Origin: an uncultured Candidatus Actinomarina sp.
GTDB lineage: Bacteria > Actinomycetota > Acidimicrobiia > Actinomarinales > Actinomarinaceae
NCBI GenBank assembly: GCA_902627635.1
Contig: CACOKA010000003.1
Coordinates: forward strand, 1 to 54,726
Direction: 5' to 3'
Length of the DNA stretch: 54,726 nucleotides
Position numbers and translations under genes: made by a program. How positions within the stretch are numbered: position 1 is the stretch's first letter; every line of letters begins with the position of its first letter. Shown in pieces: positions 1-54,726 of the stretch. The notes below the pieces were generated by a model that was not told where the DNA came from, did not search any database, and saw only the letters and a program-made list of their open reading frames with translations.

Positions 1-849
1 AAAAGTAAAAAGACATTAATTTTATTTTTTGCTTTAGCAATGGTTGCATCCGCATGTTCCAGTGCGGCAGTACCTTGTGATGAAGTAGAAATTACAACTG
101 GTGACAATGGTTTACCAGATCTTGATGGATGTGAGTTCACATTTGCAGTAGAAAATGCATACTTACCATTCAACTACATTGATCCAGCAGATGGAGAAGG
201 TAAAGGATGGGATTACGATGTATTTAACTATCTCGCAGAAGAAATGAATTTCACACCTGTTTTTGTAGCCGCAGCATGGGATGGAATGATACAAGCTGTT
301 GCTGATGGTCAATATATGATCGCAGGTGACGGAATTTCAATTACAGCTGAACGAGATAAAATTGTAGATTTTTCTGACAGTTACATTGTTCTACAACAAA
401 GAATGCTTGTAGCAGCAGATAATGATTCAATTACTAGTCCAGCAGATATTCAAAATGGTGACTTTAAAGTAGCTACTCAAAAAGGAACAACTAACTATGA
501 ATTAGCAGTGAGTCTTTTTGGAGCTGATAAAGTTGATGCTTATGATCAATTTGATTTTGCAATAGCAGCCGTTATCTCTGGTGATGCTGATGCATCAATT
601 GTTGATGAAGTAGCTGGATTAGGCTACATGGGTGCAAATAAGGACAAGGTTAAACTTGTGGGTGAAGGTCTACAAACTGACCCTCTAGGTTTTGCATTTC
701 CTGATGGCAGTCCACTTGTTGCAGTAGTTAACGAAGGACTTGCACACATGAAAGATAACGGAAAACTACAAGAGATTAATGATAAGTTTTTCTCACCAGG
801 GTTTACTGTTACTTATGACGATATAGCTGAAGTTACTTACGACGAGTAA
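1..849 (+). CDS. ABC transporter substrate-binding lipoprotein, polar amino acid (PBPb/family 3); 5'-truncated by window edge
   Basis: Frame is open from base 1 (KSKKTLILFFALAMVASAC = signal peptide with lipobox Cys). Family-3 motifs AYLPFNY, GWDYDV, AWDGMIQAV, SITAERDKIVDFSDSY. Confidence 0.88.
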   Translation, partial: KSKKTLILFFALAMVASACSSAAVPCDEVEITTGDNGLPDLDGCEFTFAVENAYLPFNYIDPADGEGKGWDYDVFNYLAEEMNFTPVFVAAAWDGMIQAVADGQYMIAGDGISITAERDKIVDFSDSYIVLQQRMLVAADNDSITSPADIQNGDFKVATQKGTTNYELAVSLFGADKVDAYDQFDFAIAAVISGDADASIVDEVAGLGYMGANKDKVKLVGEGLQTDPLGFAFPDGSPLVAVVNEGLAHMKDNGKLQEINDKFFSPGFTVTYDDIAEVTYDE

Positions 850-868
850 ATTTTAATTATATTTGATT

Positions 869-900
869 CAATAGGCACGGTTATCCGTGCCTATTGTTTT
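869..900 (+). terminator. Intrinsic terminator
   Basis: Perfect 12-bp stem CAATAGGCACGG-ttat-CCGTGCCTATTG followed by TTTT, 20 nt after the ABC SBP stop. Confidence 0.88.
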
Positions 901-944
901 ATCATATAAATAATGATTAAAAAAATTTTTAATGTAGAAAATTC

Positions 945-1052
945 ATGGGTTTTGATCCGAATAAACCATATAAAGCTAACAGAGTAGATTATGCAAATAT
1001 CATATTTGCGCTAATCATCACACTTGTGGTTGTTGCGTGGGCCCTAAGTTAA
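945..1052 (+). CDS. Small single-pass membrane protein, 35 aa (not in ORF track)
   Basis: Manual translation MGFDPNKPYKANRVDYANIIFALIITLVVVAWALS*: polar N-terminus plus one hydrophobic helix. Overlaps the rnhB 3' end convergently. Confidence 0.6.
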   Translation: MGFDPNKPYKANRVDYANIIFALIITLVVVAWALS

Positions 1053-1620
1053 AAGAAAGTCTATGTATATCACAAACTCCATATTTTTGAATCATATTTA
1101 AATGTTCTCTTGTTCCGTAACCTTTATTTTTTTCAAAAAAATATTGAGGATATTTTGATCCAAAATCTACCATTAAATTATCTCTGTAGACCTTTGCAAC
1201 AATACTTGCCAGTGCAATGGAGTAACTATTATCTTCTCCCCTAACCAGAGATATAGAACCAAATTTGTCTATTTTGAAATGATCAACATAGACTTTGTCT
1301 GATTTCTGATATAACTCATTAATAGAATTAAACAATACTTCTTTGTTTGAGACAGATATGCCATTTTGGTCAATATGTAAATTTGAACATTCTGAAATAG
1401 AATATTCGATTCTATTTTCTTTTACCCTTTCATAAATTTCTTCTCTTTTTTTTGGGGATAATTTTTTAGAATCTTTTACATCACTTAACAAATCTAAATG
1501 TTGAAATTCAAGCTTAACGGCAGCTCCAACAATAGGCCCAGCTAATGAACCACGACCAACTTCGTCAGCACCGATAATACTTTGATTTTTATTTTTGGCC
1601 CAATTTTGATCTTCAATCAT
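1018..1620 (-). CDS. rnhB: Ribonuclease HII
   Basis: GADEVGRGSLAGP, DSKKLS, IALASIVAKVYRD, NKGYGT, HRLSF motifs; follows lepB in conserved order. Confidence 0.96.
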   Translation of the reverse strand: MIEDQNWAKNKNQSIIGADEVGRGSLAGPIVGAAVKLEFQHLDLLSDVKDSKKLSPKKREEIYERVKENRIEYSISECSNLHIDQNGISVSNKEVLFNSINELYQKSDKVYVDHFKIDKFGSISLVRGEDNSYSIALASIVAKVYRDNLMVDFGSKYPQYFFEKNKGYGTREHLNMIQKYGVCDIHRLSFNLGPTQQPQV

Positions 1621-2203
1621 TTAAATTCTTGAATTCACTGAATGGATATATTTTTAAATAGGCTTTACCAATTATTCTTTCGCTTGAGATAGGACCAAAC
1701 ATTCTCGAATCGAAACTGTTCTCTCTGTTATCTCCTAAAAGAAAATATTCATTTTCAGATAATTTAATCTCAAACATATCTCCGTTGTTTAGATTATTTA
1801 CATTTTGGATTTCTAACTCAATGTCATTTACGAAAATTGATCCATTACTTCCTATATTTACTTGATCACCAGGCGTACCTACTATTCGCTTAATATATAC
1901 CGTGCCTTGATCATTAACTTCATTTTGAGTAATTAGATTCCATATTTTTAAATTACTTATCAAAAGGTCGGTGTTTAATGGAATTGAGGACTGTGGAGCG
2001 TAAAATACGACAATATCACCTAAACTATATTCGTAATTAATAATCTCATCTTTTACAACTAAAACCCTATCGTCAATATTTATATTAGGAAACATTGACA
2101 AACTTGGAATGAAATATATTTGAAATAAAAATGTTCTTAAAACTGTAGCTAATACAAAGGCAGCTAATATGGTTGTGAAATTTTTAAGAAATTTAATAAT
2201 AAT
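1613..2203 (-). CDS. lepB: Signal peptidase I (start extended upstream of ORF-track call, probable ATT start)
   Basis: YIKRIVG catalytic Lys box, GDNRENSFDSR. The frame stays open upstream of 2101 and encodes the TM anchor and FIPSLSM Ser box (IIIKFLKNFTTILAAFVLATVLRTFLFQIYFIPSLSMFP), up to an in-frame TAA at 2212-2210. Confidence 0.9.
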   Translation of the reverse strand: MIIKFLKNFTTILAAFVLATVLRTFLFQIYFIPSLSMFPNINIDDRVLVVKDEIINYEYSLGDIVVFYAPQSSIPLNTDLLISNLKIWNLITQNEVNDQGTVYIKRIVGTPGDQVNIGSNGSIFVNDIELEIQNVNNLNNGDMFEIKLSENEYFLLGDNRENSFDSRMFGPISSERIIGKAYLKIYPFSEFKNLND

Positions 2204-2214
2204 TTTATTTTACT

Positions 2215-2562
2215 TTAGGTAGTTCTGTCTTCTTTGATTTTTGCAGATTTTCCGATTCTATCTCTTAGATAATAAAGTTTTGATCTTCTTACTTTACCTT
2301 TACGCGTAACCTCTATTGAATCAATAATTGGTGCATGTATTGGAAATATTCTTTCAACACCAACTCCAAAAGAAAGTTTACGGACTGTTATCGTTTTGTT
2401 GACAGAAACACCTTTTAAAGAGATAACAACACCCTCATAGGTTTGAATTCTTTCCCTATTGCCTTCTGAAACTTTGACGTTAACTTTTACAGTATCACCA
2501 GCTTTAATATCAGGTAAATCTGTTTTCAGTTGGTTGTTTTCAATTTCTTGTATTAAATTCAT
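2215..2562 (-). CDS. rplS: 50S ribosomal protein L19
   Basis: [38 protein letters not shown]; SD-like GAGGGA upstream. Confidence 0.99.
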
Positions 2563-2598
2563 GTTCCCTCAATTTGAAATTATAGATATGGAAAGAGT

Positions 2599-3237
2599 TT
2601 AAATGTCTTTTAAATTATTCTTTTTCCATTCTTCAATTCTTTTATGATCGCCAGATAGCAAAACTTCAGGAACATTAAGGTTTTCATAAATTTCAGGTCT
2701 TGTATACACAGGAAAATCAGATTTATTGTTTGTAAATGATTCATTTGTTAGAGATTCTGAATTTCCAAGAATTCCTGGAATTTTTCTTACTAGAGCTTCA
2801 ATTAAAAACATCGCAGGAACCTCTCCACCAGATACAACCGTCTGTCCGATCGCAATTTCATAATCGCTGTGCATTTCGAGTATTCTTTGATCAAAGCCTT
2901 CATATCTTCCACAAATGATATTTGCTGATTCATATCCGTGAAGATCTTGTATCAAATCTTCATTTAATTGTTGTCCACTTGGTGTCAAAAATATGTTGAT
3001 ATCTTTCTTTGATTCTTTAATTGCATTATCTAAAGGCTCAACCATTAATACCATGCCTGGTCCTCCACCGTATGGAGCGTCATCTACTTGTTTATAACTA
3101 CCAATGCCATAATCTCTTAAATTAGTACTGCTAAATTCAAATAATTTTTCTTCAATACCATGGGAAAGTACGCCAACATTAATCCACTTTTGAAATATCT
3201 CAGGGAATAAAGTAATAACGTTAAAGTTTGATAACAT
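2599..3237 (-). CDS. trmD: tRNA (guanine-37-N1)-methyltransferase
   Basis: ITLFPE, VDDAPYGGGPGMV, ICGRYEGFDQR, SGGEVPA, YTRPE, VPEVLLSGDH. Confidence 0.97.
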   Translation of the reverse strand: MLSNFNVITLFPEIFQKWINVGVLSHGIEEKLFEFSSTNLRDYGIGSYKQVDDAPYGGGPGMVLMVEPLDNAIKESKKDINIFLTPSGQQLNEDLIQDLHGYESANIICGRYEGFDQRILEMHSDYEIAIGQTVVSGGEVPAMFLIEALVRKIPGILGNSESLTNESFTNNKSDFPVYTRPEIYENLNVPEVLLSGDHKRIEEWKKNNLKDI

Positions 3238-5068
3238 TCTCTAAATTTGAAATTGCAGACAAGCTCTTTTTTTCTGTATAAAGAGTATTTCTTAAATAAG
3301 GCTTCTTTTTACTTTTCTCAATAAGTTCAACAAATTCTATATCAGTTGTGTGCTGACCGTGATCAGCACCTGAAGCTCTACTAATATTTTCATTGATTAG
3401 TGTTCCACCAAGGTCATTTACACCTGCATGAAGTAGTTTTGAGGCACCATCGTGTCCCAGTTTTACCCAACTTGCCTGAATATTATCGATTGAACCATAA
3501 AAATAAATTCTTGCAAGAGCATGGATTAGGGTTACTTCATCCCAAGTAGGTCCTGGCATACTTTTTCCTTGAAGAAAAATTGGTGAACCCATGTGAACAA
3601 AAGGCAATGGAACTATTTCAGTAAAGCCCTTAGTTCTCTTTTGAATCCTTTTAATTAAATCAAAATGATTAACCCAAGATTTTATATCATCAATATGACC
3701 AAACATAATTGTTGCTGTAGATTTAATTTCTAAAGAATGGGCCACTTCCATAACATATCCCCATTGTTCAGATGTAATTTTATCTGGACATAAATATTTT
3801 CTTATTCTGTTATCAAGTATTTCAGCTGCTGTACCTGGTAGTGTATTTAATCCTGCATCCTTAAGTAAGTTTAGGTAATCTTCGACACTTAAATTTATAG
3901 TTTCAGCACCCTGCCAAATTTCTAACGGAGTAAATCCGTGTATATGTATATCAGGTATTTCTTTTTTAATCTGTTTTACAAGTTCTAAATAAAATTTACC
4001 AGTGTACTCAGGATTAATACCCCCTTGCAAGCATACTTCAGAAGCTCCGTCGTTAAAAGCTTCAACACTTCGTTTCACAACTTCTTTTGGCTCCAAATTG
4101 TATGGTTTTTCTTTGAGGTTAAGACTTTTTGGTCCTTTGGAGAATCCACAAAAGCCACACTTAAAATAGCATTGGTTTGTGTAGTTAATATTACGATTTT
4201 TGACAAAAGTTACATCATCTTTATTAATTGAACGATTTAAATTATCTGCAACTTCTGCGATTTTGTTTATGTACTTACCGGACGTTTTAAAAAGTTCTTC
4301 TAGTTCATCATTACTAATTTCATTTCCTTCTTGAGCTTTAGATAAGATTTTTTCAAAATTAGTTGATTTGAAGGATGATGAAACGTTATATGTTAATCCA
4401 TTTAGTTTAGGAATTTCCTTTCCAGAGCCTGGAGACCAATTTGTAGGAAATCGTTTATAACCTCTTACATCTCGTAATTGTAAAAAATTAGTAAATTGAA
4501 TTTTTGATAGTAATTTTCGAGCTTTATTTACATCAACAAGAGAAAATAGTGTTCTCTCGAATAATTCGAAGTTTGAATTATTTTTTAATTCTTTTATCTC
4601 TTTATAACTCCAGTCTCTTAGCCAAAGATCTTCCACTCCTTTTGCCATAGATTCCTTTGCCTCCTCTATGGAGTTAACATATTTTGAAATTTTAAAATTA
4701 AGTGAAGGTTGAATACTCTTTAAAAATTTTATGTTTTCTAAATCTGTAAGAAGTACATAGGATGGATTTAATCGTGTAATTACGTCCATGTCATTTTCTA
4801 AATTATTAGAGGATCTATAAACTATCCTAAGGGAATCAACATCTTCAAATTCTTTCCAGTTTTTGTAAGTTACAAACCATTGAAATGACTCATCAAGTTT
4901 GTTGTCTGAAATTGTTTGAAAATCTTTTTTATGTATTTTTTCAAGATCAACTGGTTTGTCTATATAAAAAGATGAAGTTCCCTCTTTTTTTCTTGAATTT
5001 AAATAAATTTCATTATCTGAATCACATGGACGAATCCTCAGAAAAGATATGTTATTTTGTAAATTCAT
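3221..5068 (-). CDS. cofH: FO synthase subunit CofH (radical SAM) with ~220-aa N-terminal extension
   Basis: NRNINYTNQCYFKCGFCGF (CxxxCxxC), EVCLQGG, PGTAAEILD, TIMFGH, NIQASWVKLG, NDLGGTLINENISRASGA. Start placed at ATG 5068 overlapping the cofG end (ORF track starts at 5092). Confidence 0.9.
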   Translation of the reverse strand: MNLQNNISFLRIRPCDSDNEIYLNSRKKEGTSSFYIDKPVDLEKIHKKDFQTISDNKLDESFQWFVTYKNWKEFEDVDSLRIVYRSSNNLENDMDVITRLNPSYVLLTDLENIKFLKSIQPSLNFKISKYVNSIEEAKESMAKGVEDLWLRDWSYKEIKELKNNSNFELFERTLFSLVDVNKARKLLSKIQFTNFLQLRDVRGYKRFPTNWSPGSGKEIPKLNGLTYNVSSSFKSTNFEKILSKAQEGNEISNDELEELFKTSGKYINKIAEVADNLNRSINKDDVTFVKNRNINYTNQCYFKCGFCGFSKGPKSLNLKEKPYNLEPKEVVKRSVEAFNDGASEVCLQGGINPEYTGKFYLELVKQIKKEIPDIHIHGFTPLEIWQGAETINLSVEDYLNLLKDAGLNTLPGTAAEILDNRIRKYLCPDKITSEQWGYVMEVAHSLEIKSTATIMFGHIDDIKSWVNHFDLIKRIQKRTKGFTEIVPLPFVHMGSPIFLQGKSMPGPTWDEVTLIHALARIYFYGSIDNIQASWVKLGHDGASKLLHAGVNDLGGTLINENISRASGADHGQHTTDIEFVELIEKSKKKPYLRNTLYTEKKSLSAISNLENVIKL

Positions 5069-6176
5069 GTTCTTTTGGGTATCCATTTTCATTAACTACA
5101 CTACTTACTTTTTCATAAATACTTGGGCTTAACCAGTCTTTATTTATATACGAAGGATAGACAGGTAAACGAGGGATAAGATTTTGATCTGTTTGTTTAA
5201 TTACATTTTTAAGTTCGATTAGATTTGGCCAATTATGATCTGGATTTACCCAATCAATTGTTTTTGGAGATATTCCTCCAAGATCATTTATTCCAGATTT
5301 TAAGAATAATTCTATATTGCTTGCTAAATTTGGGGGTATTTGTAATGAAATATGATTTGGCAAAAATAACCGTGTTGTTGCAATAATTCTCATAAATAGG
5401 TCGTTTACAATTTCTGAATGGTTCTTCATTAGTGTATTTTGCTTGGCTCTGAAATTTTGAAGTATCACTTCCTGAATCGATGTATTTACTTCGCAGGTTT
5501 TAATAAGTTGATATATGTCTTGAATGATTTCATTTTTAGTATCAGTAATTCCCAACAATAGACCAGTGGTCATTGGATATTTTTCACTCATTGCATTTTC
5601 AAGAGTTTCTAATCTTAAGTTTATATTTTTAGTTTTTGCCCCATAATGTGCTTTACCTTTTTGAGATAAATTTTTTGAAAAGGATTCAAGCATTAAGCCC
5701 CCAGATGGTGATTGTTGCCTGTATTCTTTAATTTCGTTTCTTGACATTAAACCAGGATTAATATGGGGAAATAAATGGTATTTTTCATTCACTCTTTTTG
5801 CATTTTCAATCAAGTAATCAAAAGTTGTACTAAAACCTAATCGTTCTAGCTCCTCTTTTGCAAAAGACCATTTAATTTCTGGTTTATCCCCGAGTGTAAA
5901 AAGAGCTTCAAAACATCCTGATTTATCTCCCACATTTGCGATAGCATCAACTTCTTCAAATGTAAGATATGTACCTCCATCTTTGGGAGTTTTTACAAAA
6001 GTGCAATAAGCACAAGCGTCCTGACATAATGTTGTTAAAGGGATAAATACTTTAGGACTATAAGTAATTGTTTTACCAAAATTTTGAACTTTAACATCAT
6101 AGGCTTTATCAAGTAACTCTGAAGTTGGCATATTTCCAAAAATATAATTTTCAATTTTTTTATCTAAAGTAGACAT
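5052..6176 (-). CDS. cofG: FO synthase subunit CofG (radical SAM)
   Basis: ITYSPKVFIPLTTLCQDACAYCTF, EALFTLGDKPE, PHINPG, EVILQNFRAK, DLGGISPKTIDWVNPD; start at ATG 6176 or upstream GTG/TTG. Confidence 0.93.
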   Translation of the reverse strand: MSTLDKKIENYIFGNMPTSELLDKAYDVKVQNFGKTITYSPKVFIPLTTLCQDACAYCTFVKTPKDGGTYLTFEEVDAIANVGDKSGCFEALFTLGDKPEIKWSFAKEELERLGFSTTFDYLIENAKRVNEKYHLFPHINPGLMSRNEIKEYRQQSPSGGLMLESFSKNLSQKGKAHYGAKTKNINLRLETLENAMSEKYPMTTGLLLGITDTKNEIIQDIYQLIKTCEVNTSIQEVILQNFRAKQNTLMKNHSEIVNDLFMRIIATTRLFLPNHISLQIPPNLASNIELFLKSGINDLGGISPKTIDWVNPDHNWPNLIELKNVIKQTDQNLIPRLPVYPSYINKDWLSPSIYEKVSSVVNENGYPKEHEFTK

Positions 6177-6254
6177 AATTTTCAACAATTCGATAATATT
6201 ATGATTTGATTGTACCAATATTTTTGTAAAAAAAACAGAAGTGAGGAATGACAG

Positions 6255-7265
6255 TTGGTTAACATATCTTTAGTTGGTTTCGGAAGAGTTGGTAGGGACA
6301 TCTTTAGACAAACTCTGGAAGAAGACAATATAAATATCGTATCTGTATCTGATACTGCAGATAAAGATAATTTAATTTACTTACTTAAATACGATTCAAT
6401 TTATGGAAAATTGAGTCATGAAGTAAATATCTCTGATGACGTAGTAACGGTTAATGGACAAGAAACTATCTTTAATTCCTGGAAAAATGCAGATGAATCT
6501 GATTGGACGAGTCTAAATACGGATATTGTCATATTAGCTACTGGTAAACCTCAAAATTTAGATGAAGCTCAAAATCATATCTCTAAAGGTGCAAAGAAAG
6601 TATTTATAGCTTCAACTCCAGTTGATTTTTCAAATATTCCATTGCTCGTGTCTGGATGCAACGATGAATCAATCAGTTTGGAATCAGACATTATTTCTTT
6701 TGGCTCAAATACTGCAAATGCGGTTGGTCCCATTCTAAAAGTTATTGAGTCTGAGTATGGAATTAATGAAGTATTTTTAACGACGGTTCATGGATATTCA
6801 AATTCGAATCGTCTTGCTGATGTTGCGGGTGCTGGATTTAGAAAAAATCGAGCAGCTGGAGAAAATATCATACCATCAGTTACTAATTCATCAAAAGTTA
6901 TTGAGAGTGCGTTACCAATGCTTAAAGATAAAATAGCTTCGTTTTCAATGACAGTACCCGTACCAGATGGAAGTACGATCGATTTGACTCTGAATCTAAA
7001 AACTAAAACATCTAAAGATGAAGTAAATAGTTATCTTGAGAAAGTTACTGCAGATAATTTACTGAAAAATATTATTGGATTTACATATGATCCAATAGTT
7101 TCTTCAGATGTGGTTGGAAATTCTCTTTCTGGGTTAATTGATGGATTATCAACTATGTGTATTGATGAAGATAAATTAAAACTTATAATTTGGTTTGATA
7201 ATGGATGGGGTTATGCCTCAAGGATAATTGAAGCTGTGAAATCATCGGAGGTACAATTTGAATAA
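6255..7265 (+). CDS. GAPDH-family paralog lacking the catalytic cysteine (probable pseudoenzyme)
   Basis: GFGRVGR, YDSIYG, TTVHGY, ENIIP, VPVPDGS, WFDNGWGY are GAPDH motifs, but SNASCTTNC reads SFGSNTANA. SD GAGGA precedes the TTG start. Confidence 0.85.
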   Translation: MVNISLVGFGRVGRDIFRQTLEEDNINIVSVSDTADKDNLIYLLKYDSIYGKLSHEVNISDDVVTVNGQETIFNSWKNADESDWTSLNTDIVILATGKPQNLDEAQNHISKGAKKVFIASTPVDFSNIPLLVSGCNDESISLESDIISFGSNTANAVGPILKVIESEYGINEVFLTTVHGYSNSNRLADVAGAGFRKNRAAGENIIPSVTNSSKVIESALPMLKDKIASFSMTVPVPDGSTIDLTLNLKTKTSKDEVNSYLEKVTADNLLKNIIGFTYDPIVSSDVVGNSLSGLIDGLSTMCIDEDKLKLIIWFDNGWGYASRIIEAVKSSEVQFE

Positions 7266-8262
7266 TATTGGAATAAATGGCTTTGGAAGAATAGGTAGGT
7301 CCATTTTAAGAATAATTATTGAATCAAATTCAGATTTAAATGTAATTGCAATTAATGACCTAGGTGATAAGGAAACATTATCATATTTATTTAAACATGA
7401 TTCAATAATGGGAATTTTAAATATGAATGTTGAATTAGAAGATGATTCCTTAATTGTTGGAGATAGAAAAATTAAATTAATATCCCACAGTGATCCTGGA
7501 GAGATTCCTTGGAGTGATTTAGGTGTTGATTTGGTAGTAGAATCAACTGGCTTTTTTAGGGATAAAGACTCGTTAGATAAACATATCTCCTCAGGTGCAA
7601 AAAAAGTTGTTCTAACAGTACCCCCTAAAGATGAAATAGATGCAACAATAGTTTTAGGTGTAAACGACAATTCCTTAAATCCAGACGATAAATTGATTTC
7701 TAATGCATCTTGTACGACTAATTGCTTAGCTCCAATAGCAAAGGTATTAAATGATAACTTTAATATTAAATCAGGATTGATGACAACTGTTCATGCTTAT
7801 ACAAATGACCAAGCTCTAGCAGAGACAACTCATAGTGATTTTAGGAGAGGAAGAAACGCAACACAAAATATAATTCCAACATCTACTGGTGCTGCTAAGG
7901 CTGTTGGTATGGTTTTACCTGAGTTAAATGGAAAACTTGATGGTATGGCTATGAGAGTTCCTGTCCCGAATGGTAGTGTTGTAGACCTTGTTGTTGAAGT
8001 AGAAAAAGAAGTAACAATTGAAGACATAAATAATGCAGTAAAAAATGCCTCTGAAAATGAACTTAAAGGCATTTTAGATTACTCAGATATCCCCCTTGTT
8101 TCTACAGATATTCTCAAGAATCCTCATTCAAGTATTTATGATGCTTCATCAACACAAATACTAAATAACAACCATATCAAAGTAGTTTGCTGGTATGACA
8201 ACGAATGGGGTTATTCAAATCGTGTTGTAGATTTACTTGAAAAATTATCAAAATATGAATGA
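7258..8262 (+). CDS. gap: Glyceraldehyde-3-phosphate dehydrogenase, type I
   Basis: GINGFGRIGR, SNASCTTNCLAP, TTVHAYT, NIIPTSTGAAKAVG, WYDNEWGYSNR. Confidence 0.97.
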   Translation: MNNIGINGFGRIGRSILRIIIESNSDLNVIAINDLGDKETLSYLFKHDSIMGILNMNVELEDDSLIVGDRKIKLISHSDPGEIPWSDLGVDLVVESTGFFRDKDSLDKHISSGAKKVVLTVPPKDEIDATIVLGVNDNSLNPDDKLISNASCTTNCLAPIAKVLNDNFNIKSGLMTTVHAYTNDQALAETTHSDFRRGRNATQNIIPTSTGAAKAVGMVLPELNGKLDGMAMRVPVPNGSVVDLVVEVEKEVTIEDINNAVKNASENELKGILDYSDIPLVSTDILKNPHSSIYDASSTQILNNNHIKVVCWYDNEWGYSNRVVDLLEKLSKYE

Positions 8263-8674
8263 TAAATTGCCTGAGGCACCAAAAGCAGCTGGCAACTATG
8301 TAACAGTGAAAAAGATTGGTGACTTTATATATACTTCAGGACATGTTCCGATTACTGACGAAAAGAAAATTATAGGGAAAATCCCTAATGAAATTTCTAT
8401 AGAGGAAGGGTATGATGCAGCGTCATTATGTGCGGAACTTACTATTGCTTCACTTTTAACAATTTCAGATATAAAAAAATTGATTCCTGTAAATGTACTA
8501 GGATTTGTAAATTCTTCATCTGACTTTACAGATCAACCAAAAGTATTAAATGGCTTTACTGATAAATTAGATGAGTTCTTTTCGGAAAAACCAACAAGGT
8601 CTGCAGTGGGAGTTTCAAGTTTGCCACTTAATGTCTGTGTTGAAGTTCAATCAGTGTTTTATATAAATGAATAA
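8255..8674 (+). CDS. RidA/YjgF (Rid) family protein
   Basis: PKAAGNYV, YTSGHVP, FTDQPKVLNG, TRSAVGVSSLP, VEV; conserved Arg present. Confidence 0.88.
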   Translation: MNDKLPEAPKAAGNYVTVKKIGDFIYTSGHVPITDEKKIIGKIPNEISIEEGYDAASLCAELTIASLLTISDIKKLIPVNVLGFVNSSSDFTDQPKVLNGFTDKLDEFFSEKPTRSAVGVSSLPLNVCVEVQSVFYINE

Positions 8675-9371
8675 TTTTATAGTAGGAATTAGTACAGGGA
8701 ATAAAGATGTAAAAATGTCTGCCGGTGAAATTGAATGCTCAGTTTTAAATTTTGATTTTATAAAACAATGTAACAATCATGGAGCACAAGTTAATATTAT
8801 CCCGCAACAAAATAGGGAATCAATTAATTTATCTGGAATAAACGCACTCATAGTTACTGGCGGAGGTGATATAAATCCGAAAATGTATGACCAAAACCAA
8901 GATGATACTGTAGAAAGAGTGGATGATTTACGTGACTCAACAGAATTGAACCTACTTAAAGAGGCTGAGAATAAAAATATTAGAACATTGGCTATATGCA
9001 GAGGACATCAACTATTAAATGTTTACAAGGGTGGAACACTTCATCAAGATCTAAAAAAAAGTGGTTTTAATGAAATTGAACACCAAAAACCTTATGATGA
9101 CGCGAGAAGATATGTTCATAAAATAAACATTGAAAAAGAGACAAAATTAGAAGGCATTGTCCAAGAAAGTAATTTTGAAGTTAATAGTATACATCATCAA
9201 GGTATCGATAAATTAGGTGATGATTTAATTATTTCTGCAAGATCTGAGGATGATGTTATCGAAGGAATTGAAATAACAAATGGCTGGGATGCAATTGGAA
9301 TACAGTGGCATCCTGAATATTTAGATGATGAACCAACAAGTAAAATATATGACTGGTTAATTAACAGTTAG
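8667..9371 (+). CDS. Gamma-glutamyl-gamma-aminobutyrate hydrolase family (peptidase C26, PuuD-like class I glutamine amidotransferase)
   Basis: TGGGDINP, ICRGHQLLNV (nucleophile Cys), VNSIHHQ, IQWHPE. Confidence 0.88.
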   Translation: MNNFIVGISTGNKDVKMSAGEIECSVLNFDFIKQCNNHGAQVNIIPQQNRESINLSGINALIVTGGGDINPKMYDQNQDDTVERVDDLRDSTELNLLKEAENKNIRTLAICRGHQLLNVYKGGTLHQDLKKSGFNEIEHQKPYDDARRYVHKINIEKETKLEGIVQESNFEVNSIHHQGIDKLGDDLIISARSEDDVIEGIEITNGWDAIGIQWHPEYLDDEPTSKIYDWLINS

Positions 9372-9833
9372 ATAAAGACTATCGTCTTTATAAAAAAAAT
9401 TATCTTTATCATAAGATACAACATATATCTCATCTTTTTTTTGAACATTACAAAGAATTAATTTTGACGAATAAAAGTAATCTAACACTATTACTTCATC
9501 AGATAATTCATAATTAATAAAAAATCCTGGCCATGGTAAGAGTTCTTTATTTTTTAAAGATCTGTACTTATCACTTATGTAGACATCGAAGTTTCTATTA
9601 TTTTCTGCTTCATCAATTGAGTTGATATGTTTAAATTTAATTAAATTTCTATCTTTCAGGTGTGATTTAAAGTCTTCAATTTGAAAGGAACGATTATCTA
9701 CAACGACGGAAACATCATTCATATTTATATCTCTAAAATATTTGTCAATATTTATGTACTGATATCCTTGAAGACCGTGAGGTTTACCTAATTTACCGAT
9801 TAAATATGAACTATTTTCAGTCAATAAATTCAA
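9357..9833 (-). CDS. rimM: Ribosome maturation factor RimM (divergent C-terminal half)
   Basis: IGKLGKPHGLQG N-terminal motif, IKFKHINSIDEAE; follows rpsP-khpA. Confidence 0.85.
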   Translation of the reverse strand: MNLLTENSSYLIGKLGKPHGLQGYQYINIDKYFRDINMNDVSVVVDNRSFQIEDFKSHLKDRNLIKFKHINSIDEAENNRNFDVYISDKYRSLKNKELLPWPGFFINYELSDEVIVLDYFYSSKLILCNVQKKDEIYVVSYDKDNFFYKDDSLYLTVN

Positions 9834-10071
9834 CAGTTGATTGAAGACCCTCTTCGTCTGCAGCAGCTTGTGCTACAGTTCTGATTGCTCGGGCGACTCT
9901 TCCACGTTTTCCAATGACTCTTCCCATGTCACTTGGAGCAGTTCTTACTTCAATGGCAACATTCTCATCATCAGAAGATGAGATTTCTACTTTTACAGAT
10001 TTTTCATCTTCTACAATTTGTGAAATTATATATTCAACAACATTTCTGACAATTTTTCCATTATCACTCAT
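9817..10071 (-). CDS. khpA: KH-domain RNA-binding protein
   Basis: DMGRVIGKRGRVARAIRT; lies between rpsP and rimM. Confidence 0.93.
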   Translation of the reverse strand: MSDNGKIVRNVVEYIISQIVEDEKSVKVEISSSDDENVAIEVRTAPSDMGRVIGKRGRVARAIRTVAQAAADEEGLQSTVEFID

Positions 10072-10469
10072 TCTTCTTCGCCTTTATTTCCTTCATCAGT
10101 GGATTCTTCATTAGTGTCTTCAGCTTGATCTTCATTTTTCTTGTTGTGTGCTTTTGAGCTGCTTTTTATTTTTGGTTCCGGAGGTGTAGGAATAGATACA
10201 ACTTCACCTTTTGAGGATCTCCACTGGGCCCATGCTCCCGATATCTCCAATATCTTCTGTGCTCTTTCTGAAGGTTGAGCACCTTTTTCTAACCATGACA
10301 CAGCTTTTTCAACATCAATTTCAACTGATGAGGGATTATCTTGTGGATTATAAAATCCAAGGTCTTCAATGAATTTACCATCTCTCGGAGACCTTGAATC
10401 AGCAACAATAACTCTGAAAGTTCTATTCTTTTTTTTACCTCTTTGGGCTAGCCTTATTTTTACTGGCAT
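10068..10469 (-). CDS. rpsP: 30S ribosomal protein S16 (with acidic C-terminal tail)
   Basis: VKIRL, ADSRSPRDGKFIEDLGFYNP, WLEKGAQPS. Confidence 0.98.
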   Translation of the reverse strand: MPVKIRLAQRGKKKNRTFRVIVADSRSPRDGKFIEDLGFYNPQDNPSSVEIDVEKAVSWLEKGAQPSERAQKILEISGAWAQWRSSKGEVVSIPTPPEPKIKSSSKAHNKKNEDQAEDTNEESTDEGNKGEEE

Positions 10470-10477
10470 TTAAATCC

Positions 10478-10569
10478 TTATCTACTAGCAATTAACTATA
10501 TTAGTTAATATTTAACTTAATGACTTATGAATTATATTTACTATAAATAATTAGTGCTAGTAAAGATAA
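10478..10569 (-). promoter_or_regulatory. Candidate structured 5' leader of rpsP
   Basis: Outer stem TACTAGCA(10483-90)/TGCTAGTA(10555-62), extended by TTATC/GATAA, encloses two inner hairpins and abuts the rpsP SD (AAGGA on minus strand). Confidence 0.35.
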
Positions 10570-10593
10570 ATTATTTAATGTACCCTAAGAAAT

Positions 10594-11214
10594 ATGGAAT
10601 TAATAGAAATTTCACATCCTCTTAAAGATCATTACCTAACTAATTTAAGAGACAAAAATACAGATTTTGATACATTTCGAGATTCTGCATCAAAACTATC
10701 TTATTTTTTAGTTGTTGAAGCTACAAAACATCTAACTACCCTTTCAAAAGAAATAGATACACCACTTACAAAGACTAAAGGTCTACAAATCGAAAATAAT
10801 TCGGTTGCGATTTCTGTTTTAAGAGCTGGTCTTGGACTCATGGATGGCGTGCAACAATTAATACCAAATATCTCATTTGGTTATATCGGAGTTCAAAGAA
10901 ATGAAGAAACAGCTCAACCAGAAAATTATTATGAAAAGCTTCCTGATTTAGTTGATAAAAATGTTTTTATCTTAGAGCCAATGTTAGCAACTGGAGGTTC
11001 ATTATCGTTCGCCATTGAAACTGTAAAAAAATATAATCCGAAAAATATTCATGCCTTAACAGTAATCTCAGCGCCAGAAGGCATAAACAAAATCAAGGAA
11101 AACCATCCTGACATTACGCTCATAACTGCTTCAATAGATGAAAAATTAGATGATAACTGGTACATTGTTCCTGGTCTTGGGGACATGGGCGATAGGCTAT
11201 TTGGAACAACTTAA
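10594..11214 (+). CDS. upp: Uracil phosphoribosyltransferase
   Basis: SVLRAGLG, EPMLATGGS, YIVPGLGDMGDRLFGT; -10 box TACCCT 7 nt before ATG (leaderless geometry). Confidence 0.97.
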   Translation: MELIEISHPLKDHYLTNLRDKNTDFDTFRDSASKLSYFLVVEATKHLTTLSKEIDTPLTKTKGLQIENNSVAISVLRAGLGLMDGVQQLIPNISFGYIGVQRNEETAQPENYYEKLPDLVDKNVFILEPMLATGGSLSFAIETVKKYNPKNIHALTVISAPEGINKIKENHPDITLITASIDEKLDDNWYIVPGLGDMGDRLFGTT

Positions 11215-11219
11215 AAATA

Positions 11220-12377
11220 ATGTCTAAATGCATTTTGATTGTAATAGATTCCCTAGGAGTTGGTGAAGCTCCTGATGCTGAGAGTTATGGTGACATAGGT
11301 GTAAATACTTTTGGTAATGTAGCAAAAGCAAATGGTCAGCTTGATCTACCTACTTTTGAAAAGCTTGGTTTTGGGGCAATCACTAATATAAACGGACTCA
11401 AAGATGAAGTAACTTGCTCTATTGTAGGAAAGCTTGCAGAGTCATCAAAAGGAAATGATTCAACTACTGGGCATTGGGAAATTGGTGGATTAATAACACA
11501 AAAAGATTTTTCAGTATTTCCAAAAGGTTTTCCAAGTGAATTAATTGATAAAATATCTTCAGAATCAGGATACGAATTTATAGGAAATTATCATGCATCT
11601 GGAACAGAAATAATTAATGAACTTGGTGAAGAACATCTTAGAAGCGGAAAATTAATTCTTTACACGTCAGGTGATTCAGTTTTTCAAATAGCAGCTCATG
11701 AGGATATTCTCCCAGTAAATGAGCTTTATAAAATTTGCAAGATATCAAGAGAATATTGTAACGAATACAATATTGGCAGAGTAATCGCTAGACCATTTAT
11801 TGGTGAGAAAGATAATTTTCAAAGAACTTACGATAGAAAAGACTTTGGAATTACTCCCCCAGGAGAAACAATTCTTAGCCAATTATTTAAATATGGAAAA
11901 AATTCTCTGGGAATTGGAAAAATTTCTGATTTATTTGGTGATGAATTTCTCAGTAATTCAATTCACACAGAAGGTGATAAAAATGGATTAGAAATATTGA
12001 TTAATGAATATGAAGATAACAGTTATGACTTTTATTTTATTAACTTAGTTGACCTAGACATGCTTTACGGACATAGAGAAGATCCAGCAGGATATTATGA
12101 AGGTTTAAAAATTATTGATGATGGTTTAGATAAGCTAATGAGTGTCTTGAATGATGAGGATATAATTATTATTACTGGTGATCATGGTACTGACCCAACT
12201 GATGGTAAAACTGATCATTCTAGAGAGTATGTACCTTTTGTTATTTACAAAAAGAATCTAAATCCGAAATATATTGGTGAAGGTAATACTTTTTCAGATA
12301 TTGCTTCAACTATTTCAGATATTTATGAAATCGAAAATATATTTCCAGGTAAAAGCAGAGCCAATCATTTATCATGA
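11220..12377 (+). CDS. deoB: Phosphopentomutase
   Basis: IVIDSLGVG, GNDSTTGHWEI, YTSGDSVFQIAAHE, GRVIARPF, NLVDLDMLYGHR, GDHGTDP, TDHSREYVP. Confidence 0.96.
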   Translation: MSKCILIVIDSLGVGEAPDAESYGDIGVNTFGNVAKANGQLDLPTFEKLGFGAITNINGLKDEVTCSIVGKLAESSKGNDSTTGHWEIGGLITQKDFSVFPKGFPSELIDKISSESGYEFIGNYHASGTEIINELGEEHLRSGKLILYTSGDSVFQIAAHEDILPVNELYKICKISREYCNEYNIGRVIARPFIGEKDNFQRTYDRKDFGITPPGETILSQLFKYGKNSLGIGKISDLFGDEFLSNSIHTEGDKNGLEILINEYEDNSYDFYFINLVDLDMLYGHREDPAGYYEGLKIIDDGLDKLMSVLNDEDIIIITGDHGTDPTDGKTDHSREYVPFVIYKKNLNPKYIGEGNTFSDIASTISDIYEIENIFPGKSRANHLS

Positions 12378-13213
12378 CTGATAGAAGCAAAATGTTAGAT
12401 AAAATTAATGAAGCAAGTAATTATCTGAAGGAAAACTTTAATTCAGAGGTTTCGTCTGCAATTATTTTAGGCTCAGGTATGGGAGGCTTTGAAAATAGCT
12501 TTGATCCAATTGCAACTTTTGATTATTCGGAAATACCAAACTTTATAAAACCAGCCGTACAAGGGCATTCTGGAACTCTGACCTTTGTTGAAGTTGAAGA
12601 TAAAATAACCGCAATATTATCTGGTAGGGCACATTATTACGAGGGTTATGACATTCATGACCTTGTATTACCCACTAGAGTCTTAGCTACCTTAGGAATT
12701 AAAAATCTAATTGTAACTAATGCAGCAGGTGGTATTAATGCTAATTACTCACCAGGAGACATAGTTGCAATAAAAGATCATATAAATTTAACAGGCAATA
12801 ACCCATTAATAGGTAAAAATTTAGATGAATTTGGACCAAGATTTCCTGATATGACAGAAGTTTATAATTTGAAGTTTAGAGCTTTAGCAAAAGAAATTTC
12901 TAAAGAATATTTTGAATACAAGGAGGGTGTTTATGCTTGGTTTACTGGACCAACTTATGAAACTCCTTCGGAAGTCAATTTTGCAAAAACTATTGGTGCT
13001 GATTTAGTTGGAATGTCCACTGTTCCAGAAGCAATAGTCGCAAAACATTCTGGAATTGATGTTACTGCTTTTTCACTAGTTACCAACTTAGCAGCAGGCA
13101 TTTCTGATTCACCATTATCTCATGAAGAAGTAATAGAAATTGCAGATAATACCTCAAAAACATTTCAAAATTTTATGAGAAGTTTTTTAGGTCAAATTAA
13201 TTTAGCTATTTAA
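12374..13213 (+). CDS. punA: Purine nucleoside phosphorylase (trimeric, PunA/XapA type)
   Basis: ILGSG, GRAHYYEG, TNAAGGIN, GPTYETPSE, VGMSTVPE, VTNLAAG, LSHEEV. Confidence 0.95.
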   Translation: MTDRSKMLDKINEASNYLKENFNSEVSSAIILGSGMGGFENSFDPIATFDYSEIPNFIKPAVQGHSGTLTFVEVEDKITAILSGRAHYYEGYDIHDLVLPTRVLATLGIKNLIVTNAAGGINANYSPGDIVAIKDHINLTGNNPLIGKNLDEFGPRFPDMTEVYNLKFRALAKEISKEYFEYKEGVYAWFTGPTYETPSEVNFAKTIGADLVGMSTVPEAIVAKHSGIDVTAFSLVTNLAAGISDSPLSHEEVIEIADNTSKTFQNFMRSFLGQINLAI

Positions 13214-13237
13214 ATTTGTAATATTAAAATAGAAAAT

Positions 13238-13987
13238 ATGAAAATAGCAGTCTGTGCAAAACAAATTCCAGATCCCGCTTTAGATATTACATATTCGGAA
13301 GGTCTTGTAAGTAGGCCAGATGAACAAGTTTTAGATGATACAGACAGGTATGGTATTGAAGTAGCGTTACAGTTAAAAGAAAAATTTGATGCAGAAGTAA
13401 CTGTCATTTCTATGGGGAAATTGGGAACAGAAAAGGGTATACAACAAGCTTTACAAATGGGCCCAGACAAAGCACTAGTTTTAGAAGATGATTCTCTTTC
13501 AGGATCAAATTCATTAATGACAGCAAATGTCCTAAGTGAACTTTCCAAAAAAGTTGGAGCTGATATTACAATTTTTGGTACTGAATCAACAGATGGATAT
13601 TCAGGTGTTATTCCTCAACAAGTCTCAAGAATGCTTGGATTACCCTGTATCTCATATATAAAAGCAGTAGAGATAGCAGATACTGTTTCTCTTACTAGAC
13701 AGACATCAACAGGTTCGGAAAAAGTTCAAATGCCATCAAATTGTGTCCTATCAGTTACAGCTGGAGGTGTAGAGCCAAGATATCCAAACTTTAAAGACAT
13801 CATGGCGGCAAAGTCTAAACCAGTTGAAAAAATATCACTTAGCGATATCGAATTTAGTGCTGTTCAGAATATTGAATTTATAGACATTAAAGATGTCTCA
13901 ACAACAAAACAAGGTGAAAAAATAGTAGATGAAGGCGAAGGCTTTCAAGTAATAATAGACAAACTTAAGGAATTAAAAGCTATATGA
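13238..13987 (+). CDS. etfB: Electron transfer flavoprotein beta subunit
   Basis: VCAKQIPD, GTESTDGYSG, EPRYP; -10 TAAAAT 7 nt before ATG. Confidence 0.93.
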   Translation: MKIAVCAKQIPDPALDITYSEGLVSRPDEQVLDDTDRYGIEVALQLKEKFDAEVTVISMGKLGTEKGIQQALQMGPDKALVLEDDSLSGSNSLMTANVLSELSKKVGADITIFGTESTDGYSGVIPQQVSRMLGLPCISYIKAVEIADTVSLTRQTSTGSEKVQMPSNCVLSVTAGGVEPRYPNFKDIMAAKSKPVEKISLSDIEFSAVQNIEFIDIKDVSTTKQGEKIVDEGEGFQVIIDKLKELKAI

Positions 13988-14904
13988 AAACATTAATTAT
14001 TGGTGAAGTAGTAGAAGGTAACCTTTCAAGTGGAGCTTTGGAAATCATTGCAAAATCACAAGAGTTAGGACTAGAGTTTGAAGTTGCAACAGTGGGAACA
14101 GAGGAATCACCTAACATCGGATCTGAAAGTTTCAAAAACACATATTTAAAATGTAATGAAACGCAATTGAGTCTTGGGTCAGTTGCAAACACTTTAAAAA
14201 CAATGGTTGATGAACAATCCATTTCACTTATTATGGCTCCATCAACTTATGTTGGTAGAGATCTAATAGCATTTTTGTCTGTTGATTTTAGTTCTAGTCA
14301 AGTGTCAAATGTTATTAACTTCTCGATTGAGGAAGGCCATGTTATAACTTCTAATTCAATAAACGGTGGAGAAAGTGAATATAATTCAAAAATTACTTCA
14401 GATAAAAAGTTTCTTTTAATAAGACCTAAATCTTTTGAAGAGGTTCAAGTAGAACTTAGCAACACAAATTATGAGACGATTGAAATCAATTCTGAAGATC
14501 CTGAGGTATTTGATATATTTATTGAAGAGAAATCCGGTCCTCAGCTAGAAGATTCAAAAATAGTTGTATCTGCTGGAAGAGGAATGGTTGATAGCTCAAA
14601 CTTATCTCTGGTAGAAGATCTAGCAAGTAAGCTTAATGCAGCAATTGGAGGTACAAGAGCCATAGTTGATGCAGGTTGGATGCCATATTCACAACAAGTT
14701 GGTCAAACTGGTAAAACTGTCAAACCTGATGTTTATATTGCATTAGGTATTTCAGGAGCTACCCAACATCAAGTTGGAATGAAAGATTCAAAATATATTA
14801 TTGCAATTAATAAGGATGAAGAAGCTCCTATATTCCAAATTTCTGATCTTGGAATAGTCGCAGATACATTGTCTATTGTTCCAAAAATTACTGAAAATTT
14901 ATAA
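13984..14904 (+). CDS. etfA: Electron transfer flavoprotein alpha subunit
   Basis: VVSAGRG, QVGQTGKTVKP, GISGATQHQVGM, IAINKDEEAPIF. Confidence 0.95.
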   Translation: MKTLIIGEVVEGNLSSGALEIIAKSQELGLEFEVATVGTEESPNIGSESFKNTYLKCNETQLSLGSVANTLKTMVDEQSISLIMAPSTYVGRDLIAFLSVDFSSSQVSNVINFSIEEGHVITSNSINGGESEYNSKITSDKKFLLIRPKSFEEVQVELSNTNYETIEINSEDPEVFDIFIEEKSGPQLEDSKIVVSAGRGMVDSSNLSLVEDLASKLNAAIGGTRAIVDAGWMPYSQQVGQTGKTVKPDVYIALGISGATQHQVGMKDSKYIIAINKDEEAPIFQISDLGIVADTLSIVPKITENL

Positions 14905-14905
14905 T

Positions 14906-15295
14906 TTAAAACTTAAAGTCAAAAGGTAATACCTCTTCAAACTTATATTTTTGAAAGTCGTTATCATTTACGACGATTACATATTCAGTATTGAATTCTG
15001 ACATCCTCTGTCTTGAAATTCCACAAGGAAATATTGCTGTCTCGCTTTTTGCATCAATACATGCAACTGCAATTGTATCGATCTTTGTCTCACCTTCTGA
15101 TATAGCTTTCAAGATTGCTACATCTTCACCACATACTGTTGCAGGATATGAAGCATTTTCAATATTACAGCCTGTATATATGTTTCCAGAGTCAGTAATT
15201 AAAGCCGCGCCTACCCGAAAATTAGAGTATGGTGCATAGGCTTTTTTAGCGATCTCTTTTGCTAAGTCTGCTAATTTTTGATCGTTAGAAGACAA
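14906..15295 (-). CDS. cdd: Cytidine deaminase, tetrameric type (third Zn-ligand Cys replaced by Ser)
   Basis: AYAPYSNFRVGAA, GCNIENASY, CGE, PCGISRQ. Confidence 0.9.
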   Translation of the reverse strand: MSSNDQKLADLAKEIAKKAYAPYSNFRVGAALITDSGNIYTGCNIENASYPATVCGEDVAILKAISEGETKIDTIAVACIDAKSETAIFPCGISRQRMSEFNTEYVIVVNDNDFQKYKFEEVLPFDFKF

Positions 15296-17944
15296 TTACT
15301 CCCCTTTCGTAATTAAAGTTTCAAAATCTTTTTTAGTTTTTGTAAATACTCTTGAGCCAGATCCTGGTTGCATAGTTACTCCATAAAGAACATCGCCCGC
15401 CTGCATAGTTTGTTGCTGATGAGTGACAATTAAAAACTGTGCATCTTCCTTTACAAACTCAAGTAAATTTAGCATTCTATGTAAATTAGCGTCATCTAAA
15501 GCAGCTTCAACCTCATCTAGTATGTAAAAAGGACTTGGGAAAGATTTAAATACAGAGAATAAAAATGCAATCGCAGCTAATGATCGTTCTCCTCCAGAAA
15601 GTAAACTCAATTTTTTCACTTTCTTACCTCTAGGTTGAACACTTATTTCTATGCCTGATTCAAGTAAGTTTTCAGGGTTTGTTAATGTTAAAGATCCCTT
15701 ACCACCAGGGAAAAGCTTTTCAAAAACTTCTTCAAAATTTACAGAAATAGTGTTGAATGAGTTCTCAATTCTAAATTTAATTTCTTCTTCGATTTCGCTT
15801 ATATATTTTAAAAGTTCTTTTTTAGTTGTATTCAATTCCTCTATGTTTGTTGATATATCTTCATATCTAGTATTTAAAGATTCAAAATCTTCGGAGGCTA
15901 AGTAATTTACAGTACCAAGTTCATCCAGTTGGTTTTCAGTTTTTGAAATAATATTATCAATATCATTTATTGACTCATTTCCAGTTTCATATTCATTGAT
16001 TTGATCAATACTTAAGCCACTTATGTTTGTTAGATTTGAGTAATAAAGAGCTCTTTGTGACATATATTCTGATTCTTTAACCATTAAGTCACTTTTTTTA
16101 TCTTTGTAATTAAATAAACTATTTGAAACATCTTCAAGATTTTCTTCAATTTCATTTATTTGCTCATCATTGTCACTATAGTTTTCATCTAGTTTTTGAT
16201 TTCTCTCTGATAAATTTGAAGAGAGTTCATTTAAAATCTTATAAGCTTGTGATGCTTTTGAATTTATAACTTCATAATTATTTATTTCCTCAGAATTATC
16301 ATTTGAATTTAATTCTTTGACCTTGTTAGAAAGGTTTTTATTTTCATCTGTAAGATATTTAATCTTTTCAGAAGATGAAATAAGTTGTTCATTTATTGAT
16401 GAAGTTTCATTTTCTAAATATTCCTTTTCGGTAAGTAATGATTCCTCCCTGTCTTTTAAAGTCTGTTTAAATTTATCAGAATTGCTATATTCACTAATTA
16501 AAGAAAGTTTCTCATCAAGACTTTTTTGTATTTCATTTTTATTAAGTAATGCATTTTCTTGTTGAATACTCAAATCTGTAATCTCTCTATGTAACAAACT
16601 ATCTGTATGAATCTTTACTTTATTAAAGGATCTAGAATTTAATTTTTTTCTATTAAGGAATTTATCATGCTTCATTAAGTGTTTATTAATAATTTTTTCA
16701 TCTTTGATCCAATTATTTAAATTGTCTGTAAATTTATCAAGTATGTCGGTTTTTGATGATAGATCATTCTTTAAGAACTTAATCTCATTTTTAAGTAAAG
16801 CTTCATTTACTTCCAAACTAGATGATTGTTTACTTTTTACATCTTCAATTTCAAGATTCAAACTTTCAATCTTTTTTGAGTTAACTGTAGCAATTTCTTT
16901 TTTATCAATTATTAGTTTGGACAATTGTGAAATTTGGTTGTTGTTTTGATAAATCTGATTTGTGTATCTTTTTAATTCGCTGGTAGATTGTTCTTTTATT
17001 CTTTCTAATGACAATTGTCTTTCAGTTGAAATTTGATAAATAGACTTAAATTCTTCACTGTATTTGTTTACTTCAGTAATTGCATTTGAAAGAAAAGATT
17101 TTACAGAAACATTTTCTCCAAAATCTTTTCTAAGTTTGTTCTTGCTTAATTTGAAAACTTCAAGTTTAGACTCAAGATCATTAATAAATCGGTTTACTTC
17201 TTCTAGTTGTGATTTGATATCATCATACTTTTTATTGAAATTTCTATATTGGAGAATATTAAGTTTTGTTTTGTTAAATTTTAAAACTTCAGACAATTCC
17301 TTATGAAGCTGAGCTTGTTCAGCCTGTTTTCTTAATGGATCAATCTGTTTTTTTATCTCACGAAGAACATCTTTTGCTCTTTTAATTTCTTTTTCCCCAG
17401 ATTCTATTCTTTTTAAAGCTTTGTCTTTTTTTAATTTATATGGGAGTATCCCAGATGCTTCTTCAATAGTAATTCTATGGTCTTCAGGCTTAGCATTCAA
17501 AATTTCTGTGATTTGGCCTTGAGAGATAATTATATGCTGTTGTTTACCTATACCCACATCATTTAGAAATTCTTGAATATCAAGTAGCCTACAAGTTAGA
17601 CCATTCATGAAATATTCAGAAGTACCATCTCTGTATAATTTTCTTCCAATAGAAACTTCACTTGAATTGAAATTGTTATTATCGCCTAGGTCAAAGACTA
17701 AATATACTTCAGCAAAACCTTTTTCTCCGAGTTTTTCTGTTCCTGCAAAAATTACATCTTCCATTTTGTTTGTTCTTAGAGAACCCGGACTTTGATTACC
17801 TAATACCCATGAAATAGCGTCAACTATATTAGATTTTCCAGATCCATTAGGACCCACAATTACGTTTGTGTATTCAGATAAATTTACTGTAGTTTTTTCA
17901 GCAAATGACTTGAACCCACTCGCAACTATTGATTTTAAGTGCAT
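15296..17944 (-). CDS. smc: Chromosome segregation protein SMC, short (882 aa), no recognisable hinge
   Basis: GFKSFA, GPNGSGKSNIVDA (Walker A), ISQG Q-loop, LLSGGE signature, ILDEVEAALD (Walker B/D-loop), VTH; heptad-rich arms; position downstream of rnc. Confidence 0.92.
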   Translation of the reverse strand: MHLKSIVASGFKSFAEKTTVNLSEYTNVIVGPNGSGKSNIVDAISWVLGNQSPGSLRTNKMEDVIFAGTEKLGEKGFAEVYLVFDLGDNNNFNSSEVSIGRKLYRDGTSEYFMNGLTCRLLDIQEFLNDVGIGKQQHIIISQGQITEILNAKPEDHRITIEEASGILPYKLKKDKALKRIESGEKEIKRAKDVLREIKKQIDPLRKQAEQAQLHKELSEVLKFNKTKLNILQYRNFNKKYDDIKSQLEEVNRFINDLESKLEVFKLSKNKLRKDFGENVSVKSFLSNAITEVNKYSEEFKSIYQISTERQLSLERIKEQSTSELKRYTNQIYQNNNQISQLSKLIIDKKEIATVNSKKIESLNLEIEDVKSKQSSSLEVNEALLKNEIKFLKNDLSSKTDILDKFTDNLNNWIKDEKIINKHLMKHDKFLNRKKLNSRSFNKVKIHTDSLLHREITDLSIQQENALLNKNEIQKSLDEKLSLISEYSNSDKFKQTLKDREESLLTEKEYLENETSSINEQLISSSEKIKYLTDENKNLSNKVKELNSNDNSEEINNYEVINSKASQAYKILNELSSNLSERNQKLDENYSDNDEQINEIEENLEDVSNSLFNYKDKKSDLMVKESEYMSQRALYYSNLTNISGLSIDQINEYETGNESINDIDNIISKTENQLDELGTVNYLASEDFESLNTRYEDISTNIEELNTTKKELLKYISEIEEEIKFRIENSFNTISVNFEEVFEKLFPGGKGSLTLTNPENLLESGIEISVQPRGKKVKKLSLLSGGERSLAAIAFLFSVFKSFPSPFYILDEVEAALDDANLHRMLNLLEFVKEDAQFLIVTHQQQTMQAGDVLYGVTMQPGSGSRVFTKTKKDFETLITKGE

Positions 17945-18012
17945 ATATTTAACCCTGTTGTTACCTTTAAGGATACTAAATATTTAGATTTTTGCTTAAA
18001 TTAGAAAAAGAT

Positions 18013-18696
18013 TTATTCCTTAATATCAGAAAATGCATTCTTTGCAGCCATTTGTTCTGCGTTTTTCTTCGATTTTCCAGTTCCTTTTCCTATGGCTTTA
18101 TTTTCAAGAAAAACAGTAGCTTCAAATTCTTTGTTATGATCTGGACCCTTTGATAAAGTTTCATAATTTACTTTTTTACCTTTTTTAGCAAAATGTTCTT
18201 GAAGACGTGTTTTGTAGTCTTTTTCTCCTGGATTTTTTGATAAATTTTCAATCAATGGATATATATATTTTGAAACAAAATTATTTACTTCTTTTAGTCC
18301 CCCATCAAAATAAATTGCAGCAATTAACGCTTCAACAGCATCCTCAATGATTGAACTTTTATCTCTCCCACCAGTGCTATCTTCTGCTTTGCTTAACAAT
18401 AAGTAATCACCTATCTCAATCTTCTTCCCAAGTTCAACGAGAGCATTTTGATCTACAGCGCCAGATCTTATTTTTGTAAGACTGCCTTCATCTAAGTTTG
18501 GATAATTGTTAAATAGAAATATTGATAAATCAAAATCAAGTATGGTATCACCGATGAATTCATATCTTTGATTAGTTTGTGAAGTTGGATCTTCATCAAT
18601 ATAAGACTTATGAGTTAGAGCTATTTTTAAATGTTCAATATCTTTAAACGAGTAACCAATGTTTTGTTCAAATTTTTTTAAATCCTTTACATTCAT
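18013..18696 (-). CDS. rnc: Ribonuclease III
   Basis: ALTHKS, NQRYEFIGD, EDAVEALIAA, dsRBD DYKTRLQE...GKSKKNAEQMAA. Confidence 0.96.
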   Translation of the reverse strand: MNVKDLKKFEQNIGYSFKDIEHLKIALTHKSYIDEDPTSQTNQRYEFIGDTILDFDLSIFLFNNYPNLDEGSLTKIRSGAVDQNALVELGKKIEIGDYLLLSKAEDSTGGRDKSSIIEDAVEALIAAIYFDGGLKEVNNFVSKYIYPLIENLSKNPGEKDYKTRLQEHFAKKGKKVNYETLSKGPDHNKEFEATVFLENKAIGKGTGKSKKNAEQMAAKNAFSDIKE

Positions 18697-19664
18697 AGTT
18701 CACTTGAAACTTCTGTAAATTTATTAATGAATCGCTTTTCTACAGCTCTACTTGTAAACAATAATGCGTTCTTAATAGCTTCAGAGTTTGATGAACCATG
18801 GCCAATAATTACAAGTCCATTAACACCAAGTAAATAAGATCCATTCGTTGAATTTGGATTAAGCATACTTTTTACAGGTGAAATTGCATTTTTTACAGGT
18901 ACTAAAAGAGGTTTGAATAAATTTTCTTTTAAAGATTTTGAAATAAGATCTTGCTGTAACTTTGCAACTCCTTGCAAAGTTTTTAGTACAACATTCCCTG
19001 TAAAACCATCTGTAACAAAAACATCAACTTTTGAATTTGCAAAATCTTTACCTTCAACATTTCCAATAAAATTTAATTGTGATGATTTGAGAAGCTTAAA
19101 TGTAGCTTTTTCTAACTCTCTTCCTTTTGAACTTTCTTCACCGTTGTTGATAAGTCCAATTCTTGGATTTTCGATATCAAATAAAAGTTCAGATAATTTT
19201 GAACCCATGATTGCAAATTGATATAGAACTTTTGGCTTTACTTCTAAGTTTGCCCCTGAATCAACCAGTATTACCTCATTTTCTTTACCTGGTAATACAG
19301 ATGCAATAGTAGGCCTTGTTACACCTTTAATTTTTCCTAATACTGATATTGCACCAATAAGTGTTGCCCCTGTTGAGCCTGCAGAAAATACTGCGTCAGC
19401 TTTTTTTTCCTTTACTAGATTTAATGCTCCAATAATTGATGAATCTTTATTTGATCTTATAGCTTTTGCAGGATCATCATCCATTGATATGACTTGTGGA
19501 TAATTTATTACCGGTATTTTTTCATTACCAAGATAACTTTTGATAAGATTTTCGTCACCTGAAAGAATTACATCGACTCCTTCTTTTTTTGCAAGAATAG
19601 CCCCTTTTACAACTTCTTCAGGTGCAGAGTCACCACCCATTGCATCAACAGCAATCGTACTCAT
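18693..19664 (-). CDS. plsX: Phosphate acyltransferase PlsX
   Basis: IAVDAMGGD, SAGSTGA, DSGAN, GNVEG, VTDGFTGNVVLK, IGHGSS. Confidence 0.96.
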   Translation of the reverse strand: MSTIAVDAMGGDSAPEEVVKGAILAKKEGVDVILSGDENLIKSYLGNEKIPVINYPQVISMDDDPAKAIRSNKDSSIIGALNLVKEKKADAVFSAGSTGATLIGAISVLGKIKGVTRPTIASVLPGKENEVILVDSGANLEVKPKVLYQFAIMGSKLSELLFDIENPRIGLINNGEESSKGRELEKATFKLLKSSQLNFIGNVEGKDFANSKVDVFVTDGFTGNVVLKTLQGVAKLQQDLISKSLKENLFKPLLVPVKNAISPVKSMLNPNSTNGSYLLGVNGLVIIGHGSSNSEAIKNALLFTSRAVEKRFINKFTEVSSEL

Positions 19665-19670
19665 AATTAA

Positions 19671-19853
19671 TTAATTTGATTCAGGGTCTTTTACTTGGCG
19701 ACCATTATAAGTTCCATCAACAGGATTAACCCTATGAGATTGTTTCGCAACACCAGTTTCGGGATCGATTATATAATGCGGTTTTGCAACTTTATGTTGA
19801 GCTTTACGCCTTCTTGTCCTAGATTTTGACATTTTCTTCTTAGGTACTGCCAT
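19671..19853 (-). CDS. rpmF: 50S ribosomal protein L32 (Cys-free, zinc-independent form)
   Basis: MAVPKKKMSKSRTRRR; HRV...GTYNGRQV; no CxxC pairs. Confidence 0.96.
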   Translation of the reverse strand: MAVPKKKMSKSRTRRRKAQHKVAKPHYIIDPETGVAKQSHRVNPVDGTYNGRQVKDPESN

Positions 19854-19870
19854 AGTTATTTCCTTTCAAC

Positions 19871-20371
19871 TTACAAATCTAGCTCACTTAGAGAAGAAAA
19901 TGGACTTTCTTTTATATTTTTTTTCGGATGTTTACAATCAATTAAATTTTGGTTTTTACCACAATCTGAACATAAGCCTTTACAGCTTGATTTACAAATA
20001 TATTGAATTTTCATTTCGTTTAAAATTACTTCAGAAATAACTGGTGACAAATCTATTTTTTCTGAACTAAAGTCAATCTCATAATCATTTTCTTGATTTT
20101 TATAAAAATCTAATTTCAAACTATTTTGCTTGTTAATGTAACTCGTCTCAAGACACCTTGAGCACTCTGACTTAAAATCAAAATCTAAATCCATAATTAT
20201 CCAAAATTTTTCGTACAAACTACTAATTTCTAACTTTAAATTTATAGTTTTATCTTTTAAGGTTTTATTTCCTGCATATTTAATATCAAAAAAACCATGT
20301 ACATCAAATTGAATAGTGTTATCGCTTACCATAAGTGAACTTACATCAAATTGAGTCTGAAGCTTATTCAT
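19871..20371 (-). CDS. yceD: YceD/DUF177 family protein
   Basis: CSRCL, CKSSCKGLCSDCG motifs; directly upstream of rpmF. Confidence 0.88.
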   Translation of the reverse strand: MNKLQTQFDVSSLMVSDNTIQFDVHGFFDIKYAGNKTLKDKTINLKLEISSLYEKFWIIMDLDFDFKSECSRCLETSYINKQNSLKLDFYKNQENDYEIDFSSEKIDLSPVISEVILNEMKIQYICKSSCKGLCSDCGKNQNLIDCKHPKKNIKESPFSSLSELDL

Positions 20372-20376
20372 TTTAA

Positions 20377-20880
20377 TTATTCAGGATCAGAAATTTTTCT
20401 TGGTTGTCTTAAGTTTGCTTTCTCGCGTTCAATAATTTCATTTAATTCATTAATTTTAAATTGAATTTCTTGAAGTTTTGTATCAAGTTTATCCTCGACA
20501 TTGGCTCTATTTAATATTGCTTCTTGCTCAGCTTGTTTTACAAGAGCATTAGCTTCCACAACCGCTTCTTGTAAAACAAAGGATTCTGAGATTAATCTTG
20601 ATGACTCTTTGTCTGCATTTGCAAGTATTTCCTCTGCTTCATCTTTTGCTTTTTTTAAATAAAGCTCTTGTTCTCTGACAATGAATCTAGCAGTTCGAAG
20701 TTCAACAGGCATTAAGTCAATTAAATTTTCAACAAGTTTAAGAAGTTCTTTTTTATTTGATTTATTATTTAGAAAAGAATTTGATGACAAATTTTCTTTT
20801 AGTAACTCAAGCTGATCAACATATTCCATTTTTACTTGACCACTCACAACATCTTCAATAGAAATTTCCCCTTTAGACAT
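20377..20880 (-). CDS. Coiled-coil protein of the coaD-yceD locus (SepIVA/YlmH-neighbour type, ATP synthase b-like repeats)
   Basis: MPVELRTARFIVRE, AKDEAEEILANA helical pattern; conserved position between coaD and DUF177. Confidence 0.65.
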   Translation of the reverse strand: MSKGEISIEDVVSGQVKMEYVDQLELLKENLSSNSFLNNKSNKKELLKLVENLIDLMPVELRTARFIVREQELYLKKAKDEAEEILANADKESSRLISESFVLQEAVVEANALVKQAEQEAILNRANVEDKLDTKLQEIQFKINELNEIIEREKANLRQPRKISDPE

Positions 20881-21337
20881 CTTTAAGTCTTTCAACGACA
20901 ATTGATGGAACTAATGCATTTACGTCACCACCATAAGAAAAAATTTCTTTAACCATCGAACTTGAAACATATCCATATTCAGGAGAAGCAGGGATAAATA
21001 TTGTTTCAAAATCAGCTAAATTAAAATTCATTTGAGCCATTTGAAACTCATAATCAAAATCAGTCATTGCCCTTAAACCTTTAACAATTGCACTTACATT
21101 CATTTGTTTTGCAAAATCTACCAACAATCCTTCAAAACTTTTAATTTCTACATTTTTGTAATCTTTAAGAATTTCTATCAACATACTTTCCCTTTGCTTT
21201 ACATCGAACATTGACTCTTTTTGAGGATTTACTACTACACCAACAATTACATCATCAAAAACGTTAGATGATCGTTTAATTACATCGATATGTCCATTTG
21301 TTGGTGGATCAAAAGATCCTGGTATTAAAATTTTCAT
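20873..21337 (-). CDS. coaD: Phosphopantetheine adenylyltransferase
   Basis: PGSFDPPTNGH, KGLRAMTDFDYEFQMA, VSSSMVKE. Confidence 0.97.
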   Translation of the reverse strand: MKILIPGSFDPPTNGHIDVIKRSSNVFDDVIVGVVVNPQKESMFDVKQRESMLIEILKDYKNVEIKSFEGLLVDFAKQMNVSAIVKGLRAMTDFDYEFQMAQMNFNLADFETIFIPASPEYGYVSSSMVKEIFSYGGDVNALVPSIVVERLKDV

Positions 21338-21867
21338 TTCTTCAATATAGTTATATTACTTTGGCCGTATTTTTTTTCCTTATATAATTCTAGTCCTTCT
21401 GGATAAACAAATTGCACTGAACTTTTATGTCTATGAATAATAAGTTTTGAGTTTTCTGACATTAAATTATGAATAGTATTCAAATCCGAATTTATTTCAT
21501 TAACTATCAAAGAGTACGGAGGATCATAAAAGATAATATCAAATTTTTTTTCAGACTGGGTTATGTAATCGCTAACACTTAAAACAAGAACGGTATAGTT
21601 TTGATCAATATTAGAGAGATTTTTATCTATAATTTTTTTACAATCTGTTGAAGTATCAACAAAAGTAACAAAGCTTGCACCACGGCTTAATGCTTCAATC
21701 CCAAGAGACCCAGAACCTGCAAATAAATCAAGTACTAAAGAATCGTCAAAGTCATTCTGAAGTGAATTGAATATACCCTCTCGAGCCCTACTCATCATTG
21801 GTCGTGTTGATGCATCATTGATAGTTTTTATATTCAAACCTTTAAATTTTCCGGCAATAATTCTCAT
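21334..21867 (-). CDS. rsmD: 16S rRNA m2G966 methyltransferase
   Basis: MRIIAG, TRP, LDLFAGSGSLGIEALSRGA, DPPY. Confidence 0.95.
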   Translation of the reverse strand: MRIIAGKFKGLNIKTINDASTRPMMSRAREGIFNSLQNDFDDSLVLDLFAGSGSLGIEALSRGASFVTFVDTSTDCKKIIDKNLSNIDQNYTVLVLSVSDYITQSEKKFDIIFYDPPYSLIVNEINSDLNTIHNLMSENSKLIIHRHKSSVQFVYPEGLELYKEKKYGQSNITILKK

Positions 21868-23957
21868 GTAGAATCTTTTGTCTTTCCAAAGTTAGGAAAT
21901 AATAAGTTTGCTTCTGCATAAAGATCTGATTTAATTTTTTCATCCTCTATTTTTGAAAAATATTCTTTTGACGTTTCAAGTATTTCATAATCAGTTCGTA
22001 AATTAGCTATCTTAAGATCTGACAGTCCAGATTGAGATGTACCAGTAACCTTGCCCTCACCTCGTATTTGTAAATCTAATTCAGACAATTTAAAACCATC
22101 ATCGTTTTGTTCTATAGCATTTAATCTATCCTGTCCATCTTTAGTAATCTTTGAAAAACTTTTTCCTTCTGTGATATGAAATATACATTCAGATTGTTTA
22201 TCTCCTCTACCTACTCTTCCCCTAAGTTGATGTAATTGATTTAAACCAAATCTTTCAGCACTTTCAATTATCATCAAGGTTGCATTTGTAATGTCTATAC
22301 CAACTTCAATAACAACTGTAGAGACCATAATGTCAATTTCCCCGTTTTTCATTTTTAACATTTTATTTTCTTTTTCATCAGCCTTCATTTTTCCGTGTAG
22401 TAATTCGACATTATATTTATCGAATTCAGACTTATATAACTCATAAACTTCTTCGGCAGCTTTTATATCACTATTTTCACTCTCTTCTATATATGGACAA
22501 ACAACAAAAATTTGTGAATTTTTATCTAGATGGTCACGTGCAATAGTATAAACTTCATTGCTTTCACGCTTTCCTCCAGAGAGAACTTTTGAATTAATTT
22601 TTTTTCTTCCTGGTGGCATCTCATCAATAATTGATAGTTCTAAATCGCCGTATATTGCAAGTGCGGTAGTTCTTGGGATTGGAGTTGCAGTCATAACTAA
22701 TTGATGGGGTGTTAAACCTTCACTTATCGTTAATTTTTTTCTTTGCTCTACTCCAAATCTTTGTTGTTCATCAATAATTGCCAATCCTAAATTGTTAAAT
22801 TTAATATTTTCTTGTATTAATGCATGGGTACCAATAATCAGCGATGGATCACCATTTTCGATTACTTTCATTACACTTTTTCTGTCCTTGACAGAAGATG
22901 TCAGAATATGCATATCAATATCAAAAAAATCAAGATACTTTTCAAATGAATTTAGATGCTGTTCTGCCAAAACTTCAGTTGGGGCCATTAATGCAACCTG
23001 CTTTCCGTTTTTAATTGCAGCATATACACCAGCTGCAGCAACAATAGTTTTACCAGATCCAACATCACCTTGCAGTAATCTTTTCATCGGGAAATTCCTA
23101 CTAAGATCCTCAAAAATTTCTTTAATGCAGCTTTTTTGTGAATTGGTAAGTGAAAATGGTATTTTTAATTCAAAACTCTCTAATAAGGAATTTTCGATTT
23201 TTATTGAATCAGATTTTTGTTCTGTATTAAAAATCTCTTTGGAATGACTAAATAGACTTTGCAAATATATAAACTCATCGAAAGCAAGACGTTTTTTAGC
23301 AAATTCGTATTCCTCAAAACTTTCAGGAAAATGGATTTTCTGATAACTTTCTAATCTCGAATAAAGAGAGAATTTATTTCTATCTTTATCAGAGATAATA
23401 TCTCTTAACTCTGGAATTCTTTCCAAAGCTTGTTTAATACCACTTCTCAATACTTTATTTGGTACACCATCAATTTTTGGATAAAAAGAAATGAAAGAAC
23501 CTGTTTCTGAAAGATCCTGCTCTGATGAAAAAGATTCAATTACTGGATTCTTAAATTCTACGGTTCCTGTTTTTTTGACATCAGGAAATCCTGCAACTGC
23601 AACAATATCATCTTTTTTAAATCTACTTTCAATGTATTGTGGACCAAACCATTTTGCCCTTGCAATTCCGGTATCATCCTTAATTGTTAAAGTTGTAATT
23701 CTAAGTCTTGTTTTTGTTGTGAAAACTGAAACATCCGTAATTTTTCCAAATATGGTTATCTCTTTTTCAATATTTGACGGAACTTCACTCAAGTTCATAA
23801 TTTTTGATCTATCGTAATGTTTTCTTGGAAATATTCTAATTAAATCTGTAACTGAATTAATTCCATGCTTTTTCAGAGAATTAATTCTTTTTTCACCGAA
23901 ACCTTTCAATTCAGAAACTGAAATTTCACTTAAATAATTTAAACTTCTCTCAACCAC
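21864..23957 (-). CDS. recG: ATP-dependent DNA helicase RecG
   Basis: RLLQGDVGSGKT, MAPTEVLAEQH, IDEQQRFGVEQR, MTATPIPRT, QLHQLRGRVGRG, DLQIRGEG; start taken at GTG 23957 (uncertain). Confidence 0.97.
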   Translation of the reverse strand: MVERSLNYLSEISVSELKGFGEKRINSLKKHGINSVTDLIRIFPRKHYDRSKIMNLSEVPSNIEKEITIFGKITDVSVFTTKTRLRITTLTIKDDTGIARAKWFGPQYIESRFKKDDIVAVAGFPDVKKTGTVEFKNPVIESFSSEQDLSETGSFISFYPKIDGVPNKVLRSGIKQALERIPELRDIISDKDRNKFSLYSRLESYQKIHFPESFEEYEFAKKRLAFDEFIYLQSLFSHSKEIFNTEQKSDSIKIENSLLESFELKIPFSLTNSQKSCIKEIFEDLSRNFPMKRLLQGDVGSGKTIVAAAGVYAAIKNGKQVALMAPTEVLAEQHLNSFEKYLDFFDIDMHILTSSVKDRKSVMKVIENGDPSLIIGTHALIQENIKFNNLGLAIIDEQQRFGVEQRKKLTISEGLTPHQLVMTATPIPRTTALAIYGDLELSIIDEMPPGRKKINSKVLSGGKRESNEVYTIARDHLDKNSQIFVVCPYIEESENSDIKAAEEVYELYKSEFDKYNVELLHGKMKADEKENKMLKMKNGEIDIMVSTVVIEVGIDITNATLMIIESAERFGLNQLHQLRGRVGRGDKQSECIFHITEGKSFSKITKDGQDRLNAIEQNDDGFKLSELDLQIRGEGKVTGTSQSGLSDLKIANLRTDYEILETSKEYFSKIEDEKIKSDLYAEANLLFPNFGKTKDST

Positions 23958-24047
23958 AATCAAACAATACCTAAAAAGATTTAAAATCAAAGTACCTAAT
24001 AATTAATAGACAAGTTATAGTTATACTTGTATTTTAGAGGGAATTTT

Positions 24048-24284
24048 ATGGCTAACAGATGTCAAGTAACAGGAAGGGTACCGAGATCAGGAAAACATGT
24101 TTCCTTTTCTCACAAAAGAAATCCACGTTGGTTTAAGCCAAACATTCAAACCAAAAAGTATTGGCTACCTAGTGAAAAGAGATGGATAAAGCTCAAAGTT
24201 AGCACCAAAGGTAATAAAATAATTGATAAGCGTGGTATCGAATCTGTTGTAAGAGATATTAGACAAAGAGGCGAAAAAGTTTAA
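24048..24284 (+). CDS. rpmB: 50S ribosomal protein L28 (long, zinc-independent type)
   Basis: CQVTG, GKHVSFSH, FKPNIQ, LKVSTKG; SD GAGGG upstream of ATG 24048. Confidence 0.96.
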   Translation: MANRCQVTGRVPRSGKHVSFSHKRNPRWFKPNIQTKKYWLPSEKRWIKLKVSTKGNKIIDKRGIESVVRDIRQRGEKV

Positions 24285-24499
24285 TGGCTCAAGGGGTTGT
24301 AAAGTCGTACGATCCTAATTCAGGAAACGGTATCGTAGTTTTAGATGATAATAAAACAGAGGTTTATCTAAAATCTGGTTCATTAAAAGGATCTATATTT
24401 AGAACTTTGAGACAAGGTCAAAGAATTAACTTTGATATTGTCGAAGAGGAAGATATAAAAACTATTTCAAATGTCAAAATTGGCCAAGGTGGCTACTAA
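24284..24499 (+). CDS. Cold-shock-domain (OB-fold) protein
   Basis: QGVVKSYDPNSGNG, LRQGQRINFDI pattern; degenerate RNP motifs. Confidence 0.75.
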   Translation: MAQGVVKSYDPNSGNGIVVLDDNKTEVYLKSGSLKGSIFRTLRQGQRINFDIVEEEDIKTISNVKIGQGGY

Positions 24500-24505
24500 A
24501 TTTAA

Positions 24506-25702
24506 ATGCCTGAAATAAATTTAAAATATAGCAACAAAGAAATAATTGATAACTTCTTTGAAAACTTAACTTGTGACGAATATCAAGAATCTATTTTTAA
24601 AGGTGGTCAATCATATGCTGATCATGCTTTAAACAACCTGGATATAAATGGTTATGCAAAGAAACGAAATAATGTATACCCAAGCGAAAAAAGAGGTTCC
24701 TCTTATTTATCTCCATACATAAGACATGGACTATTAGGTTTAAAAGAAGTTTGGGATTATGTTGAGAACTTTGATTATCAAGATAGAAATAAATTCAGAG
24801 ATGAACTTTTATGGCAGGAATTTTCGAGACATTTATACGCAATAATTGGAAGAAAAAATAAAGAATTTTTAAATTTTTACATTAAAAATGATCCTGGTGA
24901 AATAGTTCAGAATCAGAAAATGAATTGTATTTCTACAATAGAGAATGAGCTTGAATCAACAGGTTACATGGTTAATCAAACAAGAATGTGGTATTCATCT
25001 CATCAAATGTTCAGAACAAGTAACCAGTGGCAAGAATCAGAGGATTATATGTATAAACACCTTGTAGATGGTTCCAGATTTGCTAATAGACTTGGCTGGC
25101 ATTGGGTAATGGGATCACAAACGGGCAAAATTTATGGATTTTCAAAATTCCAAGTAAAAAAAAGAGCACCAAAAATATGTAACGAATGCCAATTACAAAA
25201 TGAATGTCCAATTGAAGACTGGCCAAAGGTTATGAGCATATCAAACAAAGATATAGAAATAGATTTAAATATAGAAAACAACTTCGGGCCACAAACAATA
25301 TTAACTTCAAATGAAAAACCACATTATGTTTGGATCAACGGAGAATCACTAGGAGATGAGGATCCAGCACTTAGTCACTTTTCAGAACTTCCAGTCATAT
25401 TTATATTCGACAAGGGCCTATTAAAAAATCTAAATTTATCTACTAAAAGAATTAACTTTTTATTAGATACTCTAAAAGAGATAAATGAGAAGCGAGAGCT
25501 GACAGTATATTTAGACAACCCAGAAAATGTATTAATGAAAAAAAAGTATGCGTCCACTTTTGCTCCCGTACCAAAATATAAGAAGATTACTAAAAATGCA
25601 AAACCAACTGTAGAGTTCCCAGCAAAAAGATTGATTGCTCCAATAAATTTTTATCCTCGAAGTTTCTCTGCATGGAGAAAAAAAACAAAAATGGCGTTAT
25701 GA
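24506..25702 (+). CDS. DNA photolyase with inverted domain order (NewPHL-like), probable [4Fe-4S] cluster
   Basis: FAD-binding helical domain first (SYLSPYIRHG, DELLWQEF, GYMVNQTRMW, LVDGSRFANRLGWHW), alpha/beta antenna domain last (VWINGESLGDEDPAL..PVIFIFD..RINFLLDTL..SFSAW); Cys in MNC and CNECQLQNEC; 398 aa. Confidence 0.85.
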   Translation: MPEINLKYSNKEIIDNFFENLTCDEYQESIFKGGQSYADHALNNLDINGYAKKRNNVYPSEKRGSSYLSPYIRHGLLGLKEVWDYVENFDYQDRNKFRDELLWQEFSRHLYAIIGRKNKEFLNFYIKNDPGEIVQNQKMNCISTIENELESTGYMVNQTRMWYSSHQMFRTSNQWQESEDYMYKHLVDGSRFANRLGWHWVMGSQTGKIYGFSKFQVKKRAPKICNECQLQNECPIEDWPKVMSISNKDIEIDLNIENNFGPQTILTSNEKPHYVWINGESLGDEDPALSHFSELPVIFIFDKGLLKNLNLSTKRINFLLDTLKEINEKRELTVYLDNPENVLMKKKYASTFAPVPKYKKITKNAKPTVEFPAKRLIAPINFYPRSFSAWRKKTKMAL

Positions 25703-26121
25703 GAAGAAAAATAATATTTTTTATACTTTTTTTACACAATTACATATACATCTATTCCAAAGGTCGATTTGGAAAAACAATATCTGATAGACCATGTTTA
25801 ATTCTTGAAAGTGTTGGTGGGAAGACTGGAAAATTACGAAAAAACGTTCTTGTGTACCTTAGAGAGAAAGATAACATTTGTGTAGTAGCTTCTAAAGGTG
25901 GTAATCCAAAGAATCCAGGATGGTATCACAATCTTAAAAACAATCCAGATGCAACAATCCAAATAGGTAGAGAGAGATTTGATGTTACCGCTACAGAAAT
26001 CTTTGAACTTGAGAGAATTGAGTGGTGGAAAAAAATGGACTATATGAATAATGGCATATATGATCAATACCAAGGTAGAACAAGTAGAAAAATTCCAGTT
26101 ATGTTACTCAAAGTAACTTAG
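25699..26121 (+). CDS. Deazaflavin (F420)-dependent oxidoreductase, Ddn/FDOR-A family
   Basis: GGKTGKLR, VVASKGGNPKNPGWYHNLKNNP, YQGRTSRKIPV; ATGA overlap with the photolyase stop. Confidence 0.9.
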   Translation: MRRKIIFFILFLHNYIYIYSKGRFGKTISDRPCLILESVGGKTGKLRKNVLVYLREKDNICVVASKGGNPKNPGWYHNLKNNPDATIQIGRERFDVTATEIFELERIEWWKKMDYMNNGIYDQYQGRTSRKIPVMLLKVT

Positions 26122-26174
26122 TCACAATTTGCGCCTAAGTCGATTTTGTAATTTATTTTAAAAAAAGTCAAAGA

Positions 26175-26807
26175 TTAAAGCTTTTCTAATAAGGATTTAA
26201 TTTCTGTAGGGTTTAAATTATCGACAATTAAATCTGCATTTGAAAGATGTTCAGGGCTAAATATACCTCTATTCACAGCAATGACAAAATTATTAGATTC
26301 TTTTCCAGACAAGATGCCAGTTGGACTATCTTCAATAATAATATTTTTAGATGTACCTAGCTGTTCAATTGCTTTTAAATATATATCAGGATTAGGTTTA
26401 TTTTTCTGCACTTCATTTCCACCAATAACAAAATCAAAATAGCTAATTATTTTTGCATCTTGTAATTTAAAATTAAGAACCTCTTTTGGAGATGCTGAAA
26501 CACAAGCTTGTGGAATATTTCCATGAAAATCTTTTAAACAATCTAAGGAATCTTTAAAGAGTATCTTTTCAGAAAACTCTACTCTCATTATTTTATGAAG
26601 CTCATCCATGGTTGATTCGAAATTGTCTAATTTAACGATCTTGGAAAATTCAGCATGTACGATTCTGTCATCAATCCCAACAAATTGATCAAACTCTTCA
26701 ATTGGTAGCTCTAATCCTTTCGAAGATAAAAAATCCTTCCATGCATAAGCATATGATTTTTCTGTGTCCATAATTGTTCCATCACAATCCCAATAAATTC
26801 CATACAT
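26175..26807 (-). CDS. HAD-superfamily phosphatase (beta-PGM/CbbY-like)
   Basis: WDCDGT, KPNPDIY, IEDSPTG. Confidence 0.9.
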   Translation of the reverse strand: MYGIYWDCDGTIMDTEKSYAYAWKDFLSSKGLELPIEEFDQFVGIDDRIVHAEFSKIVKLDNFESTMDELHKIMRVEFSEKILFKDSLDCLKDFHGNIPQACVSASPKEVLNFKLQDAKIISYFDFVIGGNEVQKNKPNPDIYLKAIEQLGTSKNIIIEDSPTGILSGKESNNFVIAVNRGIFSPEHLSNADLIVDNLNPTEIKSLLEKL

Positions 26808-26810
26808 AAT

Positions 26811-27887
26811 TTATCCAAGCTTTGATGCAATGTCTTTTGCACTTTTCAATGCAATTCCATCGGATCCAGTAAGTGACCAGTTATTGAATTGATTGGACAA
26901 TGCCTCATCAATCATAGAATCTAAAAGTTCAAATTTTGAACTATTAAGATTTTTCCACAAGTAAAGAGCATGGCTTCCAGGAATTGTGTTAATTTCATTT
27001 ACATATAATTTATTCTCATGAAGTAAAAAATCATATCTGTATATTCCACGTGTCGGAATTATATGATTTATTTTTTGAACCATGTCTATCAATTTTTTTT
27101 CTATTTGTTCACTAAGTTTCGCCGGTAATTCTCTTTTTGAACCCTCTAGTCCCCCATTTTCCAAATATTTGTCATTGTACGAAAATAGTGTTTCATTTTT
27201 AAGTGGTTTTTCTATCTCAGATATATCAAAATCTGGAAAGTTTCTAACACCAATGAGTAAATCTGTTGAATTTTCTAAATACTTTTCAATCACAGCCCCT
27301 TGTGAATATAAATCTGAATTTTTTATTAGTTTCTGTGCTGTTATTACATCATTTATTATCTCAACTCCAATAGAAGAACCACCAAAACGTGGTTTTAATA
27401 CAAAATTTTCTTCGATATTTATTTCATCAGTATTTATTAATTGTTTTTCGATCACTGGTAGGTCATTTTCTTTCATTAGAGTGTAAAAGGCATATTTATC
27501 CATACAAATTTGGGCAGAAACTTGGTCTGGACCAGTATATTTTATACCAAATATATTTAGTAATGACTGTAATGAGCCATCCTCTCCAGGTCCACCATGA
27601 CAAGCATTGACTATCACATCAAAATCTAATTTTTTTCTTTTTTGATAAAATCCTGGATCTTCGTTAAATTTCATCTCAAGTTTGTTTTTATATATTTTTT
27701 TATTATTTAAAAAATCTACAGATTCATATTCATTATTAACTAAATACCATTTATTATCTTTCGACCAATATAAAGCTACAACCTCATACTTTTTTGATAA
27801 AATTCGGACACTTTGTAATCCAGTAAGAATAGAAATATCGTGTTCGGGGGAAGGTCCACCAAATATGACACCAATTGTTTTACTCAT
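26811..27887 (-). CDS. ddl: D-alanine--D-alanine ligase family
   Basis: FGGPSPEHDISI, HGGPGEDG, CMDK, KPRFGGSSIGV, KY, NEINTIPG. Confidence 0.88.
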   Translation of the reverse strand: MSKTIGVIFGGPSPEHDISILTGLQSVRILSKKYEVVALYWSKDNKWYLVNNEYESVDFLNNKKIYKNKLEMKFNEDPGFYQKRKKLDFDVIVNACHGGPGEDGSLQSLLNIFGIKYTGPDQVSAQICMDKYAFYTLMKENDLPVIEKQLINTDEINIEENFVLKPRFGGSSIGVEIINDVITAQKLIKNSDLYSQGAVIEKYLENSTDLLIGVRNFPDFDISEIEKPLKNETLFSYNDKYLENGGLEGSKRELPAKLSEQIEKKLIDMVQKINHIIPTRGIYRYDFLLHENKLYVNEINTIPGSHALYLWKNLNSSKFELLDSMIDEALSNQFNNWSLTGSDGIALKSAKDIASKLG

Positions 27888-27892
27888 TTTAT

Positions 27893-29419
27893 TTAAGGAT
27901 AGTGGTCTGGTAAATCATTCTCATATAAAACAATATCTTCTGATTTTATAATAGAATTAAGATAGTTTACAGCTTCATCCCTGTTTGAAAAAATTTCGTA
28001 ATCAATATCATTCTCTTGAAATCCCGCTTTTAAAGAATTTTTATTTGTCTTACCAATAATGAGTGCTTTATCAATTATTTGACTTGCCTCTAATGCAAAA
28101 GCATAATTTATTGCATATTGATCACTACCAAGTTCGACCATTCCAGGGGTGACAAGATAACGTATAGATTCTTCATTTCCAAGCTCCTGAAGAGTCTCTA
28201 AACTGTATTGAATTCCCATGGGATTAGAGTTAAAGGAATTATCAATAATAGTGTGTCCTAAGTCACTATTAAAAATATTTTGACGATGTTTTGACTTATC
28301 AAGAGAGTCTGTTTTGTTAAGGTACTTTCTAACATCCAAATCTAATGCAAGCATAACTCCTATAGAAAGAGATATTGAAAGTTGTAGAAGTTTAGGACCA
28401 TTGATAGAACCTAATAAATTATTAGCAACGTAGATATCATGCTTACCGTTTTCATATTCAACACAAACTGTTGCTTCTCTCGTAGTAATAGAACAATCAT
28501 AAACATTTTTTTGATTTGTCCATAGCCTTGCTTCATTTAGGAGCATTTCGTCATCACCATTAATTACTACCGAACCGGCAAGTTCTACAATTTCAGACTT
28601 AGCATCAAGAATATTTTCTAAAGATTTCATTCTCTCTAAATGAACTGGGGCAATTCCAGTTATAACAGCAACATGTGGCCTAACCCATGAACAAATTTCA
28701 CGTATTTCCCCATTTGAATATGTTCCCATTTCGATAATTGCTAATTCGTGATCGTCATTAAATCCTTCATTGATTGATTTTGCTATCCCTAACCGATTAT
28801 TGTAACTTTCTGGAGTAACAAAAACATTATTTGATTCATCCAATATCTTTCCAAGTACATTTTTTGTTGTTGTTTTTGAGTATGAACCTGTTATTCCTAT
28901 TACAGGTATTGTCTTCGAGTTCAACTTTTTTGAGGCCTCATTAACAAACGATCTAGATTTATTTTTTTCATAATTGAACAAAAGCCTAAGTGCTTGATCA
29001 AAAATAAAAAAAGAAAACATATTTGCAGCTAAAGCAAGGAAGTAGCCATACCCTAAGGTGTAGGAAAAAATTGACACTAAAACGACAAGGATGTAATAAC
29101 AATAAGTTACTCGATTAAGACGTTCGGTTTTCTCAACTTTGCTTGTTCTTGACTTTAATGACAATCCAACGGGTGTGTAAATATTGATAACTGAAATAAT
29201 TATTGGAATATAAGGAAAGAAAAGAGAGATGATACAAAGAACTAATGTAATAAATAATATGAACCTATTTAATCCTCTTGATCTGACCCATCTAAAGTAA
29301 AATTTGGTAATGTAACCTGGAATGTAATGTTCTCTTTGAGCAATTCTTTGCCACCTAATTGCATTAAAACATGTTCCAATAGTAATTATCACTAATGTAG
29401 CTAAAGAGATTAAATTCAT
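27893..29419 (-). CDS. murF: MurF-like Mur ligase with N-terminal transmembrane region
   Basis: GITGSYSKTTTK, ESYNN, IEMG, HLE, DNSFNSNP, PGMVELG, ENDLPD; about 150 aa of hydrophobic N-terminal helices. Confidence 0.8.
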   Translation of the reverse strand: MNLISLATLVIITIGTCFNAIRWQRIAQREHYIPGYITKFYFRWVRSRGLNRFILFITLVLCIISLFFPYIPIIISVINIYTPVGLSLKSRTSKVEKTERLNRVTYCYYILVVLVSIFSYTLGYGYFLALAANMFSFFIFDQALRLLFNYEKNKSRSFVNEASKKLNSKTIPVIGITGSYSKTTTKNVLGKILDESNNVFVTPESYNNRLGIAKSINEGFNDDHELAIIEMGTYSNGEIREICSWVRPHVAVITGIAPVHLERMKSLENILDAKSEIVELAGSVVINGDDEMLLNEARLWTNQKNVYDCSITTREATVCVEYENGKHDIYVANNLLGSINGPKLLQLSISLSIGVMLALDLDVRKYLNKTDSLDKSKHRQNIFNSDLGHTIIDNSFNSNPMGIQYSLETLQELGNEESIRYLVTPGMVELGSDQYAINYAFALEASQIIDKALIIGKTNKNSLKAGFQENDIDYEIFSNRDEAVNYLNSIIKSEDIVLYENDLPDHYP

Positions 29420-30123
29420 CTTTTTATTATCTCAATAATTTGATCTTTTGAGGTATTCAAACAAAAATGATTTTCTTTATGCAACACAGTTAATTTAGAA
29501 TCAGGAATCAGACTATCAGCAATTTTTCCATTTTCAAGTGGAGCAATCAAGTCATGCTCTCCATAAACAAGTTGTACATTTGTATTTATCTTTGGAAGAA
29601 TTTCAGACATATTATGATTCACAGCCTTAACTAGTGTATCTCTCAAATCCTTATTGGCGTTTTTATAATCGTCAGAGCCATAATTTTTTTTAATCTTTTC
29701 CATTCTTTGATCACTAATAATATTTAAATTGTTCAAAAATTTAAATAATTTAAACAAAGAAAAAGGGCTTGGTTGAATAGGCGACCTTATAAGTGGTGAT
29801 CCAATTACAACTATTTTTTTATATTTTTTTAACTGAGATAAATGTACAGCAATCGTACCACCAAAAGAGTGACCGACAATTACCTCTACAGAATCTGGAA
29901 TTAACTCTACTAAATATTCTGCATAAAACTCAGGTGATCCGCTTTGCTCAAATGGCACCGATTTTCCAAATCCCGGAATATCAATAGCAATGCAATCAAA
30001 TTCTTTTGAAATATTTTTCCAGTCATTACTTTCTCCGCCCCAACCATGAAGAAAACAAATGCTTGGATTATTTGAATTAACTTGAGCATAAGTTAAATTA
30101 TCAGAAAGAATTTTAGCAATCAT
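29416..30123 (-). CDS. Alpha/beta fold hydrolase
   Basis: LHGWG, DIPGFG, GHSFGG nucleophile elbow, GEHD, terminal His. Confidence 0.9.
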   Translation of the reverse strand: MIAKILSDNLTYAQVNSNNPSICFLHGWGGESNDWKNISKEFDCIAIDIPGFGKSVPFEQSGSPEFYAEYLVELIPDSVEVIVGHSFGGTIAVHLSQLKKYKKIVVIGSPLIRSPIQPSPFSLFKLFKFLNNLNIISDQRMEKIKKNYGSDDYKNANKDLRDTLVKAVNHNMSEILPKINTNVQLVYGEHDLIAPLENGKIADSLIPDSKLTVLHKENHFCLNTSKDQIIEIIKR

Positions 30124-30494
30124 TAGTTAAGATATTCTCCAATAGTATTTATTGTTCTTATTTCAAGACCCATGAGATAAAGTAGAGCAATACCCCAATA
30201 AAGATAATATTTTTCATTCATTTGAAATCTATAAACGTACAAAAATGTAAGTGTAAATAGTACAACTACAGCATAAAACAAATAAAAAGACCCAATATTT
30301 TCATTCAATGTATAAGTATACGAAACAAGTAACGATTGAATTATCAATGAAATTACTGATATAAATATCAAAATATTTCCAATTTTTTTACTTTGATAGT
30401 TTTTCATGAAATTCATTATTAGCATGATAAACCCACTAATACCACAAATTGTAGCACTGACCATTCCTATAAAGTTTAAGGTACTTGTTTCCAT
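30123..30494 (-). CDS. Hypothetical membrane protein (about 4 TM helices)
   Basis: Hydrophobic ORF; 1-nt overlap with the hydrolase; -10 TAAAAT 6 nt before ATG. Confidence 0.75.
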   Translation of the reverse strand: METSTLNFIGMVSATICGISGFIMLIMNFMKNYQSKKIGNILIFISVISLIIQSLLVSYTYTLNENIGSFYLFYAVVVLFTLTFLYVYRFQMNEKYYLYWGIALLYLMGLEIRTINTIGEYLN

Positions 30495-30554
30495 TAAATC
30501 ATTTTAATAGCTATTAAATTGAGTATTTATGGTATTTCAGTTACAGTAAAATCT

Positions 30555-31823
30555 ATGTCTGCGCAAAGTATGAGTTCAATTAAAAAAAATGTTCCTTCAG
30601 CATGGTATCCAACAATGGATTCTTTTATAGCTAAAGGTAAAAATGCAGAAATTTGGGATAAAAATAATAAACGTTACTTAGATTTTGTAGGTGGATATGC
30701 CGTCCTTAATACCGGACATTTAAACCCAAGAGTTGTGAGAAGAGTTAAAAAACAATTGAATGACTACTCACATTCATGCTTTGCATTTGCACCACATGAA
30801 AATGCTGTTGAGCTTTGTGACCAAATAAATAAAAGATATCCAATAAATCAAAAAACGAAAACCTTCCTTGTAAATAGTGGAGCTGAAGCAGTAGAAAATG
30901 CTATAAAAATAGCAAGGTATGCAACCGGCAGAGAAAAAATAATTGCATTCAAAGGGGGGTTTCATGGAAGAACTTACTTGGCTATGGGTTTAACTGGCAA
31001 AGAAAAACCATATAAAGTAGGATTTGGACCTTTTCCAAAATTTATAACCCATATTGATTTTCCTTATGATTACAGAGGTATATCTGATGATAAAGTTATA
31101 AAACAACTTCAAAACTTAATTTCCAAAAAAATTGACCCTAATGATATTGCTGCAATAGTCGTTGAAATTCAATTAGGTGAAGGAGGATACATACCTGCAT
31201 CCAATGGATTTCTTAAAAAACTCAGAGAGATAACCAAAAAACATAACATTTTGTTAATTTTTGATGAAGTTCAAACAGGATTTGGAAGAACTGGTGAAAT
31301 GTTTGGTGCAACAAAAGTAAATGTTGAGCCTGACATGGTTACTTTAGCTAAAGGTATTGGTGGGGGCTTTCCTCTTGCAGCTGTTGTTGGTAAATCTAAA
31401 ATTATGGACTCTGTTCATGATGCAGGAATTGGTAGTACATTTGGCGCTTCACCAATTTCATGCGCTGCTGCTCTTGGAGTACTGGATGTTTTTGATAAAG
31501 ACAATCTCCTACAAAAAGTACACAAGCAAGAATTAATTATGGAGAAATCACTTGAAACCATGAAAGAAAATTTTGAGTTTATTGGAGATGTTAGGGGTTA
31601 TGGAATAATGAAGGGTGTAGAAATTGTCGAAAATAAAGAAAATAAAACAGCATCTAAAGAATTGGCGACGAAAATCATAAGTAATTCAAAAAAGAATGGA
31701 TTGCTTCTTGTGAACTGTGGAAAAGAGGGAAACGTGATAAGGTTTATGGGTCCTTTAACTGCACCATTAAATCAAGTAAGAGAGGCAATGGAAATGTTTA
31801 ATAATGCTTTGGAGAAAATTTAA
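30555..31823 (+). CDS. gabT: Class III aminotransferase, 4-aminobutyrate aminotransferase-like
   Basis: YLDFVGG, NSGAEAVENA, FHGRT, FDEVQTGFGRTG, AKGIGGGFP, GSTFG; start ATG 30555 with TACAGT 7 nt upstream. Substrate is inferred. Confidence 0.8.
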   Translation: MSAQSMSSIKKNVPSAWYPTMDSFIAKGKNAEIWDKNNKRYLDFVGGYAVLNTGHLNPRVVRRVKKQLNDYSHSCFAFAPHENAVELCDQINKRYPINQKTKTFLVNSGAEAVENAIKIARYATGREKIIAFKGGFHGRTYLAMGLTGKEKPYKVGFGPFPKFITHIDFPYDYRGISDDKVIKQLQNLISKKIDPNDIAAIVVEIQLGEGGYIPASNGFLKKLREITKKHNILLIFDEVQTGFGRTGEMFGATKVNVEPDMVTLAKGIGGGFPLAAVVGKSKIMDSVHDAGIGSTFGASPISCAAALGVLDVFDKDNLLQKVHKQELIMEKSLETMKENFEFIGDVRGYGIMKGVEIVENKENKTASKELATKIISNSKKNGLLLVNCGKEGNVIRFMGPLTAPLNQVREAMEMFNNALEKI

Positions 31824-32893
31824 TCTTCTTGATGTGTAAGTTCATGTAACTTTTTTAAAGTATCAGAATCTTTTGCAGCTTTAGCAGGAGCCTTCATTAA
31901 CCAAGCTGATACTAAATCAAGAGATTCTAAATCATCTCTATCTTTAAAAAATTTCATATATCTAACAGCATCAATTACAACACCTGCACTGTTTGGTGAA
32001 TCCCATACTTCTAATTGAACTTCTATATTAAGAGGTACTCCACCAAATGATTCACCCTCTAAGCGAATAAATGCTTTTTTTCTATCTTCAAGCCATTCGA
32101 CATAATCTGATGGACCGATTCTAACATTTTTTGGATCCATTCCTCTACCTTTGTTTGCAACAGATGTAACTGAAGACGTTTTACTTGTTCTTTTTGTTTC
32201 AAGACGATCCTCTTCAAGCATATTAAGAAAATCCATATTTCCACCAACATTCAATTGATAAGATCTTTTTAAATTAACCCCCCTATCAGAAAACAATTGA
32301 GCTAGAACTCTATGAACAATTGTTGCACCAACTTGACTTTTAATGTCGTCTCCAATAAGAGGGACATTATTGTCTTTAAACTTTTTATACCATTCATCAT
32401 CTCGGGCAATAAAAACAGGTATGCAATTTATGAACCCAACATTTGCAGCAATCGAACAATCAGCATAAAATTTAACCGCCTCATCAGATCCAACTGGAAG
32501 TAAATTTATTAATATTTCTGCACCAGATTCTTTTAAATCATTAATGATAGTTTCCGAATCTTCAGTAGGGTCAATAATGTCTTCTACAAATTTACCTATA
32601 CCGTCAAGAACTTTTCCTGGTTTTACTTTTACACCTAAATTAGGTACTTCGGCGAATTTTACAGTATTGTTTGGTTCTTGAAATATTGCTTCCGACAAGT
32701 CTTTTCCCACTTTTGATTTATTAATATCAAATGCACAAACAACTTCAATATCAGAAACACGATAGCCGCCAATTACATCTGAAATTAAACCATTTTCTTC
32801 TTGTTCACTTTTATAATATTCAAGTCCCTGTACAAAAGAGCTAGCACAGTTTCCTACTCCTAAAATTGCAACGTTTATTTTTGAATCGGTCAT
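31820..32893 (-). CDS. ino1: myo-inositol-1-phosphate synthase
   Basis: GVGNCASS, LPVGS, GDDIKSQVGATIVHR, QLNVGGNMDFLNM, VWDSPNSAG. Confidence 0.95.
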   Translation of the reverse strand: MTDSKINVAILGVGNCASSFVQGLEYYKSEQEENGLISDVIGGYRVSDIEVVCAFDINKSKVGKDLSEAIFQEPNNTVKFAEVPNLGVKVKPGKVLDGIGKFVEDIIDPTEDSETIINDLKESGAEILINLLPVGSDEAVKFYADCSIAANVGFINCIPVFIARDDEWYKKFKDNNVPLIGDDIKSQVGATIVHRVLAQLFSDRGVNLKRSYQLNVGGNMDFLNMLEEDRLETKRTSKTSSVTSVANKGRGMDPKNVRIGPSDYVEWLEDRKKAFIRLEGESFGGVPLNIEVQLEVWDSPNSAGVVIDAVRYMKFFKDRDDLESLDLVSAWLMKAPAKAAKDSDTLKKLHELTHQED

Positions 32894-32940
32894 TAGATTA
32901 CTCTAACTGATATGGGATATAACAAAAATAACAACTAGGT

Positions 32941-33057
32941 TTAACCACCAAATATATGGTTGTACCAACTTGCTGAATTATATAAAATTGCAACTAAGAA
33001 ATATAGAACAAAGGAAATAATTCCAATAATTTGTAGTACTTTAAGAAATAATGACAC
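32941..33057 (-). CDS. Small membrane protein, 38 aa (not in ORF track)
   Basis: GTG start: MSLFLKVLQIIGIISFVLYFLVAILYNSASWYNHIFGG*; fills an otherwise empty gap; TAACCT 6 nt before the start. Confidence 0.6.
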   Translation of the reverse strand: MSLFLKVLQIIGIISFVLYFLVAILYNSASWYNHIFGG

Positions 33058-33099
33058 AAATTAAGGTTAATTGAATATTTTCAAAACAATAAAAATATT

Positions 33100-34848
33100 T
33101 TAAGAATAATCGACATTAGATAATTTTTCTAAATTTGACTCAATAATGCTATACGTATCCATCAATTCTTTAATTTGTAATATTACTTTTGAACATAAAC
33201 TAATCATATCTTCAAAGTGAGGTTTGAAATTTTTGTTTGAGTTAGTTAAATCATCATAGTTCATTGTTTCAAGAGTTTTTAATTTATCTAACGATAAAGT
33301 GAGAAATTCCATAAAGCTTTTTTTGCCAAGGTAACTTAATTTATCTTTTCTGAATAACTTAAATTCAATTAATTTTTCTAAATCAGCAATGTAATCGGAC
33401 TCATTAAAATTATCAACTTCATTGAAATCATTCCAAATTATCCAGTGTCTACGAATGTCATCTATTTGTAATTTAAAATCATTTTCATAATCTAAAAGTA
33501 AAGATGTAAATGTATCATCTTGTAAATTATTCAAAATATCACTGATTATTTTCCAGTGATCGGTTTCGGAAATTTCACTGCTTAATTTAACAAGAGTTTT
33601 TTGATTTGGAACTAAAAAGGTATTCAATATATCATCATTTTTTTTAAGATTATCCAAGTTTGCAAGTTCTTGAAGTAACTTTTTTGTTTTGTTGGAGGCC
33701 TTTAATACTTCAGAATTTTCGATTTTTTGAGATTGTATTGATTTTAAGATTCTATGCAGGTTCTTTAAATCTTTAGATTTTAAATCTTCAAAATTTTTTT
33801 GAAACGCTAAATCTAAATCATTTATTTTGTAGAAGATATTTTTTACAGACTTCTGTATGTTGTCGTCAACTTTACTAAGACCTCCCAAATGTCTTAATTT
33901 TGTAAGTTTTGACTCTAAAATACTTGTGTCAATTTTTGTATATTGATCAATCCATATAGAACAACTGTGCTTATACCAACACCAATTACACAAGTGATTA
34001 ATTTTTGGTTGCCAAACATCAACTAATTTCTTATTTGTAAAGTTATTAATATCAGAAACGGTTTTTTTTGACATTTTTTCATAAGAGTTAACATAGTATT
34101 TTTCATTTTTATCAATATCCCTAATCGGTACTTCAAAAATTCTTTTTTCAGGATTTATATTTTTATTTCCAAGAAAGTAAATAAATCCACTTTCAATATT
34201 GTCTTCACCGTAAAGTAAAGCATAAGATTTTATCTGATCTGATTTTTCCTTATCTAATTTTGAGGGAGGTTTACCTGTTTTTATATCTATAATTATATGT
34301 TTGTCATTATATGTTTTTTGCAATCTATCGACATAGCCCCTTAAAACAAAAGTATCTTGACTTGAAGTAAATTCTTTTTTTAAAAATAATTCATTTTCAA
34401 TTTTTAATTCACCGATTGTTGACAAATCTTTAGAAAACTTGAGAAATTCAAAATTACTTTTGTTTTGAATCCAGTCTTCTAACTCAATGTAGTTTTTTAT
34501 CAATTCATTTATCCATTCCTCAAGGTTTTCAAACTCATTGTTGACTTTGCTCATTTGATTTACATATAACGATGTCAAGTATTTCTCTTGTTTGACCCAG
34601 AGCTCTTCGTATGAATCTTGAAGATAATTAAAGGTTTTTTCCCAGTTAAAATATGGATTTTTATTATCAGGATTCTTATAGTAATTTTCTATTACAGAAT
34701 GAACAAACGTACCAACTGCTGCATGAATGCTTGAGGGTTCACTTATACTTTCCAAATAATTAAATGAAAATTTTCTTTCACAATTTGAAAATGATGATAC
34801 TTTTGAATGTGAAAGAGGACTAATTTTTTTGAGATTGCTTTTTTCCAT
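33100..34848 (-). CDS. PD-(D/E)XK nuclease (RecB/AddB/Cas4-like, four-Cys Fe-S staple) with ~280-aa helical C-terminal extension
   Basis: LSHSK..CERK, GTFVHSVIE, LRGYVDRL, IIDIKTG, QIKSY, CNWCWYKHSC. Confidence 0.85.
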   Translation of the reverse strand: MEKSNLKKISPLSHSKVSSFSNCERKFSFNYLESISEPSSIHAAVGTFVHSVIENYYKNPDNKNPYFNWEKTFNYLQDSYEELWVKQEKYLTSLYVNQMSKVNNEFENLEEWINELIKNYIELEDWIQNKSNFEFLKFSKDLSTIGELKIENELFLKKEFTSSQDTFVLRGYVDRLQKTYNDKHIIIDIKTGKPPSKLDKEKSDQIKSYALLYGEDNIESGFIYFLGNKNINPEKRIFEVPIRDIDKNEKYYVNSYEKMSKKTVSDINNFTNKKLVDVWQPKINHLCNWCWYKHSCSIWIDQYTKIDTSILESKLTKLRHLGGLSKVDDNIQKSVKNIFYKINDLDLAFQKNFEDLKSKDLKNLHRILKSIQSQKIENSEVLKASNKTKKLLQELANLDNLKKNDDILNTFLVPNQKTLVKLSSEISETDHWKIISDILNNLQDDTFTSLLLDYENDFKLQIDDIRRHWIIWNDFNEVDNFNESDYIADLEKLIEFKLFRKDKLSYLGKKSFMEFLTLSLDKLKTLETMNYDDLTNSNKNFKPHFEDMISLCSKVILQIKELMDTYSIIESNLEKLSNVDYS

Positions 34849-34883
34849 AAATACTTTATTTTCTAACTATATACTAAATAATA

Positions 34884-36323
34884 ATGAAATTAGATGAATC
34901 ACAGTCTTTCTTTCTCCAGAAGTTCAAAGACCATACTGAAAACTTCGATGTTGATTTTTTGATACTTACTGGTTCAGCCGGAACAGGTAAAACTGAACTT
35001 ATCAAAAAATGTGTAGAATATTTAAAAATTAATAATTTTGGCCATCAATGTCTAGCTTTTACTGGAAGAGCAGCATCTGTGCTTAGATCAAGAGGTTTAG
35101 AAAATGCAAAAACTATAGATTCGTGGTTATATCGTTTAAACAATAAAGACACATACGAAAAAGAATTAAATCCATACGATAATTTTATTTTTTTTATAGA
35201 TGAATCATCAATGATTTCAAATAGTGCAATTATTTTTGATGAAAAAGAACCTGAACTAGATTTCAAACTTGATGAAATAATGTGGTCGACTTTTAGACAT
35301 ATAAATTGTAAAAATATTCTTTTTATATTTGTAGGTGATAAAAATCAACTGCCTCCATTAAAGCACGATTATTGTCCAGCACTAAATGAAGAATACTTAA
35401 CAAATAGATATGGACTGTCAGGTAAAAGTTATTCTCTTAAAACAATGCATAGGCAAACAAGTGAATCTAACATTCCAAAACTTGCTGAAAATTTTATAAG
35501 TTTTGATAACGAGATTATTAGAGCGATTCCTTCGATCGAAAAAATTGAAAAAGATGTTCAAATAATTGAAAATTCAGAAGTAGTAGATATATTTTTCGAT
35601 TTATATTTCGAAAATAAACATGATGTCAAAATTATTACCGCAACCAATAAAAAAGCAGATTATTACAATTTTTTGATTAAAGAAAAATTAAGTACAGGAA
35701 AATCAAAATTTTTTACTCCTTATCAAATACCAAAAGATAATTTAGAACCACAGAAAGGAGATATTCTTCAAATATTTGCAAACTCTTCAGGGATTTTTGA
35801 TTTTCCAATGTTTAATGGTCAATTTCTTGAAGTTTTAGAATTAGGTAGTGTTTCAGAGACAATTTTAAAAAAAGGCAACCGTATCTTTGACAACATTCCT
35901 TTCATTACGCAGCAACTAACAGTTGATACAATATCCGATAGTGGAGAAAGAGCTGGTAATCCTCAGACTATTGAAATATCAATTGACCACTTAATAAACA
36001 GTTATATTTTAACCAAACAAGAATATGAATATTTTGATAAAAAAGATAAAGGCATGCTTTACAAAATTAAAGATTATATCAGTAAGATTGATTCAAAAAG
36101 AGTTTACTTTAATAAACTTTACAATCCAGTTCTAACAAGATATGGGTATGCAATAACTGGACATAAAGCGCAAGGTGGTGGTTGGAAAAATATTATTATT
36201 GATTTTTCAGGTTTTAATGATGATATGGGGCACTTGCCTCCTAGCTGGATATATACAGCTATTACTAGAGCTAAATCAAACCTTTTTGTAGCTAATTATC
36301 CAATTGAGGAAAAAAATGAGTAG
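34884..36323 (+). CDS. SF1B RecD/Dda-like ATP-dependent DNA helicase
   Basis: GSAGTGKT, AFTGRAA, IDESSM, GDKNQLPP, MHRQ, YAITGHKAQG, YTAITRAK. Confidence 0.88.
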   Translation: MKLDESQSFFLQKFKDHTENFDVDFLILTGSAGTGKTELIKKCVEYLKINNFGHQCLAFTGRAASVLRSRGLENAKTIDSWLYRLNNKDTYEKELNPYDNFIFFIDESSMISNSAIIFDEKEPELDFKLDEIMWSTFRHINCKNILFIFVGDKNQLPPLKHDYCPALNEEYLTNRYGLSGKSYSLKTMHRQTSESNIPKLAENFISFDNEIIRAIPSIEKIEKDVQIIENSEVVDIFFDLYFENKHDVKIITATNKKADYYNFLIKEKLSTGKSKFFTPYQIPKDNLEPQKGDILQIFANSSGIFDFPMFNGQFLEVLELGSVSETILKKGNRIFDNIPFITQQLTVDTISDSGERAGNPQTIEISIDHLINSYILTKQEYEYFDKKDKGMLYKIKDYISKIDSKRVYFNKLYNPVLTRYGYAITGHKAQGGGWKNIIIDFSGFNDDMGHLPPSWIYTAITRAKSNLFVANYPIEEKNE

Positions 36324-37062
36324 TAGCAGAGAAGTCTGGGAAAAATATTGGAATAGCAAAGTTACCAATGATGAAAGTAAAATTTTTGGACTAATTGATG
36401 CTTTACTAAGTCCTTTGAATATAGATGAGAGAAAATTCGTACTTACAAAACCGATATCATTATCAAGGTCTATATCAATTGTTTATAGATTGATTCATTA
36501 CAATTTTTTTAATATTGAAGAAGATAATGAAGAAATAGTAAAAGTAATTGAACCATTAGATTTACCTAATATCGATATTAAAAGTTCAAAAACATTTTCA
36601 AATAGTGGAGACTTCTCTCCATACAACACTCATTCAAGAGAATTATTTAAAGATTGGTGCCTTAATCAAATCAGTCAAGTAGATCCAAATTTACCAAATA
36701 GAACCCAAAGATTTGATTTAAATGAAATGAAAATGATAAAAAATTACTGGGACAATGCAGTTGACTATGAGCTTTATGAAAACTACCAATATACACTAAA
36801 AAACTTTGAATCAAGTATAAAAAAACTAGATAGTGAGACAAAACATAAATTAGAGGAAAAAATAATTTCTATATCAAGTAAATTTACAAAGGAAGATACA
36901 AGGTCTTTTACAGCGTTGATTCTATCAAATAATGAATTGAGAGACGAAATATTAGCGATTAGTGATGAGGATATTACAAAATATATAGAAGAAATACTTA
37001 AAAGGCTAAAAGATGATAATATTCAATATCAGCAATTGAAAAGCAAACTGATATTTGATTAA
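36316..37062 (+). CDS. Hypothetical protein (helical, acidic)
   Basis: Long ORF overlapping the helicase stop by 8 nt with SD GAGG; no motif recognised. Confidence 0.75.
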   Translation: MSSSREVWEKYWNSKVTNDESKIFGLIDALLSPLNIDERKFVLTKPISLSRSISIVYRLIHYNFFNIEEDNEEIVKVIEPLDLPNIDIKSSKTFSNSGDFSPYNTHSRELFKDWCLNQISQVDPNLPNRTQRFDLNEMKMIKNYWDNAVDYELYENYQYTLKNFESSIKKLDSETKHKLEEKIISISSKFTKEDTRSFTALILSNNELRDEILAISDEDITKYIEEILKRLKDDNIQYQQLKSKLIFD

Positions 37063-37064
37063 TT

Positions 37065-37271
37065 ATGATACAAAAATGTACGTGTGGATCAGAACAAAAT
37101 CACTCTATCTTTTGTTCAGGTAGTTTTTACAAGGATCCACTACGAGAACCAAAATATAAGCCTAAAAGTTCAGATGAAAAAACTTGTGATCAATGCTTCT
37201 TAATCTTAAACAAATCAGAGTTTATTGTTGGCTCAGAGACTTGTAAGAATTGTCATTCTCAACCAGTTTAA
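37065..37271 (+). CDS. Small Cys-rich putative zinc-binding protein
   Basis: CTC-x5-H-x3-C plus CDQC and CKNC; 2 nt after the preceding stop. Confidence 0.65.
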   Translation: MIQKCTCGSEQNHSIFCSGSFYKDPLREPKYKPKSSDEKTCDQCFLILNKSEFIVGSETCKNCHSQPV

Positions 37272-37279
37272 AGATAAAT

Positions 37280-38542
37280 CTACGGAAATAATCCTCTAGT
37301 TAATTTTGCAGCAGCCACTTTTTTAATTCCTTTTATTAAAGCAGCTGTTCTTAAGTCAACTTTATTTTTTTCAGAAATAATCCATACCTCTTCAAAGGCT
37401 GAGGTTAGAACATCGATCAATCGTTCATGTAGTTCTTTTTCTTTCCATAAATAGTTTTGTGTATTTTGAACCCATTCAAAATAACTAGCAGTAACGCCGC
37501 CTGCATTAGCAAGAATATCAGGTATTAGTAAAACTCCATTTTCCCTAAGTATTTTATCTGCACTAAGAGTTGTTGGAGAATTTGCGCCCTCAGCAATAAT
37601 TTTTGCTTTAATATTTTCTGCGTTATTTGATGTTATAACACCGCCAACAGCGGCAGGAATCAAAATATCACAATCAATTTCCAAAATTTCATCGTCAAAA
37701 TTGTCGGCACCATCAAAATCCTTTACAGTTTTATTTTTAGCTGTGTGTTTAAAAAGTTCAGGAATATTAATTCCATCCTTATTATAAATAGCACCGCCTA
37801 GATCATTTACAGCAATCACTTTTGCTCCTCTTTCGTATGAGTCAAGAGCTGCATACCGCCCAACATTTCCAAATCCTTGGATAACAATTGTTGAGTTTTC
37901 ATATTGTAAATTTAATTTATTTAAAGCTGCGTTTGCAATGGCTATAACACCTCTTCCGGTTGCTTCTCTTCTTGTGATAGAACCACCAAGTGAAGCTGGT
38001 TTTCCAGTTACAATTCCTGGTTGTGGTGACCCAACGAAATTACTGTAGGTATCCATGATCCATGCCATAGTCTGTTCATCTGTTCCAAGGTCTGGACCTG
38101 GAATATCCTTATCAACACCAATCAATGGTAATAATTCAGCCGTGTATCTTCTTGTTACTCTTTGTTTCTCTTGTTTTGAAAGGGGGTTTGGATCAATTGC
38201 AACACCACCCTTTGCTCCACCATAAGGTAAACCTACTATTGCTGACTTCCATGACATCAAAATTGCCAGTGCTGTAACCTCTCCTAAATTTACATTTGAA
38301 GCATATCTAATACCACCTTTAGTTGGTCCCATTGATAAAACATGTTGTACTCGATATCCAATTACAGTTTCTACCTCATCATACTCATCTCTTCTGAATG
38401 GAAATGTCACTGTAAGTGCTCTTTGAGGGAGTTTCAATCTTTCTTTAATATTTGAATCAAGATTAATGAATTCAGTTACTTCATCATATTGCTTGATGAC
38501 CTCTCTATACATGCCTGACTCGAAAAGGTCTGAATTACTCAT
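37280..38542 (-). CDS. gdhA: Glutamate dehydrogenase (Glu/Leu/Phe/Val family)
   Basis: GPTKGGIRY, GGAKGG, DIPGPDLGT, GFGNVG, EGANSP, PDILANAGGVTASYFEW. Confidence 0.93.
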   Translation of the reverse strand: MSNSDLFESGMYREVIKQYDEVTEFINLDSNIKERLKLPQRALTVTFPFRRDEYDEVETVIGYRVQHVLSMGPTKGGIRYASNVNLGEVTALAILMSWKSAIVGLPYGGAKGGVAIDPNPLSKQEKQRVTRRYTAELLPLIGVDKDIPGPDLGTDEQTMAWIMDTYSNFVGSPQPGIVTGKPASLGGSITRREATGRGVIAIANAALNKLNLQYENSTIVIQGFGNVGRYAALDSYERGAKVIAVNDLGGAIYNKDGINIPELFKHTAKNKTVKDFDGADNFDDEILEIDCDILIPAAVGGVITSNNAENIKAKIIAEGANSPTTLSADKILRENGVLLIPDILANAGGVTASYFEWVQNTQNYLWKEKELHERLIDVLTSAFEEVWIISEKNKVDLRTAALIKGIKKVAAAKLTRGLFP

Positions 38543-38595
38543 TACATGGCTATATTATTCTAAAAAACAACTTGTTGTATGTTTTTTTACATTTT

Positions 38596-38618
38596 TTGTC
38601 ATATCCGTTTTCTATTAT
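38596..38618 (+). promoter_or_regulatory. Promoter with PafBC/RecA-NDp-like geometry: tTGTCA-N11-TATTAT
   Basis: TGTCA 38597-38601, 11-nt spacer, TATTAT 38613-38618, then 7 nt to ATG 38626. Confidence 0.5.
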
Positions 38619-38625
38619 TTCTTTT

Positions 38626-38742
38626 ATGAAAAATAACAAAATTGAAGATATTCTTAAATCATGCGGATTGGAAGCAGTGATTGTTTGCTACCAACATAAT
38701 GACAGCTGTAAATGTCATGAAGATTATAGAAAAGCCGCTTAG
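38626..38742 (+). CDS. Cys/His-rich micro-protein, 38 aa, ending in -AA (not in ORF track)
   Basis: MKNNKIEDILKSCGLEAVIVCYQHNDSCKCHEDYRKAA*; ATG at leaderless distance from the -10 box; stop lies just before the SD of the next gene. Confidence 0.6.
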   Translation: MKNNKIEDILKSCGLEAVIVCYQHNDSCKCHEDYRKAA

Positions 38743-38755
38743 TTTAGGAGTAAAT

Positions 38756-39316
38756 ATGAGTAATAATTTAGATGAAATATTGTCTTTAACAAAAGAGATA
38801 ACATATCAGGATGGTGATGACTTTGATATTACTGTTACTGAATATGGAGAAGAACTTTCCAAAACAAACGATATTGAGTTCCTTTGGATAGCCAGAAATA
38901 CTAGCTCAACCGTAAAAAAAGCAACTACAAATATTAAGTCTTTTAATGATCAAAATATTGCAAAAAACGTTGAAGAAAATGGACCTGTAAGGCTTGGAGA
39001 TGAAGTATTTGTATTTAACAAATCTTACAATTGGAAAGTTCAAAATTTAAGAAAATTTATTGAGTGGATTATTGAAAAATCAGATAACAATGAAGAGCTA
39101 GTTGAATCATTACTTGCAATACTTGGACAAACCTTTGTTCCAAAATTAAAGGGACTTGATGCTTTTTCAAATTCTAAAAATATTAATCCTGAAATGATTC
39201 GTGACACTTTTTTGTATAAAGAATGGAAAGAAAAAGCTGACTTGAAGAGTATAAATACAAATAACAGCACCGCCCCAAAATGGGCAAAAGAGCTAGGTCA
39301 TAAAGAAAGGAAATAA
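38756..39316 (+). CDS. Hypothetical protein, phage recombination-module-like
   Basis: SD AGGAG at 38746-38750 before ATG 38756 (ORF-track start 38681 is probably too long); TAATG coupling to the Rad52-like gene. Confidence 0.75.
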   Translation: MSNNLDEILSLTKEITYQDGDDFDITVTEYGEELSKTNDIEFLWIARNTSSTVKKATTNIKSFNDQNIAKNVEENGPVRLGDEVFVFNKSYNWKVQNLRKFIEWIIEKSDNNEELVESLLAILGQTFVPKLKGLDAFSNSKNINPEMIRDTFLYKEWKEKADLKSINTNNSTAPKWAKELGHKERK

Positions 39317-39744
39317 TGAATCAATTATACGAACTATCAAGACAATTTCCAGATGAGTGGATAAAACCCGCTCCAAAAGGAAAATTTGGAAACTATATTC
39401 CACATTCTGTCATTACTCAAAGACTTCTAGAAGTATGTGGGCCTTTCAATTGGGAGGTTGTTCAATTAATCAGACAAGAAAATAATGGAAAAGTAGTTGG
39501 TTGCTTTGGCAAACTGACAACACAAATTGATGGTAAATCAGTAACCATAACATCTATTGGAGATGTTGAACACGATCAAGGAAGTGATGGTATGAATGCT
39601 AAACATGCTGAATCAGATGCCTTCAAAAGATGTGCTATGAAAGTTGGTCTTGGATTACATCTTTGGGCTGGTGAAGAATATTACTTAGATAAAAAACTTA
39701 GCGAAGCTGAAGGAAAGAAAAACATAAAGTTACAATCTGCTTAA
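39316..39744 (+). CDS. Rad52/Rad22-family single-strand annealing protein (Sak/DdrA-like core)
   Basis: YIPHSVITQRLLEVCGPFNW, beta-strand core, KHAESDAFKRCAMKVGLGLHLW, matching the family signature K.A.(S/T)DA.KR.....G.G..L. Confidence 0.82.
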   Translation: MNQLYELSRQFPDEWIKPAPKGKFGNYIPHSVITQRLLEVCGPFNWEVVQLIRQENNGKVVGCFGKLTTQIDGKSVTITSIGDVEHDQGSDGMNAKHAESDAFKRCAMKVGLGLHLWAGEEYYLDKKLSEAEGKKNIKLQSA

Positions 39745-40196
39745 CTCTGTATTTTTCCATCCCTTGATTCAATAAACATTGTTAAGGGGCCATCGTTAAC
39801 AAGTGAAACTTCCATTAAAGCACCAAAAATACCCTGCTTTACTGTACAACTATCAGAAAAAATCTGAGCAACATCATCGATCATTTCTTTTGCGATCTCA
39901 GGATCTTGAGAATTTATAAATGACGGCCTATTTCCTTTTTGAATATTTCCACTTAATGTGAATTGACTTACTAAAAGTATCTCTCCCCCTGCATCAATTA
40001 TTGATTTATTCATTTTTCCATTTTCATCAGAAAATATTCTTAAATTAATAATCTTCTTTGTCAAAGTTTCTATATCTTCTGAAGTATCACCTTTTTCGAT
40101 ACACCATAAAAGTAAATAACCACAGTCAATATTTGAAACTAAAGCGTTATCGACTTTCACAGAAGCAGATTTAACTCTTTGCAAAACAACTTTCAT
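39741..40196 (-). CDS. dtd: D-aminoacyl-tRNA deacylase
   Basis: MKVVLQRV, LRIFSD, VSQFTL, GNRPSF, NDGP. Confidence 0.96.
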   Translation of the reverse strand: MKVVLQRVKSASVKVDNALVSNIDCGYLLLWCIEKGDTSEDIETLTKKIINLRIFSDENGKMNKSIIDAGGEILLVSQFTLSGNIQKGNRPSFINSQDPEIAKEMIDDVAQIFSDSCTVKQGIFGALMEVSLVNDGPLTMFIESRDGKIQS

Positions 40197-40215
40197 AATA
40201 TTCTATGATAATTAT
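40197..40215. promoter_or_regulatory. 19-bp bidirectional leaderless promoter
   Basis: TATGAT(+, 40204-09) 6 nt before ATG 40216 overlaps TATCAT(-, 40210-05) 8 nt before the dtd ATG. Confidence 0.55.
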
Positions 40216-40635
40216 ATGGGATTAGATAAAAAAACGATTGCAATGGCAAAAGAGCCTAATTATGCAACTTTAACTACACTTTTTAAAAGTGGTGCCCCCC
40301 AGACACATGTAATGTGGGTTGACACAGATGGTGAAAATATCTTAATAAACACAGAAATCCACCGAAGAAAATATTTAAATGTTCAAGATGATCCAAGAGT
40401 TAATGTAATGATCTGGAAACATGACAATGAATTTAAATTTGTTGAAATTAGAGGTGAAGTAGTAGGTGAAATTACCGGGGAAGATGCTTTAAAAAATATT
40501 AATGATTTATCACACAAATATTGGAATAAACCATATCCATTCGAAATTCAATCTGAAAGAATAATTTTAAAAATAAAAGCTAAAAGAGAATTCTTTTTCA
40601 ACCTTAAAGATCAAGATTTTGAAGGTTTGTCGTAA
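40216..40635 (+). CDS. PPOX-class F420-dependent oxidoreductase (FDOR-B-like)
   Basis: ATLTTL..SGAPQTHVMWV, NT..RRKYLNV..DPRV, VEIRG, LSHKY. Confidence 0.85.
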   Translation: MGLDKKTIAMAKEPNYATLTTLFKSGAPQTHVMWVDTDGENILINTEIHRRKYLNVQDDPRVNVMIWKHDNEFKFVEIRGEVVGEITGEDALKNINDLSHKYWNKPYPFEIQSERIILKIKAKREFFFNLKDQDFEGLS

Positions 40636-41477
40636 TTATAAAAACCTTCTCCTGTTTTTACGCCCAATTTTCCGTCTTTAACTTTTTCTTCTAAAAATTT
40701 CTTGGGTTTATCTTTTAGATTTTTTGTCTCGTTATAGATTTTAAGTTTTGAATAGTAACTAATGTCCAATCCTGAGTAATCAGTCAATTCAAATGGGCCT
40801 AATGGATGGTTCAATCCTTTCTTAATAGCCAAGTCTATATCTTTGAAGTCGGCTATCCCCTCATCATATAGTTCGTAGGCCTCATCAACTAACGCACCTA
40901 ACATCCTGTTTACAATAAAGCCTGGGGTTTCTTTTTTTAACGTTACGACTGTCCTTCCCATTAAATTACTTAATTCTTTAGTCCTATCAACCACTTCTTT
41001 ATTAGTAGATTCTGGAAATGAGATTTCAATAAGATCCATTCTTAATGGTGGGTAGAAGAAATGCATGTTTATAAATCTTTCAGGATGTTTACAGTGTTGT
41101 GCAATTTCTGACGCAGCTATAAATGAACTATTTGTCGCAAGAACTACATCTTTATCAAGTATGTTTGAAATAGAGGCAAAAATATCTTTTTTTACGTCAA
41201 ACCTCTCAACCACTGCTTCTATTACAAATGTTTTATCATTTACTACTGTTTCGAGTGAATCATAAACTTTGAGATTTTGATTGTAATTATCTAAGTTTTC
41301 TTTTTGTAATAAGTCTTTAGATACTAAATTTTCAATATTGTCTTTAGTAAAAATTAATTTACTTTCTAAATATTCTTTATTGTTATCAAAGATACTCGTT
41401 TCATGACCAGACATTGCTGATAAAGCAGCAATCTGACTTCCCATTTGTCCACCACCAATAACAGCAACTTTTTCCAT
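40611..41477 (-). CDS. 3-hydroxyacyl-CoA (3-hydroxybutyryl-CoA) dehydrogenase
   Basis: GGGQMG, IEAVVE, ATNSS, MHFFYP, PGFIVNR, HPLGPFEL.D, GKLGVKTGEGFY. Confidence 0.92.
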   Translation of the reverse strand: MEKVAVIGGGQMGSQIAALSAMSGHETSIFDNNKEYLESKLIFTKDNIENLVSKDLLQKENLDNYNQNLKVYDSLETVVNDKTFVIEAVVERFDVKKDIFASISNILDKDVVLATNSSFIAASEIAQHCKHPERFINMHFFYPPLRMDLIEISFPESTNKEVVDRTKELSNLMGRTVVTLKKETPGFIVNRMLGALVDEAYELYDEGIADFKDIDLAIKKGLNHPLGPFELTDYSGLDISYYSKLKIYNETKNLKDKPKKFLEEKVKDGKLGVKTGEGFYNYDKPSKS

Positions 41478-41479
41478 AA

Positions 41480-42685
41480 TTATCTATGTTTGTTAATTTC
41501 TCTTCTTGCAATTGATCTTAAATGAACTTCATCTGGCCCATCTGCAATTCTTAATACTCGAGCTCCAGCAGACATTCTTGCCAATGGTGTATCTTGAGAT
41601 AACCCCATTGCACCATGTGTTTGTATAGCTTTATCAATTACATAAGAAGCAGCCTCAACAACAGATACTTTTATAGATGAGATTTCTATTTTTGCCTCTT
41701 CTTTACCAACTGTATCGATTAGCCAAGCAGTTTTTAAAGTAAGCAGTCTTGCTTCTTCTATTTTTATTCTTGACCGAGCAATCCAATCCTGAATAACACC
41801 CTGTTCAGCTAATTTTTGACCAAATGTTTCTCTTTCAAGTGAGCGATCAATCATCAGAGATAATGCTCTCTCTGCCATTCCTATAGCCCTCATGCAATGA
41901 TGTATTCTTCCAGGTCCAAGCCTTGCTTGTGCTATCTTAAAACCCATTCCCTCTCCCCCAATGATGTTAGATTTTGGAACAACAACATTTTCAAATAAAA
42001 GCTCTGGATGTCCTGTATATCCATCGTCATATCCGAATACTTGCATTGGTCTAATTATTGATAATCCTTCGCTATCCATAGGAACTAATACCTGACTTTG
42101 CCTCTGATATGGTGGACTATCTGGATTTGTTACGCCCATAAAGATACATATTTTTGCGTTTGGATTTATTGCGTTTGAAGTCCACCATTTTCGACCATTT
42201 ATTACATAATTATCTCCATCACTGACAATTGAACTTCCTATATTTGTAGCGTCTGAAGAGGCAACATTTGGCTCTGTCATTGCAAAGCATGATCTTATTT
42301 TGCCTTCGAGAAGCGGTTCAAGCCATTGTTTTTTTTGCTCTGCTGTTCCAAATTCATTTAAGATTTCCATGTTTCCTGTATCTGGGGCAGAACAATTAAA
42401 CACTTCTGGTGCCCACCAATTATGACCTGTGATTTCAGCTAATGGTGCATAATCAACATTTGATAATCCGTATCCATATTCATTATCAGGAAGAAATAAA
42501 TTCCACAAATTTTCACTTTTAGCTTTTGATTTAAGCTCCTCCAAAATTTCGGGAATATGTAGTGGATCTCCTGAGTCAATAATTGCTTTCTCATATAATT
42601 CCTCATTTGGATAAATATGATCAGAAAAAAAAGTTTTTAGCTTATCTTGTAATTCAAGTGACTCTTTAGAGAAATTAAAATCCAT
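41480..42685 (-). CDS. Acyl-CoA dehydrogenase, ACAD10/11 (LvaC-like) subfamily
   Basis: FNCSAPDTGNME, AMTEPNVASSDATNI, QARLGPGRIHHCMR, LRIADGPDEVH. Confidence 0.92.
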   Translation of the reverse strand: MDFNFSKESLELQDKLKTFFSDHIYPNEELYEKAIIDSGDPLHIPEILEELKSKAKSENLWNLFLPDNEYGYGLSNVDYAPLAEITGHNWWAPEVFNCSAPDTGNMEILNEFGTAEQKKQWLEPLLEGKIRSCFAMTEPNVASSDATNIGSSIVSDGDNYVINGRKWWTSNAINPNAKICIFMGVTNPDSPPYQRQSQVLVPMDSEGLSIIRPMQVFGYDDGYTGHPELLFENVVVPKSNIIGGEGMGFKIAQARLGPGRIHHCMRAIGMAERALSLMIDRSLERETFGQKLAEQGVIQDWIARSRIKIEEARLLTLKTAWLIDTVGKEEAKIEISSIKVSVVEAASYVIDKAIQTHGAMGLSQDTPLARMSAGARVLRIADGPDEVHLRSIARREINKHR

Positions 42686-42745
42686 TATTCTTATTGTATC
42701 AATTTAAACTTCTGAACCAAAAAACTTTCATTAATATGTTCTTAA

Positions 42746-43762
42746 ATGGACTTTTTTAATGAAAAACTTAAAAAATATATTTCTACAGTTGTAGATATTT
42801 CAGATGATTTTAATTTTGAACAATTTAAAGTAGGAAGATCTAACATTACATTCAAAATTTTTGATGATTCAAATTCATTTGTATTAAGAAGACCCCCATT
42901 CGGACTCAAATTAGAATCTGCACACAATATGGGTAGAGAGTACAAAATACTAAAAGTTCTAAATAAAAATGGTTTAAGGGTTCCAAAACCATTGTATCTA
43001 TATGACAAGATGGAGCTATCTTCAGATGATTTTTATATTATGGAATTTATTGAGGGTGAGACGATAGCTAACTACCAAGTAGCAGATAGCTATGACCAAA
43101 TACAAAAAAAAATAATTACTGAATCATTTATAAAAGCTCTTACAGAAATACATAATTTTGATGTTTTAAGTTCAGAATTAAGTGATTTGGGAAAACATGA
43201 GGATTATGTTGTACGACAAATTAACAGATGGAATAAACAATTCCAATCTCAAAAAGTTAGGGAGATAAAAGAATTAGAAAGTGCCACTAATTTACTTCTT
43301 GAAAACATACCTTCCCAACAAACTGTTGGAATAGTTCATGGAGATTACAGATTAGACAATGTACGAGTAAACAATAACGAAGTAACTGCCGTACTGGATT
43401 GGGAACTTTGCACTTTAGGAGACCCCCTTGCAGACATGGGGACAGTCATAGCATCTTGGAATACAAAGAAGGAAAAAGACTCACCATTTATCTATTCGCC
43501 TACCCTTTCAGACGGATTTCCCTCACGCAAGGATGTTATTGAATTATATTTAAATAATTCAAATCTAGATTTAAAAGATATTGAATTTTATACAAGGTTG
43601 TCTTATTGGAAACATGCAATGATTATGGAGGGGGTTTACATAAGATATTCTATGGGATCATATGGAAAAACAAATGAAAATGAAATAGAATCATTTAAGA
43701 ACAGTACAATAAAGTTTGCAAATAAAGCTACGAATAAAAATTTATTAGAGGAGATAACATGA
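42746..43762 (+). CDS. APH-like phosphotransferase (ACAD10/11 N-terminal kinase / LvaA-like)
   Basis: GRSNIT, VLRRPP, SAHNMGRE, VHGDYRLDN, VLDWELCTLGDPLAD. Confidence 0.9.
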   Translation: MDFFNEKLKKYISTVVDISDDFNFEQFKVGRSNITFKIFDDSNSFVLRRPPFGLKLESAHNMGREYKILKVLNKNGLRVPKPLYLYDKMELSSDDFYIMEFIEGETIANYQVADSYDQIQKKIITESFIKALTEIHNFDVLSSELSDLGKHEDYVVRQINRWNKQFQSQKVREIKELESATNLLLENIPSQQTVGIVHGDYRLDNVRVNNNEVTAVLDWELCTLGDPLADMGTVIASWNTKKEKDSPFIYSPTLSDGFPSRKDVIELYLNNSNLDLKDIEFYTRLSYWKHAMIMEGVYIRYSMGSYGKTNENEIESFKNSTIKFANKATNKNLLEEIT

Positions 43763-44220
43763 TGATTGTACCTGCAGAAGAAATGGAAAAATATATTGGT
43801 CAAGAGGTTGGTGTTTCAGACTGGTTTGAAATAAATCAAGATAGGATAAATCAATTTGCAGAAGGTACAAACGATCATCAATTTATACATGTTGATGAAG
43901 AAATGGCTAAAAGTACACCATGGGGATCAACAATAGCTCACGGATTTTTGACATTGAGTATGATAACTTACTTATCTGTAGACAACACTGTTATGCCAGA
44001 GAATATACAAATGGCAATTAATTATGGGCTTGATAAGGTTCGTTTTATGGAAGCTGTTCCAGTAAATAGCAAAATAAGAGGAAGATTTGTTTTGTCAGAT
44101 GTTCAGTATAAAAAAGCTGGTAGATGGTTGGTAAAGCATACTGCTACAATTGAAATAGAAGGTAAGGATAAACCAGCAGCTATTGTTGAACCTTTAACTT
44201 TATTTGTAATTACAGAATAG
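43759..44220 (+). CDS. MaoC-family (R)-enoyl-CoA hydratase (NodN-like)
   Basis: [42 protein letters not shown]. Confidence 0.92.
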
Positions 44221-44237
44221 AAGAAAGAAGACTAAAT

Positions 44238-45416
44238 ATGAGGGAAGCAGTAATTGTATCAGCAGCAAGAACACCTATTGGAAAAGCATACCGTGGGGCT
44301 TATAACAAAACAGATGCTCCTACATTGGGTTCTTATTCAATAAAAGAAGCTGTCGAAAGAGCAAAAGTTGATCCAAATGAAATAGAAGATGTCATTATGG
44401 GTTGTGCTCAACAACAAGGTTCACAAGCATTAAACATCGGAAGATTAAGTGGAATTGCAGCAGGGTTACCAATTACTGTTCCAGGAATGACTATTGATAG
44501 ACAATGTTCTTCTGGCCTAATGGCAATTGCTACTGGTGCAAAACAAATAATGACAGATAATATGAATGTTGTTGTAGCAGGTGGTGTTGAATCTATATCT
44601 TTAGTCCAAACTGCTGAATTACGATTTGCTCCAGACCCAAATGTCGTAAGACTTGCCGACAATGCTTATATGCCGATGATAGAAACTGCTGATTTTGTTG
44701 CTGAAAAATATAATATCTCAAGAGAGTATCAAGATGAATATTCATTACAAAGTCAACAAAGAACTGCAGCTGCTCAAGAAAGTAACAAGTTTGATGACGA
44801 AATTATTTCAACAAATACAACAAAGAGTGTAAAAAATAAAGAAACCGGTGAAGTTACCGATGAAGATGTTGAATTAACAAAAGATGAGGGAAATAGACCA
44901 GAGACAAATTTAGAAGGTCTTTCATCTCTACCTCCAGTTTACGGAGAAGGAAAATTCATTACAGCTGGTAATGCTTCTCAATTATCTGATGGTTCTGCTT
45001 CTGTTGTTTTAATGGAAGCAAGCGAAGCAGAAAAAAGAAGCTTGGAACCACTTGGATATTATAGAGGTATGACTGTTTCAGCACTAGCACCTGAAGAAAT
45101 GGGAATTGGTCCTGTATATGCAGTTCCAGATTTATTAAATAAATTTAATTTAAAAATTGAAGATATAGACCTTTGGGAGCTAAATGAAGCATTTGCTGTT
45201 CAAACTTTATACTGTAGAGATGAACTTGGTATAGACAACAGTATATATAACGTTAATGGTGGCTCAATATCAATTGGCCACCCATATGGAATGACTGGTG
45301 CAAGAATGACAATGCATGCACTAATAGAAGGTAAAAGAAGAAACGCAAAATTCGTGGTTGTGACTATGTGTGTCGGTGGTGGTATGGGTGCAGCTGGTCT
45401 ATTTGAGGTTATTTAG
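44238..45416 (+). CDS. Acetyl-CoA C-acyltransferase (thiolase)
   Basis: [50 protein letters not shown]. Confidence 0.96.
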
Positions 45417-45470
45417 GTCATAAATTTCTAACTAAATTTTAAATCACAATCTTACAATTTATAATGTTGT

Positions 45471-46925
45471 ATGGAAAAAATTCATACAAAAAGAGATTAT
45501 CTTGATTCTCTTAAAAATAGAAATCTAACTATCTATCTCATGGGTGAACTCGTAAAAGATCCCCTCTCTCACCCAATTATTAAACCAAGTATCGAAGCTA
45601 TGGCAGAAACTTATGCACTAGCAGATAGAGATCCTGAATTAGCCACAACTATTTCACCATATACAAATGAACCAATTAATAGATTCTTACATATTGCGAA
45701 TAGCAATGAAGATTTATTTATGCAAAATGAAATGCAAAGAAGACTTGGTCAACTAACCGGTACTTGTTTTCAAAGGTGCGTTGGAATGGATGCATTTAAT
45801 GCCCTTCATTCAGTTACTTATGAAATTGATGAAAAATACGATACAGATTACCATAAAAAATTTATCAGTTTCTTAACAAAAATGCACGAAGGAAACCTAG
45901 TTATTGGTGGAGCTATGACAGATGTTAAAGGCGATAGATCAAAACCTCCCCATCAACAAGCAGATCAAGATCTATATCTAAGAGTTGTAAATAGAGATGA
46001 TAATGGTGTTTATGTTTCAGGAGCTAAAGCACATCAGACAGGTTGTATAAATTCACACTGGATGGTGGTTATGCCGACATTAAGACTAACTGAAAATGAT
46101 AAAGATTATGCGATCGTAGGGGCATTGCCAATTGAAACTGAAGGTATTACATATATTTATGGACGTCAATCTTGTGATACAAGAAGTATGGAACCAGGAG
46201 AATATGATGTTGGAAATAAATATTTTGCTGGTCAGGAAGCAATGGTTATTTTTGATAATGTATTTATTCCAAATGAGCTCATATTTATGAATGGTGAATA
46301 TGATTTTGCTGCAATGCTTGTTGAAAGATTTACATGCTACCATCGAAGGTCCTACGTATGTAAATCTGGTGTTGGAGATGTAATGATTGGGGCTGCAGCC
46401 AGTATTGCAGAATATAACGGAGTTGAAGATAAGTCACATATCAAAGAAAAGCTGATTGAAATGAATAAATTGAATGAAACAATTTATGCCACAGGTATTG
46501 CTTCATCTTTGCAAGGTAAGAAAACAAGAAGTGGCAATTTCATAAATGATGATTTATTGGCAAATGTATGCAAACAGCATGTTACAAAGGAAACTTATGA
46601 AATAGGAAGGCTAGCTCAAGACTTAGCCGGAGGACTAGTTGCTTCGATGCCTTCAGGTATAGACATAAATGAAAGTGAGATGTCTCCAAATTTATTGAAA
46701 TATCTAAAGGGTAAAGAGGACATAAACACTGAAGATCGTGTGAGCATGCTTAGACTAATTGAAAATATGACACTAGGAAGGAATGCTGTTGCATATTTAA
46801 CTGAATCAATGCACGGTGCTGGTTCACCACAAGCTCAAAGAATACAAATTTCAAGAAAAGTTGATATTGAAGAGAAGAAAAACTTTGCTAAAAAACTTTC
46901 AGGAATAATAAATAGAGAAGATTAA
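45471..46925 (+). CDS. abfD: 4-hydroxybutyryl-CoA dehydratase / vinylacetyl-CoA isomerase
   Basis: TCFQRCVGMD and YHRRSYVCK supply the Cys,Cys,His,Cys Fe-S ligands; AMTDVKGDRS, GAKAHQTG, ESMHGAGSPQAQRI. Confidence 0.88.
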   Translation: MEKIHTKRDYLDSLKNRNLTIYLMGELVKDPLSHPIIKPSIEAMAETYALADRDPELATTISPYTNEPINRFLHIANSNEDLFMQNEMQRRLGQLTGTCFQRCVGMDAFNALHSVTYEIDEKYDTDYHKKFISFLTKMHEGNLVIGGAMTDVKGDRSKPPHQQADQDLYLRVVNRDDNGVYVSGAKAHQTGCINSHWMVVMPTLRLTENDKDYAIVGALPIETEGITYIYGRQSCDTRSMEPGEYDVGNKYFAGQEAMVIFDNVFIPNELIFMNGEYDFAAMLVERFTCYHRRSYVCKSGVGDVMIGAAASIAEYNGVEDKSHIKEKLIEMNKLNETIYATGIASSLQGKKTRSGNFINDDLLANVCKQHVTKETYEIGRLAQDLAGGLVASMPSGIDINESEMSPNLLKYLKGKEDINTEDRVSMLRLIENMTLGRNAVAYLTESMHGAGSPQAQRIQISRKVDIEEKKNFAKKLSGIINRED

Positions 46926-47896
46926 TGAAAGCTGTTGTTTGTACAAAAATAGGTGACCCTAATCTTCTTGAAATTAAAGAGATCGAAAAACCAAAACCAA
47001 ATAAAAATGAGGTACTTATAGATGTACAAGCTGCTGGTGTAAATTTTCCTGACGCTTTAATGGTTCAAGGTAAATACCAAATTGTTATGGAACCTCCTTT
47101 TACTCCCGGTAATGAGGTTTGTGGATATATTGAAGATTCTGGTGATGATGTAGATATAGAAAATGGAACAAAGGTAATAGCTCTTCCACCAATCGGAGGT
47201 TTTTCTGAATATGTTTGTGTAGATAAAAATTTAGTAATACCTGTATCAGAAAAAGTTGACTCAATGGCCGGCGCAAGCTTGCCTATAAATTATGGAACTT
47301 GTTATTACGCACTCAAAAGAAGAGCAAATATTAAAGAGGGTGAAACACTCTTGGTTCTTGGGGCATCTGGAGGGATAGGTACGGCAACAATTCAATTAGC
47401 AAAAATAATGGGAGTAAAGACTATATGTGCTGTAGGTAGTAATGAAAAAGCAGAATATGTTAAGTCACTAGGAGCAGATGAAATTATTAGATACGACCAG
47501 ATAGATTTGAAAGAAACCGTAAAAGATCTTACCAATGGAAAAGGCGTAGATGTTGTAATGGATCCTGTAGGTGGAAATATAACAGAACAAGCTTTGAGGG
47601 CTACCGCATGGAATGGAAGGCTACTTGTAGTTGGTTTTACTGATGGAAATATTCCTAAAATACCACTTAATTTAACTTTAGTTAAAGGTGTTTCAATAGT
47701 TGGTGTATGGTGGGGTCGTTGGACTACAACGTCACCTGAAGAAACTGCTGAAGACTTTAGTGAGTTATTAAGTTTTATTGAAAAAGGTGAATTAGATATT
47801 AAACCGAACAATGTTCACACAATAGAAGAAACTCCTCTTGCATTGGAAAATTTTCTTTCTCGTAAGAATATCGGTAAAACTGTTATAAGCTTTTAA
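46925..47896 (+). CDS. NADPH:quinone oxidoreductase family (MDR, zeta-crystallin-like)
   Basis: GVNFPD, GKYQ, PFTPGNE, GASGGIG, DPVGG, GRLLVVGF; no Zn ligands. Confidence 0.9.
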   Translation: MKAVVCTKIGDPNLLEIKEIEKPKPNKNEVLIDVQAAGVNFPDALMVQGKYQIVMEPPFTPGNEVCGYIEDSGDDVDIENGTKVIALPPIGGFSEYVCVDKNLVIPVSEKVDSMAGASLPINYGTCYYALKRRANIKEGETLLVLGASGGIGTATIQLAKIMGVKTICAVGSNEKAEYVKSLGADEIIRYDQIDLKETVKDLTNGKGVDVVMDPVGGNITEQALRATAWNGRLLVVGFTDGNIPKIPLNLTLVKGVSIVGVWWGRWTTTSPEETAEDFSELLSFIEKGELDIKPNNVHTIEETPLALENFLSRKNIGKTVISF

Positions 47897-48529
47897 TTAT
47901 TTTTTTGAAGATTCGAAATAAGGATTTGACCCTGAAGCATGATCTGTCGCATCAATAATATTTCCTATTTCTGGTACTGCATCTCTTAGGGCTTTTTCAA
48001 TACCTTGTGTTAAGGTTACCTGTGCCATGCCACATCCCTGGCAACCACCACCAAGTCTTAAATATATATCTTGCCCCTCTACGCCAACAAGACTTGCTTG
48101 TCCACCATGGGAAGCTATTGCAGGATTTATTTGGCTTTCTAAAACTGTCTGCACTTTCTCTGCTAATTCCCCAGTAAGCTCAGGCATTTCTTCAGGGTTG
48201 CCAAACATTGCTGGGCTTGGCGTATTAGGATTATCCATTGTTAAGCCAGGTGCGCTTGGATCATCTGACATGTCTAGACTTGCGCCATTAAAATTATCAA
48301 CATCCTTGCTTGCAATAACTACTGATAAACCACCAAATTCAATTCTTTTATCATCAGGCCTTGCTTGATCTAGGTCTAAGAAGCTTAAATCATATGTATA
48401 TTGATTGCCTTGGACTCCATCAATTTGCAAAAAAAGTGCATAATCTTTGTCGCCTGGTTCTTGTTCTCTTAATTCAAGAATTTTATCAACAGCAGTATCT
48501 CCAATATTGAATTTAAATTCGTCAGTCAT
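47897..48529 (-). CDS. nfuA: NfuA-like Fe-S carrier (degenerate A-type domain + Nfu domain)
   Basis: INPAIASHGG, GGGCQGCG, DATDHASGSNPYF. Confidence 0.85.
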   Translation of the reverse strand: MTDEFKFNIGDTAVDKILELREQEPGDKDYALFLQIDGVQGNQYTYDLSFLDLDQARPDDKRIEFGGLSVVIASKDVDNFNGASLDMSDDPSAPGLTMDNPNTPSPAMFGNPEEMPELTGELAEKVQTVLESQINPAIASHGGQASLVGVEGQDIYLRLGGGCQGCGMAQVTLTQGIEKALRDAVPEIGNIIDATDHASGSNPYFESSKK

Positions 48530-48569
48530 ATACTTAATATTAGTAAGTTCAAGATATGTGTAAATAAAT

Positions 48570-49751
48570 ATGAAGAAACTATTACTTGTAATACCGGAAA
48601 ATAGCTATAAATCTAATGATTTTGTTACATCAGCAGAAAAATTAGATATAGATTTTTTAGTAATTACTGACAGCCAACAAGTTTCAGGTCAATTTTCAGA
48701 CACTGTAATAATCCACAGTTTTGATAAGCAAATAGATGATGATACAAAACAAAAATTAAAGGATATTACTCACGTACTTCCCGTTGATCATAGCGCATTA
48801 AAATTTTCTTCTTATCTTGTAGATTTATTAAATGCTAAAGGAAATAATAGTATTTCAATTAATAATGCTATGAATAAATTTAAATCAAGAAATATATTTA
48901 ATTCAATATCGAAAATAAAGATTCAGAACAAAGTTGTTAAGAATATCGAAGACATTGAGCTGTTTGTAAATAAAAATGGACCCTCAGTATTGAAACCAAT
49001 TTACGGAACTGCAAGTAAAAGTGTAATAAAAATTAAAAATCTTCAAGAAAACAGAATTGAAATAGAAAAACTAATGGAAGACTGCTCAGATCAGAATTTA
49101 ATTATCGAAAAATTTGTAGATGGAAAAGAATATGCATTAGAAGGAAATTTAATAAATTCTGTATTAAAAAAAATAGTTATATTTGATAAGCCAATAAATT
49201 ATAAAGAACCATACTTTGAAGAATCTATTTACATTACACCTGCAGAAATACCAGAGGAAACTCAAAAGGATATTATTGACCTAATTGGTAAAGCTTGCAG
49301 TGAATTAGGTCTTGAAAATGGACCAGTGCACGTTGAATTTAAAATACATGATGAAAAAATATTTATTATTGAGGTTAACCCAAGGATGATTGGTGGCTTG
49401 TGTTCAAGGTGTTTAAGTTTTGGTTTATTTAAAACCTCACTTGAAGAAATAGCTCTTCACGCTTTCTTAAATGATGAATTAAAAAGTATTGAATTACTTA
49501 GTAGTTTTGTAGGAGTATTAATGATTCCAACTCCTAAGTCCGGAAAATTTATTTCGATCAATAAAGATGATCTTGAGAAAATACCTAATATTTCAGGAGT
49601 TGAAATTACTGTATCAGAAAACTCCCATCTATTAGAACCTCCTTTTGGAGATAAATATTTAGGATTTGTTTTTTCACAAGGTGAAAGTAAAGAAAAAGTA
49701 TTAGAGTCATTAACTTTTGCTTTGAATTTAGCGAATCCAATTATTGAATAA
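48570..49751 (+). CDS. ATP-grasp domain ligase of unknown substrate
   Basis: NKFKSR, VLKP, IIEKFVDGKEY, GPVHVEF, IEVNPRMIGG. Confidence 0.85.
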   Translation: MKKLLLVIPENSYKSNDFVTSAEKLDIDFLVITDSQQVSGQFSDTVIIHSFDKQIDDDTKQKLKDITHVLPVDHSALKFSSYLVDLLNAKGNNSISINNAMNKFKSRNIFNSISKIKIQNKVVKNIEDIELFVNKNGPSVLKPIYGTASKSVIKIKNLQENRIEIEKLMEDCSDQNLIIEKFVDGKEYALEGNLINSVLKKIVIFDKPINYKEPYFEESIYITPAEIPEETQKDIIDLIGKACSELGLENGPVHVEFKIHDEKIFIIEVNPRMIGGLCSRCLSFGLFKTSLEEIALHAFLNDELKSIELLSSFVGVLMIPTPKSGKFISINKDDLEKIPNISGVEITVSENSHLLEPPFGDKYLGFVFSQGESKEKVLESLTFALNLANPIIE

Positions 49752-49774
49752 AGTATGATAACCTTCAATAAAAT

Positions 49775-50392
49775 ATGAAAAATGCATTAATCATAAACGG
49801 TGGCAATAATACGACTGAAAGAGACCAGATCGGTGAGTTTGATTTTGTAGTTGCAGTTGATTCGGGTGCAGAACATGCCTATAAATTATTTTTAAAACCT
49901 GATTTAGTAATTGGTGATCTAGATTCCATTGATGAAAAAACATATGAAAGGGTAATAAAAGATAATATCGAAATAAAAGAGTATCAAGAATATAAAGATA
50001 ATACCGATTTTGAAATTGCTTTAAACCATGTGATGAATATGGAGATTAAAAATGTAACTGTAATTGGAGGAGAATATGGAGATATTGATCATTTATTTGG
50101 CACATTATTTACAATAGTTAACTTGCATACAGATGAAAATATTTTGTGGATTCATGGTGAGCAAAATATATTATTTCCAAACTCAGAAAGTATAGAAATT
50201 GGTATTAATAAAAATTTTAGTATTTTACCTTTTTCAGATTTAAAAAACTTAAGCATCTCTGGAGCAGAATGGAATTTAAAAAATGAAAATGTTGAATTTG
50301 GAAAATCTAGAACTCTTCGAAATATCTCAAGAAATAAACAAATAGATATTTCAGTTTCAAAAGGAAAATTCTGTTTAGTAATTAATGATTAA
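49775..50392 (+). CDS. thiN: Thiamine pyrophosphokinase
   Basis: AVDSGA, IGDLDS, KDNTDFEIAL, DHL, terminal TLRNIS. Confidence 0.88.
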   Translation: MKNALIINGGNNTTERDQIGEFDFVVAVDSGAEHAYKLFLKPDLVIGDLDSIDEKTYERVIKDNIEIKEYQEYKDNTDFEIALNHVMNMEIKNVTVIGGEYGDIDHLFGTLFTIVNLHTDENILWIHGEQNILFPNSESIEIGINKNFSILPFSDLKNLSISGAEWNLKNENVEFGKSRTLRNISRNKQIDISVSKGKFCLVIND

Positions 50393-51606
50393 GATCTAGG
50401 TAAGTCTTTCCAAGCTTTATCTTTATCTAATTTTGGTTCGCTAGGAAGACCAAGCACTCTCTCGGCAATAATATTTCTCATTATTTCAGAAGTGCCTCCC
50501 TCAATAGAATTTGCTCGAGATCTCAAAAATAAACTTTGTGTATCAGTAAATCCATAAGAATCGTTATCAAAATTTAATTCTGGCTGTGATAATTCATATC
50601 CTCTAGGGAATAATAAGCCATCATTTCCTAACATCTCCATACCAAATTCATAAGAAGATTTATTTATTTCAGCTTCATGAAGCTTGCTAGTAGATCCTTC
50701 TGGACCAGGTGTACCTTTTTCCCTTAATTCAGAAGCTCTCAAGTTCGTAAGGCGTACAGCTTCCTGTTGGATCCATAATTCAACCAATTTATCTTTGATT
50801 ACAGGATCATCTAGGTTACGATCTTTCCATAATTGAACTAGGTGTCCTGGTGCACCACTTCCTCTTTGTCTTACATTTCCACCTATTGCAACTCTTTCGT
50901 TCATCAAAATAGCTAATGATACTCTCCAGCCATCACCAACTTCGCCTAAAACGTTCTCTTTAGGAATTTTTACGTCTGTGAAATATACTTCATTAAATTC
51001 AGCTTCTCCAGTAATTTGTCTCAATGGCCTCACTTCAACTCCCTCTGATTCCATATCAACTATGAAAAAAGTTAAACCTCTATGTTTTGGAACATCAGGA
51101 TCTGTTCTGGTTACAAGTAAACCCCATTTTGAAAGATGTCCAAGAGTAGTCCATACTTTTTGTCCGTTTACAATATATCCATCTCCATCATCAACAGCTT
51201 TGGTAGATAGACTTGCTAAATCTGAACCAGAACCAGGTTCAGAGAATAATTGGCACCAAATTTCTTCAGCAGTAAACATTGGTTTCAAATATTTATCAAT
51301 TTGCTCTTTTGTACCATACTCCACAATTGTCGGAGCTCCCATTCCAATTCCAAGAAGATTTGCAATTCTGTTATTAATTGAAATACCCTCTTTTCTTAGT
51401 GTTTCATTTACCAAGAGCTGGAATTTTGGATTTACATTTAATCCTCCTGCTCCTTCTGGAAAATGAACCCAAGCTAAGCCTAAATCAAATTGTTTTGCCC
51501 AAAAATCTGTTTTAGAATCATTATCTTTTCTAAAGGAAATAAGCTCATCAAGTTTTTCACGAACTAAAACTTCTGGATTACTTATATCAGTTTTTGTATC
51601 TGACAA
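50389..51606 (-). CDS. Acyl-CoA dehydrogenase
   Basis: WCQLFSEPGSGSDLASL, NGQKVWT, EFNEVYF, SIEGGTSEIMRNIIAERVLGLP. Confidence 0.95.
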   Translation of the reverse strand: MSDTKTDISNPEVLVREKLDELISFRKDNDSKTDFWAKQFDLGLAWVHFPEGAGGLNVNPKFQLLVNETLRKEGISINNRIANLLGIGMGAPTIVEYGTKEQIDKYLKPMFTAEEIWCQLFSEPGSGSDLASLSTKAVDDGDGYIVNGQKVWTTLGHLSKWGLLVTRTDPDVPKHRGLTFFIVDMESEGVEVRPLRQITGEAEFNEVYFTDVKIPKENVLGEVGDGWRVSLAILMNERVAIGGNVRQRGSGAPGHLVQLWKDRNLDDPVIKDKLVELWIQQEAVRLTNLRASELREKGTPGPEGSTSKLHEAEINKSSYEFGMEMLGNDGLLFPRGYELSQPELNFDNDSYGFTDTQSLFLRSRANSIEGGTSEIMRNIIAERVLGLPSEPKLDKDKAWKDLPRS

Positions 51607-51607
51607 A

Positions 51608-52513
51608 TTACTCTCCTTGTTTCATTGCTTCAGTAAATAATGGTAGTTCATCAGCAAGGCTAGTAGGGTATATTGAATTTGATAAATCTCTAATCTTTTC
51701 AATATTTTGAAGAATATCTTCTGCACTTGCCTTGGGATTAAAATATCCTACATCTGTTGATATACCTACTCTTGAAAATCTTCCTCCACCTGCTGAAAAA
51801 ATTTCATGGGTAATATCACATTGTTCAGATGCTAGAAAAACTACAAGTGGAGTTATATTATCCACTGTTAACATATTTGCCATATCTTCACCAAACAATG
51901 ACTCTGTCATCCTCGTTGCTGCGTTTGGAGCAATGACATTTGCTTTTATGTTATATTTTGCACCTTCGATGGCAAGAACATTTGTTAGTCCTACGATTCC
52001 CATTTTTGCGGCTCCATAATTTAATTGACCAAAATTACCAAAAAGACCAGACGGTGATGAGACATTTACAAATCTACCATATCCTTGTTCTTTCATCTGA
52101 ACAAAAGCAGGTTGGCAAACAAAGAATGTACCTTTTAAATGAACATCAATAATTGCATTTAGATCTTCTTCTTCCATTTTTGCAAAACTTTTATCTCTTA
52201 ATATCCCTGCATTGTTCACAACAGCATGGATCCCACCAAACTCACTTAAAGCAGACTGAACTATGGATTCTCCCCCATTCTTTGTTGCTACTGAGTCATA
52301 ATTTGCAACTGCACTACCTCCATTATCAATGATTTCTTTTACAACAATGTCAGCAGGTGCATTTTCTGAGCCTTCGCCATTAACTGAACCCCCAATATCG
52401 TTTACAACTACATTTGCACCCCTATTTGCAAATTCGAGTGCATATGCTTTTCCAAGTCCATTTCCTGCACCAGTAACGACAACTGTTTTGTTTTCAAAAT
52501 TTACATCACCCAT
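51608..52513 (-). CDS. SDR oxidoreductase, (3R)-hydroxyacyl-CoA dehydrogenase (MFE-2 N-domain-like)
   Basis: TGAGNGLG, VVVND, NNAGILRD, GNFGQLNYGAAK. Confidence 0.9.
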   Translation of the reverse strand: MGDVNFENKTVVVTGAGNGLGKAYALEFANRGANVVVNDIGGSVNGEGSENAPADIVVKEIIDNGGSAVANYDSVATKNGGESIVQSALSEFGGIHAVVNNAGILRDKSFAKMEEEDLNAIIDVHLKGTFFVCQPAFVQMKEQGYGRFVNVSSPSGLFGNFGQLNYGAAKMGIVGLTNVLAIEGAKYNIKANVIAPNAATRMTESLFGEDMANMLTVDNITPLVVFLASEQCDITHEIFSAGGGRFSRVGISTDVGYFNPKASAEDILQNIEKIRDLSNSIYPTSLADELPLFTEAMKQGE

Positions 52514-52515
52514 CT

Positions 52516-54444
52516 TTAGACCTCCTCGTACATGGATTCGATTTCATCTTTATATCTTTCAGTTACAACATGTCTTTTCAGTTTAAGAGAGGGCGTTAAT
52601 TCTCCACTACTGTCAGTCCACTCATTAGAAAGTAGTGTAAACTTCTTGATTTGTTGAACGTTTGCTACTTTACTATTTGATTTATCTACATGTGCTTGAA
52701 TTTCAGCAAGAACTTTTTCATTTTTAGACATGCTTTCAATGTCATACTCAATATTGTTTTCATTTGCCCATTTTTCAGCACCACCATCACCATCTAGAAC
52801 AATTAATGCACTTAAAAATTTCTTTCCATCACCAACCATGCAAATTTGACCAATTAAATCATGAGTTTTTATTAAATTTTCTAACTCAACAGGTGCTATG
52901 TTTTTTCCACCGGAAGTAATAATTATTTCTTTCTTTCTTCCAATTATTTTTGCAAAACCATTTTCATCAATTTCAGCTAAATCACCTGTGTGAAGCCATC
53001 CATCTTCATCAAATGTAGCTTTTGTTTCTTCTTCTGCTTTGTAATATCCCTTTGCAACATGTTTTCCTCTAATGCACAGTTCACCATCGTCTAATACTTT
53101 AATTTCAGTACCCATTATTGGCATGCCAACCTTTCCAATTGGATTCATCACATCTGGAACAGGTAGATTATTAGATTTTAATAAACTATTAAAGTAGCTA
53201 TTTGCAAAATTAGGAACACAAAAAGTAGCTGGACCAGTGTCTTCAGTCATTCCATATACTTCTGCAACATCAATATGAATTGCATGAAACCATTTTTGTA
53301 CATCTGGATTCATTGGTGCAGCTGCAGTAATAAAAACTTCTGAATTATCTAACCCAAGACCAACTTTAAATGATTTTTCAAACACAAGTTTATTGAATAT
53401 TGCGTCTTTAATTCTTACTCCAAGCGGTGGGGTTTCACCTCTCTGTTCATACTCAACTCTCTCTAAGCCATTATCAATTGCTTTTAAAGCTAGGTCTTTT
53501 TTATCTGACTCATTAATTTTATTAATTAATCCTGATTGAAATCTTTCCCAAACTCTAGGTACTGCGAAGAACAACGTTGGCTTAATTGTTGGTAACGCAG
53601 TAGCCATATCTTCAAGAACAGGCACTGGGAATAACTGTCCTTTTCTAAAAATTGATTGATAATGGTCTGTCAATCTTGCAGCAATATGGGCCATTGGCAA
53701 ATATGAGACTATTCTTGGATTTGTACCTAAGCTGACTGACTGTTCTATTAAGCTCTGAATTGTGAATAAGACATTTTCATGAGTCAACATAACTCCTTTT
53801 GGATTTCCTGTTGTACCAGATGTAAATATTAGGCAAGCCAGAGAATCTGATTTTACAGTATTTATCCTGTTTTCTAATTCTGATTTATCATTATTGTTTA
53901 TTTCTTTTCCTTTGTTAATTAAATCTTCATAGCTAAGTACATAATCTAAATCCTTATATTGTTCAAAGTCCTCAATCATTACTATGTATTTCATATCTGG
54001 ACAATTTTCTTTTGCTTTATTAACTTCCTCGAAAAGTTCAGCATCTCCAACAAAGGCAACTTTGGCTTCTAAAAGATTTGAAATATATTCAATTTGTCCA
54101 GATTTTAGTTGTTTATAAATAGTCGAAGGCACAGCTCCAGCATGCATAATTCCAAGATCACAAATAAAGTGTTCTTTTACATTATTTGCAACAATGAACG
54201 CATTATCTTCTGCTTGAAGACCAATATCAATAAGACCAGAAGCTAAATTATGAACAGTTTCTCTATAAGCAGACCATGATAAAGAATCCCAACCAGTGTA
54301 TTCAGAGTTTATTGGCGTATTCAATGCCGGATATTCAGGTACTTCCTCAGCATTATTATTGAAGTAGTCAATTATAGTTTTACCTTTAACAGTGCTCATC
54401 ACTGACTTCTCTTGATTCTTTAAAAATTCTTGTATTTTGCTCAT
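52516..54444 (-). CDS. fadD: Long-chain fatty acid--CoA ligase (AMP-forming)
   Basis: FTSGTTGNPKGV, YLPMAHI, VPRVWE, YGMTE, GWLHTGD, GRKKEIIITSGGKNIAP, LTPSLKLKR. Confidence 0.93.
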   Translation of the reverse strand: MSKIQEFLKNQEKSVMSTVKGKTIIDYFNNNAEEVPEYPALNTPINSEYTGWDSLSWSAYRETVHNLASGLIDIGLQAEDNAFIVANNVKEHFICDLGIMHAGAVPSTIYKQLKSGQIEYISNLLEAKVAFVGDAELFEEVNKAKENCPDMKYIVMIEDFEQYKDLDYVLSYEDLINKGKEINNNDKSELENRINTVKSDSLACLIFTSGTTGNPKGVMLTHENVLFTIQSLIEQSVSLGTNPRIVSYLPMAHIAARLTDHYQSIFRKGQLFPVPVLEDMATALPTIKPTLFFAVPRVWERFQSGLINKINESDKKDLALKAIDNGLERVEYEQRGETPPLGVRIKDAIFNKLVFEKSFKVGLGLDNSEVFITAAAPMNPDVQKWFHAIHIDVAEVYGMTEDTGPATFCVPNFANSYFNSLLKSNNLPVPDVMNPIGKVGMPIMGTEIKVLDDGELCIRGKHVAKGYYKAEEETKATFDEDGWLHTGDLAEIDENGFAKIIGRKKEIIITSGGKNIAPVELENLIKTHDLIGQICMVGDGKKFLSALIVLDGDGGAEKWANENNIEYDIESMSKNEKVLAEIQAHVDKSNSKVANVQQIKKFTLLSNEWTDSSGELTPSLKLKRHVVTERYKDEIESMYEEV

Positions 54445-54505
54445 TAAATCCTATCTTTCATGAGTTAATTTTAATGTTCAAAGTTAAAATTCTCTAATTT
54501 GAAAC

Positions 54506-54726
54506 TCAAAATTGTTGACTTATTTTTTTCCAACCACTATCCAAGTTATAGGAATTTAAAGCGCACATAACTTCAAGAATGTGAAATGGAACAGAGAGTT
54601 CATCTTCAGAAACTGTATTATATTTTATAGCTTCAACCATGTTTACAACACCTAAACCTCTGTAAAAATTATTTTGATTATCAGGAGATGAATAAATTAA
54701 TTCCCATTGATACAAATCTTTGTCGA
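54506..54726 (-). CDS. 3' end of a probable Gfo/Idh/MocA-family oxidoreductase (runs off window)
   Basis: C-terminal pattern YRGLGVVNMVEAI...FHILEVMCAL; partial only. Confidence 0.45.
   Translation of the reverse strand, partial: DKDLYQWELIYSSPDNQNNFYRGLGVVNMVEAIKYNTVSEDELSVPFHILEVMCALNSYNLDSGWKKISQQF

What the first reader, a model, noticed from the sequence alone, without database searches (positions are those of the whole stretch)
15296..17944. SMC with intact ATPase heads but no hinge or zinc hook
Seen: 882 aa with all head motifs, at the canonical rnc-smc locus. The middle has no Gly-rich hinge motif (Gx6Gx3GG) and no CxxC hook, only a short basic stretch KHLMKHDKFLNRKKLNSRSFNKVKIH (about residues 420-446, nt ~16610-16690) between the arms. 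Established: bacterial Smc is about 1150-1200 aa and dimerises through a ~150-aa hinge needed for ring formation. Inference: a minimal condensin with a new dimerisation apex or a hinge-independent mechanism, possibly a streamlining adaptation. I recall short Smc proteins in other streamlined marine bacteria but cannot verify this here.
Basis: partly seen in the sequence, partly recalled or inferred. Interest (0 to 1): 0.72.

Follow-up and report, generated by a model that had tools for sequence, protein, structure and literature searches.

The report
Hinge-less Smc of marine Actinomarina
This is the real, conserved chromosome-organising Smc ATPase of the abundant ocean bacterium Candidatus Actinomarina, which has lost the central hinge that normally joins two Smc arms; the oddity was already published in 2025, and how the protein still works is unknown.

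Summary
The frame at 15296-17944 (-) encodes an 882-aa Smc with all head motifs, no SMC_hinge match and no CxxC. It scores above NCBIfam's Smc equivalog cut-off and lies after plsX-rnc.

It is not an assembly error. I found 45 distinct sequences of 881-888 aa, down to about 50% identity, that align almost without gaps. Independent metagenome contigs bridge the apex without indels.

The hinge family was found in 0 of 65 genomes of the order. It was found in 122 of 124 genomes of the class's other families. ScpA, ScpB and ParB are kept in relatives. Record titles name Candidatus Actinomarina.

The model is all-helical from 167 to 744, with a five-residue turn at 433-437. The apex is the least conserved part, and its basic charge is clade-specific.

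A "hinge-less SMC" clade of marine Actinobacteria was published in 2025 (PMC12153180), and this scan had noted it on other DNA. I rate it already known. Here I add the host lineage, the retained partners and the fixed arm length. How it dimerises stays open.

The parts
15296..17944 (-). smc coding sequence, 882 aa plus stop; hinge-less Smc
17447..17944 (-). N-terminal half of the ATPase head (residues 1-166): Walker A at 31-38, Q-loop at 141-144
16649..17446 (-). N-terminal arm helix (residues 167-432, 266 aa), with predicted breaks at 276-281 and 375-376
16493..16816 (-). Distal hairpin or 'tip' (residues 377-484): two helices of about 50 residues, bounded by helix breaks next to conserved motifs
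16634..16648 (-). Predicted apex turn, residues 433-437 (KKLNS), where the hinge would lie
   Evidence: sequence positions
16607..16684 (-).
15845..16633 (-). C-terminal arm helix (residues 438-700), with predicted breaks at 485-488, 547-550, 586-595, 642-658 and 677-681
15299..15844 (-). C-terminal half of the head with neck helix (residues 701-882): signature at 782, Walker B at 806, D-loop at 813, H-loop at 840
18013..18696 (-). rnc (RNase III), directly upstream of smc
18693..19664 (-). plsX, upstream of rnc
14906..15295 (-). Cytidine deaminase gene abutting the smc stop codon

Best explanation
This is the single, orthologous Smc of Candidatus Actinomarina (order Actinomarinales, class Acidimicrobiia). 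An ancestor of the order lost the hinge domain (about 175 aa) and about 50-65 residues of each arm strand. Each monomer is predicted to be a head plus an all-helical arm of about 266 residues that turns at a five-residue loop (433-437). The protein is under purifying selection and still works with ScpA, ScpB and ParB. All of that is shown or nearly shown; I put identity and functionality at about 0.95. The rest is inferred and about 0.45 likely. With no hinge and no zinc hook, I propose that the distal hairpins of two monomers (residues about 377-484) pair side by side, and that this pairing extends along the aligned arms. That contact would act as a minimal constitutive dimer interface standing in for the hinge. 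ATP-engaged heads and the ScpA bridge would then still close a DNA-holding compartment.
For: Orthology: TIGR02168 scores 627.9 bits against a cut-off of 567.35. The gene follows plsX-rnc. It is the only long SMC_N frame in 5 of 5 near-complete relatives. The best structural matches are condensin, Smc5/6 and prokaryotic Smc chains. Real and selected: 22 of 25 genus genomes have a full-length match of 879-882 residues without stops. The 45 distinct sequences of 881-888 aa have one single-residue gap before the C-terminal tail. dN/dS is 0.02 in the heads, 0.12-0.16 in the arms and 0.155 in the tip. DNA contigs of two studies bridge the apex with no indel or joint. Lineage-wide loss: SMC_hinge is found in 0 of 65 genomes of the order. 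In the class sample it is found in 0 of 26 genomes of this family against 122 of 124 in other families. Partners: ScpA in 25 of 31 genus genomes, ScpB in 24 of 31, ParB in 5 of 5. Anatomy: the model is helical from 167 to 744, with a turn at 433-437 and arm pLDDT mostly 80-93. For a distal contact: in B. subtilis, loss of hinge dimerisation inactivates Smc, yet a Rad50 zinc hook can replace the hinge. In the same study only arm lengths of 344-321 and 267-253 aa worked (PMC5344682, passages). The 266-aa N-strand found here falls in the second range. Even the apex loop has no indels. Conserved residues bracket the tip: E378, N380, E381, A382, D415, R453, E454, K479, F492 and K493.
Against: The tip (401-480) is the least conserved part of the protein, with column entropy of 2.1-2.3 bits. 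Its hydrophobic fraction is 0.31-0.36, the same as the arms, so no second hydrophobic seam is visible. Its net charge varies from -4 to +9 across the order. No tool here showed the fold-back packing or any dimer contact directly. The monomer model rests on 16 sequences, has pTM 0.33 and poorly modelled heads. My arm-length boundaries come from DSSP and need not match the definition used in the B. subtilis study. scpA and scpB were not found in the window's own 77%-complete assembly.
Confidence: 0.45

Rival explanations
1. There is no constitutive apex contact. Two hairpin monomers are joined only at the base, by ATP-driven head engagement and the ScpA bridge (neck of one Smc, cap of the other). 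DNA would be held in the kleisin compartment or clamped on the heads, and the arms would act as levers and not as a ring.
For: The tip is the most variable region, has no raised hydrophobicity and has no conserved charge. There is no hinge, no Cys pair and no separate hinge gene in 65 genomes. ScpA and ScpB are retained.
Against: In B. subtilis, loss of apex dimerisation inactivates Smc (PMC5344682, Introduction passage). A free tip would be expected to tolerate indels, yet none occur in 45 sequences. Arm length is fixed to the residue, which suggests that the distal end must meet a partner in register.
Confidence: 0.3
2. Intermolecular antiparallel coiled coil. The chain does not fold back. 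Two chains run antiparallel, giving a double-length rod with a composite head at each end.
For: This protein has no Gly or Pro between residues 277 and 642, so nothing in the sequence forces a turn.
Against: The model places a loop at 433-437 between two confident helices. Other members of the order carry prolines exactly at the aligned tip. The conserved pairs D415/R453-E454 and 378-382/492-493 lie symmetrically about residue 435. All solved SMC-family arms that matched are intramolecular.
Confidence: 0.05
3. The protein no longer acts as a condensin. Having lost the hinge, it has taken another role, for example a repair-type SMC-like ATPase, or it is decaying.
For: The 2025 paper raises a different function as one possibility (PMC12153180, section 15). 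The architecture of head, coiled coil and no hinge recalls Rad50/SbcC and RecN.
Against: The equivalog HMM scores above its cut-off, while the Rad50, RecN and SbcC models score far below theirs: 53 against 700, 43 against 408 and 22 against 478 bits. Heads have dN/dS of 0.02. ScpA, ScpB and ParB are kept. No other condensin was found: MksF in 0 of 5 genomes, and no second long SMC_N frame.
Confidence: 0.07
4. Assembly or gene-calling artefact: a deletion of the hinge in this assembly only.
For: None found.
Against: 59 of 67 fetched loci of the order give ORFs of 881-888 aa. Seven of the other eight stop at contig ends and one may be frameshifted. The loci include single-cell genomes, MAGs and contigs of about 1 Mb. 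All 120 listed database hits are 882 aa and lack the hinge family. Contigs from two independent DNA studies bridge the apex without indels.
Confidence: 0.01

Closest known systems
'Hinge-less SMC' environmental clade from Tara Oceans OM-RGC (Sussfeld et al., Environ Microbiome 2025;20:65, PMC12153180)
   Same: Marine, very abundant and actinobacterial. SMC heads plus coiled coil, with no hinge and no CxxC. Clusters with SMC and not with Rad50/SbcC by structure. Not accompanied by a regular SMC in single-cell genomes (section 15 read). All of these match what I find here.
   Different: The paper does not name the host. It suggests 'an unknown lineage' within Actinobacteria, and the text has 0 occurrences of Actinomarin, OCS155, ScpA or kleisin. 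It does not examine partners, arm length or apex conservation. I could not check identity at sequence level, because the readable supplements list only OM-RGC identifiers and one supplement was too large to read.
Bacterial Smc of Smc-ScpAB (B. subtilis type; NCBIfam TIGR02168)
   Same: Ortholog by HMM score and gene neighbourhood, with the same head motifs. ScpA, ScpB and ParB are present in the lineage.
   Different: No hinge domain. The arm is about 266 residues per strand, against 329 in a class relative and 344 in B. subtilis. Total length is 882 aa, against 1150-1200.
Engineered B. subtilis Mini-Smc and Smc(zinc hook) chimeras (Burmann et al., Mol Cell 2017, PMC5344682)
   Same: These are shortened arms and a non-hinge apex that still support function. 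Arms of 253-267 aa were functional there, and the natural arm here is about 266 aa.
   Different: The engineered proteins keep a strong dimerisation module, either a hinge or a zinc hook. The natural protein shows no recognisable module.
Rad50/SbcC and RecN (SMC-like ATPases without a hinge)
   Same: An ABC-type head plus an antiparallel coiled coil that ends without a globular hinge.
   Different: There is no CxxC zinc hook, as the protein has a single Cys. The family HMMs score far below their cut-offs. Rad50 ranks below the SMC chains in the fold search. That RecN dimerises through its coiled-coil tip is my recollection and was not checked here.

Membership tests
Bacterial Smc (Smc-ScpAB; TIGR02168) | Equivalog HMM score above the curated cut-off | tested here: met
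   627.9 bits against a cut-off of 567.35
Bacterial Smc (Smc-ScpAB; TIGR02168) | ABC-type head with Walker A, Q-loop, signature motif, Walker B, D-loop and H-loop | tested here: met
   All found and invariant in 16 relatives
Bacterial Smc (Smc-ScpAB; TIGR02168) | Long helical arm between the two head halves | tested here: met
   DSSP helix from 167 to 744 with short breaks, arm pLDDT mostly 80-93. Antiparallel packing itself was not seen directly.
Bacterial Smc (Smc-ScpAB; TIGR02168) | Central hinge dimerisation domain (Pfam PF06470) | tested here: not met
   No hit at E<=1 in the protein or at E<=10 in the own genome. Found in 0 of 65 genomes of the order. Hinge-bearing class relatives hit the family in the same kind of scan. 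No strands in the modelled middle.
Bacterial Smc (Smc-ScpAB; TIGR02168) | Kleisin ScpA and kite ScpB encoded in the genome | tested here: inconclusive
   Not found in the window's 77%-complete assembly. Found in 25 and 24 of 31 genus genomes, including one with a near-identical Smc.
Bacterial Smc (Smc-ScpAB; TIGR02168) | Conserved position downstream of rnc, single copy | tested here: met
   plsX-rnc-smc gene order. One long SMC_N frame in each of 5 near-complete relatives.
Published hinge-less SMC clade (PMC12153180) | Marine actinobacterial SMC lacking both hinge and CxxC, abundant in ocean metagenomes | tested here: met
   The largest database cluster has 1087 member sequences. 20 runs from 15 marine studies hold the stretch.
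Published hinge-less SMC clade (PMC12153180) | Same sequences as the paper's cluster 9 | not testable with these tools
   The readable supplements give OM-RGC identifiers only, and one supplement is too large to read
Rad50/SbcC | CxxC zinc hook at the coiled-coil apex | tested here: not met
   One Cys in the protein and no CxxC in any of the 20 relatives of the order examined in that call
Rad50/SbcC | Family HMM above cut-off | tested here: not met
   Rad50 models score 26-53 bits against cut-offs of 700-1087. SbcC scores 22 against 478.5.
RecN | Family HMM above cut-off | tested here: not met
   TIGR00634 scores 43 bits against a cut-off of 407.85
MukBEF/MksBEF | MksF/MukF-type kleisin partner | tested here: not met
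   PF11855 found in 0 of 5 near-complete relatives. MukB chains rank below SMC chains in the fold search.

The most novel reading that the evidence does not exclude
Actinomarina runs a ParB-loaded Smc-ScpAB motor with no apex dimerisation at all. Two free hairpin arms would be joined only at the heads and by the kleisin. DNA would then be held and moved without a closed SMC ring. That would show the hinge is dispensable for the core Smc mechanism in nature, and not only replaceable.
Probability: 0.3. Interest if true: 0.8.

Novelty: already known. Interest (0 to 1): 0.4.

Why it matters
The hinge is treated as a defining and essential part of SMC proteins. What it contributes beyond dimerisation (a DNA gate, DNA binding, obstacle bypass) is still debated. 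Here one of the most abundant ocean bacteria has gone without a hinge across a whole order, while keeping ScpA, ScpB and ParB and fixing its arm length to the residue. That makes it a natural experiment on what the hinge is for. The phenomenon itself is in print.

Tried and rejected
1. Complex prediction on two copies of residues 282-585, using the 16-row alignment, scored 0.34, 0.34 and 0.38. The mark is 0.42 and the three controls scored 0.00. The verdict was 'no answer', so I use it neither for nor against binding.

2. The listing of cluster members on ten short SMC representatives was not sent, because the shared database is switched off. The organisms behind the other hinge-less representatives therefore stay unknown.

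3. Literature searches for 'SMC / hinge / hingeless' found 2 papers, of which 1 was listed, a plant Smc5/6 paper. 'Actinomarina / SMC' found 2 unrelated papers. 'Smc / lacks a hinge / coiled-coil / bacteria' found 1 C. elegans paper. None found the 2025 paper, which writes 'hinge-less'. The lead came from earlier notes of this scan.

4. It also found nothing in six hinge-bearing relatives, so I dropped it as a test.

5. I looked for a conserved basic, DNA-binding apex and rejected the idea. The charge is +7 to +9 in 13 of 45 sequences, +4 or +5 in 7, and -4 to +1 in 25.

6. I looked for a second hydrophobic seam in the tip and did not see one.

7. Contigs from two metatranscriptome libraries cover most of the gene. 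The tool warns that DNA can be present in such libraries, so this does not show transcription.

8. The ESM Atlas search gave only leads to short SMC_N clusters in other phyla, of 817, 872 and 736 aa. No structure search was possible.

9. The supplements of the 2025 paper hold no sequences, so I could not make a sequence-level match to the paper's cluster.

Full report
**What is there**

The window has about 31% G+C. The frame at 15296-17944 on the minus strand encodes 882 residues.

- Pfam finds SMC_N (1.6e-49) spanning residues 2-859 and no SMC_hinge, even at E<=1.
- NCBIfam's Smc equivalog model TIGR02168 scores 627.9 bits, above its cut-off of 567.35. The Rad50, RecN and SbcC models score far below theirs.
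- Walker A, Q-loop, signature, Walker B, D-loop and H-loop are all present and invariant among 16 relatives.
- The protein has a single cysteine and no CxxC.
- RNase III and PlsX genes lie directly upstream on the same strand. A cytidine deaminase gene abuts the stop codon.

**Not an artefact**

The window lies in an assembly of 812,883 bases that is 77% complete.

- In the genus, 22 of 25 genomes (own included) carry a full-length match of 879-882 residues without stops, down to 51% identity. Two more matches are cut by contig ends, and one 63%-complete genome has none.
- From the loci, 59 of 67 give ORFs of 881-888 aa. Seven of the other eight stop at contig ends and one may be frameshifted. 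Some of these loci probably come from the same genomes, so I count 45 distinct sequences.
- The 45 sequences align with one single-residue gap before the C-terminal tail.
- All 120 best database hits are 882 aa and lack the hinge family. The largest cluster has 1087 member sequences.
- Contigs of two independent marine DNA runs bridge the apex with no indel and no joint.

**Whose gene it is**

Record titles of the near relatives read Candidatus Actinomarina, Candidatus Actinomarinales or OCS155 cluster. They include single-cell genomes and contigs of about 1.0 Mb.

**How far the loss goes**

The SMC_hinge family was found in 0 of 65 genomes of the order, and in 0 of the 12 that are at least 90% complete.

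In a class-wide sample of genomes at least 85% complete, it was found in 0 of 26 genomes of this family. In all other families it was found in 122 of 124, and I did not examine the two misses.

Class relatives of 966, 1065 and 1161 aa hit the hinge family in the same kind of protein scan, while four divergent members of the genus do not. No split-off hinge gene appears anywhere in the order.

**Partners**

ScpA and ScpB were not found in the window's own incomplete assembly. They occur as neighbouring genes in 25 and 24 of 31 genus genomes, including one whose Smc is near-identical.

ParB is present in 5 of 5 near-complete relatives. In those five genomes the Smc frame is the only long SMC_N protein, and an MksF-type kleisin was found in 0 of 5.

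**Anatomy**

BLASTP against a 1161-aa class relative anchors residues 1-315 to its 1-314, and 676-872 to its 959-1155. This leaves 360 residues here against 644 there.

The Pfam match in that relative starts at residue 504. I take its hinge to span about residues 496-672. That extent is my estimate: it is based on that match, on the alignment and on general knowledge of the domain. On that basis the loss is about 175 residues of hinge plus roughly 50-65 residues per arm strand.

The AlphaFold2 model has these properties:

- It was built from 16 sequences, with mean pLDDT 73.6 and pTM 0.33. The heads are poorly modelled and the arms mostly score 80-93.
- It is helical from 167 to 744.
- It has a five-residue turn at 433-437.
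- It has short helix breaks at 276-281, 375-376, 485-488, 547-550 and 586-595, placed roughly symmetrically about the turn.
- It has no strands where a hinge would be.

This protein has no Gly or Pro between residues 277 and 642. Foldseek ranks condensin, Smc5/6 and prokaryotic Smc chains first, ahead of Rad50 and MukB.

**Selection and conservation**

dN/dS over 25 pairs sampled from 46 pairs of 85-97% identity:

| Region | dN/dS |
|---|---|
| Heads | 0.02 |
| Arms | 0.12-0.16 |
| Tip | 0.155 |

The tip (401-480) is the least conserved part, with entropy of 2.1-2.3 bits. Its hydrophobic fraction is no higher than in the arms.

The basic charge of the apex is specific to subclades. It is +7 to +9 in 13 of 45 sequences, +4 or +5 in 7, and -4 to +1 in 25. 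Several sequences carry prolines at the aligned tip.

Conserved residues bracket the tip: 372-387, D415, R453, E454, 476-479 and 492-493.

**Mechanism**

I read passages of Burmann et al. 2017 (PMC5344682). They report three relevant results for B. subtilis:

- Loss of hinge dimerisation inactivates Smc.
- A Rad50 zinc hook can replace the hinge.
- Only certain arm lengths work, namely 344-321 and then 267-253 residues.

The N-strand here is 266 residues by my DSSP boundaries, which need not match their definition. Together with the residue-exact length conservation, this fits a 'tuned arm' that must meet a partner in register.

My preferred reading, which is inferred and about 0.45 likely, is that the distal hairpins pair laterally and replace the hinge as a minimal dimer contact.

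The main rival, at about 0.3, is that there is no apex contact at all and the dimer is held only by the heads and ScpA. I think an intermolecular antiparallel coiled coil, a change of function, and an artefact are all unlikely.

**Prior knowledge**

Earlier notes of this scan pointed to Sussfeld et al. 2025 (PMC12153180). I read its section 15 and searched its text and readable supplements.

The paper reports an abundant 'hinge-less' SMC clade of marine Actinobacteria with these properties:

- It has no CxxC.
- It clusters with SMC and not with Rad50/SbcC by structure.
- It is not accompanied by a regular SMC in single-cell genomes.

The paper does not name Actinomarina, ScpA or kleisin: these terms have 0 occurrences in the text. 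It suggests an unknown lineage as the host.

I could not match sequences, because the supplements give identifiers only and one was too large to read. That the two are the same clade therefore rests on matching descriptions.

The scan has also noted this protein twice before on other Actinomarinales genomes. It has noted other hinge-less SMCs in Patescibacteria and Lokiarchaeia, which I did not test.

**Verdict**

This is a real, conserved and biologically intriguing feature. It is already described, so I rate it 'already known' with moderate interest.

- the host lineage;
- the order-wide extent of the loss;
- the retention of ScpA, ScpB and ParB;
- the gapless arms of about 266 residues;
- the finding that the apex carries no conserved module.

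Noticed in passing
proteins P0129, P0139, P0245, P0248, P0270, P0268: Among the 150 best cluster representatives, six further short SMCs (763-1023 aa) show SMC_N but no SMC_hinge at E<=0.001 and no CxxC. Their compositions differ widely (some are Ala/Arg/Gly-rich), so they are not from this order. Two more, P0202 and P0204, have hinge-like stretches below threshold. Hinge loss may have happened several times.
   Followed up: partly
L030 (966 aa), L031 (1065 aa); open frames of 996-1102 aa: Several genomes of the same class have Smc proteins with an intact hinge but clearly shortened arms. Arm shortening therefore occurs in this class without hinge loss.
   Followed up: partly
window 20377-20901 (-): A 174-aa ORF between the YceD-family gene and the CoaD-like gene has no Pfam match at 1e-5. 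It looks charged and helical.
   Followed up: no
window 14906-15298 (-): The smc stop codon (15296-15298) directly abuts the start of a cytidine deaminase gene (15295). There is no ftsY after smc. That ftsY usually follows smc in other bacteria is my recollection.
   Followed up: no
one genome of family f5 (genus g19) and one of family f19 (genus g30): Two genomes of the class outside this family also gave no SMC_hinge match. The cause could be incompleteness, divergence or a further loss.
   Followed up: no
L078 (match at 3001-5641): In one single-cell assembly the smc match is 2641 bases long, which is not a multiple of three. The longest ORF there is 596 aa, so there may be a frameshift or sequencing error in that record.
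   Followed up: no
G108:C4:73572-73883: A hinge match lies in an open frame of only 679 aa in one class relative. This may be a split or truncated smc.
   Followed up: no
ESM Atlas rows 3, 5 and 10: SMC_N clusters of 817 aa (Pseudomonadota), 872 aa (Spirochaetota) and 736 aa (Actinomycetota) score 0.99 by features. They are leads to other short SMC forms. The output does not show whether they lack a hinge.
   Followed up: no

Follow-up and report, generated by a model that had tools for sequence, protein, structure and literature searches.

Hachiman (HamAB), Gabija (GajAB) and Nhi are helicase-nuclease defence systems, and RecBCD also defends against linear phage DNA. In AddAB, AdnAB and RecBCD, SF1A UvrD-like motors are fused to RecB-family nucleases in subunits of at least 1000 aa, which are encoded by core genes. 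Dna2, a nuclease-helicase of eukaryotes and archaea, unites an Fe-S PD-(D/E)XK nuclease and an SF1B 5'->3' motor of Upf1-like type in a single polypeptide. Cas4-like nucleases of pfam12705 are functionally linked to helicases, partly in defence contexts; the available text of the corresponding article (PMC5704561) describes fusions and operons with UvrD (SF1A) and a link to COG1205 (SF2), unlike the gene pair presented here, and does not contain the term 'RecD'. A full-text literature search for 'Dda-like' together with 'Cas4-like' found nothing.

Here we describe a four-gene cassette in the window, the whole stretch of 54,726 nucleotides that was analysed. According to the available text of PMC7771536, no mobile elements, toxin-antitoxin systems or CRISPR are identifiable in streamlined marine bacteria of this type, and the window genome (~1 Mb, 32.9% GC, actinobacterial genes) probably belongs to this group. 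The cassette is flanked by ino1 and gdhA, as identified by a Pfam scan of the flanking open reading frames. A long Cas4/Dna2-like PD-(D/E)XK nuclease of 582 aa is encoded on the minus strand (33100-34848) and is separated by a 35-bp gap (34849-34883) from a divergent plus-strand run. This run comprises an SF1B Dda/RecD-like helicase (34884-36323, 479 aa), an orphan third gene (36316-37062, 248 aa from its ATG) and a Cys-rich zinc-ribbon protein (37065-37271, 68 aa). The third gene overlaps the helicase stop by 8 nt; an alternative TTG start at 36304 would yield 252 aa, and the homologues have 248 aa. The fourth gene starts 2 nt past the third; its stop and that of the convergent gdhA are 8 nt apart. 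Reading frames and Pfam matches agree with the preliminary description, which had reported a nuclease with a four-Cys staple facing away, across 35 bp, from a coupled run of helicase, 248-aa and 68-aa genes. Its impression that the region is more AT-rich than the two neighbours is now borne out by computation, with 27.1% GC for the cassette against 36.0% for gdhA, 33.0% for ino1 and 32.9% for the genome. Only 2 of 1324 same-size windows (sd 2.3 points) match or undercut the cassette value. The intergenic gap is conserved within the clade and has a TATACT hexamer of -10-like type, 10 nt upstream of the helicase ATG; aligned intergenic regions contain a clade-A consensus beside the helicase start, and a generic promoter scan was uninformative in such AT-rich DNA.

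The nuclease matches the Pfam families PDDEXK_1 (E 2.5e-22) and Dna2 (E 7.6e-6) and a PHROG family annotated as 'exonuclease' (E 4.3e-22). Its N-terminal domain (residues ~1-300) carries the 4-Cys Fe-S staple, whose cysteines C23, C287, C290 and C296 are invariant across 13 family members. The D..DxK..QxxxY residues are likewise invariant in the family alignment, whose invariant positions comprise, besides the cysteines, D174, D188, K190, Q205, Y209, R319, H320, G322, G323, W432 and W469. The AF2 model (mean pLDDT 69.3) has a helical C-terminal domain, which is family-specific and all-helical over residues ~305-582. The best structural match by VIA-align is Dna2 (5ean_A, Z 11.1, rmsd 4.3, 192 aligned), with further matches to AdnA (Z 9.9) and AddA (Z 9.7). 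Clade-A nucleases are 61-67% identical to the window copy in the N-terminal domain and 30-33% in the C-terminal domain. The long nuclease constitutes a family of its own, whose helical C-terminal domain evolves fast; the long form was found in none of the species-representative genomes. CRISPR-associated Cas4 was rejected as an identity: TIGR00372 reaches only 22.5 bits (cut-off 65), the adjacent genes are not cas1 or cas2 but ino1, the helicase, gdhA and genes of metabolism, and no repeat array is present in 32700-37500.

The helicase matches AAA_19 (1.8e-18), AAA_30 (1.7e-14), UvrD_C_2 (3.5e-9) and PIF1 (1.1e-5) in Pfam and a Dda-like helicase family in PHROG (E 5.4e-52). All motor motifs are intact, and Walker A G30-T37, D106/E107, G151-D152..Q155-P158, R190/Q191, T425-G431 and Y457..R462 are invariant in 13 helicases. 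The nearest solved structures are the Dda-like helicase 9kwf_B, RecD2 (3e1s) and Pif1. Three PADLOC models of PDC-M16A are matched at E 5.8e-68 to 2.2e-52; the best match spans profile positions 4-475 of 691, and the C-terminal ~215 positions are therefore absent.

The third gene matches no family in Pfam, PADLOC, NCBIfam or PHROG. It forms 3 clusters among 5.8 billion proteins and has 15 matches among 1.84 billion representatives, mostly to residues 4-100. Family-wide conservation is restricted to the N-terminal ~100 aa of the alignment, the C-terminal half being variable, and a zinc-ribbon insert (CPxC..DNR..PDFxC) present in most relatives is missing from the window copy. The AF2 model is helical (pLDDT 68), and a structure search gave no significant fold match for it. 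In the 68-aa protein, two Zn sites are predicted (C5, C7, H13, C17 and C41, C44, C60, C63), whose residues are invariant in an alignment of 7 homologues with a mean column identity of 67%; its DUF4193 score of 19 bits lies below the cut-off of 25.

Nuclease and helicase are strictly linked in their relatives. A match to the long nuclease (E<=1e-20) is present in 41 metagenome loci. All 38 testable ones, a partly non-independent sample with several near-identical contigs, have the helicase head-to-head on the opposite strand at an approximate start-to-start distance of 32-58 bp. The N-domain of the third gene then follows in 30 of 32 loci (tblastn), and the remaining two (L068, L087) contain a clade-C form of it, detected with the third gene of L068 itself as query. 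Homologues of the 68-aa protein follow the third gene in the clade-A loci L049, L050, L052 and L054-L059 and lie on the opposite side of the nuclease in the clade-B loci L064 and L065. Identities of nuclease and helicase to the window copies are correlated (r=0.96, n=21), and the two families are similar in size and tiers (46 nuclease and 41 helicase clusters). Together, these patterns suggest a module of at least three co-inherited proteins. The motifs are invariant in three deep clades and gene order and spacing are kept, which indicates selection on function.

What is new beyond the first description of the cassette is a clean 4.2-kb swap. A low-GC segment of 4.23 kb (33049-37280) stands in place of the 1.02-kb short-nuclease segment of the closest relative. 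In this closest species representative (G030, locus L014), the same breakpoints enclose 1.0 kb with a gene for a short nuclease of 327 aa. By blastn, the representative is 90.5% identical to the window up to 33048 and 92.3% identical again from position 37281, and the interval contains nothing that aligns. A contig from run X17 also represents the short allele, joining 33035 to 37281 via 1035 other letters. The short nuclease was matched in 32 of 36 genus genomes, and the arrangement at gdhA-ino1 was seen in locus L007. The window nuclease and the displaced short nuclease are homologous (28% identity, tblastn), and no second copy of the latter was found in the 77%-complete assembly of the window; a functional substitution is therefore conceivable, which argues against a defence role.

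By contrast, the cassette itself is rare. Among 64 genus genomes, the third gene was found only in that of the window (0 of the 63 others), while the helicase occurs in 3 of 65 order genomes (E<=1e-20), again including the window's own; the two other helicases are 33-39% identical and lie in different contexts. In two DNA runs, the summed word depth of contigs was ~10-26 for the cassette and ~34-526 for the flanks, values that are only indicative because the data are contigs. Contigs with a gdhA of only 76-86% identity also have clade-A cassettes at this locus, so that a long-resident gene would also fit, a further point against defence. Clade-C cassettes lie at a second locus in the genus and abut a decarboxylase gene, which is 94-96% identical in protein and ~90% in DNA to that of genus members keeping the short nuclease at gdhA-ino1. 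Since the species with this second locus have representatives that retain the short nuclease, the cassette does not simply substitute for it. The cassette is sporadic in distribution and foreign in composition, and is probably a horizontally exchanged accessory module.

The exact replacement of a homologous nuclease raises the possibility that the cassette is a split Dna2/AddAB-like end-resection module, which takes the place of the core short nuclease as an upgraded version in a genus without RecBCD, AddAB or AdnAB and supplies 3' tails to RecA or the Rad52-like annealase. Such a role, which we consider unlikely, is compatible with the occupied site, with the lack of a second short-nuclease copy in the window assembly and with the resemblance of the nuclease domain to those of Dna2, AdnA and AddA. 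The search for adnAB, addAB or recBC advised in the preliminary description found none; four near-complete relatives each have a single UvrD-family ORF of ~711-727 aa, and a repair role is therefore conceivable. These four relatives also have no strong RecD-like ORF; their AAA_30 matches are weak throughout, with E 4e-10 at best, and the one that recurs most consistently is an ORF of 332-344 aa, seen in all four. A Rad52-like annealase gene (39316-39744; 23.8 bits in Pfam, cut-off 20.3; E 1.2e-12 for the PHROG single-strand annealing protein) lies 2 kb from the cassette, and in phage contigs L119, L120, L122 and L124 homologues of the annealase accompany those of the short nuclease. Repair machines are normally core genes, whereas this cassette is found in 1 of 64 genus genomes, has a foreign composition and accounts for a minority of contig depth; its fast-evolving C-terminal domain and its third gene are unusual for housekeeping repair, and distant cassettes lie among defence genes. 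The annealase is a core gene that is not tied to the cassette: 56 of 63 other genus genomes have it, although the third gene is matched in none of them, and its neighbour in those genomes is the short nuclease displaced by the cassette. The lambda-Red-like resect-and-anneal pathway envisaged earlier is consequently not cassette-specific. A lambda Red or RecET-like pair of annealase and exonuclease was rejected on the same distribution, the annealase gene being located beyond gdhA.

Low GC and sharp swap boundaries could also mark the remnant or cargo of a mobile element, in which a phage- or plasmid-type Dda-like helicase and a Cas4-like exonuclease persist as selfish or neutral genes with no host-level function. 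Both enzymes belong to phage PHROG families (4.3e-22 and 5.4e-52), but the best phage helicase match is only 29.8% identical, and pattern scans of the 2.9 million viral contigs of IMG/VR recovered no member of either subfamily, with N-domain relatives only for the nuclease and none for the helicase. Pfam scans of the flanking and cassette ORFs in 27000-43000 revealed no integrase, replication initiator or structural genes, and no significant repeats flank the cassette. Invariant motifs in three deep clades and the kept order and spacing likewise speak against this reading, which is highly improbable.

Distant members of the family have a different neighbourhood. They are accompanied by genes for TIR, SLATT, SAD/SRA-HNH, C5 methylases, GmrSD_C and DndB/DpdB-like proteins, as well as by DpdE/DpdF-like helicases, type III R-M, NERD-UvrD helicases and PDC-M33-like genes, in a raw listing that carries no background frequency of defence genes. 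Their helicases also match PDC-M16A. Since relatives are found elsewhere among anti-virus genes, an undescribed virus-defence module is the most likely reading, and the cassette is, on balance, probably a new helicase-nuclease system against phages and other foreign DNA. Of the two proposals in the preliminary description, this is the better supported by linkage (38/38), sporadic occurrence, foreign composition and defence neighbours. The window cassette lies between the housekeeping genes ino1 and gdhA rather than among defence genes, and some relatives (L071, L072, L077) likewise have housekeeping neighbours. In addition, neither a methylase nor any other obvious determinant of self versus non-self is encoded in the cassette, and PDC-M16 itself has no more than candidate status as a defence system.

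If the cassette acts in defence, its proteins would be expected to form a complex. The SF1B helicase would load at a free 5' single-stranded tail or DNA end, move 5'->3' and hand the strand over to the Fe-S PD-(D/E)XK nuclease in the manner of Dna2 or of the AddB/RecD side of end-processing machines. Linear or replicating invader DNA could thereby be degraded processively. The helical C-terminal domain of the nuclease, the variable C-terminus of the third protein and the small zinc-ribbon protein may contribute regulation or target sensing.

A broader and rather speculative scenario is that a minimal split Dna2-like machine, in which an SF1B motor and an Fe-S nuclease are joined by a sensor/adaptor pair that evolves fast, circulates as a swappable innate-immunity cassette against linear invader DNA in a genus that lost RecBCD, AddAB and AdnAB, and that it displaced, at one locus, a housekeeping short nuclease partnering the core Rad52-like annealase. 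Defence and break repair would then be interchangeable alleles of one locus, and the cassette would represent a novel multi-protein defence family, in which the helical and the zinc-ribbon domain would both be new. As a defence cassette travelling between loci, it would imply that abundant ocean bacteria carry a defence pangenome. This pangenome would escape notice, since the regions concerned end up in short contigs on assembly and species-representative genomes do not contain them. The cassette also provides a small Dna2-like pair of nuclease and motor that is amenable to testing, and it exemplifies in nature how one site can be occupied either by a defence-like module or by what is probably a repair nuclease.

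Among known systems, the PADLOC candidate PDC-M16 is approached by the cassette helicase, which matches component A over part of the profile, and no cassette protein matches its other components at E<=0.1. The available text of a preprint refers to 145 PDC systems in Tables S3-8 (bioRxiv 10.1101/2024.01.29.577857), and a literature search for 'PDC-M16' by name found no entry. The PADLOC check suggested earlier gave a partial-length match for the helicase and was negative for Hachiman, Gabija and the remaining PDC-M16 components. HamA, HamB and GajA were not matched and GajB only at E 2.7e-5, while the Nhi model matches the neighbouring NERD-UvrD gene of distant cassettes and not the cassette. 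Hachiman, Gabija and Nhi share with it the general logic of a helicase paired with a nuclease in defence islands, and differ in their SF2 or SF1A motors and nuclease families.

AddAB, AdnAB and RecBCD likewise combine a helicase with a RecB-family nuclease, and the cassette nuclease shares the 4-Cys cluster of the AddB/AdnA type. In contrast to their fused subunits, however, it has no P-loop or helicase domain, its motor is a separate 479-aa protein and its occurrence is sporadic. Different from Dna2, the cassette distributes its activities over two ORFs on opposite strands 35 bp apart, its helicase is Dda/RecD/Pif1-like (AAA_11 15.5 bits against 27, no AAA_12), its nuclease adds a helical C-terminal domain, third and fourth proteins are present, and it is accessory rather than core. 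The cassette resembles Dna2 in combining an Fe-S PD-(D/E)XK nuclease with an SF1B motor of presumed 5'->3' polarity, and the Pfam Dna2 model (PF08696) is matched at 26.2 bits against a cut-off of 22.4.

The segment at 33100-37271 carries four genes, and ORF analysis reproduced exactly the layout proposed in the preliminary description. A nuclease of 582 amino acids, referred to here as the long nuclease, is encoded on the minus strand (33100-34848) and is separated by an intergenic gap of 35 bp from a plus-strand gene for a 479-aa helicase (34884-36323). The stop of the helicase gene is overlapped by 8 nt by a third gene, which starts with ATG and encodes a 248-aa protein (36316-37062, plus strand). 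It is followed by a gene for a 68-aa Cys-rich protein (37065-37271, plus strand) that ends 8 nt from the stop of the convergent gdhA. The cassette is as AT-rich as it had appeared by eye: its GC content is 27.1% versus 32.9% for the genome, and only 2 of 1324 equal-sized genomic windows reach an equal or lower value. The region between nuclease and helicase is kept within clades of the cassette (clades A, B and C are distinguished, with the window copy in clade A). A scan for promoters and terminators remained at background level (30 found, 28.8 expected), no direct repeats or att-like sites were detected at its flanks, and no tRNA is present in the window. Contigs from RNA libraries barely cover the cassette, which is uninformative on expression since it is a minority genotype and only contigs were compared.

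The N-domain of the long nuclease matches PDDEXK_1 (E 2.5e-22) and a Dna2 domain in Pfam, and in an AF2 model of the protein (pLDDT 69.3) it resembles Dna2 (Z 11.1), AdnA (Z 9.9), AddA (Z 9.7) and Cas4/ACE1. Residues C23, C287, C290, C296, D174, D188-x-K190 and Q205..Y209 are invariant in 13 family members and correspond to the catalytic motifs of the RecB family. The protein constitutes a family of its own, comprising 46 clusters in three identity tiers, mostly of about 580-650 aa; a few are shorter and probably truncated. The C-terminal domain, modelled as an all-helical bundle, contains an invariant RHxGG motif, W432 and W469. Fold searches with this domain returned only generic helical bundles (Z up to 10.6, in the range that the tool gives as noise for helical models), no usable match came from the protein atlas, and the family profile found nothing among the sequences of solved structures. 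The C-terminal domain evolves about twice as fast as the N-domain, with identities within clade A of 30-33% versus 61-67%. A complex prediction for the helicase with nuclease residues 300-582 scored 0.00 against a mark of 0.32 and was returned as 'no answer', which counts neither way.

The helicase is an SF1B motor of the Dda/RecD/Pif1-like type, in which all motor motifs are invariant. In PADLOC it matches PDC-M16A, the helicase component of the candidate phage-defence system PDC-M16, with an E value of 5.8e-68 that covers only positions 4-475 of the 691 in the profile, and no other PDC-M16 component was matched. The helicase subfamily contains 41 clusters with tiers similar to those of the nuclease family, and the best match to a phage helicase is only 29.8% identical. 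Among 65 genomes of the order, three encode the helicase at E<=1e-20, including the window's own; the other two copies show 33-39% identity and are found in different gene surroundings. Distant PDC-M16A-like helicases without the long nuclease are present in two genomes of the genus, the closest species representative G030 (L129, G030:C8:11000-25000) and G017 (L002, G017:C10); their lengths are 684 aa, which includes a C-terminal extension, and 511 aa. No further PDC-M16 component was matched among the neighbours of the related helicases in these two genomes. The helicase in G030 adjoins PDC-M33A/C-like genes, and the same genes flank the clade-B cassette of locus L061 at 44-52% identity.

The association between these genes is strict. 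A long-nuclease match at E<=1e-20 was found in 41 metagenome loci, and in all 38 that could be tested the helicase lies head-to-head with the nuclease, 32-58 bp from its start. The N-domain of the third gene then follows in 30 of 32 loci, and the remaining two carry the clade-C form of this gene. Sequence identity of the helicase rises and falls with that of the nuclease (r=0.96, n=21). That a nuclease accompanies every helicase of the subfamily is suggested by the matching family sizes and tiers (46 and 41 clusters) rather than by gene contexts. Clade-C loci contain a second helicase gene (about 620-635 aa) that invariably neighbours, and converges on, the third gene, as seen in all 13 loci that extend past it (L067, L068, L070, L072-L076, L078, L080, L081, L083 and L087). 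These second helicases are 49-98% identical to one another and match UvrD_C_2 where scanned, and the two copies scanned in PADLOC match a NERD-helicase model ('RTasNERD-Hel', E 1.7e-29, for the copy in L068). They could be a fourth component of this clade or a co-travelling single-gene system.

The third gene belongs to no family in Pfam, PADLOC, NCBIfam or PHROGs and is essentially an orphan, with three clusters among 5.8 billion proteins and 15 matches among 1.84 billion representatives, most of which cover residues 4-100 only. Its product is modelled as helical (pLDDT 68); a fold search gave no match (best Z 6.0, Foldseek E>=0.68), the protein atlas no usable one, and the profile found nothing among solved-structure sequences. 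Most relatives contain a zinc-ribbon insert (CPxC..DNR..PDFxC), and the window copy is without it. A stand-alone protein of 124 aa in the window's genome (G000 C16:18688-19062; L132:688-1062), without a Pfam family, is 61% identical to the insert of clade-B third genes along the stretch CPxC..DNR..PDFxC..WWL; thus, this genome encodes the zinc-ribbon domain separately as well, in a gene of its own. Two Cys/His clusters are invariant in the 68-aa protein, which accompanies clade A, as well as clade B in L064 and L065. In these two loci, the homologue (L065:8965-9153, L064:4776-4964) is located beyond the nuclease and slightly overlaps a SAD/SRA-HNH gene just downstream. A relationship between the 68-aa protein and the zinc-ribbon insert was not detectable (E 0.26).

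From genome size, GC and gene content we infer that the host is a streamlined marine actinobacterium; its assembly, 77% complete, measures about 0.8 Mb, and genus-level relatives have about 1.0-1.1 Mb. Most of the genus carries a core gene for a Cas4-like short nuclease at gdhA-ino1: judged by best hits, the nuclease query has its sole match, in 32 of 36 further genomes of the genus, in an ORF of roughly 326-377 aa, with 28-35% identity over the N-domain. In L007, this gene is flanked by gdhA and ino1 and has the opposite orientation. G030 is 90.5% identical to the window up to 33048 and 92.3% from 37281 onward, and between these breakpoints it has 1022 bp, with a short nuclease of 327 aa, versus 4.23 kb in the window. 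In a contig from a public run, positions 33035 and 37281 are linked by 1035 other letters, which represent the same alternative allele. Summed contig depth in two DNA runs was about 10-26 for the cassette versus 34-526 for its flanks, which, being based on contigs only, is indicative and not a share of cells. No other short-nuclease copy was found in the window's assembly at its 77% completeness.

Of 64 genomes of the genus, only the one containing the window was found to carry the third gene. Pattern scans detected no long form in one genome for each of 185,579 species, where only distant N-domain relatives were present, and none in 2.9 million viral contigs; the genome scan relied on two peptide patterns, and members without them would escape. 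Eight metagenome loci (L049, L050, L054-L059) have the cassette next to gdhA, ino1 or both, and their gdhA is 76-98% identical to that of the window. In L072 and L077, the clade-C cassette directly borders a decarboxylase gene, which shares 94-96% protein and about 90% DNA identity with the genus members G007, G016, G013 and G014. These four keep the short nuclease at gdhA-ino1. The cassette therefore circulates in the genus at two or more loci. Overall, its occurrence seems limited to marine contigs of low GC, at least some of them from one genus.

Genes flanking the clade-B and clade-C cassettes code for ThsB-like TIR proteins, SLATT, SAD/SRA-HNH, two C5 methylases, GmrSD_C proteins, DndB/DpdB-like and DpdE/DpdF-like helicases, type III Mod/Res, NERD-UvrD helicases and PDC-M33A/C-like genes. 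By our own tally, a raw count in which part of the clusters was scanned, about 20 of 68 non-cassette ORF clusters contain defence-type domains; neighbours in L071, L072 and L077 are plainly housekeeping genes. In the window's genome, a contig end (G000 C15:20077-21355; L133:1577-2855) encodes a 174-aa protein, 44% identical to a clade-B cassette neighbour (L061:2664-3239), followed by a 280-aa Cas4-like PDDEXK_1 protein. The two genes could form a further small nuclease module of accessory type.

The preliminary description had also envisaged a lambda-Red-like pathway formed by the cassette and a nearby Rad52-like annealase, and had suggested checking the genome for adnAB, addAB and recBC. Each of four near-complete relatives contains a single UvrD-family ORF of about 711-727 aa and no strong RecD-like ORF, and thus, by these searches, the genus has no RecB-, AddA- or AdnAB-type enzymes. 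The proposed link to the annealase is not specific to the cassette. The gene for this 142-aa protein is a core gene, detected in 56 of the 63 further genomes of the genus and always near the short-nuclease locus, at about 2-3 kb from the short nuclease, and the link therefore belongs to the locus and not to the cassette. Between the two lie gdhA and a 211-aa protein without known family; the observation concerns window 38681-39744, L007 and genus genomes. In phage contigs L119, L120, L122 and L124, homologues of annealase and short nuclease are direct neighbours (31% and 33% identity), and the two may represent a domesticated phage-type annealase-exonuclease repair pair. A 708-aa ORF in the window (21864-23990, minus strand), conserved in relatives with about 706-714 aa, has a weak AAA_30 match of 23.7 bits, below cut-off.

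The cassette has taken the place of a homologous nuclease, and the genus has no RecBCD-type enzyme, which gives a repair function some probability. We favour an accessory defence module rather than a housekeeping function, based on the strict co-inheritance of the genes, their intact active sites, the sporadic and mobile distribution, the foreign composition, the fast-evolving peripheral domains and the defence-gene neighbourhoods. The mechanism we propose for it is a Dna2-like division of labour, in which the 5'->3' motor would feed one strand into the Fe-S nuclease, with regulation or sensing left to the variable parts. Our literature search found neither a description of a Cas4-like nuclease and a Dda/RecD-like helicase as a system nor the name PDC-M16, and the available part of a Cas4 phylogenomics paper reports UvrD and COG1205 links only (PMC5704561). 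Compared with known helicase-nuclease systems, the cassette is of the same general kind, and its apparently new feature is the pairing of a Cas4-like nuclease with a Dda/RecD-like helicase.

Follow-up and report, generated by a model that had tools for sequence, protein, structure and literature searches.

A core operon of probable phage ancestry places a Rad52-type annealase behind a PafBC-type promoter in Candidatus Actinomarinales

The marine bacterial order Ca. Actinomarinales maintains a three-gene core operon that was probably acquired from phage, is preceded by a promoter of the PafBC damage-response type, and would supply either a strand-annealing step or a RecA-mediator step in recombination. 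The locus was identified in an uncultured Ca. Actinomarina sp. (assembly GCA_902627635.1, contig CACOKA010000003.1), where the window, that is, the whole stretch of DNA that was analyzed, spans 54,726 nucleotides. Bacterial annealases with a Rad52 fold are generally seen as belonging to phages, DdrA of Deinococcus being the one well-known cellular case. The original prediction, made from the letters of this DNA, was of a phage-like annealase operon domesticated under a host DNA-damage promoter.

Locus organization and conservation

The source genome is streamlined, with a size of approximately 1 Mb. Its operon consists of three co-directional open reading frames on the forward strand between positions 38626 and 39744, and their predicted coordinates and lengths were verified on the sequence. 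The first cistron, pep38, extends from an ATG at 38626 to a TAG at 38742 and encodes a 38-aa Cys/His peptide. The second, p186 (ATG 38756 to 39316; 186 aa), is preceded by a Shine-Dalgarno sequence, AGGAG, at 38746–38750, while the third (ATG 39316 to 39744; 142 aa) putatively encodes a Rad52-fold annealase of the Sak/Rad52_Rad22 type. The annealase start overlaps the p186 stop as TAATG (39313–39317), an arrangement indicating that the annealase is translationally coupled to p186.

Both flanking genes lie on the reverse strand: gdhA at 37280–38542 (Pfam ELFV_dehydrog, 1.2e-77) and dtd at 39741–40196 (Pfam Tyr_Deacylase, 5.9e-53). The expectation of a location between housekeeping genes holds for these immediate flanks but not further out in this genome, since a 4.2-kb nuclease/helicase cassette (33036–37280), present in the source genome only, lies directly beyond gdhA. 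No integrase was found among the Pfam-scanned open reading frames (sets of 9, of 3 window ORFs, and of 18), no tRNA gene was found in the window, and the repeats around the operon are short and imperfect, with no convincing att-like pair. For integrases and att repeats, this agrees with the original prediction that these and phage structural genes are missing from the locus. An integrated prophage or genomic island was rejected on these grounds and on the fixed position of the locus, kept in 51–53 of the 53 species loci.

Of 65 genomes from the order, 58 carry the annealase gene (75–99% identity), including 11 of the 12 that are at least 90% complete, and none of the 153 other Acidimicrobiia searched does; by family profile, it was recovered from 45 of 48 Ca. 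Actinomarina genomes versus 0 of 153 other Acidimicrobiia. Within the genus, 32 of 37 genomes have p186 immediately ahead of the annealase (39–98% identity), and these are the same genomes that carry the annealase. The other five genus genomes are without it; gdhA is likewise missing from four of them and is truncated by a contig end in the last, so these absences are assembly gaps. The order gdhA, operon, dtd is kept in all eight divergent relatives, and across the 53 species loci, gdhA was recovered in 52, dtd in 53, and pep38, always with 38 codons, in 51. That the length and key residues of so small a peptide are kept in all but two of these loci shows that the operon genes are more than chance reading frames.

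Median dN/dS was 0.09 for the annealase, 0.37 for p186, and 0.39 for pep38, and the values for gdhA, the PNPOx gene, and dtd were 0.055, 0.11, and 0.25, respectively; by this measure, the annealase is under purifying selection. No internal stops occur in the annealase matches among those listed in the order-wide search, and in a quick tree, all 37 distinct host annealase sequences fall on one side of a single branch (SH-aLRT 94). The locus is thus neither specific to one strain nor seen to be pseudogenized in relatives, and its order-wide presence, fixed synteny across related genomes, and low dN/dS support domestication over a relic. The module probably entered the chromosome at the base of Ca. 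Actinomarinales and is now a core host operon.

A Rad52-type protein with phage relatives

Sequence comparison and structural modeling both identify the 142-aa protein as Rad52-type, with the fold of the Rad52 N-terminal domain, a beta-beta-beta-alpha core flanked by helices, as had been proposed. The protein scored above the cut-off for Pfam PF04098 (Rad52_Rad22; 23.8 bits against 20.3, E 4.8e-5, residues 7–129), and its best PHROGs match was phrog_3290, “single strand annealing protein” (1.2e-12). Its AlphaFold2 model (pLDDT 88.5) gave 19 Foldseek matches in the PDB at E ≤ 0.001, and among those listed are human Rad52 (1h2i_A, 9.8e-6, TMq 0.54), yeast Mgm101 (9yi9_P, 1.0e-5, TMq 0.60), and Sak of phage 80a (8qe9, 6.4e-4). 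A search of PDB sequences with the annealase profile returned one chance match only. The protein is predicted to have annealing activity.

An alignment-based scan found relatives of the annealase encoded in 193 viral stretches, and phage relatives occur within modules that also provide exonuclease, SSB, and replication genes; the annealase sequence alone, searched against viral contigs and GenBank phages, recovered no locus, its one match being a weak one to a Rhizobium phage. Homologues of p186 were found in 41 IMG/VR contigs using a narrow p186 alignment, the broader one being too divergent for the viral locus scan. In 28 of the 41 viral loci found with p186, an exonuclease gene, a p186-like gene, and, directly following, an annealase gene occur in that order, and the contigs with this arrangement are from marine low-GC phage. 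Genes resembling p186 also occur in 12–13 viral loci without this annealase alongside, so the pair is not obligate. The phage kinship originally suggested for the annealase and its 186-aa neighbor is therefore evident in both gene content and gene order, supporting a phage origin for the two genes. The host operon is best viewed as a recombination module of phage ancestry, comprising a p186-like accessory gene and a Rad52-fold annealase, with the pep38 gene added in front.

Two small protein families accompany the annealase

The pep38 peptide carries the conserved motif C-x2-H-x-D-x-C-x-C-H, and ten residues are invariant across 32 distinct sequences (M1, G14, C21, H24, D26, C28, C30, H31, A37, and A38), consistent with a putative metal-binding micro-protein. 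Searches of Pfam, PHROGs, NCBIfam, and PADLOC assigned it to no family, and tblastn did not find it in 80 + 41 viral loci.

The p186 protein likewise matched none of the families in these four collections, and has only 43 matches in 1.84 billion representative proteins; its conserved motifs are RLGD, FVPKL.GLDA, RDTF, and APKWA..L..GERR. Its AlphaFold2 model (pLDDT 80.9) matched no fold in the PDB (best Foldseek E about 0.9; best VIA Z 4.7, over a 50-residue helical stretch), and resemblance to PprA was rejected because the Foldseek PDB matches concerned, at E 1–3, are at chance level. A Mu Gam- or Gp157-like identity, raised in the original prediction, found no backing on the sequence side: PF07352 and PF05565 were absent for 15 family members in a Pfam scan at E ≤ 5, in which HMMER filters drop most matches above about 0.1. 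Among predicted viral structures in BFVD, Gp157 (1.3e-2, TMq 0.26) and a host-nuclease inhibitor (1.6e-2, TMq 0.37) appeared only as weak matches, ranking below phage proteins of uncharacterized type (1.4e-4) and below the RecB-like exonuclease that Arthrobacter phage KellEzio encodes (4.5e-4, TMq 0.40). DNA-end binding by p186, as put forward in the original prediction, is accordingly a weak candidate role. The ESM Atlas yielded only unnamed viral clusters with scores ≤ 0.90, which we treat as a lead only, and tblastn against 50,697 GenBank phage records (E ≤ 5) returned nothing. Kinship with the exonuclease of one viral locus (L102) was rejected at an hhalign probability of 0.3. The sequence matches identify p186 as a member of an unnamed phage-type family.

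A PafBC-type promoter precedes the operon

A promoter of PafBC type lies on the forward strand at 38596–38618, within the 83-nt region between gdhA and pep38: TTGTCA at 38596–38601 (GTC triplet at 38598–38600), an 11-nt spacer, and the −10 element TATTAT at 38613–38618. The pattern TGTC-N12-TAnnnT is present in all 51 species loci with pep38, and eight positions are invariant among 46 distinct gdhA–pep38 intergenic sequences (T, G, T, C, A+6, T16, A17, and T21). In the source genome, 7 nt separate the −10 element from the pep38 ATG (38626), implying a leaderless mRNA; across the 51 loci, this distance is 7 nt in 32, 6 nt in 12, and 8 nt in 7. The PafBC consensus reported for Mycobacterium smegmatis is tGTCgg(N10)tA(N3)T, with the GTC triplet read by PafB residues R46 and R50 (PMC8635444). 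The architecture upstream of pep38 therefore accords with the host DNA-damage promoter of the original prediction, as judged by this mycobacterial consensus. Like the mycobacterial promoters (RecA-NDp), it has a GTC −26 element set 12 nt from a TAnnnT −10, and in both settings the proteasome genes have a PafB homologue beside them; unlike them, it occurs in an AT-rich genome and has R-Y-A-C after TGTC where the consensus has g-g.

The regulator itself can be placed in relatives. A WYL protein adjoins prcB-prcA in all four relatives searched, and in one of these (G009), the 274-aa WYL protein and a 289-aa neighbor, a candidate second PafBC-like protein, come after prcB-prcA. The WYL protein matches PDB chain 7p5x_AY (8e-6) and keeps both arginines, R46 and R50, within F-R-R-A-F-E-R-D-K, identifying it as a PafB homologue beside proteasome genes. 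The neighbor had no Pfam match, no PDB sequence match, and no detectable similarity to the WYL protein, and the source genome's own assembly, which is 77% complete, gave no WYL match.

A LexA/SOS-type box (GAAC-N4-GTTC) was found in none of the 51 gdhA–pep38 intergenic regions; the recA promoters of the same genomes have it, with the LexA-type palindrome beside a TGTC, and LexA was found in five of five genomes. The recA gene of a single-contig relative has the same TGTC-N12-TAnnnT motif, while in most genomes the spacing of the recA motif differs from 12. No wider PafBC regulon could be defined: the strict pattern has 16 matches in the source genome, and in G009 its 24 matches fall below the 36 of a reversed control, as real matches also do in two further relatives (G062 and G086). 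Among the 23 matches in G009 other than the operon's own, only that of recA sits just upstream of a recognizable repair gene.

If the promoter works as its mycobacterial counterparts do, this hybrid of a −26 GTC element and a −10 element would give a leaderless operon mRNA, with transcription starting up once PafBC detects the single-stranded DNA that follows damage. A promoter of this type predicts a damage response independent of LexA, and we regard damage induction of the operon as probable from promoter sequence. Contigs from four metatranscriptome runs of one study cover the operon, a weak signal for which DNA carry-over is possible; the promoter bin (38552–38655) had no cover in three of the four runs, and one X1 contig spans 38259–38666, so that these contigs indicate neither expression level nor a transcription start.

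Missing RecA loaders and a proposed role for the annealase

In other bacteria, RecO and RecR help RecA onto SSB-coated DNA, and RecO is functionally analogous to Rad52. A new observation here is that neither was found in any of the 37 Ca. Actinomarina genomes searched, versus RecR in 24 of 24 and RecO (RecO_N) in 23 of 24 class relatives. Searches of five genomes with recO TIGR00613 and with RecO_C gave 0 of 5 each, recF gave nothing above cut-off in five genomes, and Ku was found in 0 of 5. No helicase of the RecBCD/AdnAB type was found, with one UvrD-type helicase per genome in four of four relatives; RecA was found in 30 of 31 genomes. A caveat is that annotation has missed divergent RecO proteins in the past (PMC2475510).

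Within the class, the annealase and RecO/RecR show complementary presence and absence. Because RecO/RecR disappear and the annealase is gained on one branch of the tree, this pattern represents a single evolutionary event rather than a replicated correlation. As the most probable reading, we propose that the annealase binds single-stranded DNA and then either anneals complementary strands or helps RecA onto SSB-coated DNA; this step would be the job done elsewhere by RecO/RecR, whose genes were not found in the Ca. Actinomarina lineage. To our knowledge, there is no demonstration of a Rad52-fold protein loading a bacterial RecA. In a stronger form of this proposal, the Rad52-fold phage protein would have taken over from RecFOR as RecA mediator in Ca. 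Actinomarinales, perhaps assisted by p186 and the zinc-knuckle-like peptide. The result would be a PafBC-wired bacterial counterpart of the eukaryotic Rad52–Rad51 pair and, in one of the smallest free-living cells, the only presynaptic route. We offer this stronger form tentatively, as a possibility with the odds against it.

Alternatively, the annealase may anneal strands entirely independently of RecA, pairing with a nearby Cas4-like PD-(D/E)XK nuclease in the manner of lambda Red or RecET and serving repair of breaks at repeats or integration of incoming DNA, with no RecA loading. Phage single-strand annealing proteins of the Rad52 superfamily act without RecA, and in the viral relatives an exonuclease gene lies directly upstream of the module. 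Moreover, approximately 48 of the 50 species loci whose flank extends far enough encode a Cas4-like nuclease of 327 aa on the same strand, immediately past gdhA. However, the nuclease gene is outside the operon, one gene away, and the source genome has another cassette in its place, with no change to the operon. The strict GTC-N12-TAnnnT pattern precedes the nuclease in only 7 of 50 loci, two of them partial matches at the locus edge with motifs thousands of bases off, and a clear PafBC site at the nuclease promoter was rejected accordingly. A 2026 preprint describes Actinomarina genomes as having very few internal repeats, most with only two, which would offer little substrate for repeat-mediated annealing. 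Annealing alone also leaves the loading of the retained RecA unexplained, and we consider it a rather unlikely account of the operon.

A role like that of DdrA, in which the Rad52-fold protein shields 3′ single-stranded ends after damage but does not anneal strands, seems improbable. DdrA is a damage-induced cellular Rad52 homologue of Deinococcus (PMC515370), and the Ca. Actinomarina protein is likewise short, chromosomal, and located behind a damage-type promoter, but its closest relatives are phage annealases in exonuclease/SSB/replication modules, consistent with its best PHROGs match. Still less probable is an anti-phage function, such as exclusion through recombination or decoying of phage proteins: the neighboring cassette of the source genome does match a candidate defense helicase (PDC-M16A, 5.8e-68), but no PADLOC model matched pep38, p186, or the annealase at E ≤ 0.01, and the operon occupies a conserved core region rather than a variable island, with a promoter type indicative of DNA damage. 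That the locus is a prophage remnant in decay or a selfish cassette, in either case of no use to the host, is a reading to which the phage relatives of the annealase and p186 might point, but it is highly implausible given the order-wide fixed locus, the low annealase dN/dS and lack of stops among the matches listed, the missing integrase, tRNA, and att-like repeats, and a streamlined genome of about 1 Mb.

Comparison with known systems and significance

A host operon supplying an annealing or mediator step would combine traits of several known systems. The annealase shares its Pfam family, fold, and small size with phage Sak proteins (lactococcal ul36 and staphylococcal 80a), but unlike these it is encoded by a single-copy core gene of a whole order, with a host damage-type promoter, no exonuclease gene in the operon, and pep38 in front. 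The lambda Red and RecET systems, with their Gam- or Gp157-like accessory proteins, resemble the phage relatives of the module in their exonuclease–accessory–annealase order, whereas the host operon has no exonuclease gene and p186 has no sequence-family or PDB fold match. DdrA of Deinococcus radiodurans is likewise a cellular Rad52-family protein apparently wired to the DNA-damage response, a likeness drawn from its published description; it differs in belonging to another phylum and in being controlled by Deinococcus' own system rather than a PafBC-type promoter, and the Ca. Actinomarina gene lies in an operon with two further genes. Deinococcus also keeps RecFOR (PMC2806897), whereas RecO and RecR were not found in Ca. 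Actinomarina. By analogy, the job proposed for the annealase, annealing SSB-coated strands and helping a recombinase to load, would resemble that of RecO/RecR and of eukaryotic Rad52, the Rad51 mediator, although RecO and RecR have no homology to the annealase.

A whole order of abundant ocean bacteria thus keeps an annealase as a core gene, and RecO/RecR and RecBCD/AdnAB were not found there. If the annealase fills the loader gap, a phage gene would have displaced a central recombination function non-orthologously, in an unusually clear natural example, and the long-discussed functional equivalence of RecO and Rad52 could be put to the test in bacteria. Such a replacement would also help to explain how streamlined Ca. 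Actinomarina keep the high homologous recombination inferred for their populations (PMC7771536). Beyond this, pep38 and p186 represent two new families of small proteins associated with recombinases, and the operon suggests a compact annealase that may be useful for recombineering in low-GC actinobacteria.

Results

Window positions 38596-39744 contain a promoter-like element followed by three genes in one orientation, which match the three ORFs of the original prediction: a 38-aa Cys/His peptide gene (38626-38742, + strand), a 186-aa protein gene with its own AGGAG (p186; 38756-39316, +), and a 142-aa annealase gene (39316-39744, +) whose ATG overlaps the p186 stop codon as TAATG. They are flanked by gdhA (37280-38542) and dtd (39741-40196), both on the minus strand. 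The Rad52 fold proposed for the 142-aa protein was likewise borne out: the annealase exceeds the Pfam Rad52_Rad22 cut-off (23.8 vs 20.3 bits), is matched by the PHROG 'single strand annealing protein' (1.2e-12), and yields an AlphaFold2 model (pLDDT 88.5, alignment of 22 relatives) for which Foldseek gave 19 matches with E <= 0.001; the listed ones are human Rad52, yeast Mgm101, and Sak of staphylococcal phage 80a. The annealase itself is a new member of a known family.

Neither the peptide nor p186 matched any family in Pfam, PHROGs, NCBIfam, or PADLOC. The predicted p186 model (pLDDT 80.9, pTM 0.60) combines a long helix at residues 40-75 with a meander of three strands, a region of four helices, and a beta-hairpin, and matched nothing in the PDB (best Foldseek E 0.9; best VIA Z 4.7 over 50 residues). 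Among predicted viral structures, its best matches were an uncharacterised phage protein (E 1.4e-4), a 'RecB-like exonuclease' of Arthrobacter phage KellEzio (E 4.5e-4), a PD-(D/E)XK protein of Tsukamurella phage TIN4 (E 1.2e-2), a siphovirus Gp157 (E 1.3e-2), and a 'host-nuclease inhibitor' (E 1.6e-2). These matches would fit a recombination accessory protein without assigning a fold; the proposed likeness to Gam/Gp157 proteins is weak.

The operon appears throughout the order. Annealase genes were found in 32/37 genus genomes vs 0/24 other genomes of class Acidimicrobiia, and in 58/65 genomes of order Actinomarinales (11/12 of those at least 90% complete); a family-profile search recovered them in 45/48 Actinomarina vs 0/153 other Acidimicrobiia from 101 other genera. 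The source assembly, G000, is itself fragmentary (0.81 Mb, 41 contigs, 77% complete). Of the five genus genomes without an annealase, four are missing gdhA as well and the other has gdhA truncated at a contig end; these absences represent assembly gaps rather than losses. The p186 gene lies directly upstream of the annealase in the same 32 genomes (39-98% identity), and gene order across both flanks is kept in 8/8 divergent relatives: inositol-phosphate synthase, nuclease, and gdhA precede the peptide, p186, and annealase genes, while dtd, PNPOx, hydroxyacyl-CoA dehydrogenase, and acyl-CoA dehydrogenase follow. Across 53 species loci, annealase and dtd are universal, p186 and gdhA occur in 52 each, and the peptide occurs in 51; of the two loci with missing genes, one is truncated where its contig stops. 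Pairwise dN/dS (Nei-Gojobori; restricted to pairs with dS 0.1-1.5), a rough measure this near saturation, had a median of 0.055 for gdhA, 0.09 for annealase, 0.11 for the PNPOx gene, 0.25 for dtd, 0.37 for p186, and 0.39 for the peptide. A quick maximum-likelihood tree (132 sequences, many forks unresolved) placed the 37 distinct host annealases on one side of a single branch (SH-aLRT 94), which fits a single origin within the order. A prophage relic, confined to one strain or pseudogenised in its relatives, is ruled out for practical purposes by this order-wide presence and fixed synteny, with no tRNA in the window, no convincing flanking repeats around the operon, and no integrase among the ORFs scanned.

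The only other recombination-type gene near the operon encodes a 327-aa Cas4-like PD-(D/E)XK nuclease with a C-terminal Cys cluster, the best PDDEXK_1 match in each of four relatives. It lies just beyond gdhA on the operon's strand in approximately 48/50 species loci (L013:3996-4979 in the single-contig relative G009; same position in L027-L079), and its promoter bears a loose PafBC-type likeness and a conserved TCAC...TTTTACAA. In place of this 1035-bp gene, seen in the close relative L027 and most species loci, G000 carries a 4.2-kb cassette (33036-37280) found in that assembly only. The cassette encodes a 582-aa PD-(D/E)XK/Dna2-like nuclease (33100-34848, -), a 479-aa SF1B Dda/RecD-like helicase (34884-36323, +) matching the PADLOC candidate system PDC-M16A (5.8e-68), a 252-aa protein without known function, and a Cys-rich protein of 68 aa. 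The cassette may be a candidate for defence or may provide an alternative route of end processing.

Viral relatives support the original proposal of a captured phage recombination module. Scanning IMG/VR with the annealase family alignment returned 193 stretches encoding relatives, of which the 80 kept show 32-53% identity and neighbour PD-(D/E)XK exonucleases, Mre11-like phosphoesterases, an integrase, replication initiators, and SSB. Homologues of p186 are rare: 1.84 billion representative proteins yielded 43 matches, mostly fragments from Actinomarinales, plus a few GC-rich relatives with the common motifs RLGD, DTF, and APKWA..L..GERR. A narrower p186 alignment located p186-like genes in 41 low-GC (32-38%) viral contigs in IMG/VR, 28 of which carry, in this order, a primase (opposite strand), an exonuclease (phrog_284), a p186-like gene, an annealase, and a 146-aa SSB/polymerase-like gene. 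Contigs with this module are marine (among L222-L262, plus L102 and L093) and, because relatives of the exonuclease occur in 730 actinophage records, probably derive from phages of marine actinobacteria. In 12-13 other viral contigs, p186-like genes sit amid genes for RusA, replication initiators, SSB, ParB, and methylases, with no copy of this annealase adjacent; the pairing is frequent, not obligate. The peptide gene was present in 0/121 viral loci and was apparently added in the host. One genus genome with 5% contamination, G020, carries three additional, divergent annealase copies (38-45% identity; in 296-aa and 197-aa frames) on contigs C30 and C36, which may be phage or foreign.

The gdhA-peptide spacer (79-90 nt) is poorly conserved apart from one element, TGTC-N12-TAnnnT, present in 51/51 loci holding the peptide; 46 distinct spacers show no variation in TGTC, the A at +6, or the -10 T-A...T. 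The -10 ends 7 nt (32 loci), 6 nt (12), or 8 nt (7) before the peptide ATG, too short for a leader or ribosome-binding site, and the operon mRNA is thus probably leaderless. Spacing is identical to the in vivo PafBC consensus of Mycolicibacterium smegmatis, tGTCgg(N10)tA(N3)T; PMC8635444 describes this promoter as a hybrid without a -35 element, in which the GTC triplet, strictly conserved among actinobacteria, is read by PafB R46 and R50 (RNA polymerase-PafBC complex 7P5X). A WYL-domain protein gene was present in 4/4 relatives searched, with no WYL match in the 77%-complete G000 assembly; in the single-contig relative it follows prcB-prcA (proteasome) and precedes a 289-aa gene. A relative's WYL protein aligns with 7P5X chain AY (8e-6), F-R-R-A-F-E-R-D-K against F-S-R-M-F-E-R-D-K, so both PafB arginines are kept. 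LexA was found in 5/5 genomes, and recA promoters in the same genomes carry TCGAAC-N4-GTTCGA or TAGAAC-N4-GTTCTA with TGTC directly after, which suggests dual LexA/PafBC control of recA, as in mycobacteria. Given its element, the PafB-like WYL protein, and a GAAC-N4-GTTC box in 0/51 spacers, we read the operon promoter as PafBC-type and LexA-independent, in agreement with the predicted host DNA-damage promoter.

The strict promoter pattern showed no genome-wide enrichment, and no PafBC-like regulon could be defined beyond the operon and recA. The recA sites (L184-L213, the recA loci of 30 genus genomes, and G000 contig C12 upstream of 21207) vary in TGTC to -10 spacing. A candidate intergenic PafBC-like site on G000 contig C14 (L214; 8973-8996, -) is 5 nt ahead of the ATG of a gene for a 166-aa protein that matches no Pfam family, with an NDH-2 gene downstream; another putative site, on contig C16 (L215; 16790-16812, -), lies beside a GmrSD-like gene, and after it come a GC-rich hairpin and a T-run but no ORF, perhaps marking a small RNA. 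In G009, an intergenic strict-pattern site (L173; G009:C1:488909 onward) precedes a GC-rich, apparently structured segment (GGTGGGTGCCTCGCTAGGAGGCACCC...). Besides LexA proper, all five genomes encode a shorter S24-peptidase paralogue that resembles LexA (G000 contig C12 1264-1707; corresponding places in G009, G062, G083, and G086).

Discussion

A conserved, expressed-looking, phage-derived Rad52-fold gene stands behind a PafBC-type promoter in a lineage with no detected RecO/RecR or helicase-nuclease loaders. All three operon genes are covered, at 90-100% likeness, by metatranscriptome contigs from four runs of a single study (no more than three samples), and one contig spans the p186/annealase junction (39031-39362), though strand, start, and level cannot be read from them and DNA carry-over is possible.

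RecR (TIGR00615) was found in 0/37 Actinomarina vs 24/24 other Acidimicrobiia (E 1e-67 to 1e-83), and RecO_N (PF11967) in 0/37 vs 23/24. Five Actinomarina genomes yielded no recO (TIGR00613), no RecO_C (PF02565, E <= 0.1), no Ku, and no recF (TIGR00611) over cut-off, the recF model giving only P-loop matches in an 882-aa SMC_N protein. This SMC_N/AAA_23 protein, the only weak recF-model match in these genomes, is encoded at window 15296-17944 (-); the window also encodes a photolyase-like FAD_binding_7 protein (24506-25702, +). Each of 4/4 relatives has exactly one UvrD-type helicase (~715 aa), leaving no room for RecB, AddA, or AdnA/B. RecA is present in 30/31 Actinomarina genomes: the recombinase and both damage regulators are kept, and no known RecA-loading system was detected.

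Upon damage, ssDNA-activated PafBC would recruit RNA polymerase to the -26/-10 hybrid promoter, and the leaderless mRNA would yield the peptide, p186, and, via translational coupling, the annealase. Annealase rings on ssDNA could then either anneal complementary strands or displace SSB and nucleate RecA, the job of RecO/Rad52. Strand annealing in some form is probable. A role as RecA mediator is possible but doubtful. RecO/RecR loss and annealase gain coincide on one branch only, which is the main caveat, and divergent RecO proteins have been overlooked before, as reported in PMC2475510.

A full-text literature search returned no paper treating Actinomarina together with Rad52. The main text of a 2020 genome paper on the order infers strong within-species homologous recombination and contains no 'repair', 'RecA', 'annealing', or 'SOS' (PMC7771536), and the main text of a 2026 preprint, 'Actinomarina, resolved', contains no 'repair', 'RecA', 'Rad52', or 'annealing'. 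The novelty lies in the system, an order-wide core operon that appears PafBC-wired and includes two previously undescribed partner genes, in a lineage where no RecA loader is recognisable.
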